Assembly (NCBI GenBank): GCA_004431415.1
Contig: QPMI01000058.1
Span: forward strand, 124,001 to 188,000
DNA: 64,000 bases
Source: Cyanophora paradoxa CCMP329
Taxonomy: Eukaryota > Plantae > Glaucophyta
Reading direction: 5' to 3'
Shown: one piece after another, positions 1-64,000 of the stretch
Layout: every line of letters begins with the position of its first letter
How positions within the stretch are numbered: position 1 is the stretch's first letter
The notes under the pieces: generated by a model
Databases searched by the model: none
Seen by the model: only the letters and a program-made list of their open reading frames with translations
Told to the model about the DNA's origin: nothing
Position numbers and translations under genes: made by a program

Positions 1-400
1 ATTACTAATTATAAATATTTTGGGGTCTTAAATATTACCCGAATTACATTAGTGTGAAAGGCACTGATCGCGATTCGCGATTCGCGACCGAAACGATCGC
101 AACCGTTGATGTCGGACTCACTGACTCAATCGGCCTCCTGTGTCACGTGCACAGAACCAATCGCCATCCCGCGAAAGCGATCGCAAGTTGATTCGCAATT
201 CCGAAACTTCGCGAGCTCACGCATTGAGTCACAGTGAGTCAGACGGTCTCAGACCTTCTTAGAAGCTAAAAAACAAAAACCTCAGATCAACCTTGAATGA
301 AGAACTGTCTCACCAAGAGTCAATGCGATATTCGATGAATGCCGATCGCGAGTAGAAATGCCGATGCCGGATCTGTGAATTCGAAATTCGAATCGCATGT

Positions 401-3400
401 TTTTTTCAGGATAGCCCAATTCTTGGGCGATGATGTTATTTTCAGTTAGCTAACTTCATCGTATGCACTACCGGTTCGGACTGGGCCGAACTCTGGGTCA
501 GCTCATAACCTGTGGCCGCTACACAGGGATAGGCGCTTCGACGCTAACTAGAAGCGTTCAGGGTGGGGGAGAGCTTGGGCGGGGTGTCCTACTTGGGCTC
601 GCGTCGGCGGTGCGTGGTCTGTTGGGGGGGGTGGGGGGGTAGGGTGGGGTGGGGGGGTAGTACAGGCCTAGGGCGGTTGCACATCCCCCTATCTTTGGGC
701 GTGAGGGGCGCGGGGCGGGTGTCCCGGGGAGCCGGGATGGGGCTAGGTACGCAGGAGGGAGGTGAGCACGGGCTAAGTGGGGGCCCTGCGGGGCCGGGGC
801 TAAGGTGCGGGGCGAGTGGCGTGGGTGGCTTGAGCAGTGGTCGTGAGCGGGCGCCTGGCTTTGCTTCACAGAGCATACAGGACAGCTGAGTGTCTCACCC
901 TTAAAAGGAGAGCGAGGCCGTAGGGCCGCTCTCCGGGAGCGCCGTTGGCTGGCCGGGTCGCTTTGCTGGTGCCGCCGCGCCCGCCAGCATGCCCTCGGTT
1001 TTGCCCAGGTTGAGCGAGGAGCCGTTGTATTTCCCCGCTTTCTGATGGCATCACTGAATTCGCACACACCGAGACAGTACAGCTAGTGATGTAACTGGGG
1101 TGTCTGACTGTGTCATGTCGAAAGGTAACAATTTAGGCTAAGGCGCAATGCTAGCCATCAGAAACCGGACAGGGTGGAGCTATTGTACTGAGGAAAGCGA
1201 CCTACACACACCTAGCAACGCTACTTACTCCTACCTAGAGAGCCAAATCAGGACAGAGCAACCATAACCCCCCCTCAAGACGTGGGAGCCTACAGGAGAG
1301 AACCCAGGTATAAGCGAGGATATGGGGTTGGAGCCGCGCAGCCTGAACTATAGCCCTCCATCTGATAGGGAAGATGCACACTAAGGGAACAAAGCCAGCT
1401 AACCCCAGGGAGGGCCGGAAACCGGAGCCCGTGAGAGCCCGGGTGAAAACCGGCGGGCGCACAGCGTCGCCAGCCGAGACCAGCAAGCTGTGCTCCTCGG
1501 CCGAGAGATACCTCCTCCAGCTGGCGCGCGTGCGCACGCGGAATCCGCTGCGGCGGGGGTTGGGAGGCCCCGGGCCGCCCGAGTGCTCAGAAGCACATCG
1601 CCTCGCCAGGAATCCAAGCATCTGTGCGGCCGCGACGCCCACGGCCGCGACGCGGGCGTGCACTCACACGACCGACGATCATCTGCGCGGGCGCAGCGCA
1701 GGTCGCCGACCCCATAGCCGCGGGCGGCCGATCGCTACCGCAGAGAAGTGCTTGGGCTGAACGAGAGAGCAGCTGCTAAAGCCGCCGCTGGTGTCCGCTG
1801 GAGTGGCTCGCCGAACCGACCCACGGAGCGGATTCCTAACGGACGCGCGGCTAACCAGCTAAAGGAGGGATGGAGGCGCCGCCGAGGCGATTCGCGGCAG
1901 CCGGAGAGGCGCCCAGCGGGCAGGAGCCCGCCACCTACTTTCTCTCCAGGTCGGGGTACGCGAATCCGCTTTCTGATACTTAGCTATGGTCTTCTTGACC
2001 GGGCGGCCCGGATCGGGGCTGCGGTGATCTATCTTGAGTGAGTGCGCTGCGTCGTCTGCATATTGGACTAGCTTGGATTCGATCCGGGGTTCTCGGGGGG
2101 CGGGTACACCGGTAATTTCCGGGTCGGCGAGGATGTCGCGTGTGGTGGGCTCCTGTTGCGTGTTGAAGAACATACAGGCGAACGGGTCGCCCTGAAGCGC
2201 GCTGCGTGTCACTGGGATAATGATGGGGAAGATGGTCCCGTTGATCATCAGTTTTGATCGCGCGCCTTTAGTGACGGCGCGGACGTCGGCTAGGAACTCC
2301 AGTGGGAATCCCTGCACTGCGAGGACGCGGAGTGCATAGAGGTGCTCCACACGGTCGTACGCTTTTTCGAAGTCGGTGTTCAGAATGACTACGTGCATGC
2401 CCTGCCGGTCCGCATGACGGATAACAGCTTGCATCTGCCAGACATTGTCTGAGCCACAGCGGTCCTGCATAAAGCCCGTCTGCACGCATGCGGGCATAAA
2501 GCTCGAGCTGATCGTGTGCTGGCATGCGGGTGCAATGCGCTTGGCTAGGACCGCCCCGAGTAGGCGGCGGTCTATTTGCAGGAGGGTGATCGGGCGCCAG
2601 TTCTGTATCTTATCGCGGTCGCCCTTCTTATAGAGCAGTTGAATCAGGCCCGTGCGCTGACGCTCGGAAAGGGTGCCCAGGGCCCGTGCGCAGTTATAGC
2701 TCTCCGTGACTATTGGGCCGAGGATGTCCCAGAACGTGAGATAGAATTTAACGGTGAGGCCGTCCTCGCCCGGCGCCGTTGACTTATTCATGTCTTTAAG
2801 GCATGTCTCGACTTCGCCGACCGTATAGGGGGCGCGCATCGGAGGGCACAAGTGCGGGGGCGCTGTGTCAGTGCAGCGGGAGAGGAGCTCCGCCTCCTCG
2901 TGGGAGAGGGGGTCCTCAGGCGTAAGGAGGTAGGCAGCGCGGAGCTTGGCCACCACCGCCGGGAAAGCCTCGGCGGCTTCCGGGGTCACGTCCACCGGGC
3001 CCGAGGGCCCTGTGGTCGTCCTCGGGCGAGCGTCGTCCGGCTCAGACCCCGATGCATGCGAGCGAGCGCCGTCTGGCTCAGACCCCGCGGGTGTAGCTGG
3101 GCGAGCATGGGAATGCTCTTGCGCCCGTGGAACTGGCGGAGCCGGCGGGTCCGACCGCAGCGGCTGGGGCTGCGGCGGGGTCGCCGGGAGGTCGGGGGGG
3201 AGCGGGTGCTGGGCCGCGAGGAGCTCGGTGTAGTATGCGCAGGCGTAGGCCGCCATGTCCTCCTCCGTCGTCGCCGCGGGGGTACCCTCGCTAGGGGGGT
3301 ACGGCTGTAGGGAGCGCATGCGGTTGTTAGCCGAGGAGTACTTGATGTGGCGGGCTAGGTCCGGGGGGACGGTGTGCGCGTGCGCTAGGGAGCGCTCTAG

Positions 3401-4836
3401 GTGCTTGCGGGAGCTAAGAGCGGCGTCGGCGGCGTCAAGCGCGGCTTCCTGAACGGCGAGGTAGCCCATGTCGGCGATGACGTAGTCTTCTTCGGTAGTG
3501 TTGAGCTCGGCGTCTTGGAGCGCCTGTTCCGCGTCGCGCCAGAGGCCTGCAATCGTATCGCGCGCTTCGCGGCGGGCCGAGTCAGCGTGCGGGCGGGAGT
3601 GGCGGGCGATCTCTCTGTATTCGGCGAAGAGGTCATCGAGCCAGCGTTGCCAGTCTGCGGTGTTACGGGCCGGCTGGCGCGGGAGCGCGGCTGCCGTGAT
3701 CTTCCGGACTTCCCTCTGGAAGTCGGGCAGGCGAAGGACGCTATCGAGGAGCCGGAAGCGGGACTTGCGGGGCTCCAGCACGGCGTCGGTGTGCAGGCGC
3801 GCGTAGACGGCGTCGTGGTCGGGGCGTGGGGCCGCTCCCGCCGTGCGCAGGATGCCGACGCGTTCTGCGGCTACGCACAGATCAGCTGAGAGGAAGACGT
3901 GGTCGAGGCGCGCCGCGTTCTGGTCGAAGCGGTTCGTCTTGCGGTGCCATCGCGTGTAGATGCGGTCACGGGGGCGCCGGCGCCGGTGCTCATCGAACAG
4001 GTTCAGGTCTGCGAGGAGAGTTTTCCAGTGCCCGAACGGGGGCGGGGCACCGGCGCGGCGCCGGCTTTCTAGGTGCGGGAGTGCGTAGGCGTTGAGATCG
4101 CCTCCGAGGATGAGGGCGTCATCCGGGGGGATCGCCAGGGAGTCGATCGCTAGTGCTGCGCCCTCCGTGAGGCGCTTCTGCGAGGCAACGTCGTTAGGCG
4201 CGTATATACAGATGATATGGTACGCGTTCGTATCGCTCTCTAGGCGCAGGACTGTGAGGTCGTGCGGCGCGACGCCGGGCGTGGGGGGGAGGGGGACGAG
4301 CGTCGCTGTCGTTCCCGGGAGAGCCGGGATGTTCTTGCGGACGAGGAAGCCCGTTCCTCTGCTCCAGATGTTGGGTTTGAGCTCTGCGGCCGGTGGAATG
4401 AACACTCGCCAGGCGGAGTCGATGCGCTGGGCGAAGTGCGCGATCTGGCGCGGGCGGAGTCGGTGGTCTATGATGCCGAGGACGTCGACTTTGGTGCGTT
4501 TGAGCCAGCCTGCGAGCCAGATGCGGCGAGAGATGCCTGCGAGGCTTTCGACATTCAAAAAGGCGACCGTGAGGAGAGGACGGGACGTCGGGGCGTCCTG
4601 GGGCGCTTCCGACGTGGTCGCCGCCTCTTTGGCGGGACTTGCCGCCATGGGAAGGCGGCTGGGCGGCTGGGGGAGGCTGCAGCTCGCGTTCGGTTGAACT
4701 AAGCTACAGAGCGTCGGCCGCGCGAGTTTTGGGACCAGCCACGTGCAGTGCTAGCAGGCACCCGCGTTTGGGAAGCCCCACTGCGCCGGCTTACTCGCTC
4801 GCGGGCCTTCGCTCAATTTTCCGGGGTACCGGAATC
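401..4836 (-). mobile_element. Non-LTR retrotransposon (L1/Tx1-like), single APE-endonuclease/RT ORF, internally deleted 3' of the YADD motif
   Basis: Perfect 15-bp direct repeat attcgaatcgcatgt at 386-400 and 4837-4851 (TSD). T-run at 401-406 is the short poly(A) tail on the minus strand. Encloses the EN-RT ORF. Confidence 0.92.
1859..4648 (-). CDS. LINE ORF2-like protein: APE endonuclease plus reverse transcriptase, C-terminally disrupted
   Basis: EN motifs LNVESL, IYAPN, GGDLN, YT, RLDHVF, PDHDAV. RT motifs APGEDG, NWRPITLL, DFEKAYDRV, QGDP, YADD. Homology breaks after KYQKA; a GFAYPDL motif (GGLGxPDL-like) follows in another frame. Confidence 0.9.
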   Translation of the reverse strand: MAASPAKEAATTSEAPQDAPTSRPLLTVAFLNVESLAGISRRIWLAGWLKRTKVDVLGIIDHRLRPRQIAHFAQRIDSAWRVFIPPAAELKPNIWSRGTGFLVRKNIPALPGTTATLVPLPPTPGVAPHDLTVLRLESDTNAYHIICIYAPNDVASQKRLTEGAALAIDSLAIPPDDALILGGDLNAYALPHLESRRRAGAPPPFGHWKTLLADLNLFDEHRRRRPRDRIYTRWHRKTNRFDQNAARLDHVFLSADLCVAAERVGILRTAGAAPRPDHDAVYARLHTDAVLEPRKSRFRLLDSVLRLPDFQREVRKITAAALPRQPARNTADWQRWLDDLFAEYREIARHSRPHADSARREARDTIAGLWRDAEQALQDAELNTTEEDYVIADMGYLAVQEAALDAADAALSSRKHLERSLAHAHTVPPDLARHIKYSSANNRMRSLQPYPPSEGTPAATTEEDMAAYACAYYTELLAAQHPLPPDLPATPPQPQPLRSDPPAPPVPRAQEHSHARPATPAGSEPDGARSHASGSEPDDARPRTTTGPSGPVDVTPEAAEAFPAVVAKLRAAYLLTPEDPLSHEEAELLSRCTDTAPPHLCPPMRAPYTVGEVETCLKDMNKSTAPGEDGLTVKFYLTFWDILGPIVTESYNCARALGTLSERQRTGLIQLLYKKGDRDKIQNWRPITLLQIDRRLLGAVLAKRIAPACQHTISSSFMPACVQTGFMQDRCGSDNVWQMQAVIRHADRQGMHVVILNTDFEKAYDRVEHLYALRVLAVQGFPLEFLADVRAVTKGARSKLMINGTIFPIIIPVTRSALQGDPFACMFFNTQQEPTTRDILADPEITGVPAPREPRIESKLVQYADDAAHSLKIDHRSPDPGRPVKKTIAKYQKADSRTPTWRESRWRAPARWAPLRLPRIASAAPPSLL

Positions 4837-4869
4837 ATTCGAATCGCATGTATATATAGATATTTGATT

Positions 4870-5582
4870 TATTTTTTTTGAGAGACTACGGTGGGGCGAA
4901 CCCCCCGTAGGTAGTGATATTAAAGACAACAAAGCAATCACAAATCAAAGATACAGTAAACTAGCACAAAATATATACAGAATCAAGAGGGATCACGAGA
5001 AGGGACACGATCAGAAGAACGCAAAAGATAAGGAGAACGAGCACGAGGAGAAGGAGTAGAAGAGCTCAAGGGCGTCGATGCAGAAGTACTAGTCACACTA
5101 GAACGACGAGGAGCACGGGACGCAGCAAATAAGGAGAACGAGCACGAGGAACTACAGTCGAAGACGAAGATCTAGACGAAGACGACAAGACAGAGCTAAC
5201 AGCAGAACTAGAAGACGTAGTCGCAGGAGGCAAAGGCGGTAGAACAGTAGGAGAGGCGAAACGTAGGACACCACTAGAGGGGAAAGTCGAAGCTGGCGGA
5301 GTGTCTAAACGGAATCGAGATTGTAGAGTTGGTAAAACAATGGACGGCTGAAGACTAATCTGAGGAACTGGGGACGACACGAGGAAAGGGGCAGAGCTCG
5401 GGTGCAGACTCGGAATCGGCAGTATAAGAGGAGGGGCGAAACGCAAGCCAGTAGTGACAGGGAAGGCAGACGATGGGGCTGAACCAGGCGGGAGAGGCAA
5501 ATATAGCGAAGTAGAAGAGAGAGAAGGGTACACACGAGGAACGTCACCATACACAAAATACTCGCTGCCAAAAACTATACGG
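4870..5582 (-). mobile_element. SINE-like or 5'-truncated non-LTR retroelement (~0.71 kb)
   Basis: 13-bp TSD tagatatttgatt at 4857-4869 and 5583-5595. T-run at 4872-4879 is the poly(A). 3' stem-loop CUACGG-GGGG-UUCG-CCCC-A-CCGUAG on the minus strand at 4886-4910. Confidence 0.8.
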
Positions 5583-5781
5583 TAGATATTTGATTACGTG
5601 TATATAAAATTTACAATTGCGAATATATAGATATACCGGACAAAACTTCAATTTTAATTTGGTACGTTTACGTACGTATAAGTATGTAAAATATATATAA
5701 AAGCCTATTAATGTGTGCATTAATAATAGCTATAATAGCTGGCGCGCATTGATTATGTGTTTAACGGACCAATAATAACGG

Positions 5782-5968
5782 CAGCCCCCGCAGTGCTGGT
5801 GTCTAGAGACTGTGGCCGGTAATTCACCAAAAACATAAAATAATAGCGGTACTGGTATCCGGCCGGATTCTTTGATTTACTCCGCGCTAGACTGTGGCCG
5901 GTAATTCACCAAAAACATAAAATAATAGCGGTACTGGTATCCGGAATCCGGATTCTTTGATTTACTCC
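5782..5968 (+). mobile_element. Short retroposed 3' tail (...ctgtggccggtaattcacc-An), followed by a local ~85-bp tandem duplication giving a second copy
   Basis: Same tail as 18758 and 19459. Imperfect TSD aataata(a/g)cgg at 5771-5781 and 5839-5849. The second copy includes the 3' flank of the first. Confidence 0.65.
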
Positions 5969-6936
5969 GATCCGAGGCTCGTTGCCGCATGATGTTAGTC
6001 CGCAGTGACTCCGCACTGACTCCGGTCCGCAGCCTGGCCGCAGTGGCAGCCACCGGCACTGCGGCGCCGGCAGGCCGGCCCGGCCGCCGGCCCGCGGCCC
6101 GCGCCGCCCGGGCGGCCGCGCGCGGCCCGGCGGATCCCGCAGCCGCTGCCAGTGAGCATCCGATCATCATGGCATCCCGGGCCCCGGGAGTCCCGGAGTC
6201 CCGGGCCTCCGAGGCTCCCGGCCCCCGCGGCCGGGCGCCCCGGCCTCCCGGCATTCCGCGGGGGAATCCCGGCCCGGATCGGCCCGGCGACGGGGATCCG
6301 GACTCTGGGAGTCCGGACTCGGACTCGGGATCGCCGGCGGGCGCGCGCGCGCGCGGCATGCGTACGCGTGCGCGGCGCCGGGCGGTGCGCCGTACGCGTA
6401 CGTGCGGCGCCGGCGCGCGCGCGCGCGCGCGGCCCGGCGGGCCCGTGCCGCCGTGCGCCGCAGACTGCCCGCAGTGCCCGGTCCGCGCCGGCGACGGGCC
6501 ATGACTCATGACAAATGACTCATGATCGATTTCTTACTCGAGCTCAGTGAGTAAAACCTTCATAACAGACGTCGACGTCATATGCATGAACCTAACTAAA
6601 CTAAGCCTAAACCAGAGTGCCACGCGTACGGTGGGGCTTCACGCCAGGCGCCGGCCTAGGCCATGCATGGTCAGCTGCAGCCTGGCAGCGCTAGCGACGC
6701 CCCCACCGCGGCGGCGCGCGCGGCCTGCTATAGCTAGTAGGCTGCAGGCTACTCGAGCTCATACATAGGGTCGAACCAGCTGCGCCCCCCCCCCCCCCCC
6801 CCCACCCCCCCACCCCTCCCCTCCCCCCCCCGCCCCCCCTCCCCTCCTCCTCTTCTCCCCCCCCCCTCGCCCCCCCCAAAGGGGGCCACTAGTATTCGAT
6901 TCATTATTCGATTCAGCTGTCGAATTAGAAGATCAA

Positions 6937-9900
6937 TTAGATGTCGAACTTGCCGTTCTGCACCTCAATAAGCTCAACCTTGTAGCCTGCGCGGCGCGGG
7001 GCGCGGTCAGGGTACCGGTACAGGGCGGAGCAGGGTCGGCCGGGGTACGGGCGGCCACCGTCGGGGTCCTCGACGAAGGCGATGACGGTCGTGCCGTGCT
7101 TCATCGGGCCTGTACCCCGTCCGTTTTTTTGAGAGGGGGAGGGGGACCGGGGCCAGCAGCAGGGGAAGCGTAGTATATATACATATAGCGTACCCGGCTC
7201 GCGGATGACCTTGCCACCGGCAGCACGAATCGCGTCGCAGCTGCGGGCCGGGGGCGGGGGGAGGGGGGGCGGCCACGGGTTACTCGCGATGCAATCGGGC
7301 GCGGAAAGAGGGGGAGCCCTCCAGGGCCGGGCCGTGTGCGCAGTCTAGCCGCCCGGGACGGGCTACAGTGCAAGCCGGCTTGCCCTTTCTTCAGAGCTAA
7401 GAGAAAAGCTTCTTTAGGTGGCTTAGGTGTGACGGTCTAGAGTTGATAAGAACACCGAGTGCCGGGAAGAGCCTATAGCTAGGCACGCGTGCCGGGCACG
7501 GCCTAGCTATAGCCTCGACTCTACCGCCGCACCCAAGCCGGCTTAGGCTATCCCTGTGCGCGTTATCTTAGGTTATCCCCTTACGCGCGGCCACCTTACT
7601 AAAGTTAGGCTATCCCCTTGGGCTATCTATCCTTCCGGGACCAGAATCATGAATCGCGCACGCGGCACGGATGTCGGATGTCGCAAGGGCGACGTGCCCG
7701 AACCTGGGGGGGGGGGGGGGGGGGGGGGGGAAGAGCCCGTAAGCTAGGGGGGGGGGGGGCGAGGCGGGGGTTCGGACCCCGTGCCCAGGTCGTAGCTCGA
7801 CGTGTCCCAGTTGTGCGTCAGCTCCAGCGCGCTATGCGTCTCCTGCAGGGGGAAAACTCAAAAAAGAGTCAGCCGGGGGGGGGGGGGGGGGAACGGGGTA
7901 CGACGCGCCTCGGGGCCGTAGCCGACGAAAGTGAGGGTGAACTTGCCGGAGGGGTAGTCCTACGAAAAAAGTTGGCGCCGGGGCGCGCAGAGTGCCGGCA
8001 GAGGAGACGCCGCGGCGGGGCGGGGCGGGGCGGGGCGGGGCGGACTAGCCGTCTGGCTAGCCGCCTGGCTAGACTCCGGGGCGCGGAACTAGCCGCCTGG
8101 CTAGCCTCCGGGGCGCGGAACTAGCCGCTGATCAACCCCAGGGCGGGGCGGGGCGGGGTGGTGCGGGGCAGGGCGGGGCGGGGCGAGGCGGGGCGGGGCG
8201 GAGGCGGGGGCGAGGCGGGGCGGGGGGAAAGGCGGTCCTTGCTGCTGAACGGGGGGGGGGGGGGGGGGGCTGAGGGTGGAGGGGGGGGGAAGGGGGTAAG
8301 GCGGGCCTTGCTGCTGAACGGGGGGGGGGGGGGGGGCTGGGGGTGGAGGGGGGGGGGAAGGGGGGGGAAGGGGGTAAGGGTGGGGGGGGGGGGGGGAGTG
8401 GGGGAGGGGGACGCGCCTTGCTGCGCAGCAGCTTCATCCCGAGGATATCGGTGTAGAACTTGACCGAACGTTCCAAGTCCCCGACCTGGGTACGAAGTAT
8501 TTGAAGGGGGGGGGGGGCACGGGGGGGTAGATGGGCGAACCCGGAGCATGGTGTGGAGGAAGGGCTGCGGGTCTGAGCAGAGGGGAAAACCCGGTCGGGC
8601 ATGGGTACAAAGGAAAGCAGGGGTACACGGGCGCGGGGAAGACGGGTCGGGGTACCCCCACTCACTCTTCTTCTCGATGAGCTCAATCTTGTAGCCTGCG
8701 CAGCGCGGCGCGGGGCGCGGTCAGGGTACAGGGCGGAGCAGGGTCGGCCGGGGTACGGGCGGCCACCGTCGGGGTCCTCGACGAAGGCGATGACGGTCGT
8801 GCCGTGCTTCATCGGGCCTGCACCCCCCCCCCCCCCCCGGTCGGGGGAGGGTAGAGGGTAGAGGGGTCGGGGGGGGGGGTAGGGCGAGAGCAGGGAAGAA
8901 AGAGGGGCGGGAAGCCAAGCGGCCAAGGGGGGAGGGGGGGGAGGGGGAGCTTCCAGAAGAAGGGAAGCGGGAAGGAGGGACGGGAAGGGGGGGTACGGGC
9001 AAACCCGGCTCGCGGGTGACTTTGCCTCCGGCGGCGCGGATCGCGTCGCAGCTGCGGGGACTCGTTCAGCCGGCGGCAGCGTACCCCCCCCCCCCGACGC
9101 CACCAGGGGAGCGAGGGGGTACGCACGTCTTGTAGATGTTCTCGGTAGAGAGGGCAATGTGTCCGTAGCTGCGGAGCCGGCGCGGCGCGGCGCGGCGCGG
9201 CGGGCGTGGGCGGGGGCGGGGCGGCCGGGCCGGCGGGCGGAGTCGAGCGCAAAGTAGCTTAGTAGTGCAAGGCGCACGCACCCGGCGCCGATGTCGTACT
9301 TGTTGACTCCGTAGTTGTATGTGAGCTCCAGCGCCGTGTTGCCCTCCTCTTCCGGCCCGAAGCCCAGGAACTGCGGTCCGGCGTTTGCGCGGCGGCGCGG
9401 CGCGGGCGGCACCGCGAGCGCGGCGGCCGGGAGCGGGAGCGGGAGCGGCGGGCGGCGGCGCACCGCGAGAGTGAACTGGCCGTCCGGATAGTCCTGCGAG
9501 GCAGGGCCCGTAAGCTAGACAGAGGCGGCGCGGCGCGGCGCGGCGGGCGCGGCAAGGGCGGGCTCGCCTTCTGGCGGAGGAGCTTCATGCCGATGATCTC
9601 CGTGTAGAACTGGATGGATCGCTCGAGGTTTCCGACCCGCAGCATCGTGTGCAGCACGCGCCTCGACGAGTCCGCTGGTTCCGGTAGTCAGCCCGGGCGC
9701 GCGCGCGTGCCGCTGTCGAGTGGCTCGGCGCGCACCGGCCGGCTGCTGCTTCTCCTGGACGGCGGAGGCGACGGCGTCGAAGCGCGGCGGCGCCTGGGCG
9801 ACGAAGCGCGCCGGCCGCGACGGCGCCGCGGCGAAGGCGGCGCGGCTCCCGAGGAAGGCCGACTCCGCGGCCGAGCGGCGGCAGCCGGTTCCGGCGCGGG

Positions 9901-10051
9901 TAGAGGCATGAACGAGGCCGCGAGCCGCGAGGCGGACCGGGGCCTGAGCGCCGCTCGGGCCGTCAGCCGCTGCGGCACCGAGCGACGAGCATCGACACAC
10001 CCGAACATCGGAAGCCCACGCCACGGGGCACACTGCGAACGCAGCCGACAT
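6937..10051 (-). CDS. GLX1: Plastid-targeted two-domain lactoylglutathione lyase (glyoxalase I), ~17 exons
   Basis: Spliced peptides [75 protein letters not shown] second domain starts [14 protein letters not shown] and ends [16 protein letters not shown]-terminal leader MSAAFAV is Ala/Ser/Arg-rich. Confidence 0.95.
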
Positions 10052-10449
10052 CTCCAGCCGGTGGCAGCAGCTGATCGGTATCAGTGCAAATTCCAGCGAA
10101 CGTAACGGTATACCCCTGCAACTTTTTGCAAGCTTTCAAGGTCGATCTATTGCATCCGACCAACCTCACGATCGCGATATCGATCAGCTTGCAAGTTGCA
10201 ATTGGCAACAACGGCAAGCTGAAGCCTCTGTACATGTCTTAGCCGCTGAGCCTGCAGCGCTAGCTGATTTCCTGTCTTCCGCTCATGATCAGCGGCTGCG
10301 CATGCATGGCCATGGGAAGTTTAAGCTGCTTAAAGCTTCATGATCACAGCTGCAGCTGATCATGATCATGATCTACAGCACTGCGGCAACGGACTCGTGC
10401 ACGTGTGCGCAGCGACTGGAACGTATACGTATATATGCTTCTCCAAGTC

Positions 10450-13400
10450 ATGATCAAACAATTGCTGCTCGTTGTGATCGCTTTTGTGTGCACGTGCACG
10501 CTGCAATATGTGGCTGGACAGACTAGTACTCCGCTGGTTGTCAGCACCATGTCGAGCTTCAACTGCACGGCGGGCGCGAGATGCGGTGTCAAGTGGACGC
10601 CGAGCACGACCTACGCCGAAGTCGATATCTCCGTCTGCCCGGCGGGACAGACGACCTACAACGCTTCCTGCGTGCTGGTGCGCTTTGGCCCGGCCCGCGG
10701 TCGGCGAAGACCTATAGCTATATAGCTAGGCCTGGCCATATGCATGCATGGGCCCTTCTAGACCTGTTAGCAGTGACACCCGGGTGTGTGACCGGCCGCG
10801 GCCGGCCCGGTGCACATGTACTTGCATAAAGAGACGATCGCGATAGACGTGAGCGAGGCACACCCTAGAACGTTAACGCATTCGGAATCCAGCTGCATTC
10901 ATTGCAAATTGCACCGCAAAGGCTCTAAGAGCACGTGCAGCCAAGGGGTACCGGTGGCTTGAGTTGCAGTACGTCGACGTCCTAGTTGCATGGAAGCTTA
11001 AGCTTTCATTTGAAACATTTGGCCATAGTCCGCGATAGCTAATGCAAGTAATTTTATAAGGACCGGCCCGGCGGCACCAGGCGACCAATATGGTGTCGCG
11101 GGTTTCAAAAGCGCTCTTGATCTAGATCTAGATCTCTGATCGGGGTTGATTGCAGGTGCACAGCGTGACGAGCACGAGCAACAACGGTGAGGTCGTGGTT
11201 ACGCTGCCCACGGGGCTCTTCGACTCCATCTGCGGAATCGCTTTCACGTAAACATCTGGCGGGATCTCGTCCCATGCACGTGCACGCGGCTGATGTGCGT
11301 CGCGCGCAGCGGGAGCTCGTGCGGAGCGACATGGGTAGTCGCGTCGCGCCGTTCCCCACGATCAGCGGATCTCGGGTGCTCACGACGCTGGGAGGCCGAC
11401 CGGTGAGCGTAGCCATTTGACCGCAGAGCGATCGCGAGAGGAAGATCTAGATCTGGAGTGCCCAGCTATAGAGCTGGTTCTCGACCAATGTCAATTTGCA
11501 TCCCCGGCCCGCCCCGCGCCACGCCCCCCCCCTCTCCCCCCCCTCCCCCCCCCCCCCCCAACCCAGGCCCCCCTCCTTCCCCCCCCCTCCCCCCACCGGA
11601 ACCCTGGCCCGGCCTCCAGCTTCAGTGGGTCCCCACCCCGCAGTGGGCCGGGCCCCCCTCCGCCACCCTTCCTTGATCGATTTTAATTTAGCGTTCAATT
11701 CTTCAAGCCTGCAGCTGTCGACGTCTGATGATATAGATTTATATCCGGATCCTTAATTTAAATGAGATTGGTCGTTCCGGATCGAGTGTCTCATTTACAA
11801 TCCGCCGGTCTGCGGCAGTTCGCAAATTGCTCATGAATGCTCAAAAAAGCGCGCAGGCGACCAGAGGCTGTACGTGAACGTGCTGGCAACGTCAGCGGCA
11901 ACCTGCATCATTGGGGCCGACTGCATGGTCAAGTTCGACAATATTTTCTACACGTGGGTGTATGTCTGCCCTTCGTACCAGACGACATACTCTTCAACGC
12001 TATGCATTGTTGTGCGCTCTTAGATTCTATAATCCGTCGCAAAGCTTTTTCACATCCGCGCTGATGAAGGACGCCTAACGTTAACAGGGGAGCGCGAATT
12101 CGATGACGGCCGGGGTGACCATTCCCGCCTCCATTATGGCGGCGACGATGTTTACTTCAATCTGCGGAACATCGGGGTGCGCTAATATTTATTCTCAGCG
12201 CATGCGCGCGCGACCGCGAGCTCGCGCCGAGGCCAGCGCTAGCCGCCGGCGCCGCGCTTCACAACTCTGAAGCGCAGTATACCACGATGCTAGCGCTACC
12301 GAATTACCGTTTGACTGAACTGATCATGCGATCGCCGACGCAGCGTTGCATGCACGGCAAACTTTGTGATTGCGAACGGCTACCCGCCCACCGATCTGCT
12401 CATCGTCGGCTACCGCAGCTTCACACTCAACCCGCGTGAGTTCTTCCTGCCGTGTTTCAGTCAAGGGCCGGCCGCTCGCGGCTGGTACGGTGCATTAGCA
12501 GGGAGCTTGGCCTGACTGCGATTCTTTAAAGCGAGCACTCCGCTGGTTGTCAGCACCATGTCGAGCTTCAACTGCACGGCGGGCGCGAGATGCGGTGTCA
12601 AGTGGACGCCGAGCACGACCTACGCCGAAGTCGATATCTCCGTCTGCCCGGCGGGACAGACGACCTACAACGCTTCTTGCGTGCTGGTGCGCTTTGGCCC
12701 GGCCCGCGGTCGGCGAAGACCTATAGCTAGGCCTGGCCATATGCATGCATGGGCCCTTCTAGACCTGTTAACAGTGACACCGGCCGCGGCCGGCCCGGTG
12801 CACATGTACGTAATATTCTTGCATAAAGAGACGATCGCGATAGACGTGAGCGAGGCACACCCTAGAACGTTAACGCATTCGGAATCCAGCTGCGTTCATT
12901 GCAAATTGCACCGCAAAGGCTCTAAGAGCACGTGCAGCCAAGGGGTGGCTTGAGTTGCAGTACGTCGACGTCCTAGTTGCATGGAAGCTTTCATTTGAAA
13001 CATTTGGCCATAGTCCGCGATAGCTAATGCAAGTAATTTATAAGGACCGGCCCGGCGGCACCAGGCGACCAATATGGTGTCGCGGGTTTCAAAAGCGCTC
13101 TTGATCTAGATCTAGATCTCTGATCGGGGTTGATTGCAGGTGCACAGCGTGACGAGCACGAGCAACAACGGTGAGGTCGTGGTTACGCTGCCCACGGGGC
13201 TCTTCGACTCCATCTGCGGAATCGCTTTCACGTAAACATCTGGCGGGATCTCGTCCCATGCACGTGCACGCGGCTGATGTGCGTCGCGCGCAGCGGGAGC
13301 TCGTGCGGAGCGACATGGGTAGTCGCGTCGCGCCCGTTCCCCACGATCAGCGGATCTCGGGTGCTCACGACGCTGGGGAGGCCGACCGGTGAGCGTAGCC

Positions 13401-16400
13401 ATTTGACCCGCAGAGCGATCGCGAGAGGAAGATCTAGATCTGGAGTGCCCAGCTATAGAGCTGGTTCTCGACCAATGTCAATTTGCATCCCCGGCCCGCC
13501 CCGCGCCACGCCCCCCCCCCTCTCCCCCCCCCCTCCCCCCCCCCCCCCAACCCAGGCCCCCCTCCTTCCCCCCCCCCTCCCCCACTGGAACCCTGGCCCG
13601 GCCTCCAGCTTCAGTGGGTCCCCACCCCGCAGTGGGCCGGGCCCCCCTCCGCCACCCTTCCTTGATCGATTTAAATTTAGCGTTCAATTCTTCAAGCCTA
13701 GGCCTGCAGCTGTCGACGTCTGATGATATAGATTTATATCCGGATCCTTAATTTAAATGAGATTGGTCGTTCCGGATCGAGTGTCTCATTTACAATCCGC
13801 CGGTCTGCGGCAGTTCGCAAATTGAATGCTCAAAAAAGCGCGCAGGCGACCAGAGGCTGTACGTGAACGTGCTGGCAACGTCAGCGGCAACCTGCATCAT
13901 TGGGGCCGACTGCATGGTCAAGTTCGACAATATTTTCTACACGTGGGTGTATGTCTGCCCTTCGTACCAGACGACATACTCTTCAACGCTATGCATTGTT
14001 GTGCGCTCTTAGATTCTATAATCCGTCGCAAAGCTTTTTCACATCCGCGCTGATGAAGGACGCCTAACGTTAACAGGGGAGCGCGAATTCGATGACGGCC
14101 GGGGTGACCATTCCCGCCTCCATTATGGCGGCGACGATGTTTACTTCAATCTGCGGAACATCGGGGTGCGCTAATATTTATTCTCAGCGCATGCGCGCGC
14201 GACCGCGAGCTCGCGCCGAGGCCAGCGCTAGCCGCCGGCGCCGCGCTTCACAACTCTGAAGCGCAGTATACCACGATGCTAGCGCTACCGAATTACCGTT
14301 TGACTGAACTGATCATGCGATCGCCGACGCAGCGTTGCATGCACGGCAAACTTTGTGATTGCGAACGGCTACCCGCCCACCGATCTGCTCATCGTCGGCT
14401 ACCGCAGCTTCACACTCAACCCGCGTGAGTTCTTCCTGCCGTGTTTCAGTCAAGGGCCGGCCGCTCGCGGCTGGTACGGTGCATGCGCAGGGAGCTTGGC
14501 CTGACTGCGATTCTTTAAAGCGAGCACTCCGCTGGTTGTCAGCACCATGTCGAGCTTCAACTGCACGGCGGGCGCGAGATGCGGTGTCAAGTGGACGCCG
14601 AGCACGACCTACGCCGAAGTCGATATCTCCGTCTGCCCGGCGGGACAGACGACCTACAACGCTTCTTGCGTGCTGGTGCGCTTTGGCCCGGCCCGCGGTC
14701 GGCGAAGACCTATAGCTAGGCCTGGCCATATGCATGCATGGGCCCTTCTAGACCTGTTAGCAGTGACACCGGCCGCGGCCGGCCCGGTGCACATGTACGT
14801 AATATTCTTGCATAAAGAGACGATCGCGATAGACGTGAGCGAGGCACACCCTAGAACGTTAACGCATTCGGAATCCAGCTGCGTTCATTGCAAATTGCAC
14901 CGCAAAGGCTCTAAGAGCACGTGCAGCCAAGGGGTGGCTTGAGTTGCAGTACGTCGACGTCCTAGTTGCATGGAAGCTTAAGCTTTCATTTGAAACATTT
15001 GGCCATAGTCCGCGATAGCTAATGCAAGTAATTTATAAGGACCGGCCCGGCGGCACCAGGCGACCAATATGGTGTCGCGGGTTTCAAAAGCGCTCTTGAT
15101 CTAGATCTAGATCTCTGATCGGGGTTGATTGCAGGTGCACAGCGTGACGAGCACGAGCAACAACGGTGAGGTCGTGGTTACGCTGCCCACGGGGCTCTTC
15201 GACTCCATCTGCGGAATCGCTTTCACGTAAACATCTGGCGGGATCTCGTCCCATGCACGTGCACGCGGCTGATGTGCGTCGCGCGCAGCGGGAGCTCGTG
15301 CGGAGCGACATGGGTAGTCGCGTCGCGCCCGTTCCCCACGATCAGCGGATCTCGGGTGCTCACGACGCTGGGGAGGCCGACCGGTGAGCGCAGCCATTTG
15401 ACCCGCAGAGCGATCGCGAGAGGAAGATCTAGATCTGGAGTGCCCAGCTATAGAGCTGGTTCTCGACCAATGTCAATTTGCATCCCCGGCCCGCCCCGCG
15501 CTACGCCGCCCCCCCCCCCCCCCTCTCCCCCCCACTCCCCCCCCACCCAACCCCTTCCCATTTCCCCCCCCCCTCCCCCGCCCAACCCAGGCCCCCCTCC
15601 TTCCCCCCTCCCTCCCCCCCACCGGAACCCTGGCCCGGCCTCCAGCTTCAGTGGGTCCCCACCCCGCAGTGGGCCGGGCCCCCCTCCGCCACCCTTCCTT
15701 GATCGATTTAAATTTAGCGTTCAATTCTTCAAGCCTGTAGACGTCTGATGATATAGATTTATATCCGGATCCTTAATTTAAATGAGATTGGTCGTTCCGG
15801 ATCGAGTGTCTCATTTACAATCCGCCGGTCTGCGGCAGTTCGCAAATTGAATGCTCAAAAAAGCGCGCAGGCGACCAGAGGCTGTACGTGAACGTGCTGG
15901 CAACGTCAGCTGCAACCTGCATCATTGGGGCCAACTGCATGGTCAAGTTCGACAATATTTTCTACACGTGGGTGTATGTCTGCCCTTCGTACCAGACGAC
16001 ATACTCTTCAACGCTATGCATTGTTGTGCGCTCTTAGATTCTATAATCCGTCGCAAAGCTTTTTCACATCCGCGCTGATGAAGGACGCCTAACGTAACAG
16101 GGGAGCGCGAATTCGATGACGGCCGGGGTGACCATTCCCGCCACAATAACGTCAGCTGCGATGTTCAATTCCATCTGCGGACCATCGGGGTGCGCATACG
16201 TATACGCATGCGCTTGAGCTTGCGATGACGAGGTTGGACTGGATGTACTGATCATGAGACCGGTACCTCTGGCGCATGCATATGCAGAAATTCGTGCAAG
16301 GCGAATTACGTGATTGCGAACGGCTACCCGCCCACCGATCTGCTCATTGTCGGCTACCGTAGCTTCATTTTCGAGCTGTGTACGCAATACGAGTTCTTGC

Positions 16401-16660
16401 AGGTTCCTTGCCGCAGTGTCTTCAATTACTAATGGCGCCTCTCCGTGCTGGCATCGTGCAGTCGCAGGCGCTTCGCTTATCACACCGACGCCCCGTCCCA
16501 CGGCCCTGCCAACGGCCTTACCCACGCCTGCGCCGGCCGCTCCGCTGGCCGCCCCCGGTTCGCCATCACTTCAAGGGTGTGTGGCGGGTCAGTCGGAAGC
16601 GTGCATCGTGGTGGACGGCGCTTCCATTCAGATGAACGGCGGTAACATTGTCATCGGCTA
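10450..16660 (+). CDS. Secreted multi-module Cys-containing repeat protein: signal peptide, six ~113-aa modules (A-B-A-B-A-B'), Pro/Thr linker, short C-terminal domain
   Basis: GT-AG exons join in frame: 10450-10677, 11156-11247, 11310-11402, 11857-12011, 12088-12176, 12344-12435, 12532-12686 and onward. Hydrophobic leader MIKQLLLVVIAFV. Ends ...MNGGNIVIG*. Exon 3 of copy 1 has two 1-bp deletions relative to copies 2 and 3. The splice into the last exon is not fully resolved. Confidence 0.7.
10528..16370. repeat. Tandem array of about three ~1.99-kb units
   Basis: Near-identical units begin actccgctggttgtcagcaccatg at about 10528, 12537 and 14526. The third unit diverges after about 16140. 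Confidence 0.95.
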
Positions 16661-17101
16661 AGTCGGCACAGCCAGCCCATGTTTGAGTGTGTTTATATAT
16701 AGTCTTCGTTTCATGCATTCGTTCCATTTCGTAGTCACTCAATCAGCGGATCGTTTTAGGGTGTTATCTGATTATCACGCAGTCCCCCTTCTTGTGGAAA
16801 GCCCACTTGATTTCGGCAATCGCATTATCAGCGCTAGCCCATGTTTTAGTGTGGTTATATATAGCATATATATTCTTAGTTTCATGCAGTTGTTCCATTT
16901 TGCGGTCGTTTCACGATGTTTTCAATTTAGACAGTGGAATTGCGCAGTCGCCCAATTCCAGGGGTTCGGCTCCAGTCCGGCCTTTCATTTACACGATAGA
17001 TACGTATACGTCCCAAAACAATCGCAATCCCGCCCTGCACAAGTCGACGTCATGTATAATTGCCCAATCCCAAGTCCCAATCCCGCCCTGCCCAACTGAA
17101 T

Positions 17102-17109
17102 CCCCCCCC

Positions 17110-17140
<31 letters not shown>

Positions 17141-17150
17141 ACACACACAC
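17102..17150 (+). repeat. Poly(C) plus (AC)n microsatellite
   Basis: Directly visible C-run followed by (ac)n. Confidence 0.9.
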
Positions 17151-17152
17151 CT

Positions 17153-18460
17153 CGGGGCTATCCCGCGTGTTGTTGCGGGCGAATTCGAAATCTTAGGCGG
17201 CTGCAGCCTTAGAGAATTTACTGTTCGTAGAGACCCGGGTTCAATTCCGGCAGTTCGCTTCGGCGTGCTTAGAGACTCGGGTTCGAATCCAGCGGCTCGC
17301 TTTTCATAAGTGTCTGAGCCGTCTGATTGGATCATATGATCTGATCATGAGAGCTTCGGACGGACAGCGTGAGGGCTTTAAGAGCCCGGCGCGTGCGTGT
17401 TTAGAGGGATTTTGCCATTCCCGGAGACCGGCCTAGTAGAGAGACTAGAGTAGTGAAACTCTGTCGGATCAAATCTACGAGTACTGTCATACTGCTGAAC
17501 CTGCATCACTCTGGGGCCGGTCTTGCACTCACTGCAGGTCAGATTCACTCTATAACCTGTTGTCTAGAATCCCGTGCCACCCCTAGGGCACCGGAATGGG
17601 GATTCACAGCTGGGCATGCGCAGCCACAGCACAGCACAGCGGGGCGAACATGACTTCCAATTTTGCAAACCGCGAACGCATACGTGTATGTCTTAGACCT
17701 CGCAATCAAAGTGAACGACGATAGCTATAGCTATAGGCAACTCTGCTTTATGGCCGCGGGGCCCCCGCCCCCTCCGCTTCCGCCTCCGCCTCGGCAAGGA
17801 ACGGAAGGGCCCAGGGGACCGCCCCCTCGGGCACGGCCGCCGCGGCCGACGCCGCCGCCCCGCAGAGCTCCGCCGCCGCCGACGCCGCCGCGCGCTGCTG
17901 CGCGGCAACCGCCGCCTGCGGATGCGGGGCGGGTCACGATCGGGCCGGGGCGGGGCGGGCGGGGCGGGCGGGCGGGCGGGTCGGGCTTGGCGGGAGGGGC
18001 GGGCCTGGATCCCGGAGCCGGCGCGCCGCGGCGGCGTCCCCAAAGAAGAGAACTGCGTCCAGCGTGGCCCGCAGCGCCGCTAGCGCTGCGCCGCCCGGCG
18101 TCGGCCGCGGGCGCGAGCGGCGCTGGGGCGGGCGTGGGGGGTACCCGATGTCTCGGGCGGGGGCGAGGCGAGGGCGCGCAGCTCTTCCTGCAGGCGCTCC
18201 TCCTCCTGCGGGCGGGCGGGGGGTACGTCATCTCATCTCATCTCATTAGGCGCTCAGATAGGGGGGGGGGAGAAGGCCCCGGAGGGGAGGGGGGTACGCG
18301 CGCCTCGGAGACGACGCTGCGGGTCTCGAGGTCGTCGAGGGCGCCCCCCTCGCCGTCGGCCGCGGCGCCCGCCCCCGCGTTCGCCTCTGCGTGAACGAAG
18401 GGCGCGTCAGAGGGTGGCGGCGTAGGAGGCGATATCAGATTCTCTCTTTGTCTCTTTTCA
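17153..18460 (-). pseudogene. ELP1: Duplicated 3' end of ELP1 with 3' flank; carries a ~430-bp insertion and a ~520-bp internal deletion
   Basis: Matches 29130-29765 and 30285-30475. Encodes EEERLQEELRALA...WALPFLAEAEAEAEGAGAPRP*. Confidence 0.9.
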
Positions 18461-18642
18461 GTTTAATAAATATAAATATATTTCTATCGTTGCCAAAACC
18501 ATTTCGGAAAAGCTGCTGAGCTAAGGAAATATTTCCTAGCTACATAGGCTCATCCTAAGCTCACACTCGCCTCGACGAGTCCGCTAGTTCCGATTAGCCG
18601 CGCTAGCTGCTAGCACAGTGCTGCAGTGCTAGCGCAGCGTTT

Positions 18643-18868
18643 GTGGCATTAATATGACACCGGTACCACCTTGACATTACATGTGACACCACTCTGACAT
18701 TATAAATATAGTGTCAGGATAGTGTCTGGATGCGCCATTCAAGCAATGATTTTAGAGACTGTGGCCGGTAATTCACCAAAAAAAATGATTTTAGAGTCAG
18801 GATGGTGTCAGGGCTGACACTTCCCTGACAATATAAATAGTGTCAGGGTTGTGTCCGGATAGTGCCAC
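18643..18868. mobile_element. MITE-like insertion with a nested retroposed tail
   Basis: Ends gtggcatta and tagtgccac. Internal repeats of gtgtcagg/tgacac. Absent from the GLX1 parent intron. Confidence 0.5.
18758..18783 (+). mobile_element. 26-bp extremely 5'-truncated retroposed tail
   Basis: actgtggccggtaattcacc-A6 flanked by the 13-bp direct repeat aatgattttagag at 18745-18757 and 18784-18796. Confidence 0.8.
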
Positions 18869-19392
18869 TTCCTACCCCCGGGCCCATTCTACTAGTGCCG
18901 GCTGCTTCTTCTCCTGGACGGCGGAGGCGACGGCGTCGAAGCGCGGCGGCGCCTGGGCGACGGAGCGCGCCGGCCGCGCCGGCGCCGCGGCGAAGGCGGC
19001 GCGGCTCCCGAGGAAGGCCGACTCCGCGGCCGAGCGGCGGCAGCCGGTTCCGGCGCGGGTAGAGGCATGAACGAGGCCGCGACCCGCGGGGCGGACCGGG
19101 GCCTGAGCGCCGCTCGGGCCGTCATGATCAGCCGCTGCGGCACCGAGCGACGAGAATCGACGCACCCAAACATCGGCAGCCCATGCCACGGGGCACACTG
19201 CGAACGCGGTCGACATCCTCAGCAGCCCCAGCTATAGGTGGCCCTAGTGGTGGTAGACCCGGCGTACGGTGTACCCCGCAGGCCCAGCGGCGCCGCGCCG
19301 GCGGCGCCGCCGCGCCGGTCGACGTCCAGCTTAATCATACTACGTATACTACAATGATACTAGTCCCAGCCTGCGGAACTACAGCAGTAGTA

Positions 19393-19721
19393 ACGTATAA
19401 CACAATATTAATGCGCTCAATATTAATGCGTTTTTGGACCCAGACCCCTAGTACAGCTGTATACGCCCCCACAGTGCTGGAGTAGACTAGAGGCTGTGGC
19501 CGGTAATTCACCAAAAAAATAGTACAGCTAAGAATGCGCCCCCAAATTAATGCGTTTTTACGCTTCGTCGCCTGCATTAGGGGGGTACTGAGGTCTACTG
19601 ACACCAGTTTCTTAGCAATCTGTTAATAATGCGCCCCCAAATTAATGCGTTTTGACGGCAGAAAACGCATTAAATTGGGGGCGCATTAATATTATGCGCG
19701 CACTAATATTCTGTTATACGG
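19393..19721. mobile_element. MITE, Tc1/mariner-pogo type (TA TSD)
   Basis: TIRs acgtataacacaatattaatgcgc and gcgcactaatattctgttatacgg, each flanked by TA. Internal direct and inverted aatgcgcccccaaattaatgcgtttt repeats. Confidence 0.8.
19459..19519 (+). mobile_element. 61-bp retroposed tail nested in the MITE
   Basis: ...ctgtggccggtaattcacc-A7 with 10-bp TSD tagtacagct at 19449-19458 and 19520-19529. Confidence 0.85.
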
Positions 19722-19823
19722 TAGTTTTACTAAGTTAGACTTTGTAGTTAAAGCGCATCTTGGGTGGACCCATAATAGGTCCCATATGCATGATCACTGA
19801 GTCATGATCAGGAATTTGCGCTA

Positions 19824-20085
19824 CTGTGTGGCACTATAATACCGCGGCCACTTAATTACCGCGGTACCAAATTACCGCGCCGCGAATTTGTTAAAACGCG
19901 GTAATTTGGTGCCGCGGTAACAAGCTGCAGCCAAGTTGCTCTATACAGTACCCCCCACAATTACTGCCCAATACAAACCTCCAGTTTTTTAAAACGCGGT
20001 AATTTGGTACCGCGGTATTTTGGCCACCCTCGGGCCGGAGTTTTTAACGCGGTAATTTATGCCGCGGTAATTTAGTGCCACACGG
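19824..20085. mobile_element. MITE, Tc1/mariner-pogo type (TA TSD)
   Basis: TIRs ctgtgtggcactataataccgcggc and gccgcggtaatttagtgccacacgg, flanked by TA. Multiple internal cgcggtaattt motifs. Confidence 0.85.
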
Positions 20086-20990
20086 TAGCGCTAGCATTTG
20101 CAATTGATCATCGGATCATCATGCATATGGCATGAGCACAAGCAGCGTGTGCCACGGTGACAAGCTTCGCGGCCGGCTCGCGTCCGAGCTCAAGCTACCC
20201 GGTACAGCAATTGCATCATGGCATTGAATTCGAGCTTGTTGAATTATAATTCGCGAGCTGCACTCGATTCATTAAGCTCATGATCATGCAATTGCAAGCT
20301 AATCATCAATGCTCAAGCCAAAACGGCTACAGGCTACAGCTACCGGTATAGCTAGCGCCGAGTCGCCGTCGACTCGCCGACTCGCCGTCGACTCGGGCCG
20401 ATCATCGCCGACTCGACGCCGAGTCGGATCATCTCGGATGGCAGATCATGGCAGTGATGGCACGCGTACCGGTCCGTACCGTAGTACGTCACTGTACGTG
20501 CCGTGCTTCTTTGCGGCGAACCCTGGCTAGCGCTCGCCCTCCCGGAGCCCAGGCTAGCGCTCGAGCTCGTGCCGCCGCTGCGGCCGCATCACTGGCATGA
20601 TCATGATTCACTGCGCATGCGGCCGGGCTGCAGCCTGCAGTGCGGCATCAGGCTGCCATCAGCCACAGCTGTACTACGGTAATCGCCGAGTCGCACCAGC
20701 CATGGATATGGCCATCTGCTAGCTATAGCCGCTGAGCCGATTCCGCGGCGCGCGCGGCGGGCGGCGTAGTCAAGTCAGCCGCGCAGATCTCGAGCTCCCT
20801 GTAGCTAGTGTCATCTATAGACGCAAGTTGGCCATGGCTAGCCCTCCAGCTCCGGAGGTCGCGCATCTCGAGCTTGAGATCCCGGCGGTTGTTCTGCAGC
20901 TGGCCATGGATATCGATCATGATCACGATGGCACGTGCCGCCCTCGCCCTCGTGCCGCCGCTGCGGCCGCATCAGCGGGAGCACCATACG

Positions 20991-23900
20991 ATGGACAGGC
21001 GCGTGCATCGTATACGTACGCGTGCATTGTATGGTGCTCCCGTGATGCTGCCGCAGCGGCGGTACCGCGACCGGTACCGCGGCCGGCGCCGTGATCATGA
21101 TTCCGAGGATTTAGAGATCTCACCGACGCAAACCGGCCGCGGGGCGCGGCCGACAGTCGACCGCCCCGCTGCATCGGTATCTGAGAAACGCGGCGTCATC
21201 ACAACGGCCATGGCCAGGCCGGCGTCAACTGATGACGTTTCCGATGATCATGCATATGATCAAGTGCGCTAGCTCGCTGTATCGCTGATTCGTTAATTTA
21301 TCGACGAATTCGAGCTCGAGTATCGATATAACGTTATCGGATGTGCGCAGGCTGCAGGTCCCCCTGTAGCTATGGCTAGGCCTGCCGGGCTGCAGCCAAA
21401 TTCAAACCTACGCATCCAGGAGGAAACTCGCCCAGGCCTAGGCGTTGATCATGACGGTCCAGGAAGGCTCGAGCTTCAAGACGCGTACGTGCAAGGTGCG
21501 AATAGTACTGTAGCTATAGCTGCCGACTTGACTCACTCGCGGTCCCTCAGGCTCAGGGCCGCAAGATGCAAGGCCGAGGGCGAAGCCTTTGGAGAGCTAC
21601 GCGTCCCTTCGCGATGCTAAGGAGGAAACCTACGCTTCCCTTCGAGAGAAGCTGGAGAAGGCGTTCGTGTACCGCAAGCTCAACCTCAAGCGCGCTCAGC
21701 AGTACATTCGCGCCCACCGCCGCTCCTATGTGCGCCTTCTATTATTAGCTACTAGCTATGGGCTACTAGGATATATATAGCGATTGCGCAGCCAGTCGCG
21801 TTGGGGGTCGTTGGGGGTTTTGATGGTAACACAACGCTGGGCGGACCCCATAGCCGCACTCACTCACTAGTGTGCATAGGAAGGGTAATCGCTCCAGTAC
21901 CGTATTGAGGCCCGGCCCGAGATCTAGAGCGGGGGCAAATTAATATTGTTTTTCCTCCCCCCGCGCCTTCCCCTTCCCTGCCCTCTTAAAAACCGCCTCA
22001 ACCCCCCCCCCCCCCCCCCCCCCGCCCCCAAGCTCCCCTTCCATTCCCTTTCCCTGATATTTGCGCGACTGCAGCTCATTCGAGAATTTGTGGTATTCAT
22101 CTTTTTTACGGCGCTCTATTTTTCGATTCTCTCCTACGTCTTCCCAAGCTCCCGCGCGTACGAGGTCCGCAGCCGTATACGGCCCCATCTTTTCAATTGA
22201 TACAATCGCCGCGCGCAGTTCGTGAATTCGATCGCCGAAGGGAGTCCCATACTCAATATTGTAAGCCGTTCATACGTAATTAGAGGCTACGAGTGTTGGG
22301 CAGCTAAATTTCGAGCTCTTCGATTCAGGTGGGAGGTGATTCAGCTTTCTTCTCAGTGAGCAAGCGGGATGATATCTTCCCGTGGATCAAGTCGTGCGCA
22401 CAAAATTATATATAGAGTAATTCAATTTGGACAAGTGGCGAATGACGCCGACCTGCACATGCAGAACTTTGATTCCTCTTTTGATGGAAAGCTCAAGCCT
22501 TCATGAATTCGCGCTCCCCATGCCAGTTGTGATCCTGAGACAGGCAAGCCGCAAGCCACCAAAATTAAACGGCAATATTTATGCATTCGCGCGCGTCCGT
22601 GCACTAAAACTCAAACGCATGCGTACTCGTGCAGTCTCGAACGGCTCGCACAGCCTGTCCTGTGCCCACATCAATTTCGACTTCCTTCTTCGATCTTTCG
22701 GTCTTTTAATATTAATGTGCTTTCTTGGCGATTTGAAAGCAATCTAATGAACGGTGCGCGACAATAGGGTCCAACGAAATGCGTCGTCGACTACAGAGAA
22801 GATAAAGAAGATAAATCGGACTTCGGAGGTATTGATGGAACAAGGTTCAAGTGGTCAGTGCACAGAATTAGTATACATAATTCGGACCCTTCAGGGCCTT
22901 CAACTTTCCGGAGGCCTAGGGGGCCCCGCCGGGGTTTTTTGGGTACACAGGCACTCCTCTATCTACGCGGCCGAGGAGTGCCACGCGTTAGGGGGTCTCT
23001 ACAGGCTCCTCCCTCTGGCTGCGCCATCGCAGTGCATTCGGCCACGTTGCCACTTTAGCGGGGTCGACGGAACACGGGGGCTCGCCTTGGCGGGCCCTAT
23101 ATATATATGGCTCGAAATCCCGCCGAGGGGATTCGAGTTCGAACCGGGCTGTCCGCACATCCGCGCCGTGATTTCAACCGCTTCAGGGCCTTCAACTGTA
23201 CTTATAATCTTTCGCAGGAGAAATGGGATGCCTTATGTCGTGCCTGGAAACTTCTGGAGCGTCTTCGCTTCGTCTTCAGTCGACCAGTACTCGACTGGTG
23301 GGTGTCTAGAATAGCTATAGCCGGCGCGTTTAGCAAGAGTATGTCATTATAATTACCTCATATTAGAGTCTGTCATTAATATTATAATTACCTTCGCGAT
23401 CGTAACGGCGGGTTTGCCTGCGCGAGTTGCAGGTGGCTACAGGCACGGTAAAAGCGTTCTTTGTAATTATTATACTTAATTTTTTATTCTCGCGCGCGGT
23501 GCCCACAACCGCACAGATATCAGAATCGATAAAGGAATCGAGTACGCATGGAAGCAGTTAGACGAGCTGATTTCGGACGGCTGGTTGTCACCCTCTACTC
23601 GAGCTCATATAATCTACTTCGCACTGTACACACCCAGCACCCAGGTCTTCACATGCGCAGAGCTGCTTGTAGGTGAGAAACTAACCCCCCCCCGGATCCC
23701 AATCGCAAATTACAAACTGCAAATTAAATTAAAACGCTTCTGCAGAGGTACCATCAACTGGTCTTCTCCTCACATTCAACCGAATTCGCCCATTATCGCT
23801 CTTCCTTGGAACCGATGTGATGCTCAATATCGGAATCCTGGTGTACGCAATCTTTGTTGTGGGCTATACGGTTTTGGAGTGGAATGAGCTGGCGAAACGC

Positions 23901-26900
23901 CATTGGTTTTACGTGAGCGCGCCCCGGCTCGCGATCGCGCATTATATATGCGGAGCTTTAATTTATTCGCGCAGTTCTATGACATCTGGAACATTGCGGA
24001 AATAAGTGTCATCCTGTGTCACATGGTCATTATCATATATTTTTGCCAGTACTGGGTGCTGTGCGCAGCTGTCGCGAAAAAGGCATGTTCGCCTGCATTT
24101 GGATTTCAATATTTAATTAGAATGCACTAGAAATTATATACGATCGCGGCATTAAGAGGACTTGAACGCAGCTGCAAGAGAGCTCGGAAGATCCAGAAAG
24201 AGGCGATGTAATCCTACTTCTGCAGGAAGCCAAACATGTGCGCATGCGGAGCAAAAATTTCGTTTTTGAGCTAGCGCGATCCTGTTCAATCCTGCTCCGG
24301 TAGCGAATTCGAATCCGCGGCCGGATCCGTCGCTCAGGTTGCAGCGAAAATAGGCGATGTTGCTGCTTGTACTGTCGCAGTCTACGGCTTCCGAATGTTC
24401 AAGGTGGGCGCTATTTAAGCGGCTCGCGATTGCATGATCGTGCACAATTGCAAGGGCGGACCAGCGCCAAATTAAATACATCGTCTGCCACTGTCGCGCA
24501 GTACTTCCGCATCTACTGGCGATTCTACCTCGTGTGGGCCACGCTCTCGAAGGCCGTGTAAGCGGAAGCATGCGCATACGCACATACGACACCGCGGAAG
24601 CTTCGTTTGCTTCATTGACTATTGATTTCTGGGGCAGCTGGGATCTTGCAGCGTTCATTGCGGTCATTCTGTTCATCTTCACGACTTTTGCATTTGCTGG
24701 CTGGATGATTTTCGGTTTTGCGTCCGTCTCTCCTTTGAGTTTCGGCTTTAATTCATCCAGATAACAAACGAATATCCGGATCCGACACAGATTGTACGAG
24801 TACCATTCATTTAGCTCGAGCTTTGCTTCCATATTCCGATTCGCTCTTGGAGAGACGCAGTACGGTAATTATTATATATTATTTGTGCATTTCGGGATTA
24901 TATAAATAACAACTGATTCGAATTCACTATAATATATAATAAAAGACGAAGCAATCGCCGCCTCTCCCTATGCGGTGTGCAAAATATGATTTGTCGACGT
25001 CCTTTCTTCTGAGTAACACGCGAACCTAATCGAAGGGAGGAGTGTTCTTTTTTACATTCACAATCATCGTAACGCTCATCTTCGTTAATGTCTTTATCGC
25101 CATTGTGGTGCGATGTTCCTGCATTAAAATTCACATCACACTTTTTGAGTTTGAGTTTGAGTTCGCTTAATTACATTTGAAACATTTGCACTGGATTTAG
25201 AGCATTTCCTACGAAGAGGCGGTAGCCGATGCCAAGCAAGAAAACGACGCTGTTGAACGAGCTCAGACTCTTCACGGAACGATGGAGCCTTTGGTCAATC
25301 TATGGTGCTCTTGGAACCCTACCTAGCTAATCTACGCATACGATTGTTTTTTCAGCGTTCGACTGACTCGCGCGTGTTTGGACCGATCGAGACAGGTACT
25401 ATCGAGTCGCGCTGATAGAGCCTTCGCAAGCCTTCGGAAAATCGCGCTCGCAATCACGCTCGCAATCTCGTGCAGTGGCTACGGTGAAGCTGGTGCACAC
25501 AATTATCACACATAAAGAATAATCCGGCGTCCATTTCGCGCAGAATGCCTCCCAGAGCACCCCCTGGCGCGGGCGCTGGTCAGAGAAAGCTGAGCTCTCA
25601 AAGCCAAAGTCTGATCGTGGATTCGCAAACGCGCCGACCGAATTGAATGTCACGCGATGCTGCCTCCAAATTTATGTCTCTGAGGCTCATTATCAACTTT
25701 TCTTGCAGATTATTTTTGAGGAGCGGCCTACCGTAAGCTCCATTACCACCCGTGCGCGTGCGGCAGACGATGGGTGTCCGTGCACACACGCTTGGTGCGT
25801 GTTTAATTTGTTGCTTGCTTGATCATGATCGTGATCATGAGACTCGTTCAACCGCCGGCGCACGAAAATTATAATCTCGCGCGCGCGCGTGCAGGGGCAA
25901 AAAACACCACGTGAGATTCCTCTACGAGGTGCTCAGCGTCGGCTCTCGTGTGTACCTGCAAGACCGCTCCAGCGTCTTTGCGACACTTCATGTAAAGGAG
26001 GTTTGCGTTAAATTAAAGCGCTAGCAGCAGCTAAGTAGGGCTGACTGCCTTTTCGCAGCGCTCTTTTGGTCCTGAAGGCCGCGCAATTAAGTTCCGCTGC
26101 GAGTGGAAAGACCAGAGCCGCCTGGGCAAGGCAGGATCCGGAGAGCTGCAGATGAGGCTTCCCTGGACGCTACAGCTCTGGGTGTTTCTAAGGCACTACG
26201 TTCTTTTCTTCATCTCACGGCGCGAGAGACGGGAAGACTTCCCTGGCCTGCAGCCGCCTTCGGCTAACAGCTTCTGGAGACGCCTCGAGTATTGGCTCAA
26301 AAAGCTCTTCGAATTCCGCGATCGGGCGCTTTCCAATGATATTGATCAGGCATGCGAAGTATAATCTCATGTGCTTGTCCGCGTCGCGCTCATGATCACG
26401 ATTAGTTGGAAGATTTTATTAACCAGCTTGCGGCAAGGGCGGATGAGACAGATTCACAAGACCGCATTGAGAATGCAGATGAAGGCAAGAAAAAGGTATA
26501 TGTATAACGTATCTGAGTGTGCGATCCGCATTTCGTCGTATTATAGACATAGTTGCTGTGTGCAGGTCGCTGATCATGAACCGTTCAAGTTTCGACTGGA
26601 GTCGATGATGGACGACCTTCGCAAGCTGTCCGATTGCGAAGAGACCGACGGTGTCGGGGCCCTGTTCGCGCATATTTTGGCAGAGGGCCGCCAGCTAGAG
26701 AAGTGCGCGCCGCTCATGATCAGTAGACCTTCCCGTTTTAGTCATAATCGATATCATGACATGCGTATATTATATATATCTAGTATACGTATACGTGTGA
26801 TCATGACCTCATGATCACTCATGTGCATCATGGTATGATCTCATTCATGCGCATGACGTCGACAGGCTTCTGAAGAGGCTGCGACACGAACCCAGCGCTG

Positions 26901-28683
26901 GCGCTGACAAGAGCGAAAACGCGCAGATGTTCAAACAGGTGCAATACATACTCTCAACAATGGCTATAGCGAGGAAATCAAAATCCTCTTGGCCTCGTTA
27001 ATATTCGAATTCGGTCTTCAGAGCGTGTTTCTCTCGAAGGCAATCCAGGAAAAGCTCGACTTTCTCCATAAGCTGCAGCGGACGGATGTCGTGCGCGAGT
27101 CCCTCACATTCGACGAGGTGTGCTCCGCCGCCCTTGAGCGCACGTGCACGCGTCGCTGGCGATTGCAAGCTGAAGCTTTTCGCAGTTTTACTTGCGCGCA
27201 AGAGAAGCAGTTCTGGGCGCCAAGGCTGCGTCGAGCCCTCTGCATGTCCGCTTTTACCGACCGCAGCTGTAGCTTTAATTTGTAGATGCCGAGAATTTAA
27301 TCTGACTCCCGTTTCGAAGATCGCCCGCGAGGTTCGCAGCCAGCTTCTCTACTTCTCGTCGGAATGTTTTGACGTTCTACATGAGGTAATTCTATAGCTA
27401 AGCGTGTCCTTTAGATAACACATACTCGTGTTCGCGTAAATACCGGCAATTCACAGGACGACGAGATAGACGAGTACGTGCCATCCCCGATTGATGCCAA
27501 CCCGACGCGGCTGGGTCCCATCAATCCAACCGTCGCACACCCGTCTTTGCTCGAGGAATTCAACCTTGACTATGAGCTGTCCCTTAAGCTTGATCGGCAA
27601 TCGCAATCGACGGCTCACGGAAGGAGCGATACAACGGAGGTCGAGCGGGAGAATTTGCTCAGAGACATTGCTCGAATGTACGAGCCCGAGGTGTCAGAAT
27701 CAGAACACGATGATCAATTTCTTCCTGCCTTCGAAAAGCTGCTCCAACAAATTGCCGCATGCGGCTACATCCTTGCGCGCGGGTCCGGATTGTCGACCTT
27801 GGTCACAGCTGCAGGCACAGCGGAGCACAGCAAAGGGTACACGCGCACCTTCGGTCCCATCAGCCAACGCGCCTACTTCGTAACGGACCTGTCCGAGCTT
27901 GCCGGCAAGTGCTCTTTCAGGCTCTGCTAACCTAGCCTCTAAATCTGATACGAAGCCCATCGCAGATCTTCTAGCGCGTTCCGAGCACGAGGAGGCCTCT
28001 CGTCGGAAAATGGAAGCAGGGGAATCGCATTTCGCCGAAACTGTCTCTCCGGATTCGACCGACGAGCTGAAGCTGAAGGCGTTCTGCAGGTTCAAAATTT
28101 CCCACACATTCATCAAATGTCTATAGCTAGATATGTTGCAAGCAACAGCGATCTTGATTTCACGCAGATGCGACATCGACATCGTACGCGTGGGCCAGCC
28201 TTCCCACGCCAAGCCCTTCGTTCTTCTACGAAGCGACGAAAGCTTCGCGAAAGTCGAAAAGGTGAGCTCGAGCCACTGATCATGAGCTGCTTGCTGAGCC
28301 GCATTGGCATGGCATGGCGCGCTATCTATAGCTAATTAATAATTTTAAAAAGGAGTGGAAAAGGATGTATGCATGTATTCACCAAAAACAAATATGCATG
28401 TATTTTATTTTAATCCATCTAATCTCGGGGGTCTGCTGCAGCAGAAGGAGAAGTGGTTCAATATTCTCTGCCGTTTGAACAAGGCTCTGTGGGAGAAGGA
28501 TTACGGCTTCCAGCTTCGCATGGGCACCGTAGAAGACTACGCGTACTGCTAGCCGTGTCGGAACTGGCCGCACGCGTCCTCCCGTCCCTGTCGAACGCGC
28601 AGCTGCGCGACTCGGTCGGCTTCGCCGAGCTCGGCGTCCGCAAGCGCGTCCTCGCCGCCGCCGCCGCCCTCGGGAAGGCCTAG
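20991..28683 (+). CDS. Polycystin-2 (PKD2/TRPP)-like cation channel with a long cytosolic C-terminus ending in a SAM-like motif; many exons, start uncertain
   Basis: S1 LIREFVVFIFFTALYFSIL. VILRQ. LDELISDGWLSPSTRAHIIYFALYTPSTQVF (PKD2 WLDxxTRA...YN motif). FYDIWNIAE. S5 DLAAFIAVILFIFTTFAFAGWMIFG. Pore FSSSFASIFRFALGETQY. S6 FFFTFTIIVTLIFVNVFIAIV..SYEEA. Confidence 0.8.
22906..23180. mobile_element. ~275-bp intronic insertion with a 17-bp TSD (SINE-like)
   Basis: cttcagggccttcaact at 22889-22905 and 23181-23197. Internal B-box-like gagttcgaacc. Confidence 0.6.
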
Positions 28684-29309
28684 ACACCGTATATATACCT
28701 ACCGCCCCGCCTGCGCGCGCGTGCTCGCACTTTCTCTATAGCTAGATCTCGCAATTTTCGTCTAGATCTAAATCCCTGTTTGTGTCATTCCGGTACCGTA
28801 TACGTAGCTATAGTACTGTCCTTCAAGGCTTCTATCCGCAGTGTTTCATGATCAGTTGGAAAAAGTCAGTGCAATATTCGAGTTAATTTATTACAATTAA
28901 TTGACGGATCATATGAGCGAATTCGAACTAATACATGCACGTAATCTGCACCCGTGCTCCATTTATAATTGGTTCCTTGTATTTCGACGTCCGAAATGCC
29001 AGCGCGGCCATTGGATCTAGAGGCCTATCTATAGGGGGCCTAGGGGGCACGGGCCCGGCGGGGCGTTGAATACATTAAACTATTGCGAAGGGCCGACTTT
29101 GAGTGTTTTTAACGCTATAATTACATACGCGGGGCTATCCCGCGTGTAGCGCGCGCAGGGGTCGGGTGCACAGCTGGGCATGCGCAGCCACAGAACAGCA
29201 CAGCGGGGCGCGCGAACATGACTTCCAATTTTGCAAACCGCGAACGCATACGTGTATGTCTTAGACCTCGCGATCAAAGTGAACGACGATAGCTATAGGC
29301 AACTCTGCT

Positions 29310-32300
29310 TTATGGCCGCGGGGCCCCCGCCCCCTCCGCTTCCGCCTCCGCCTCGGCAAGGAACGGAAGGGCCCAGGGGACCGCCCCCTCGGTCGCCGCC
29401 GCCACCGCCGCCGCCGTTGCCCCGCAGAGCTCCACCGCCGCCGCCGCCGCCGCACGCTGCTGCGCGGCGACCGCCGCCTGCGGAAGCGGGGCGAGTCAGA
29501 GGCGGGGCGAGTCAGGGGCGGGGCAGGGCGGGGCGGGGCGGGAGGGGCGGACCTGGAGCCGGCGCGCCCCGGCGGCGTCCCCGAAGAACAGGAGGGCGTC
29601 CAGGGTGGCCCGCAGCGCCGCTGCGCCGGCCGGCGTCGGCAAGGGGAGGGGGGGGGAGAGTGGGGGGTACCCGATGTCTCGGGCGGGGGCGAGGCGAGGG
29701 CGCGCAGCTCCTCCTGCAGGCGCTCCTCCTCCTGCGGGCGGGCGGGGGTACGTCATCTCATCTCAAGGGAGAGCCTCGGAGAACGGGGGACGCCGCCACT
29801 TCTAGAACGGAAGCTCGCTAGCGCCTCCGCCACGTGCACGCCACGCCCCGCTCCTCCTAGCTGGGGGCCTAGTTTCCCCGCCTCCGTCCTACCTAGGAGA
29901 CCTAGTCCCCTAGAGGGAAATCAAAAAAGGGGGGGTACCTTCGCGAGGGACTCGGCCATCTTGCGGGCTCGGGCGACGGGGTCCTGGCTCCGCCGCCCCT
30001 TGGCCGCTGCGTGGCGGCCCGGTTCGAAGGGGCTGGTGGGTGGGTAGGCGGGACGGGCGGGACGGGGCGGGCGCACGGGCGGGGCCGCGCGTCGAGCTCC
30101 AGCTGAAGACGCTCCGGCTCGAGGCAGCAGACGCGAAGCTGCCCTGCTGCGACCGCCGCCCGTTAGGCTTCGGATCGAGGAAGAGGAGGCGGAGGAGGGG
30201 GCTCTGGTACCGAGCTCGAGCCGCTGACGGCGCTGCCGGCCTCGCTCGGCGCAAGCGTGCTCGCCTGCCCCGGCGCTCGGTTAAGGGGGAAGGGGGGAGA
30301 AGGCCCCGGGGGGGGGGGTACGCGCGCGCCTCGGAGACGACGCTGCGGGTCTCGAAGTCGTCGAGGGCGCCCCCCTCGCCGTCGGCCGCGGCGCCCGCCC
30401 CCGCGTTCGCCTCTGCGCGAGCGAAGGGCGCCTCAGAGGGCGGCGGCGTAGGAGGCGACAATAGATTCTCTCTCTTAAGTGTTCAAATTAATGAGACGAT
30501 TCAGAGTAAAATTGCGGAGGGCGGCGCACCGTAGAAAGCGGAGGCGGCTCGGCGGGCGTCCCGCGCGGCCGGCAGGCGCGCCGCGAGGAACGCGAGCCGC
30601 CGGCCCTTCTCCTCCGCCTGCCGGGGGGTAAAAGGAGGGCAGGAGGGGGGATGAATCGGCGGGGGGTACGTGCCTCCTGGAGGCGCTGGGTGACGGCCTC
30701 GGAGAGGCGGGGGCGGATCTCCGACGCCGCGAGGTCGCCCCGCCCCGCCCGCGCCGCCTGCCCCCGCGAGCCGCCCTAAGCAGCCGGGGAGGAGGCGAGG
30801 GGGGGTACGGCACCAGGTCGAGGGCGGCGTCCCACGCGTCGCACTCGGCGAGGGCGCGCACGGCCGCCTGGCGTACCCCTCAGGGTGGCTCTTTGGGGGG
30901 GGGGGAGAGAAGGAAAAAAGGGCGCCTCGGTATCCCCCGCGAGGTCGGCGAGGGCCATCGCCGCCTCCTCGTTCCGCCCCGCCGCCCTCAGCACCTGTAC
31001 CCCCCGGACCCGGCCCACCCGGCCCGGCGTCAAAAACGTGCGCTGTACCCCCTCAGCTGAGCCCTAAAACGGCGCACGGCGGCGAGGTCGCGCCCGAGGG
31101 CGGCGGTGCGCTCGGGCCCGGCGCCGAGGCGTGAGGCGAGCGCGCAGGCCGCCCGCCGCTCGCCGGCCGCCACCAGCGCCGCCAGCGCCGCCGCCTCCTC
31201 CCCGCACGCCAGGAGCGCTGCAGGGAGAGCGGGGCGGTCAGTCGAGAAGGAAGGAAGAGAAGAGGATTGGAGAGAAGAGAAGGGCGCGCCGCGGGCGGCG
31301 TCGGCGTGGCGGGCGGCGGCGGCGAGGGCCCGGCCGTGCTCCCGCAGGACCGTCCGCCAGCGCCCGTCGTCGTCCGGCGCCCCGGCCTCGGGCGGGGGGT
31401 ACAGCCGCGCCCCGAGCTCCGTCTGCCCGCTCTCCTGCGCGCACGCGCGCGAGACAGGTCGAATAAGATCCGGGAACGGTAACGGGACCCGCCGGGGCTC
31501 GAACCCGCATGTACTCGAGGGCCTCGCCGAAGCGCGCGGGGCCGGCGCGGGCGATGTTTGCGAGCGCCCGCGCGTGCCGCCCGAGGTGCCGGTCGATCGT
31601 GAAGCGCTGGTACGCCGGCTCCCGCGCCAGTTCCTGCGGGGGGGTACGCTCGTTTCAGGATTTGTCTTTTTTGGGGGGTACGACGCGGCCCGGCGCGCCT
31701 GCAGGGAGGCCAGGAAGGGCAGGTACTGCTTCGGGTCCCACTGCGAGGCCTGCCGGGGAGAAAAAAAGGGGGGATCGGCCGGGGGGGGGGGATGGAGCTG
31801 CGGGGGGTACGGGGCACCTGGGCGACCATGAGGGCGAGGTTGAGGTCGTAGAGGCCGAGCGCCGCCGCGTACAGCCGCTCCGAGTCGCACAGGAAGATCA
31901 GGTACCTGTACCCCCCTCGCTCAGGGGGGAAATTCTAAAGGGAGGAAGGTGGGAGGGGGGTAGGGTCGCACGCGAGGGCCTGCTCCGCAGTGGGCTTGCC
32001 GTCGCCGGGTCCCTGCGGGGGGGCGGCGTCGGAGCCGGAAGGGGGGGGGAAGGAGGGGTAGGGGGGTACGGGCGCACGTCGTCGGCGGGGGAGTCGGCGC
32101 CGAAGTCGTCCGCGGCGGCGGCGGCGGCCCGCGCGGCCGCCTCCCGCTCTGCGCGAACGAAGATTAGAAAGGGGGGGGGGGAAGAGGGGCGGGCGGGGGT
32201 ACGTGCCGCGGAGGGCAGCGACGCGGCGGAGGGCGCCCTCGACGTCGGGGGGCTCCCGCCGCACCAGCGCCGTCAGCGCCGAGAGCAGGAACCTGCCCCC

Positions 32301-35300
32301 GCCCCTCAGCCGAGCCAGCGGGGGTACCGGTTCGAGGCGGGCGGGCGTTTGCCTGTCGGGGTCCGCAGCGTCGAGGGCGGCGCGGATCGCGTCGCAGGCC
32401 GCGTTCCGGCCCGCCCTGTTGTTTGCGTGGCTCGGCGTTAGCCGGCGCGCGCAGGGCGGGCGGCAGAGGCCCGGGGAGGGAAGTACGCTCGCCTGAGGGA
32501 GGAGAGCAGCAGGTTGATGTGGTCCACCGAGTTCACCTGCGGGGGGTGCCGTCAGAGACAGAGAGGAGGGGGGAGGGAGGCCAGGGGGGTACGGTACGCG
32601 CCTGCTGGACGATGGCGGGGCAGGAGGCGAGGAAGCGCTCGGGCGAGTGCTCGTAGAGGAGCGCGAGGTCCACGCGGTGCGAACGAAGCTCTCGGAACGC
32701 CGCCCCGTATTCCCCCCTGGAGGGTGGAAGGAGGGGGCATGAGATTCGAAGGGGGGATGGGGGGGGGGGGGAGAGGAAGACGAGGGGTACCGGTTGAGGT
32801 GCGTGCGGGCCGAGTCGAGGACGAGGGCGCGGGGGTACACCGTCTCCAGGTTGCCCCGCGGGGCCTGCGGGGCAGTTCGAATCAGAACGGGGAGGGGACC
32901 GGAGGGGGGGGGGGGAAGAAGGCGGGGAGGGGGGGTAGGGTCGCCTGGAGGACGACGCGGGGGTCGTCGCGGGCGGCGGTGACGAGGCGGCTGCCGCGCT
33001 CAATGGCCCGCGTTGTGAGGCCTGTCCAAGGCGGAGGCGCGTGAGTCGCAGCGAAGGGAGAAGGTCTAAGGGGGCTTTCAGGTACCCCCCAGGGCCGCCG
33101 GATCTGCGGCGAGGGCGGCCAGGTCCGGAGCTGCGGCGCGCGCGGGTCAGCCGGCCCGAAGGGAAGCCGGCCGGGGAGGGGTACAGGGACGGGCCGTCGA
33201 GGGGTAGGACGCGGAGGGAGGCGGGGCGGGCGGTAAAGAGGAGGTGGCCCCCGCGGGCCGCCGCGCTCGTCGCGTCCGAGGCCACCAGAGCCCCGTCCAC
33301 GTACAGGCGCCCCCGCTCCTGGAGGCACACGAGCACGTCCCGCCCCGGGGAAGGCGTCGCCACCGCCAGCCGGGCGCAGGGCGCCGGCAGCGGCGGCAGC
33401 GCCTCCAGCGCGACCGGGCCGGGCGCCGGCTCCGGGCCCGGAGAGCACGCGAAGATCGCGCCGTCCGTCCTGCGGCAGCGGTAAACAAACAACAGCCGAA
33501 GGAGCACAGGGGGGTACGGGGCGCACGCGAGGACGTAGAGGCGCCCCGTGGGGCCCGAGAGGGCTACGGCGGCCGCCGTTCGGTTGCCCGGCAGCTGCGG
33601 CGCGCCGCGGCTCGGCTCGGACCGGGCCGGGCGGGGGCGGGCCCAGGGGTACGAGGATACGGGCGCACGGGGGTACGGGCGGTGCCGAGGACCGGTGCGG
33701 GGTCCCCTTCTCCGAACCAGATCTGAAGGGGGGGGGGGGGGGGGGGGGTCAGGCGCCCGCGGGGAAGGAGCGGCGGGGGGTACGTGTGCCTGGAGGAGGG
33801 CGTCGCCGCAGGGGGACACCCCCGAGGGCCCCGCGACGCAGACGAGGGAGGAGGGGTACGGGAGCGCGGCGTGGCGCGCGCGCTCGAGCCCGGCGGGGCG
33901 GCGAAGGACGGCGCGGGGCGGGCTTGACAGCGCCGCCCCGTCCGCCGCGTCGGGCGGGCGATCGTACGCCAGGAGCGTCCCGTCGGAGAGGAGCACAGCG
34001 AGCGAGCCGTCCGGAGCCCACGCCACCTGAGAAGAAAGGGCGTCAAGCAGGCGGGAGGAGAGGGCGGGGCCGGGGGTAGCGGGGGTAGGGCGCGCCTCGG
34101 AGGCGGGGGAGGGGAGCGAGAGGACGCTTCCGCACATGGGCGGGGGCACCACCGCGCGCCGCAGCGGCGTCAGCAGCACCCGCGCTGCGGCCCTGCCTGA
34201 GAAGAGAAAAACAGGGGGGGAAAAAGCAGGGGTAGGGGGTACGCGCACCGCCGTCGATCACGGCGGCGGCGGAGCTGCAGGGGTACGACGGCGACGCCGT
34301 CGCGTCGCTGACGGCCACGTCCCACGCCAAGTCGAAGCGCGCGTACCCCCCGTCTGGCCGGCCGCGGTCAGGAGGGGGGGGGCGGGGGGTACGCGGCACC
34401 GCACCGGCGCAGGCGACGTGGAGGCGGTAGGGGCGGACGGGGTCCCATCGGAGGGCGGCGGGCGGGGAGGCGAGCCTGGCCTCGGCCTTGAGGTACCAGT
34501 GGCCGTTGGAGAAGGAGTAGAGGTGGACGAGGCCCGAGCCGACGTCGCCCTCACCAAAGGCGACGGCTAGCACGTCCGACTCGCCGCTCCAGTCGAGGGC
34601 GGACGGGCGCCCCGCGCCCCGCAGGCCGCACTGCCCGTGCCGAAGCCCGTTCCGCTCGAACATAGAGAGAACAGGCTCCGACGACGTTCCCGCCGGCGCA
34701 GCGGGGGCCGGGGCGCCGGGCGGGCGGGCCGCCGCAGCGGCCGCCGAAGGGGGCGGCCCCGGCCGGCGCTTCTCCGGCCCGGGAACGTTCGTCATGGGTA
34801 CGGCGATCAGGTTTCCGGAGGGCCTGCGCGGCGGGCGTCGGGGGGATGGAGCGGGTGGGGGAAGGAGCAGGAGCAGGGGGTACCGCCAGGAGAGGGGCCC
34901 CAGGATCGCGCCGCCCTCCTCCCCGCTCGAGTGGGGTACCCCTCGCGCGAGAAGACGCGCAGCCGGTACGCCCCTGCGAGCGGCTCGTGAGGCAGACGCG
35001 GGGCGCGGGGCGCGGGGCGCGGGGCGGGCGGACCGCCGGCGGAGGGGTCCGGAGCGGAGACGGCGAAGAAGCGGCCGTCGCCGCGCCAGGAGATGTGGGC
35101 GCGGGAGCCGGCGGGGGCGAGCGCCGGCTCGGGCCCCGGGGCGCCGCCGTGCAGCGGGCGCTCGGCGAGCACCTCCCAGCCCTTGGTCATCACGACGAGG
35201 CCCAGGGCGCCCGTGACCAGAGCCAGGAGCTCCTGGTCGGGCGCCCACGCCGCGCCCAGCAGACCCGAGTCCACGTCGCCCACGCATTCAACCTGCCGCC

Positions 35301-35757
35301 CCGCCGCCCCGCTCGGCGCGGCCCCGGCCCGCCCGGCGCGCTCGCGAGCGGCGCGGGCGCGCCTTCATTTGGGCCGGGTCGACGGTGAGGAGCTGGCCGG
35401 AGGAGAACGCGACGGCGATTGCCTCGAGCTCCTGCACGTAGTCCATCCCGACGACCGCCGCCGTGCCGGCCGCCTGCACGTCTGGGCTCTCCGCCCGCAG
35501 GTCGAGCTCGACCTCGCCCTGGCGCGGAGCGGGCGATCAGCGCCGCGGAGGCGGGGCGAGACCCAGACGCGCGCGTGGCGCCGCTCGCACGCCTCCGCGC
35601 GTACCTCGGGGCCGCCATCGGCGCTGAAGCTCTGGAGCACGAACGCGGCGTCCAGGAGGTGCACCGTCTGCGAGAACGGGTCCACGCACATCGCCAGAGC
35701 GCCATCGGGGCGCCCCGGGCCGCGCCCGCCCTCGCCCACAACACGCAGGTTCCTCAT
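29310..35757 (-). CDS. ELP1: Elongator complex protein 1 (IKI3/IKAP), multi-exon
   Basis: MRNL start. Motifs AAWAPDQELLALVTG, SWRGDGRFFAVS, RVFSRE, LSWRPSGNLIA, FERNGLRHG, NGHWYLK, VVPPPM, RAIERGSRLV, PRGNLETVYPR, ALGLYDLNLALMVAQ, DPKQYLPFL. Stop inferred from the duplicate copy. Confidence 0.95.
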
Positions 35758-35831
35758 CTTTGACCCCCCCCTGAGCGGCGGGCGGGTACGAGTGCTAGCC
35801 TAGCTCGGCCCTAAAGCTAGGTACCGGTGCG
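35758..35831. promoter_or_regulatory. Putative compact bidirectional promoter (ELP1 / F-box)
   Basis: Only 74 bp separate the divergent ATGs. Confidence 0.55.
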
Positions 35832-37770
35832 ATGTGCTCAATCCACGACCTGCCGGATGCGGTGCTGCTCCATGTCTTCTCGTACCTCCAGCGCCCGGCC
35901 GGCAAGCGGCTCGTCGGCTGCGATGCCCTCGCCCCGCTGCCGCTGCCCGACGTCGTCCCGCTGCAGCAGCTCGTCGCCATCGACTCGGTCTGCCGGCGTT
36001 TCCGCGCCGTCGTCGCCGCAGGCGGGCTCCACACAACCCTCCGTGTGAAAGACGTCGGCGCGAACCCGTACGCCAGGGACGCGGTCTGTCGGCTGGTGCA
36101 GCGGCACGCGGTGCACGTCGTGAAGCTCACTGTCGATGCCTCTGCCCTCGAATCGTACGAACTCGGAGGCGGCACGCTACAGGGCCTGCTTGACATGTGC
36201 GCATGCGGCCGCCCTTCCCGAGCTTAATCGAGGGCCGACGCCCGCGCCGCGCCGCGCGCAGGATGCCGAACCTGCGGCAGCTGAAGGCGTCGGGGCTGCG
36301 GACGCTCTCCGGGGCGCTGCAGCACGCGCGTCTGGAGCGGCTCTGCGTCGCCTTCCGCGACGCTTCGGGCTTGCACGGCAGCCTCGATCTGCGCGCGCCG
36401 GCGCTGCGCTCCCTCCGCGTCACATGCTTCGCCTCGGAGAGCTCCCATCAGCCCGCCAACGGCGCCTACCTCCAGCGCGCCATTCAGTCCTGCTCCGGCA
36501 TCGAGCACCTCGGCCTCATCAACCCAGTGCGCTGTACCCCCCCCCGAACGCTTCGCGGTACCCCTCATTTACCCCGGCTCCGCAGACGCAGAGCCCCGTG
36601 CTGGAGGCGCTCCCCATCGTCTGCCCCAACCTCAAGAGCCTCTCCATCGCCCAGGTACCCCCCGCCTCGCATCTTTCCGGTACCCCCCTTCGCCGACACG
36701 TACCCCCCCAGATGCCGTCGTGGCCGATCCTCGACCGGCTGCTTCGACGCCTCCCGAAGCTCGAAGCCCTCGACCTCGGCAGCCTCCAGCTCACGTGAGT
36801 CACCCACCCTGTACCCCCCTCAGGCTCCTTCCCCCTGGCTTACCGATCTTGGCCCTGCCAGCTACTACGACCCTGGTGCCGGTCCTACGTCCGAGCCTCC
36901 CGTACCCCCGCTAACGTACCCCCCTTCTCCCCCCTCCCCCTCCCCAGGCCCCGAGTTCCCGCGAGTGCTCGCGGAGGCTGCGCGCCCCCTCCGCGCCCTC
37001 GCCCTGCCCCAGCTCGCCCCGGGTACGCCCTTCTCGTCTAACCTCGCTCTGAACTGGTACCCGGCCGCCGCTCACCCCGCACCCGCCCCTCCCCCCCCTC
37101 CCCCCCCCTCCCACCCCCCCCCCTCCCGCCACCCAAGACGTCGTGCTACAGGCCGTCGCCGCCCGCCACGGAGCCACCCTCGAGGTGACCCTGTACCCCC
37201 TTCTGTCTTCCCCGCTCCTCTCCGACGCCCCCGCAGGTACTTTCTCTGCGTGACGCGGAGATTCTGGGCCCCGCGAGCTGGCGCCTCCTGGGTACCGCAT
37301 TCCCGGCCCTGAAAGCCCTCTCCATCGCCCGCCTGGGGCCCCAGCAGGCCCCCGGGCTCCAGTCCGCCCTGGCCGCCCCCGCCTTCGGCCCGCGGCTGCG
37401 CGCCCTGGCCCTGCCCCGCAACGCCCTGCCCCTGCACGCCCTCTACCGCCTCGCCTCTGCGCCCTGCCTGCCCCGCCTCCGCTTCCTCTCCCTCCGCGCC
37501 TCCGAGGCGCTCGACGAGGTGACGCTGGCAGCCATCCTGGCCCGGGCGCCGGCGCTGGCCCGACTGGACCTCTCGGCCTGTCCGCGCCTCCCCGCGGCCG
37601 CCGCCGTGCAGGCGACCTCCGCCCACGCCGCCCTGCGCGAGCTGAAGGTCACGGCGCCGCCCGCCGGCGCCGGCGGGGCCGGCTGGGCGGAGGTGGCCGG
37701 GCCGGCGGCGGCACGGGGCCTGCTCGTGACGGGCACCCGCCGGCTTGAGATCGCCGTCGTCCGCTTTTGA
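35832..37770 (+). CDS. F-box/leucine-rich-repeat protein
   Basis: F-box IHDLPDAVLLHVFSYL...VCRRFR. LRR-like segments CPNLKSLSI, LPKLEALDL, FPALKALSI, APALARLDLSACPRL. Confidence 0.8.
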
Positions 37771-38032
37771 CCTCGGCCCGGGGCCCGGGCCCCCTCGCGC
37801 GAGCCTGCTTCTTCCCTGCAAGCGCGAGCGCGAGCCAGTGTGCATTCTTGCAGCGATCTTCAATTAAATTCAATGATTACATGCATATGCAAGTTTAACT
37901 GGCTTCTGTTAGCTTGAGTATGATATTTCAAGGCGGCCGCAGCCGTGGTGAATGCAAGCAATTAGTTTCCGAGGTTCGGACGCGGCAGGGCAGCTGCAGG
38001 AACGGCTCACTAGGCTGCGTACAAGGCGCCGG

Positions 38033-38868
38033 CTACGCCGTGTGTGACGGGTCGGCGATGGGCGGCGAGCCCAGCGGCTGCGGCTGCGGCTGCGGCGGCG
38101 GCGGCGCCAGCGCCTCCAGCGAAAAGTACGCAAAGTTGCCGTCCGCGCCGCCGCCGCCCCCGCCGCCGCCCCCGGCGTCGGCGGGCAGGCCCGGGCCCGA
38201 GCCGCCCCCCGCGGGCCGCGGGGCGAAGAACATGATGGATGCCCCCACGATCGCGACGAGGCCGCCCACCAGGTCCCACTTGTCCGGCCTCCTGCACAAG
38301 CCGTCGGAACAGCGACTCGGCCTGGCCGCCGGGGCGCCGGCTTTGGGGCGCGCGCGTAGAACGCACTGCTTGTCCAGGGCCCAGCCCCAGAGCACGCTCA
38401 TCGCGATGAAGAGGCCCCCGTACGCTGCCCGCGCGGTCGGGCTCAAAAGGGGGCGGCGCCGCCGGGCGCGCCGCCGGGTTACACATGCACGCGCGCGCAC
38501 CGGCGTAGCTCCGCCCGAAGTCGGCGCTCTGCAGGGGGGGGATGAAGCCGTACACGACGAGGACCATCGACCCGAGGAGGGCCCACCACCAGGGCCGGGC
38601 CTTCCGTCGCGCACCGCCTTCCAAACGAGCCAGCCTGCGCGCGCTCGCTCGTCCAGGTCTAGATCGAAATGTAGCTAACGCGAGCCGTCGCCGATCTAAA
38701 CGGCACGCGAGCGATATAATTGGGGAACGGCGCGCGCAAGCGCGAGCGCGCGCGCGCGCGCGAACCGCCGCCGATCTCAGCGAGGCCCGACGCGAGGAAG
38801 ATGACGATGGTCTTCAGGACATCCAAGGGCCCATGTTGCGCGTCGCCGCCGCCTCCTCCATCGCCCAT
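38033..38868 (-). CDS. ynfA: YnfA/UPF0060 small membrane protein, intron-containing
   Basis: IFLASGLAEIGG-WLVWK...WWWALLGSMVLVVYGFIP.LQ..DFGR.YAAYGGLFIAMSVLWGW..D...PDKWDLVGG...IMFFAPR. Apparent small frameshifts. Confidence 0.85.
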
Positions 38869-39217
38869 GTGCGCGGGCGGCTGATCGCAAGCGCGGCTTC
38901 GAATTCGCTGCCGCGCGCTGCACTAGCTAGTGCCCCCGCGAGCCACTGGCGCCGCGCCGTGACGTATCTACCGCCCGCCCCGATGTCAAGGGTTCGCGGA
39001 GAGCAGTCGCGGGGCCGTCGAGGGTTGGGTTCGCCGGGCGCCGAGGGTTCGCAGAGGCAGTCCCGCAGTCGCGCGACGGGGAGGGCGAGAGCGATTGCGC
39101 TAGTTCACGCTGCTAGAGCGCACGCTGCGCACATCTTAAGAGCCGCTCGGCTGTCTCTTGGGACGAAGCACCGTACCCGTCATTGTTCGACGTACCCGTT
39201 CGCGTGGGATCTGAGAA

Positions 39218-41357
39218 ATGAAGAGCGCCGCCTTCGCCTGCCCGGCGCTCGCATCGGCCCCGCATACCGCTGCGGCGGTCGTGGCGTCCAGCTCAAGCTA
39301 CAGCCCGCAGGCCCCCGCGCGTGCAGCCTCGCGTGCGACCCCGTTCCGGGCCTCCACGGAGGCAAAGCAGCTGCGGTGGTCCGCTTCCCAAACCGCTGGC
39401 ACTCAGTTCCAGGCGCGCGCGCGCCGGGCCGAGCGCCGATTTGATGTCGCCGAGGTGCGCCTCCGCATGCGTGCCCAGCAAGTAGACGAGCGTTCCTGAT
39501 GGTTGTTCCTTCCGCGAGCAGATCAGCGCGGTCAGCACCCCTGTGCGCGGCGCCTCCGGGAGTGCGCTGCCCTGCACGAGCCCGTGCGGCCCGCCCGCTG
39601 ACCCTCCCGCGCAGCAACGCAGTCGCAGGGCAAGAAGGCGAGGGTCGCCATCGTTGGCGCAGGGCTGGCGAGCCTGGCGGCCGCTGTGGACCTGGTCGAC
39701 CAAGGGCACGAGGTCGAGATCTTCGAGTCGCGCAACTTCGTCGGCGGCAAGGTCGGCAGCTGGGTCGACAAGGACGGCAACCACATCGAGATGGGCCTCC
39801 ACGTGCGCAGCGGCGCTGCGAATCCAGGCCCGCGCCGCCCCCGGCCGCCGCCAACGCGTCCTTCCCTTCCCAGGTCTTCTTCGGGTGCTACTACAAGCTC
39901 TTCGGGCTGATGGCCAAGCTCGGGATCCTGGAGAGCCTCCTGCTCAAGGAGCACACGCACACGTTCGTGAACAAGGGCGGCAAGACCGGCGCTCTCGACT
40001 TCCGGTTCCCGGTCGGCGCCCCGCTGAACGGTGCCGCCGCCCCGCCTCCCGTTCCTTTTCCTCCTTTCCTCTGAGGCGGGCGGGCGAGCACAGGCCTGAA
40101 GGCGTTCTTCACGACGGACCAGCTCTCGGCCGGCGACAAGCTCGCCAACTCGATCGCGCTGGGCACGAGCCCGATCGTGCGGGCCCTTGTTGACCCCGAG
40201 GGCGCCATGCGTGACATCCGCAACCTCGACGGCATCAGGTTCGCTCGCTCTCTTTCCGCTCTCGCCGCGCCCGCCGCGCCGCCCGCCCGCACGCCTCGTC
40301 CATCCGAAGCCGACCGGCGGGGCCCGCGCCGCCGCGCAGCTTCACGGACTGGTTCAAGCAGCACGGTGGCAGCCAGGGCAGCATCGACCGCATGTGGAAC
40401 CCAATCGCGTGCGCCGCCCCGCCCCGCCTCCCACCCCCTCTCTGGGCTCCCTCCGAGCCAGGCCCGCCCCGTAACTCTCTCGCAGCTACGCGCTGGGCTT
40501 CATCGACTGCGACAACATCTCCGCCCGCTGCATGCTCACCATCTTCCAGGTGCGGCCCCGCCCCGCCCCGCCCCGCCCCGCCCGCCGCCCGTCCCCTTCC
40601 CCTCGCCCTGGGCCGCCCGCCCCCCGCCGCCCCCAGCCTCCCCCGACCTCCCCCTCTCCGCAGTTCTTCGCGACGAAGACGGAGGCGTCGGTGCTGCGCA
40701 TGCTCGAGGGCTCGCCCCACGAGTTCCTGCACGCCCCCATCGTCAAGTACCTCGAAGAGCGCGGCACCAAGGTCCTCGCCGGCTTAGCTTCGCGCCGCTT
40801 GGCCCGGCTTGACTTCCTTCCTCGGCTTGCAGATCAATCTGAAGTCCCGCGTGACCGAGATCAAGCACACGACCGACGCCGCCGGCCTCCCCGACCGGTG
40901 CGCGGCGAGGGCGTGGGGGCGCGCGCTTGCGGGGCGGCCGGAGCTCTTGCCGAGCGGGCGGGGCGGCGGGGCAGGGTGACCGGGATGCGCGTGAACGTGG
41001 ACGGGACGGAGCAGGAGGTTACCGCTGACGTGTACCTCGCGGCCTGCGACGTGCCTGGCATCCACCGCCTGCTGCCCGAGAGCTTCCGGAAGCACGGCAT
41101 GTTCGACCGCATCTACAGCCTGGAGGCTGTACCCGTCGCCACCGTCCAGCTCCGCTTCGATGGCTGGGTCACCGAGCTCCAGGACGAGTCCAGGATGCGC
41201 CAGCGCGAGGCCACCGGTACCCCCCCCCCGCCTTCGAGCCCCCTACCCCCCTCCTCACTGTACGTACCCCCCAGGCCTGGACAACCTCCTCTACTCGGCG
41301 GACGCCGACTTCTCCTGCTTCGCCGACCTCGCCCTTACCAGGTGCCCATACCCCCCT

Positions 41358-41388
<31 letters not shown>

Positions 41389-41900
41389 GCCCTCTTCATT
41401 CGAACCGACCCCGGCGGGCAGCCCGTCGAGCTACTACCGGGAGGGCGAGGGCTCCCTGATGCAGCTCGTGCTCACGCCGGGCGACCCCTGGATCGGCGTC
41501 TCGAACGAGAAGATCGCGGAGCACACGCTCAAGCAGGTCCACGAGGTGCGAGAGAAAGAGCCAGCATCCTCCTTCTTCTTCTTCGTTTCCGCCCTCCCGT
41601 TTCCGTTCGTGCCCTGAAGCCCGCGCGCGCGCGCGCCGCCCGCCCGCCCGCCGCAGCTCTTCCCGTCGTCGCGTAACCTCAACTGCACGTGGTCCTCGGT
41701 CGTCAAGCTCGCCCAGTCGCTGTACCGCGAGTCACCCGGATCGGACGTCTTCCGCCCGACGCAGACGACACCCATCCCCAACTTCTTCCTCGCCGGCTCC
41801 TACACCATGCAGGACTACATCGATTCCATGGAGGGCGCCACTCAGTCCGGCCAGAACGCCGCCCGCGACATCCTCAAGGCCATCCCCTCCCTCGTCTAAA
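39218..41900 (+). CDS. ZDS: Plastid-targeted zeta-carotene desaturase (CrtQ-type)
   Basis: [114 protein letters not shown]. Transit-like leader MKSAAFAC. Confidence 0.97.
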
Positions 41901-43260
41901 TCTGGCCCAGCTGGTCCAGCGTACGCGTACCCCCCCGCCTCGGATCCGGACCCTCCCCCGCTCGCTCGCTCGCTCGCCCCCTTCGTTCGCCCTCGCTCTG
42001 CAGCTGCTGCCCCGCCAGGCTGGCCGCCGGGCGCTGCCATCTAGCCAGCTAGATTTACGTAGTTAGGCCCTTCTCAAGACTTTTCAACTCGAATTACCTT
42101 TAGCCGGCGGCGGCTCGCCAAAGCCCAAATCGAGCCCGGCCACCGTGGCACCCGCTGCGACTTTAACACTGTCACTCCAGGCTGCGGTCCGCGCGCGCGC
42201 GCGCGCGCGCTATCGCCGCCCATGGCCACGGCCACGGCCAGGCCCGGCCGAGGCCGAGGCTGCGGCCGCGGCCGCCGCGCGGGGCGCCGGCGTGATCCGC
42301 GCGGCCGCACGTGCAAGCTGTCGTTCCGAAGTTCCTGCCGCATCTGGCACGACAGATCTAGACCTCGGGACCGTCGGACCCCGGGCCCGGGCCCGTCGGC
42401 GTCGGCCGGCCCCGGCCGCCGGGCGGCCCGGCCCCGGGTGGCCGAGCGCTACCGGTAGCCCTGTAGGCCACGGGGGCCTCGGCCCCCTCCCCCCCCCGCC
42501 CTCCTCCCCACCCCAGTAGGCCCCCACTGGCCCGCGGGGGTACCGCCGTACCGGTCGCGGGACTCGCGGGAGTCGCGGATTGACTCTGGTACCGCTGTTT
42601 TTTCACTTCCTTATCGGATTTAATTTTTTAAACAAGTGGTACCAACCTCGGCAAAAAAGCGGCCCGTAGTACCGGTACTAGCCTAGTAGTAGCCCGGGAC
42701 TACCGGCCGGTAGGCTGTAGCCCCCGCCCTGCAGGGCAGTGCAGGCTGGCTGCAGCTGAGCCGCTAGGGCCCAGCTGCAGCCTGCAGGCTGCAGCCTGCA
42801 GCCTGCAGGCCGCCCAGCAGGCCCAGGCCGCCCAGCTAGCGCTGCAGCCTGCAGGCTGCCGCCACGCGTACGGCGTCGACGTCGGAGATCTAGGAGCTCG
42901 CAGACGTCGCAGCTGCAGGCTGCAAGTGTTGTACGGTCACGGGTAGATTCGCAGCCTAGATCTAGAGTCACGGTCGCAGCCCAGGCCTCGCAGGGCCGAC
43001 GCACTGCGGCAGGCTGTCGTATACGTAGCTGTCGACGCGCGCCGCGACGACGCGTCGCAATAGACGTGCTACGGTGCGCGTTCGTACTGGCCGGCCGAAC
43101 GGCACTAGTACTGCGGCAGTGTGCGCGCGCGGAGGAGTACTACGGTAGGTCCAACGGAGAGCCTCAAAGCGCCGCGGCGTTCGAATTCACAAACCGGCGC
43201 GCGCGTTAGCGCTTATAGTTAGCAGCCCGGCCGCAGCCGCGCCGCGCGCGGGAACTCGGA

Positions 43261-44113
43261 ATGGGTGCCGCGCCGTCAGACGCGTTCGAGATGAGGTTCT
43301 GGCACGCCCGCCAGGTGGCGGAGGCCGAGAGCATGCCGGAGCTCGAGGACGCCAGCGAGCAGTCTGCAGGTGAAGACGCCGACGCCGACGCCGACGCGGA
43401 CGTCGGCCGCGGCTCCGACGGTGCGTGCCCCGGGCATGCGAAATGAGTCTGACGGTCAGGATGCCATATATATGATGATTTCATTCTAAATAAATTAAAA
43501 TGTTTGAGCTTTCCCTTTCCTAAGCATGCATCTAGATCTAGATCTGCGGATGATCGTGACCGCCTTGGGCGTGCAATATTAATGGCCATGCATATGGCCA
43601 TATGCATGGCCGCCGGCGCGGGCGTGTTTTCTTCAAGTTTGCGACCCTTAGCTTTATTCTCAGTCTGCATGCATATGCGCAGCCGCGCATCTAAATGCAG
43701 CTGCAGCTGTCGACGTTGATCATGGCCCATTAATATTTCAAGTCCTGAGTCCTGACGTACGCGTGTTTCGAAACGGCAGAAATCGAAGTCGACGGCTCTC
43801 ATGATCATGTACAAGCTTCGTTACAGGTGCTCAGATTAAATTCGCCTGCGTGTGTATATCAGTTTGAAATCAGGTTCATGATCGTTAACGTTATAATTAC
43901 CGGTCGCAGGACACGTCCACCGACACCGACATCAATAATCATGGGCTCGAGGAGGCGATATCGATGTCCTTCAATGACGAAATAAATGATGCAGAACTAG
44001 ATGAGATCGATATCGATATCGACCTGCAAGCTCGATGTGGAGACGCTTGCTGGGAGGCCAGCCACGTGCACGGGCACGAGCTCGAGGCTGCAGCTGTAGA
44101 TATCGCATTCTGA
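43261..44113 (+). CDS. Possible small acidic hypothetical protein or decayed gene
   Basis: Acidic exon-like frames MGAAPSDAFEMRFWHARQ...DADAD and DTSTDTDINN...VDIAF* with plausible splice sites. No recognisable family. Confidence 0.3.
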
Positions 44114-44497
44114 AATACATGATTGCCGCCAGACCGTCGGATCCGGACTGCACAGTGTGCACAATATTTATTAAGTATATAATTGCAATCCGCGGCCGCA
44201 TGCGCAGCTGACATGTGCATGTGCATCATCATGGCATCGGCATAATGATCGATATCATCGATATCATGATATCGATCATGATAAATCACAGGTCATGTTC
44301 CTCCGACTCGGCGAGGCTCGAGCTTAGATGCCATGATGTGCACGTGCACGTGGCTACAAACATTATATAATTAATATTCAGGACCCGGGAGCGAATTCGA
44401 ACATCATATGGCGGCAAATATTCACCAAAAAAATCGAATATTCATTCGAATTTGCATGCAGCTGCTAGCGCTGAGATCGTGCACGTGTTCGAGATCT

Positions 44498-44744
44498 AGT
44501 GTTGCAGTATGTTGCAGTAGCATGTACCCCCCAGACATTTCCTTGTACCCCCCAGACATTCCCTTTTAGATCACGAGGACGTGATCTCGTGGAGGGGGGA
44601 GTTGTTGTAGTAGGATATACCCCCCAGATAGATGTACCTGTACCCCAATGATACTATGGTATCATTGGGGTACAGGTACATCTATCATGGTATCATTGGG
44701 GTACAGGTACATCTATCTGGGGGGTATATCCTACTACAACACTA
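44498..44744. mobile_element. Foldback/MITE-like element containing a ~52-bp-arm palindrome
   Basis: Termini tagtgttg and caacacta. The arm at 44603-44654 is inverted at about 44690-44741, with an extra partial arm between. Not present in the paralogous segment near 45535. Confidence 0.65.
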
Positions 44745-45114
44745 GAGCTGGGCGCCATGACGGTCATGTGCACGTGCACGATCAGATTTACGGATGATAT
44801 CGATATTTTAACCAGCGTAAATCATTCGTGGCCCTTATAATCAAAATATCAGCGCCGGCGCGCGGCCACGGGATCAGGCCTAGGAGGGCGCGGCGTCGAC
44901 TCGGCGAGCTTGCATCTGCATAATGGACTCGGATGCTCCGGGAAGACGTCGAGAGCTTTCGAGTGATAAATTGCTGGCGCCGAGGGAGCCTCGAAGGAAT
45001 TGCGAATTATCGAAGTTCGAACAAGATCTAGATCTAGAGCCGCACTTGCGCAGGGCCGGCCGGGCCGCATGCGCAGCCCGGCCAGCGGTATCGATATCCC
45101 GTACTATAGCTATA

Positions 45115-45374
45115 CCGTATAACACAATAATATGACGGGCACTTTACTATGTCGGTACCAAATTATGTCGGTTCGGACGCGATCTAACGACATAATTTGG
45201 GACCGACATAAAACGGGTACAGTAAGTCGCACCATACAATCAACCGCCCCAGACAAGCCTGAAAATTTCATGACATACGACATAATTTGGGACCGTGATA
45301 TTTGACCAATTGCAAGAGAAGGGTCAAGTTTTCTAACGACATAAATCTGTCAGCCATATTTTTGTGTTACACGG
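45115..45374. mobile_element. MITE (TA TSD), TIR family related to 19393-19721
   Basis: TIRs ccgtataacacaataatatg and catatttttgtgttacacgg, flanked by TA. Internal gacataatttgggaccg repeats. Confidence 0.85.
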
Positions 45375-46449
45375 TAGCTACGGTAGCCTATAGCTAGTCG
45401 TGCCATGCACTGTCCACTGGGCCATGCATATGCATGGCCATGGCATACTTAATGTCTTGGCAAATTAATATTGCAAGAAGACTCTGCAGCTGCTGAGATC
45501 GAGATTCGAATTCGGAATCTAGATCGATATCCAGATCTAGACTGGCAGAGCTGAGCGCCATGACGCCCATGATGACGGTCATTGTGCGCGATCAGATTTA
45601 CGTATACGTATACGGACTCCGGGATGCTGTTCACGGTTTTTCATGAAGTCACACTTGCATATGAATTCGCAAAAGGTTGGACGACTGATGCGGGGCGGTT
45701 CGGGTTTTGAGTCCGGTTTCGGGCCGTGAGCGCTGCTGGCGCCTCCCTCTGGTATGCCGTGCGAACATTACGTGGACAGAGCTTGCGCCCCGCCGCGAGA
45801 CAGATGCCTCCGGCCGCCAGCTGCTGATGAGCTGGCGTTGTAGTTACACACTTCTTAGAGGATGCCGACTTCCATGGCCACCTCCCGTGAGATCTCCGGC
45901 GCCAGTTGGCTCGTGGGCGTCCGAGGACTCCTTTTCTGATCCTCTCGTACAGTGTAAATCGAAGTATGCCGCCGCGACAACGTCCAGCCCTTTTTCGAAA
46001 GCGCGCTTGTACTGCCGTCTGTTCGTTGAGCCAAGGATGACGAAGGTGGGACCCGGGAAAACGTCGGCCGCCGGCAGTGATTTGTCGCCACCGAGCCTAA
46101 ATGAAGCTCGCGTACGCGGCCCGCGGCGGCCGCGGACGTACGTATACGCTGGGGCGGCCTGGGCCGTTAGGAGTCGGAGCTCGTCTAGCGGCGGCGTAGC
46201 TGAGTGGATAAGCTACTGAAAGGTCTAGACACGATGCTGCGCACGCGCGGGGCGCGACGGAGCGCATGCGGCCGCCGGCAGCGCTCGGCCCGCGAAGCGC
46301 CTCGGTGCGTGTACCCGTCGAAAAAAGTTTTCAACTAGAGCCGCAGCAGCGAGGCAGCTTTCCTGAGATATCGCACGCCGCGAGCAACTCGATCGTTTCG
46401 CGAGGCAGCTTCCGCCGCTCCTGGAGGCGGCGAGCGCGCGGCCCGACAG

Positions 46450-47836
46450 ATGTTCTCAAACAAGCGGCAGCTAGAGGCCCAGCAGGCGTTGGAGAAGAAG
46501 GAACAGGAAGCCTTGGAAGAGGCGCTGAGAAAGGCGGCCGAAGATGAGGGCGACCTGAGCACCGCGAAGGAGAAGCGCCGGTGCGGCAGCCCCGCGAGCG
46601 CTCACATGCGATCGAACCGAGGCATGCCGGTCGCAGCGTCTGGCTCGTGAAGATTCCGAACTTCCTCGCGGACTCCTGGGCCCAATGTTCGCAGAGCGAC
46701 CTCGAACTGGGCCGCGTGAAGATGATCCCCGACGGCGAGGGCAGGCCACCGAAGGCGCGCCGGCCCGGCGTGCATTCGAGGCCGCCGAGCGTGCGCTGAC
46801 GTCTCCGGCGTGGCGCGCGTCCCCGCAGATGCGCCTCATCCTGAAGAACCCGCCCTCGCAAGAACGGCAGGTCCTGGAGAGCTTCGCCAAGTTCCCGAAG
46901 GAGTACGACCTGCAGCTGCTCTCCGCAGAAGGCAGCGATGCGCTCCAGATCCTCTCCACCACCCGCGAAGAAGGTCCCGCCCGCCCCCGGGCCGCCCGCG
47001 CAGCGGAGCGCGGCGCGGCGCGGCGCTCGCTCACCGGCGGCTCGCGCGCGCAGGGGGCGGCGTCTCGCATGCGATAGAGGGGACCGTAGACCAGAGGCTC
47101 GACGTCAAGCCCCAGAACACGCCTGAATACCGCGCGCTCTGCAGGCGCGCCCGCCCGCCGCCGGCCGGCACCGGCACCTCCGTACTCGCTGAAGAGCTCG
47201 CAGGGAGCGGCAGCTGAAGAGCACGACGCACCTGCGGCAGGTGAAGACGATCGACGCGATCGAGCACAAGCGGACGGCGTTCGTCAAGCCGATCAGCGCG
47301 GCGATGGCCAAGAAGATGCGGCAAGAGAAGGCGTACGCCGCGAAGCGCGAGCGCGTCAGCAAGGACGAGGCCATCAACCGCATTCTCTCCGCCTTCGAAT
47401 CGCAGCCGGTGCCCAGCGGGGCCCGCCTCCTGTTCGTGCGCGCGTACCCCCCCCCGGGCCTCACGCCCTCGGGGGGTAGGCCATGAACATCAAGGATCTT
47501 TCCGAGAAGACTGACCAGCCGATGGTGGGACCCCGCCCCTCCTTCCCCGCGCAACCGGCTTTGAGCGCATGTAACCCCCTCCCCCTCCCCCCCTCCCCTT
47601 CCTCCCCCCCCCCTCCTCGCAGAACTACCTGAAGGAGATCATGAAGGACGTCTGCGTGAACATCAGGACCGGGCCCAACCGGCGCGCCGTACCCCCCCCC
47701 CCCGCCGCTTCCTCCCCCGTCCCGCGCTCACCCCTTCGTTCGCAGGGGCCTGTACGAGCTGAAGCCCGAGCTCAAGGGGACCAGCTCCTCCTCGGGCGGC
47801 GCCGGCGCGGGCCCCAGCGGCGCCGGGCCCTCTTAA
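46450..47836 (+). CDS. GTF2F2: General transcription factor IIF beta subunit (RAP30/Tfg2)
   Basis: SVWLVKIPNFLADSW, PKEYDL, IEGTVDQRLDVKP..EYRALC, ILSAFE, IKDLSEKTDQP..YLKEIM, LYELKPE. Confidence 0.92.
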
Positions 47837-48053
47837 GCATAGGCCCTCAGCGCGCGATTTCGAAGCTGGCCGAGCAAGCTTTCTATTCCCGTCTTCGACG
47901 TTTCCCCGCGCGCGTCACATCGAAATCGATACATGTACAGTAGTCTTGAGCTTCCGAAATTTCCAAGAGCGCAGATATAAATTGAGTGCCAGCTGCAGCT
48001 CACACGCACGCGTCGCGAGCTCGCGTCGCACGTCGCCGTCCGTTTAATTTGTG

Positions 48054-48236
48054 CACGTGTCGCCCATGGCCATGGCTTTAGGGGGCGCCAAGCTGTAGCT
48101 GTAGCTATATATGGGTTTAGACGCGTCTAGATCTGGAGCTCGCGTCGTACGTCGACGTCCGTCTGTACATGTGTCGCCCATGGCCATGGCTTTAGGGGGC
48201 GCCAAGCTGTAGCTGTAGCTGTATATGGGTTTAGAT
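48054..48236. repeat. Direct duplication of ~65 bp
   Basis: gtgtcgcccatggccatggctttagggggcgccaagctgtagctgtagct(a/g)tatatgggtttaga occurs at about 48057 and 48171. Confidence 0.9.
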
Positions 48237-48442
48237 GTAGAAATTTAAATTTAGGCGATCGCGCATGCGCACGCGCGCGAGCGAACATCGACGGCGCGGC
48301 GGCCGCGACGGCGCTAGCGCCCATTGGGCTTGCGCGGCCTCGGGGGGGCGCCGGCATGTTTGTTGCGCGAGGCCGCGGCGCCGGCACGGGCCGCGGGGCT
48401 TGCATGGGGCTGGGAGCGGACGGGTACAGGGCGATTGCAGAG

Positions 48443-49694
48443 ATGACCGTCCTCGAGATCCACGGCGCCGCCAACCGCTTCGTCCTAAGCTCGGTCGGCG
48501 CACGAGTCGCGACATGGACCGTCCGTCTCGCCCCGCGACCTCGCGCAGCTAACGGCGGATGCTGACGCGAGCCCCTCCCCGCCAGTGCTTCGACCGGGCC
48601 ACATCGACGTGGCGGACGGTGTGCAAGGGTGACGCCTCAAAGGCACCGACCCAGGACGGCTACAGATTCGCGGTCCGTCCCGCACGTACGTAAGTTAATG
48701 GCCGGGGCTGAGTCGCGCCCCGCGCGACGCGCAGGTTATGTTCCCTTGGGTCAACAGAATCGGCGGCGCTAGCTGGAAGCTGGAGGACCCGCACAAGGGC
48801 CCTGTCGAGGTTCCGGTTGAGCCCTTCCCGGCGAACCTGCACGGCCTCCTCGCGGACGCGGTCTTTCAGGCACGCGCCGAAGCCGGAATGTAACCCGCGG
48901 ACGCTGATTGGCCCGCGCAGATAGTGGATTCCTCGCCCTCGTCGGTACGGCGTCCGAGATTACGAGATTTGATCCCGCCTCGCGCGCCGCTAACGCGAGA
49001 CGCCCCAGGCGACATTCCGCACGCGCATGGCCGCCCACCGGCTTTACCCGCTGCCGCTGGAGTGTACAGTGAAGTACAGCATCGTGCAGGCGTCGATCCC
49101 GGGCGCCGCCTCGGCCGCCTCGCGTGAGTCGCTGTGCGTCGAAGTGCACGCGCGCAACCTCGCGGACCGCGCCGCGTACCTCACGACCGGGGTACACCCC
49201 TACTTCGTCAACCCGTTCGGCGGCCGCGTCGACGACATGAGCCTCCGCATCGCCGCCGCGAACGAAGTCGCCGTCGACGGCAACCTCATCCCCACCGGCG
49301 GCTTCGTCGCCGTACCCCCCGAGCGGTCCTTCCCCGTCGCGCGGCCCCTCGCTGGTGCCAAGTTCGACAACGGGTACCCCCTCGTCAAGGGCTCCTCCCC
49401 CGCCGCCTCCCTGACCTTCCGGAACTTCGAGCTGCACGTACTCCCCGGCCACAACTGCGACACCGTGCAGGCGCGCCACCGTACCCGCCTCGACGGCCCG
49501 TACCCCCTCCCCGCTCATTCCCCTCCCCCCCGCCCCCCCGACAGGTGTACACCCCGGGGGACCGGGAGGAGATCGCGATCGAGCCGCAGGCGGGCGGGGC
49601 GGATGCGTTCCGCGACCCGAAGCACGGGCGCGTGCTTCTGGCCCCCGGCCAGCCCTTCACCTTCTCCTGCACCCTCTCCGCCGCCTTCCTGTAG
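48443..49694 (+). CDS. Aldose 1-epimerase / galactose mutarotase-like protein (alternative ATG at 48404)
   Basis: VGARVATW, MFPWVNRI, NLHGL, YPLPL, GVHPYF, FDNGY, VQVYTP...IAIEPQ. Confidence 0.85.
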
Positions 49695-49963
49695 ATCGGT
49701 ACCCCCGCTGCGGGCCGGCCCGCCCCTCCCCCCCTCCCCTCCCCTATACTTCAATTTTGCGCGCGAGCGCGCGCCGGGGCCCCCCACAGCAGCAGCGGCC
49801 CCTTGTCCCACGTGATTGGATAGCTTATAATTATGTTTGTCTCCCAATTTCACGGATCGTATACTGGTTACCGTATTTCGAAGCGCGGCGGCCGGTCGCG
49901 AGCCAAGCCTAGGCCCAGGCTTGGAGCCGCCTCCGGCCGGGGCTCGATCCGCGGCTCTGGCGG

Positions 49964-52900
49964 CTAGAGGCCCAGCTCGGCCCGGAGGGCGTCCTCGGGG
50001 GAGGCCAGGAGCCTCCCCAGGGCGCCCCGGGGCGTGCTGAGGGCCGTACCCCCCACCAGGACCTGAAAAGGGGGGGGGGGGGGGTTACGGCAAAGGGAGG
50101 GGCGGGGCTGGCGGAGGGGCGGGGCGGGGGCCGGCGCGCCTGGCACTTGTGGCCGGCGAAGGCAGCCGCGACCTCCTTTGCCTCCTGGGCCGTGACACCG
50201 CCCACGAAGAAAACGACCAGAAGCGGATTCGAACCCGGCCTCGGCTTTCCCTGGCCCAGCAGCCCAAAGCGCCTGGCAGAGGAGATTAATTGTGGAAAGA
50301 GGCGATTTCGGGGGGTACAGGCGCATGCACCCGAGGCCGCTCTTGAGGAAGCCGCCCAGGGATACCGACACGTGCTCGAGGTCGGGCGTCTCCGTTGCCT
50401 GTACCCCCCCCACCGACCGTCAGAGAGCGGCCTGTAGGCCCCGGGGGGTACCGGGGCGGGCGGGCGGGCGGGCGCGCCCTTTCGTCGGCGAGGTGGCGGG
50501 CGAGCTGGGCGGCGAGGGGTACGTAGGCGGGTGCGCCGGCCCCGCCCGCCGGCTCCCGGAGCAGGGTCTTGAAGGCAGAGAGGCCGTCGCGGGCGCGGGC
50601 GGCGTCCGCGAGGCGTGCGACGGCCGCCGCGGACCGAGCCTCGAGCCACGCCGCGTCGGGGCGCCGGCGCCGGCCGGCCCGCCCAGCAGCGCCCGCCGCT
50701 CGGCCTCGGGGGCCGCCCGCGCCGCCGCCGCCAGGGCGGCCCTAAGGGGAAGCGCGAGCTCCTCGGCACCCCAGTCCAACGCCGAGGGACCTGCGCCCTT
50801 TCGAGTTCGAACGGGGGCGCCCAGAGCGAGCGAGCGCGAACGAAAAGCGGCACCGCCGAGGCTGGAAGCGTAGGCCGCAAGGCGGAGGACGTCACCGGGG
50901 GGCCGCTCTGCGGGACGGGTACCGCATACGCATGAGACGGGCGTTTAAATCGTTAGAGAGAGAAAGGAGCGCGCTGGAGGGGCCGGTGAGCAGGTCTGCG
51001 AGGAGCCGGGACACGGCGGCGCCCCGCGCCGCCCGCTCCTCGTACCCCTCCTCCCCCGCCGCCCCCTCCGCAATTGTCGAGTAGAGCGCCTGGAGGGGAA
51101 GAGGTCGGGCGGAGTGGAGAGGGGGGGAGGAGCGACGGGGGGTAAGGCACCTTCTCGGAGGCGAGGGCGTCGTCCCAGCCGGGGTACTCGAGCGCGGCGG
51201 AGACGGCTGCGGCGAAGGAGAGGAGGGGCCGCTGGCGGGCCGCCGCAGCCGCCGCCTTCGCCTGCGCGGGGGGTACGGGCCTTGGCAGTGGGCCGGGGCG
51301 GGACCGGGGGGGTACAGCCGACCTCGGATCCCTTGGGGGGGTTCAGGAAGGCGTCAAGGAGCGGGCGCAGCTGCGGCGCGCCGGCCGCCCCCGCCTGCGC
51401 GCGCGGGGGTTCGAGGGGCCAGCTCGGACTAGTACCGGGGTACGGGGTTCGGGGCCGCACCGTCGTCGGGGGTAGGGGCAATCCCTCCCGCACCAGCGCC
51501 TCCACGAGCCTGTACCCCTTTAGAGGCTCGGCGCGGCCGGAACGGGGGGGTACGCCTCACCGCTTCTGGAGGGCCGCGAGTACCTCCTTGGGGGGCCGCG
51601 AGGCGAGGGACTGTAGGAGGGGGCCCGTGGCGACCTCCCCGGGCCGCCCGAGGACCCCGCCGAGCGAGAGCGGCTCCGGCAGCGGCGGCGCGCCCCCTGC
51701 CAGCGTCGCCGGGTCCGACCAGACGGCGCCCTCGTCGTACCCCCCCTCGTCCCCGTTCCGGGGTAGGCACTCCAGGGCGCGGTCAAGCAGGTTCTCCCCC
51801 CTCTGCAGGGGGGCTACCAGGTCCAGCGCCTGCCACCGGGTCGAAAGGGGGTACGGCGGAAGAAGCAGTGGGGGGGTACGCACGCGATCGACCAGAACGA
51901 GGGACGCCGTCGCCGTCGGAGCGGCCGCCGGCTGCCCCCGCGCGTTGGCGGGGTACACGTGCAGAGCGGGGGGGGGGAATCGCGCCTTGGGTACGACGAG
52001 GAGCTCCCGCGCGACGAGGCGCGCCGTGGGGCCCACCGCCCACACCTCCATCCGCGACCTGGGGAGGGGGGTATCGGGAAAAAGGGGGGTAGAGGAATTC
52101 GGGAAGGGGGGTACGCTACGCGCCGCAGGTGAGCGAAGAGGTCTCCCAGCGCGTGGGCGAGGGCGGCCAGGGGGGCCTGCGGCCAGTTGAGGGCGGGAGG
52201 GGGGGGGGCGGGGGGGGGGGGGGGGGGGGAAGGAAGGAACGGAGTGCGCTGAGGCACCCGAATGCGAGGGGGGAGGTGGTCGGCGGTGATCTCGTTGAGG
52301 GGTACGGCGGCCGACGCTTCGTACGCGTCCTGCAGCGCCGCGCTGGGGTACGGGTTCAGATGCAAATGGGGGGAGTGAAACGGGAAATAGGGCGCGGGCG
52401 GACTCGATGCCGAGGGCGGCGGTGGCGCGCGCGTACTCCCGAAGCGTTCCCGCCAGCAGGGGGGATACCCGCTCGTGCCCGGGGAGGAAGAAGAGCCCGG
52501 GTAGGACCTGCAGAAGGGGGGATGAAGGGTGGGGGAGGAGAAGAACAGCGGGGGGAAGGACGCACGGGCACGAACTGGGCGGGGGCGTGCGCCACAGAGA
52601 CCCTCCTGGAGCGGTGGATTTGAGGGGGCGCGGGCGGGCGGCGCGGGCGCATGCGCACGGTTCCGGTCCTGTCTGGTCGACGCTCAGCCAGCCCCGCAGC
52701 TCCCGCGTCAGCCAGCTGCGCGCGGGCGCGCGGACGCGTCGGCGATGGCCGGCGGGCGGGCTGGGGCGGCGCGGGCGTCGCGGGCGCCGCGTGGCGGACT
52801 CGTAGCCGCGGCGGAGCGTCGGGTGGTTCGCCTGCGCCTCGTCGGAGAGTTCGCAGAGGACGGACGCTTCGAGGCAGCGGCCCCTGTGCGCCGCCGCGGC

Positions 52901-53394
52901 CCGCTCTAGAGCCGCCTCCGCGTCCGCGAGGTAGCCGCCTGGTCGAGTTAAGTAGAGCGCGCGCCCGCGGCGGCGCGCGGCTCGAAGCCGCGCACTGATG
53001 AGGAAGCAGAGCTTTGCCTCCGCTACGGAGCCGCCTGCGCGCGCTCGCTCAGCCCCCGTTCGGGTCCGGCGACGCGCGGTGGGGTCGACTTCGAACCCGG
53101 CACGAGGAGCGGCGGAAGCGGCTCCGCGGCGCTGCGACGCGCCGAGCGTCAGCTCCAATGGGCGCGCGAGGGGGTCGGTGGCGCACTCGCTCAGGCGCCG
53201 GAGCGCGAGAACACCGAACTCCTCGCAGAGCGTCTGCAGCGCCGCGGCCGAAGCCAGGAAGGACGCAGACGGCCCATCCGCGATGACGGTCGCCCCGCGG
53301 AGTGCGTCGGCGTGCTCGCGAAGTGCTCTGGGCAAAGTGAGCTGCGACGGGAAGCGGCGGCGCGCGCAGCTCGCCTGCACGGGTCGAGCGCCAT
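49964..53394 (-). CDS. Sec1/Munc18 family protein, SCFD2/MIP3-like
   Basis: GATVIADG, EVWAVGPTARLVA, ASLVLVDR.LDLVAPL, NPLLVVFFVGGVTAQEAKEV, VLVGGTALSTP. Confidence 0.8.
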
Positions 53395-53703
53395 GGAGCC
53401 GCTCCTCTCGAAGCCGACGCGCAGCTGCCTGCCGAGCTAAAGCTACCGCGCTGCGCTGACCAGGGGTACGTTGGTTGACGCCGCCTTAGCTTGCCTTGTT
53501 GCAAGTTGTTGGTGCTGGGCCGGTTCGCGCCAGAGTCAGCTTCTTCCGCGCGGTACAGCCTGCACTGGCCCTGCAGCAGCCCATCGCCCAACAGACCCGT
53601 CGGCTTTCCGATGTCTGCGAGCTCCCTTATCTCTTTGGCATCCGCGTAAGTCGGTTCTGAGCAACCCTGCTGCGGCGGCCGTCCGGCGTTCTCGGCCGCC
53701 CGC

Positions 53704-55288
53704 ATGGCGCTGAGCGCTGGCCACGACGTCCCGGGCGCGCCGGTGCCCCGGCCGGCCGTCGCGGAGCTTTTGGCCATCGTGCAGAACGATCTCGCGCTCC
53801 TGCAACGCGGGACGTCATCTCTCGAGGTCCGTCTAGGCCGCCGCCCGTCCCGCCCGCGTGGGCGTGAGCCGACCCTCGAGTTTGCGCAGAGCAACGCGAA
53901 GCAGGCGGCGGCGCTGCTGGAGCGGCTGCAGGGCGCGCACTCCCGGAGGTGCGAGGTGGTCGCTGAGGCGGAGGCGCACGGGAGCCACGCGTCGGACGAG
54001 CTGCGCAAGGCGCGGGAGGAAGTGCAGTTCCTCGTCGCGAAGATGGAGCAGATGGAGAAGGAGAAGGAGGCCATGCGGGCCCAGGCGCGCGCGCTCTCTC
54101 GCGGCTCCGGCGCCTCGTGACACCCGGCGTCAGGCGGAGGAGGCGGTGCGGGAGCGCGAGCGGATGGATGCGCGGCTCGCGGAGATGGAGGGCATCGAGG
54201 CCGAGCGGCGGCTCATGGCCGCACGCCTCGCGGACGGAGAACAGGCGCGAGCGCGCGCCGCCGCCGCAGATTTGATCCGCGGCGCGCGATTTGATCTTCC
54301 GGGCGTGCAGGCGAGGCTGGAGCAGCTGGATCACGTACACGACCTGGAGCGGGCGCTGGAGGGCGCCCGCAAGGAGATGCGCGCCTCCAGCCGCGCCGCC
54401 GCCGACGCGGAGAAGCGCGCCGCCGCCAGCGTGCGTGGCTGGCGCGGGAGCCGCTGCGGGGGAGCCGCTGAGGGCCGGCGGCGGCGGTGCAGGAGGCGGC
54501 GGCGGAGGCTGCGCGGCGGGAGGCGGAGGAAGTGCGGCAAGAGGCCGAGGAGCGGGCGCGGGCCGTGCGCGGGGGCCGGGGCCGGCGCCGGGGCCGGAGT
54601 CGCGGGCCCGGGGAGGGGGGTACCGACGGGGGGGTACCGCAGATGGTGAAGGAAGAGCTGGAAGCGGAGCGGCGGCGGGCGGAGGAGGAGCGGCAGGCGG
54701 CCGTGCGCGCCGCGACGGCGGCCGCCGAGGAGCGCCTGAGGGGGTACGAGCTCGAGATCAAGCTCCTCCAGAACGCGATCGACTCCAAGTGCGGCCCGTT
54801 TCCAGACGCTCCTGCCCCCCCCCCGGCTCAGGAGGGGGGTACAGGGCCCGGGAGGAGGTGGAGAAGCGCGTGGAGCTCGAGCGCACCCTCGCAGAGGTCA
54901 CGGCCGCCCTGAAGAAGGCGCGCGCGCCCCCGGCTGTTCGCGGGGTACACCCTCCCCATCGCAGTGCGCCGGCTCACAGCGGGGGGGGGGGTACAGGCGA
55001 AGAAGGAGCTCGTGGCCGCGAACGAAGACCGGAAGCGGCTGCGGGCGATGGTCTCCCAGGTGCGGGGGGAATGTGGGGGGTACGCGATCTTTCGAAGCCT
55101 CTGACGGACCTCTACCCTTTCTTTCGGCGCAGCGGGCCCATCTCATGTCGGAGTCGTTCCGGAAGGCGGCGGGGGACGCGGGGGGCGGGGCGCCCCCCGC
55201 CGGCATCGACGAGGTGCCGCCCGCCGCAGCCCCCGCCTGCGCATCCGGTACCCCCGCCTGACTTCCCCCCCCCGGGTACAGGTCCTAA
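53704..55288 (+). CDS. Coiled-coil protein of unknown function
   Basis: E/R/A-rich heptad-like exons joined by plausible introns. Head-to-head with the Sec1-family gene. Confidence 0.65.
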
Positions 55289-55433
55289 AGGACTTGGACG
55301 ACCTGGAGGCCCTCTGCCGCACCTCCCTCTCCTCCTGACCCTTCGCACGCTGCGCCCCGCATTGACCCGCCCGGCCTCCCTACGGCCGCTCGAACCGTCG
55401 TGTGATTAATTAATTAATGAATTAAATGTGCTG

Positions 55434-56378
55434 CTACTCCTCTGGCTGCGCTTTTTGCACGAGGGTCGATCGCGAGACTGAGATCGGCAGCTGGATGCGC
55501 CGCGGGGCCGGCGTCCCGGGCCGCGGCCCGCCGGCCTGCATGCGCGCCCTGGAAGCCGTGAGCACCTCGAGCTCGGGGGCTGTCGCCGCCGCCGCCGCCG
55601 CCGCTGCCGCTGCCGCGCCGCCTAGGCCTTTGCCTTCGGCGTAGCGCTCCTTAGCGGCGCTGGAGCGGCGCCTGCCGCTCCGCAGGGCGCTCGGCGGCGC
55701 CTCGAGGATGTCGCGGCCAGCGGCCGCCCGGAGCCACGCGGCCACGTCCCGCGCGCAGAGCGGCGAGGTCGTCGCGTCTCCGAGCGCCGCGAGTACTGTT
55801 TCGCGCGCCGCCTCCCGCGCCAGCCGGTCCGTCCTCAGCTGCGCGAAAACCAGAACGAGCGCGTGAGAAATGAAGGCGCCTCGGCCTCAGGGCCAGCCCC
55901 GCGCGGGGGCAAGCGCGGCAGCTTGCGCAAAACCACTCTTTGCGCACCGGGTGCTCGATGGCGGCGCGCTCATCGTCGCTGAGGTCGGGCCAGAGCGCGG
56001 CGAGCAGGTAGCCCGCGAACAGCGCCTCCTCAAGCGTCCCGTCGAAAGTGGTTAGGGCCCGCAAGAGCCGCGGAATGCGGTCGGCGAGGTCCGGAAGCCG
56101 CCGCGGGCAGACGCGTACGGAAACCCCGTCGGGCTCTGCATGCGCGAATTAAACTGGATCATCGGCGCGCGCGAGCGCGCGCGGGAGCACCAGCACGGTC
56201 GCAGGCCCCGGCGAGCCGCATCGCGAACGGTGGCGGCATTTTTTGCGCGGCCCGGCGGTCTTGAAAATGCGCGGTGCGGGTACCCCCCTCTAAATTCGAT
56301 CGCCGCAGAGATATCAGCGCGGCGCGCCCGGCGGCCCCCCATGCATGCAGATATTCTTGCAGATATGCAGATATGCAT
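55434..56378 (-). CDS. Hypothetical protein, boundaries uncertain
   Basis: Protein-like segments LTTFDGTLEEALFAGYLLAALWPDLSDDERAAIEHPVRKEWFCASC and AAWLRAAAGRDILE. No family recognised. Confidence 0.35.
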
Positions 56379-56699
56379 GCATCATCCCCCCCCCCCCCCC
56401 CCCTCTCCTTCCCGGCCCGGCGGCCCTCTCCCGCGATTCCTCAAGCTGGGGATCCCCCTTCTAGCTCCCTCGACAAATACATCTCTCTCTCTCTCTCTAT
56501 CTCTAAAGCTTGGGGCCGGGCGCTGCGGGCCCATCCTGTTGAGGTCTTGGGACTCCGTAGGCATTCGCCCTCCGTTAGCTATATAGGCCCTCCGTAGGCA
56601 TTCGCAGTTCAAAAATGCGCGAAAATTTAAATATTTAATTAGCAGAATGGCCACCGTAGCTAGCGCTACCGAGGCTAGCTAGAGTGCGTTTGACTCGAC

Positions 56700-58652
56700 T
56701 CAGGTGCGCTCATTTTTGATGGCCAGGGCAGCTTGAATGTCCTGGGGCACAATTCGCGAGCGCCGAGCGTGAAGCCCCGCGATATTGGCGGCGCGGAAGA
56801 CCTCCACGAGGTAGTTCTCAGCGGCGAGCTGGAGGGCCAGGTACGCGTTGCGCGTGAAGCCTGTCGCGATGCCATCCGGCAGCCGCAGACGCTCCGCGCC
56901 GGTTTTTCCTTCGGCCGCGCGAGCCTCGCACTCGCCCCGGCGGGCTTCGCGCTCGGCCTTCAGAATCTCTCGCGCGAACGGGCGGAACGTTTCCTTGCGG
57001 ATGAGGAGGCGGCGCGTCTTCTGGTAGTGCCTGCAATATTTAATCGCAATCAGAATTTTCAAAAACCCAATTAACAACAGCGCGAATTCGAAGAAATATT
57101 AAAATTTCGCACTCAATCTGGGCGAGTGCGATGGCACCAGACGTGACGTCGACATCATCGTCCTGTATACACGTAGATGCGCCACATTAAACAATTTGCG
57201 AATAGCAGTATTTGGGATATCGATATCGATAGTATTTGGCTCACTCCTTCGCCGGCACCCTCGCCCTCGTCGTCATCGCTCTCGTCATCGGGGATGAAGC
57301 CAATGCACTGCTCCAGCTTCCGCTTTGAGTTCGGCTTGATAGAGCACGTGCACGCGTGTGCGTCTGCGCATGCGATTAATTATAATGAATAATATGCAAG
57401 TGCAAAGAAATTGACAGCGTACCGTGCTGGCTCTCATCCTCCTCGCTACCAGACTCGTTCGAATTCTCTTCGAATTCGTCCTCTACAATTAAATTGCGAT
57501 CAACGGGGCCGCGGCGGGTCCGGAATATTAACGCAGCGACGCGCACGCGCAAAGCATTTTGAGCGCATAAATAATAAATATACGCACCATTAAGTTCCCC
57601 CTCGTCGATGTCGTCGCCAGCTTGCCGTTGAAAATTCAGGTCAACCACGCGCTCGTTTTCTGCAACTGCTTTCAAATGTGAATTGAATTGAATACGGTGC
57701 TCGATTGCGAAGGCTCGAGTGGCCCGGCCCGGGCGGCGAACTCTCGTCATCTGATTCCGTGTCATCAAGCTCATCAAGCTCCGCATCAGACTTAGCATCT
57801 ACATCGGACTCGAGCTCCTGCGCGACCTTCAGCTCGGTGACAGCTCGTTATATTGCGGGCGAACCTTGAATTTGAAACGTTAATGGATTGCGTGACCATA
57901 AAACCGCGCATATTAATACCGCGCATATTAATATTCGGCGGCGTGAGATCTAGAATTGAGCAGTGCTGAATTAAAGTAACACGCACATCTTCGTGGTCGC
58001 TCTCGTTATCGCTCGAATCTGCAGCCGACGATTCGTCTTCCGCACCTTCGGAATCCTGCGCGCGCATGCACGCGCGCGTTCAAAGCTCGCTTACGAAAGG
58101 AAATTAAAACTCAAGCACGAAGCGCACGTTTTCATCGTCGCTCTCGATCTGCAGCGGCTCCTCCGCGGGCGAAATGCCGACGTCGACACGCCGAGCCAGG
58201 CCGAAAAAATCCGGTGAAAGCTCCTCGACCGGCGCTCCCGAGGGAGCGACGACAATGGTGACGTGCGGATCCTTGATGTACTCGCGAAAGCTCAAGTCGA
58301 ACTTGAAAGCCTGCGCGAAATTGCGATCAATTCAATTGCGAATTTTCGCTGCCCACAATGCATGCGCATGCGCAAATCCCGCGGCTCCGGGCACGTGCAT
58401 GCGCGAGTGCACCTTATTGTTGAGCTTGTTGAAGCGCCCGGTGTGTGGCAGGAATTGCCAGGCCTTCACCGCATCGCCGCTGACGTTGCAGTCCAGGGCT
58501 TCAAGGTCTTCCGCCTTGAGCGCCGCAAGCAGCAGCGGGGTGGTGAGCGGGAGGCCGCCGGAGAACTCCACCAATTGCCCATCCTTGGAATTGTGACGAG
58601 CGTCCGATGAGAGAGCAGGGTGCACGTAGATTGTGGCGCTCTCGCTCGCCAT
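56700..58652 (-). CDS. Divergent histone H3-fold protein (399 aa): N-terminal globular region, long Asp/Glu-rich linker, C-terminal H3 fold with extended loop 1
   Basis: Nine GT-AG exons join in frame (1200 nt): 58652-58413, 58310-58128, 58055-57987, 57817-57742, 57659-57588, 57482-57423, 57363-57245, 57162-57113, 57030-56700. C-terminus GAIALAQIEHYQKT..LLIRK..F..FAREI...ALQLAAENYLVEVF..ANIA.LHARR..I.PQDIQAA..I..ER aligns to H3. Confidence 0.85.
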
Positions 58653-59233
58653 GGATCGACGTGAGCTCGCTGCGCGACGTGTGATTTCTGCCGCAGTGCT
58701 GCGATCGCGACTCTGGAGGGCAAAATCAAATTTTGAGCGGTCTAGCTATAGCTAGCTAGCTTTAGCTAGAGAAATATATATCGAGATCAAGAAGAAGGCT
58801 TAAATAACGAGATTATGACGTCTTCGTTCGAGAGAATTAGTTATAAGAGAGAATCGAAGGCTTTAATTATAACAACGAGAAGTACGACGTTCGAGAGAAA
58901 GGAACTGCAGAATTTAGAAATTGAGTGGATCGGAGTGCGGGGGCGAGCATGGGGGGAGCGGGGGAGCGGGGTGAGGATGGGGGGGGGCGGGGGGGGGGGG
59001 GGGGGGGGGGGGGGGGGCGGTCATGATCATAAGATGGTTTCTCAGCGGTCATGAGGAGCTATAGATCGAGAGGAGCCGGCAAGAAGGTAACGAGGTCTCC
59101 ATTGCATTTCAAGATTCTTCAACAAGGAACCGGCAGCGAGCAAAGCTATTCTCACTCTACACCGCTAAAATAGGACAGGGCGAGCGCATCGCGGGCTGGG
59201 TTCGAATGCGACTTCGAAAGCGACCGAAGGGCC

Positions 59234-61222
59234 TCAGCGGCGGCCGGGCCCGGGCTGCTTCTGCTGCTTCTGCTGGTCCTTCTCCTCGTCGCGCGCGGCC
59301 CCCGCCGGGCGGCACCAGGGGGTACGGTCGTCGTCGCACAGGAGCTGCCGGAGTACATGCAGTGGGTCCAAGCGGGCTACAGTGATTTTAGATTTCGGGT
59401 ACCTGGACGGAGTAGCGGATGGAGCCCATAATGAAGGGCTGCAGATTCGAGAGCCAGTACCGGGTCTCCCCAAGGCCCTTTACCCGGTCCACGCCCTGCG
59501 AACGAAGCTCAGGGGGGTACGTCGACGAAGGGAGGAGGGGGTAGGGAAGGGAACCTTGAGGGGGCCCTCGGGCCGCCGGACGGGGGTGGGGTACCCGTCA
59601 AAAGTCTCGTAGTAGGGGCCCGTGTACTGCATTCTCCCTTAGCGGCGGCGGGGGAGCGGGGCGGGGGTACGGGATCACCTTGGAGGAGTCCAGCTTCGGG
59701 CGCTCGGCGGGCCACAGCTGGAGGGGGAGTGGGGGAGTGAGCGGCGGGGGGGTACGCGAATGAATCAGGAGTGGGGTACCCCGTGGACGTCGAGCTTCTG
59801 CTTGAAGAGGGGCCAGTGGTACGGGAGCCCCCAGCCGTCCGTGGGGAAGCCTGGCGAGGGATCGCAAAGCGCATCCGAAAGAGGGTCCGGCGGGATTCGA
59901 AACCACACCGTTGACGCGGATGAGCGTCTCGCGGGACACGACCACTACCCCCCCGAAGTACTTGTCCGCACCCTGGGGCACGGGTACGTAAGAAGCGGCC
60001 CGGGTACTGGAAGCAAAGGAAAGGAGGCTCGCCTCGCGGGGGTGGATGCCGCCCGGGGTAACGTGGAAGACCTGAGGCGGGGTACGGTAGGTCGGCGGCG
60101 AAGCCTCAAAACCGCGCAGGCCGCTGGGGATTCGAACCTTCTCCGGAAGGGCCTTGATGAGGCACGGGGCGTCCTTGACGGGTACGATATCCATCTCTGG
60201 AGGGCGTATGAATCAGAATAACTCAGGGGAGGGGAGGGGAGGGGGAGGGGGAGGAGAGGGAGGGCGAACCGTGGAAGACGTAGTAAGCGTAGTCGGAGTT
60301 AAGGAGATTGTGCTTTTAAGAGGGGGGAAGGGGGGGGGGGAAGGGGGGGGGAGCGCGTCAGCGAGGTACCGAAACCACGAGGCCGCGCGCGGGGGCGGGG
60401 CGGCGGGGCTCACGAGGGCCGTGTTGAAGAGCCCCCCGTAGTTGAAGTACGTCGTACCCGTCTGCTCGAAGAAGAAGACGGTGTACCTGCGCGCGAGGGT
60501 TCGAATCCGGGCGGGGCCCGTTTCCCGCCAGCGGGGCACGCGCTTCATGGGCTGCTTGTCGAGGCTGGGGAGGAGGCGCTCGAGGAAGCGGCGTGCACGG
60601 TCCTCGTCGCCCCTGTACGGCACGATCACAGCGAGCTTGTCGACCTGCGATCGAATTCGATCCGGCGGCCGGCGGGAGCCCCCGCGAGAGCGCGAAAGTG
60701 GTTCACTCGCCTTCTTGCCGCTGTTGCCCGCGAAGTCTGCATTCCGAGCGAGTCAGACAAGCGGCCGCGGGCGGCTCCGGGGCGGGGCGCGGGCCAGCCG
60801 CCGCGCACCGATCCACATCTGGAGCAGCGCGCGGTGCGACCGGAGCGTCTGGGCCCAGGGCGAGCCGCCCTCGCCAGCCTCGACCTCCTTCTTGAGCGCG
60901 TTCAGGCGCTCAATCTCGCTGTTGCAGAGCTCCTTCCGCGCGTTCGAGTCGCCGCTGCAGTCGTCGGACCAGTAGCCCTCGTCGAAGCCGTCCTGGCCCC
61001 ACCCAAACTCGCTGTCATACGTCTGCTTCACCGAGACCATCAAAAGGAACATGCAGATGCTGCGCCGCCGGCCCGCGGTTAGCGCGCCCCGGCCACGGTT
61101 CCGGCTGCGCCGGGAGCGGTGCACCCGAATGCCATGAAGAGACCGCGCATCAGCCGCTGTCCGCGTAGGAGATCCGCGGCCCTGGCCCGCAGGCCGCTCA
61201 CTCTCGCGGGACCTGGCGCCAT
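59234..61222 (-). CDS. Glycosyltransferase family 7 (beta-1,4-galactosyltransferase-like), type II membrane protein
   Basis: N-terminal TM LFMAFGICMFLLMVSV. KLAVIVPYR, FEQ...FNYGGLFN, DYVF, MDIVP, KYFGGVV, VNG..N...GWG. Confidence 0.85.
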
Positions 61223-61372
61223 CTCGCCGGTGCTCGCTGGCGGTCCCGCGCGACTGGCAGAGAGGTCCTGCTACCGCCCTGAGTCTCTGCTGCACGTCCG
61301 CGGGCACGCCCGGCCCTGCGTTCGCGCCGAACTCGGGAGGACGGGTACGCGAGCAGAGAAGATACCGCAACA

Positions 61373-62910
61373 ATGTCGGGGTTCGTGGCCGGCGCGCTCA
61401 GCGCCTCCCAGCAGCAGCGTACGCAAGCTTTCAGTTCGTCATCCGCGCGCCTTCGGGATGCAGCGGCTGGGCAGGCGCGTGCGACCTGCACGGGCTGCGG
61501 AAGCCACGCGTGCCTCTGCACGCCCAGCTACGGGCGGCAGCAGGAGCGCAAGCAGCTCAAGTTCGCGGCCCGGAATCCCGGCATGGCGTCGTTCGCCGGG
61601 CTTCGGCCGACCAGCCGCCTCGGCCGCACGCTCCGCCGCAGCCTGGAGGGGAGCGACCCGAACGCCGAGTTGCTGCAGCTTGCTTCCTCCGCCCGCGGCG
61701 AGGATGCCATCTCCCTCGTGCCGCGCGCCGTGCTCGACTTCATCAAGAATCTGATCCCGGGCAAGTCCAAGTCAAGCTCGAACGTCTCCGCGTTCCAGGG
61801 GCGGGTGCGGCCTGCTTTGTTGCACCCGCGGCAGCTTAGCTCGCGCGCTAAGTCTGACGCCCCGCGCGCAGGTCAAGCAGATCAACGAGCTCGAGAGCCA
61901 GCTGAAGGACCTGTCGCTGGATGAGCTCAAGGAGCGCTCGCTCGCGCTCCGCAAGCGCGTGAAAGAAGCCGCCGACGAGAGCGCAGCGATGAACGAAGTG
62001 CTGCCCGAGGTGCGACCGCCTCCGACCGCGCCACCTGCGCGCGTCGCTCCGGCGCCGACAGCGGCGGCGCCGCGCGCGCAGGCGTTCGCACTTGCGCGCG
62101 AGGTCTCGCGTCAGGTTCTGGGCCTCCGCCACTTTGATGTGCAGCTCATCGGTGGCATGGTCCTCCACGAGGCGAGCCGCCCGCGCTCCAGCGCCCAGCG
62201 CCGGAACCCGCTGACGCCGCCGGCAGCGCCGCATCGCCGAGATGAAGACCGGCGAGGGCAAGACCCTCGTCGCCACGCTCCCCGCGTACCTCAACGCCCT
62301 CTCCGGCCGGTACCCCCCTCCTCTCTCCGCCTGCCGCGCCCCGCCCGCCCCGCCCCGCCGCCGACGCCGCGCGCCCGCGCGCCTCCCAGCGGCGTCCACA
62401 TCGTTACTGTGAACGACTACCTCGCCCGCCGGTTCGCCCCCCCCCCTCCCCCACAACAGCTTTGCTCCAGTACCCCGGCCGAGCGCGCCCCCCCCGCAGC
62501 GACCAGGAGATCATGGGGCAGGTCTTCCGCGGCCTCGGCCTCACCGTCGGCCTCATCCAGGTCCGCGGCGTACCCCCGAGCGGCGCGCTTCGTACCCCCC
62601 TGACTATGGTACCCCCCAGAACGGGATGGAGTCGGCCGAGCGCCGGAGCGCGTACGCCTGCGACATCACCTACTGCACTAACAGGTGATAGATCGCGTAC
62701 CCCGCTCGGGTACTCGTCCCCTCTCCCTCAAGCTCCGGTACCCCCCAGCGAGCTCGGGTTCGATTACCTGCGCGACAACATGGCGCTGGAGCAGAAGGAC
62801 CTCGTGCAGGTTCGAACCCCGAGGGGCCCCGAAACGCTCGCCCGCGGCGCCTGGCCCGCGCCGATCGAACGGCGTACCCCCCGCAGCGCCCCTTCAACTT
62901 CTGCATCGTG

Positions 62911-62942
<32 letters not shown>

Positions 62943-64000
62943 GCGTACCTGTACCCCCTTCGAGCCCGCCCCCTCCCTCCTCACTTTCGCCCGCCACTCC
63001 TTTTGTGCAGGCGCGGACGCCGCTCATCATCTCGGGCCAGGGCGACCTCAACGTCGACCGCTACAAGGCGCGTACCCCCCCCCCTCTGCTCCCCCCCTCT
63101 CCTCCCCCCCCCCCCTCTCCTCTTAAAGTTTTCTGCGAAGGTTGCGGCATACGTGGCGGACCAGCTCCGGAAGGGGGTCGACTACGAGGTACCCCCCGCC
63201 TAAGCTAAGCTCCTGAGCTTCCGTTCTCATCTTCCGCCCGACAGGTGAACGAGAAGCAGAAGAGCGCCCAGCTGACGGACGGCGGCTGGCGCGCCATCGA
63301 GGGCATGCTCGGCGTCTCCGCCGACGTGCGTTCCCGTGCCCGCGCCAGCCCTTGAGAAGAAGAAAGAAGCTCACAGGAGCTTTTAGAGGCTTATGAAAGA
63401 AGACCTTCTAGCTCATCTCATCTAAGCCCGCATGCCTGCCTTCCTGCCTTCAAATTCGTTCGCAGGCGGACATGCAGGCGCGCGCCAACTTCATCTCGGA
63501 GTGGTCCGACTACTGCAACGCCGCCATCCGGTAGGGCCCTCTCCTCCCTCCCCCTCCCGCCCTCCCTGCTCTCCCTCCCGCCGCCCCCGCGCCGCTGCTC
63601 TGACCAGCCGGCGCGGCGCAACAGCGCGAAGGAGATCTTCCTGAAGGACAAGCAGTACATCGTCAAGGCAAGCGCGCGAGCGAGCGCGGGACCCCGCCCC
63701 CATCCCTCACACCTCACTCACCCTTATCCCCCTCTTCCCCCGCCAGGACGGGGAGGTGGTGATCGTGGACGAGTTCACGGGGCGCGTGATGCCGGGCCGC
63801 CGCTGGTCCGACGGCCTCCACCAGGCCATCGAGGCCAAGGGTCCGTCCGCCCGTGAAGTTGACGAGGCTAGGCTCATAGCTTATATAAGCTTCTTTAAGC
63901 TCCCTAAGCTTCTTTAAGCATATACAAGCGCTTATTTAAGCTTCTTTAAGCGGCCTCCACCAGGCCATCGAGGCAAAAATAGAAATAAGCTTCTTTGAGA
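61373..64000 (+). CDS. secA: Plastid preprotein translocase SecA, 5' part; continues beyond the window
   Basis: [102 protein letters not shown]. Leader MSGFVAG. Confidence 0.97.

Follow-up and report, generated by a model that had tools for sequence, protein, structure and literature searches.

A Cyanophora paradoxa histone H3-fold protein with an acidic linker in place of the basic tail

Introduction

Histone H3 is among the most constrained of eukaryotic proteins, and its variants nearly always keep the basic tail. Residues R40, R42, R49, R52, K53, R69, R83, T118 and K122 of H3 contact DNA, and R129 is a contact of Asf1. Histone folds are also found within non-nucleosomal complexes, as in the TAFs, NF-Y and yeast UAF. 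In macroH2A, a fold of the H2A type is combined with a basic linker and a macro domain.

L126 of H3 is a further Asf1 contact (PMC11775587), and R83 and T118 have been named as DNA contacts (PMC9145170). The centromere histone CenH3 (CENP-A) is recognized by a long loop 1, by three sites that no longer carry Q, F and T, and by phylogeny (PMC4359364). The CenH3s of red and green algae have a basic alphaN, RW or RY at positions 83-84, mostly A, S or C at position 68, and a loop 1 only 0-2 residues longer than that of H3; CPAR010062, a conventional candidate from Cyanophora, combines Q68A with a short, basic tail (PMC5579357 Dataset EV1). The H3 variants CPAR026130, CPAR004349, CPAR004798 and CPAR022740 come from the same organism (van Hooff et al. 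2017, PMC5579357). H3-like proteins with long, non-tail N-termini have been listed elsewhere: two H3s from phycodnavirus MAGs carry about 170 residues of unassigned N-terminus (PMC9145170), and the H3-like protein PMAR020858 of Perkinsus marinus carries a D/G-rich extension (PMC5579357 Dataset EV1). Here we describe a Cyanophora gene in which an H3 fold follows a globular-looking domain and a strongly acidic linker.

Results

Structure of the gene

The gene lies in a 64,000-nt stretch of the Cyanophora paradoxa CCMP329 genome (the window), to which all coordinates refer. At 56700-58652 on the minus strand, nine exons joined into 401 codons with no internal stop when the spliced model was checked for frame. 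All eight introns were GT..AG and 59-169 nt long, with donors of the GTGCG/GTGAG type, and the single Met of the spliced frame was located in exon 1. The least certain junction was the intron-4 donor, GTTCGC at 57741, which is the sole usable GT in the required phase. The parts are as follows.

Exon 1, 58413-58652, minus strand: the only Met and the first 80 aa of an orphan N-terminal domain (N-domain); no RNA cover.
Exon 2, 58128-58310, minus strand: remainder of the N-domain (a helix and a final strand that closes with HVTIVVAP), followed by the first part of the linker; no RNA cover.
Exon 3, 57987-58055, minus strand: acidic linker, 48% D/E; no RNA cover; absent from the public gene model.
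Exon 4, 57742-57817, minus strand: acidic linker, 56% D/E; no RNA cover.
Exon 5, 57588-57665, minus strand: acidic linker; an RNA contig (57662-57588) is spliced onto exon 6.
Exon 6, 57423-57482, minus strand: acidic linker; RNA contigs of run X15 show both junctions.
Exon 7, 57245-57363, minus strand: a short Cys-containing, basic NLS-like SKRK patch and the most acidic stretch.
Exon 8, 57113-57162, minus strand: last linker residues, then the first half of an alphaN stripped of charge (R40, Y41, R42 and R49 lost).
Exon 9, 56700-57030, minus strand: H3 fold (alpha1, long loop 1, alpha2, alpha3) and the stop codon.
Loop 1, 56859-56957, minus strand: 33 residues vs 7 in H3 (+26).

The protein thus divides into a globular-looking part (residues 1-135), an acidic linker (136-275) and an H3 fold (the last 118 residues). 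A first-pass annotation, made from the sequence, had proposed a clean nine-exon frame, this order of parts with a D/E-rich linker of about 140 aa, and the absence of an H3 tail; all three hold, and the acidic linker stands in the tail's place. Residues 136-275 contain 58 D/E and seven basic residues in 140 aa, and the net charge of the whole protein is -53, as compared with +20 for canonical H3. Each linker exon has 26-56% D/E in the modelled frame vs 0-16% in the other two plus-sense frames. The SKRK patch of exon 7 could act as an NLS. No histone stem-loop was found after the stop codon, and Rfam returned no match.

RNA evidence and the public gene model

The whole window was present in 14 sequencing runs of one organism; six probable RNA runs contained 6-14% of its words. 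RNA depth at the gene was 2-5, and the contigs are read here for presence only. Exon 9 was represented by RNA contigs in all four runs examined. RNA-derived contigs of two runs matched the modelled ends of introns 5, 6, 7 and 8 to the base: the junction of exons 6 and 7 was found in contigs of run X15 and that of exons 7 and 8 in run X18, where a single contig spans exons 7, 8 and 9. The gene is weakly expressed, and it is spliced at exons 5-9. The confirmation of junctions that the first-pass annotation had called for was therefore obtained for introns 5-8, but exons 1-4 are uncovered: no RNA contig of four probable RNA runs fell within 57665-58900, the region of exons 1-4 and introns 1-4. 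The joining of exons 1-4 to exons 5-9 rests on sequence. We assigned the four exons to the gene because the frame has a single Met, because exons 3 and 4 are D/E-rich only in the modelled frame, and because the public gene model also joins exons 1 and 2 to the fold. One further contig of run X15 covers 57454-57582 with intron 5 unspliced, two differing letters and a loose end; it may be pre-mRNA, an error or a second, diverged copy.

The gene corresponds to Cyanophora paradoxa tig00000219_g19488.t1 (g19488) in EukProt, with a 100% match over exon 1, whose 80 aa are the same as residues 1-80 in the public model. That model is 297 aa long; it includes exon 2 but leaves out exons 3-6 together with some of exon 7 (58127-57340). 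It is wrong in skipping these exons, since RNA contigs use exons 5, 6 and the full exon 7.

Residues kept and lost in the H3 fold

Exon 9 matched the core histone family (PF00125, E 2e-12), the sole family matched in the Pfam search, and its best H3 match in the PDB had an E value of 2e-11; the best 60 PDB sequences for the fold were all H3. Identity to H3 was 49%. The large hydrophobic positions of H3 were still hydrophobic in 27 cases of 29, vs 75% expected by neutral drift (P about 0.004), and the substitutions in the fold were milder than the neutral expectation (P about 0.02). Only 14% of neutral simulations at the same divergence left the 92-codon fold free of stops.

The basic positions fared differently from the core. 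From K36 onward, eight of 19 were still basic and 11 were lost, R40, R42, R49, R52, K53, R69 and K122 among them; the DNA contacts R83 and T118 were replaced as well. Specific replacements were Q68R, R69P, R83G, E105R, T107A, T118R, K122Q, L126A and R129A, with Q68R and T107A as stated in the first-pass annotation; R63, K64, R72, F84 and R116 were kept. On the H3-H3' face H113, R116, D123, A127 and I130 were retained, and L126 and R129 had both become A. K36 and K37 were replaced by D, and K4, K9, K27 and K36 of the canonical basic tail were absent. The locus therefore encodes an H3-type fold with an H4-binding core that lacks the basic tail and the DNA contacts R40, R42, R49, R69, R83 and T118. 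This pattern suggests a fold kept able to bind H4, with its grip on DNA lost and that on Asf1 probably lost. A long helical extension of alpha1 was predicted at residues 200-227 of the public model, in a structure model of low confidence.

Loop 1 has 33 residues as compared with seven, in agreement with the roughly 26 extra residues first claimed. Within it, an in-frame 75-nt segment (56935-56861) starts GCGAGT and ends CAG, and its removal leaves an 8-residue loop 1. The insert may be a former GC-AG intron whose donor decayed and which is now coding; other GC donors in the stretch likewise give in-frame options. The insert was unspliced in RNA: it was crossed in runs X16 and X17 and entered in X15 and X18, with one contig beginning at the exon-9 acceptor and crossing the entire insert. 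An unrecognized GT-AG intron was considered and rejected, as the 71-nt candidate shifts the frame and RNA reads through it. At the same position of loop 1, a canonical H3 from a metagenome (one locus, 837-1193) carries 27 extra in-frame codons that look like an intron, which shows that an intron can reside here and, when retained, pass for a long loop.

Comparison with CenH3

Three of the features by which CenH3 is known were present, namely a longer loop 1 and the absence of Q68 and of T107, and the N-terminus is non-canonical, as in CenH3/CENP-A proteins including CPAR010062. One hallmark, which the first-pass annotation had not mentioned, was missing: F84 is identical to H3. The fusion protein also differs from these proteins in the loss of R83 and of the basic alphaN, in an insert of 26 residues vs 0-2, and in a net acidic N-terminal region with a globular domain. 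A Foldseek search with a weak structure model returned H3 entries at E 0.02-0.09, and the CENP-A entry ranked ninth (E 0.51). The CenH3 and Cyanophora variant sequences of PMC5579357 Dataset EV1 were compared by eye; the H3-fusion gene was not among the sequences of this data set. T107A was seen in four Cyanophora H3 variants that retain Q68 and F84, and the replacement is therefore not diagnostic in the Cyanophora genome.

The first-pass annotation had suggested that the genome be checked for another CenH3, and the published CPAR010062 is such a candidate. Its old model, as read by eye, breaks in loop 1 and runs into MCM-like sequence, leaving position 84 uncovered; it is probably a mis-joined old gene model. 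With F84 kept, best matches to H3, the basic alphaN gone and CPAR010062 in existence, the proposal of an unusual CenH3 found poor support, and it is unlikely that the gene encodes the centromere histone.

Relatives and origin

Searches were made with single exons, or with the public 297-aa protein g19488.t1 and its parts. In a set of 5.8 billion proteins exon 1 had no hit, and exon 9 and the public protein had no close relative (one of these searches was run at the strict cut-off of 1e-5, and a length window applies); viral contigs yielded no relative either. Among 50% representatives, exon 1 matched only itself and three unrelated repeat proteins, and g19488.t1 is the sole member of its 90% cluster. 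All of the 81 loci retrieved, the best 80 from metagenomes and one from a virus, encoded H3 of the canonical type with normal loops, the exceptions being one retained intron and one three-residue insert. Seven metagenome loci encode the H3.2 sequence common to animals; they are probably not human, and they were left out of the later analysis. A baboon H3-like protein was used only as the second row of one alignment.

The residues T57, V103, A107 and T135 of the fold occur in three, none, one and one of 63 canonical H3s, respectively. By eye, all four were present in the Cyanophora variant CPAR026130, and two or three of them in CPAR004798, CPAR004349 and CPAR022740. The sharing of four rare residues with CPAR026130 points to an origin of the fold from the divergent H3-variant family of Cyanophora. 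These variants have in common with the fusion protein the H3 fold, F84, T57 and A107, and some of them also V103 and a C-terminal ERT (by eye). Unlike it, they retain Q68, the arginines of alphaN and a tail that is short and basic, their loop 1 departs from the canonical length by no more than about one residue, and they have neither acidic linker nor N-domain.

Among more distant systems, macroH2A (size given in PMC9145170) likewise links a histone fold to a non-histone globular domain; the present protein differs in being an H3 with an N-terminal extension and an acidic linker, and no macro domain was matched. The uncharacterized phycodnavirus and Perkinsus proteins resemble it in placing an H3 fold after a long non-tail extension, which is acidic in one case. 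No sequence link to them was found, and the Perkinsus protein differs in its W84, its ordinary loop and a basic patch ahead of alphaN. With long foreign or acidic N-termini already on record for other H3-like proteins, we regard the layout as unusual but not as a category of its own.

The N-terminal domain

The part of the N-domain encoded by exon 1 was predicted to be beta-beta-alpha-beta-beta. In AlphaFold models of low confidence (pLDDT 47 and 38) the N-domain showed a beta-grasp strand order, in full in one model and similarly in another. The named Atlas look-alikes were all ubiquitin-like (TDP-43_N, Ubiquitin_GT-1, GRHL1_C, PB1 and CIDE-N; scores 0.76-0.78), fold searches with the pLDDT 38-47 models returned no match, and exon 1 had no match in Pfam, the PDB or viral contigs. 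A ubiquitin-like N-domain is tentatively taken as a lead, not a result.

Crinkler headers end in an HVLVxxP motif where other domains join (PMC5289972). The N-domain resembles such a header in its N-terminal position, its predicted beta-grasp order and its last strand, HVTIVVAP. It is unlike one in that no LxLFLAK motif and no Pfam match were found and in that the fusion protein has no toxin domain, and we treat the likeness as resemblance only.

Surroundings of the locus

The gene sits in an AT-richer island (56% GC vs 68-75% in host genes). The neighbouring features are as follows.

Below 56220: an intron-containing host-type gene of no assigned family, on the lower side.
59000-61100: a family-7 glycosyltransferase-like gene with a weak Pfam match, on the upper side.
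61373-64000: a SecA gene, assigned by motif, beyond the glycosyltransferase-like gene.
32500-35300: farther away in the window, the host gene ELP1.

No terminal repeats, target-site duplication or element genes were found around the gene; the matches seen there were 9-10 nt long, scattered and wrongly ordered, and flanking inverted repeats were dismissed as chance. The gene does not qualify as mobile-element cargo at this locus.

Repeats were observed elsewhere in the window. A 929-aa ORF at 1859-4648 has the endonuclease and reverse transcriptase domains of a LINE-type retrotransposon. At 10500-16200 a unit of about 2.0 kb is repeated three times in tandem, with large parts 98-100% identical among the copies; one ORF of these units had no Pfam match. 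A 260-nt direct repeat (17727-17986 and 29289-29548; 87% identity, 11.5 kb apart) begins near-identical ORFs in both copies and encloses an AT-richer stretch in which the ORFs tested had no Pfam match; this region is possibly an insertion with a duplicated gene start. An inverted repeat at 44603-44741, within an AT-rich stretch at 43.4-45.7 kb, has 59-nt arms that are 97% complementary and 21 nt apart, and holds a 31-nt tandem duplication.

Discussion

We tentatively favour, at a little short of an even chance, a lineage-specific H3 paralogue that is tailless and self-chaperoned and acts as an H4-binding decoy or as a weak-wrapping H3. A copy of an H3 variant would have been rebuilt as N-domain, acidic linker and H3 fold. 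The fold would pair with H4, as judged from its hydrophobic core and from the retention of H113, R116, D123 and I130. The loss of R40, R42, R49, R52, K53, R69, R83, T118 and K122 would leave a weak grip on DNA, and K122Q, L126A and R129A would allow escape from Asf1-type handling. The acidic linker, covalently placed where the tail would be, could act as a built-in chaperone by covering the dimer's basic surface. Either a soluble sink for H4 or a loosely wrapped particle lacking the modifiable K4, K9, K27 and K36 would result: a chromatin decoy that might oppose silencing or tune histone supply, with a possibly ubiquitin-like N-domain providing targeting or self-association. That the H3 fold and the acidic exons belong together follows from the open frame and from four junctions confirmed in RNA. 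The first-pass suggestion of an H3-fold protein with a built-in chaperone or DNA-mimic region fits the anatomy and is carried on, as a putative function, in our leading reading. The RNA depth of 2-5, the uncovered exons 1-4 and the low-confidence structure models count against this reading. Conservation of the linker and N-domain gains no support, since no homologue with this layout was found in the protein, viral and metagenome sets searched, and the selection signal in the fold may have been laid down earlier in the gene's history. Nor does an anti-silencing role have a target nearby, element ends and element genes being absent on both sides.

The main rival, which we consider unlikely but well worth weighing, is a young or relaxed chimera that drifts with no present selected function. 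On this account a copy of an H3 variant, an upstream domain and acidic low-complexity exons were brought together by shuffling, the loop-1 intron was exonized and transcription is low; the genome is gene-dense and intron-rich, with 29% repeats (Price et al., PMC6704402). The orphan status of the gene, alone in its 90% cluster, the low RNA depth and the replacement of numerous conserved H3 residues (R69P and E105R among them) are consistent with drift, and a decayed GC-AG intron can account for the loop insert. Drift would not readily leave 401 codons and eight usable introns intact, however: few of the neutral simulations stayed free of stops over the fold, hydrophobic positions were kept beyond chance, and the losses hit DNA-binding rather than core residues. 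A more specific proposal, which we hold to be improbable, makes the protein the H3-side mirror image of macroH2A: a tailless histone with a built-in acidic chaperone and a ubiquitin-like domain for targeting or polymerization, deposited free of Asf1 into loosely wrapped nucleosomes on which silencing marks cannot be placed, and either domesticated by the host or derived from an element as an anti-silencing histone.

The lost DNA-wrapping arginines, the lost L126 and R129 of the H3-H3' face and the predicted alpha1 extension, which could be a docking surface, would also suit a subunit of a transcription or remodelling complex that pairs with H4 or an H4-like partner and never enters a nucleosome; Pfam matched the core histone alone, all sequence matches were true H3 and no partner gene is adjacent, so that we give this account only a slight chance. 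Slighter still is the chance that two genes were mis-joined, with exons 1-2 (or 1-4) encoding a separate small protein and the H3-fold transcript starting downstream, for example at a +1-frame ATG of exon 4 with intron 4 retained. The gap in RNA contigs over 57665-58900 and an ORF at 57798-57376 that runs in frame into exon 5 would fit. Against it, exons 3 and 4 are 48-56% D/E solely in the modelled frame, ATGs are the expected by-product of GAT-GAG runs and the spliced frame has no further Met, and the public model likewise joins exons 1-2 to the fold; even if the genes were mis-joined, the junction of acidic linker and H3 fold, seen in RNA contigs, holds. We regard as least probable an unusual CenH3 that marks centromeres and recruits kinetochore proteins through its N-terminal part. 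The long loop 1, the loss of Q68 and T107 and the divergent N-terminus would agree with this (criteria in PMC4359364), and long CenH3 tails are known (170 aa in Cyanidioschyzon, over 520 aa in Dictyostelium; PMC9145170). The kept F84 and lost R83, unlike the RW/RY and basic alphaN of the red- and green-algal proteins, the preference of PDB and Foldseek for H3, and the published conventional candidate all argue the other way.

The value of the finding is limited by its being a single-species orphan of low expression whose proposed function is read from sequence. An anti-silencing, macroH2A-like tailless H3 would, if true, be of a kind undescribed in eukaryotes as far as our searches reach. The long loop 1 of this protein may have arisen via intron exonization, and the rule that calls CenH3 from Q68, T107 and loop 1 misfires in glaucophytes. 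The gene is an experiment of nature that bears on two questions: whether a chaperone-like acidic region is able to function in cis, and how far the DNA-binding charge of an H3 can fall with pairing to H4 still intact.
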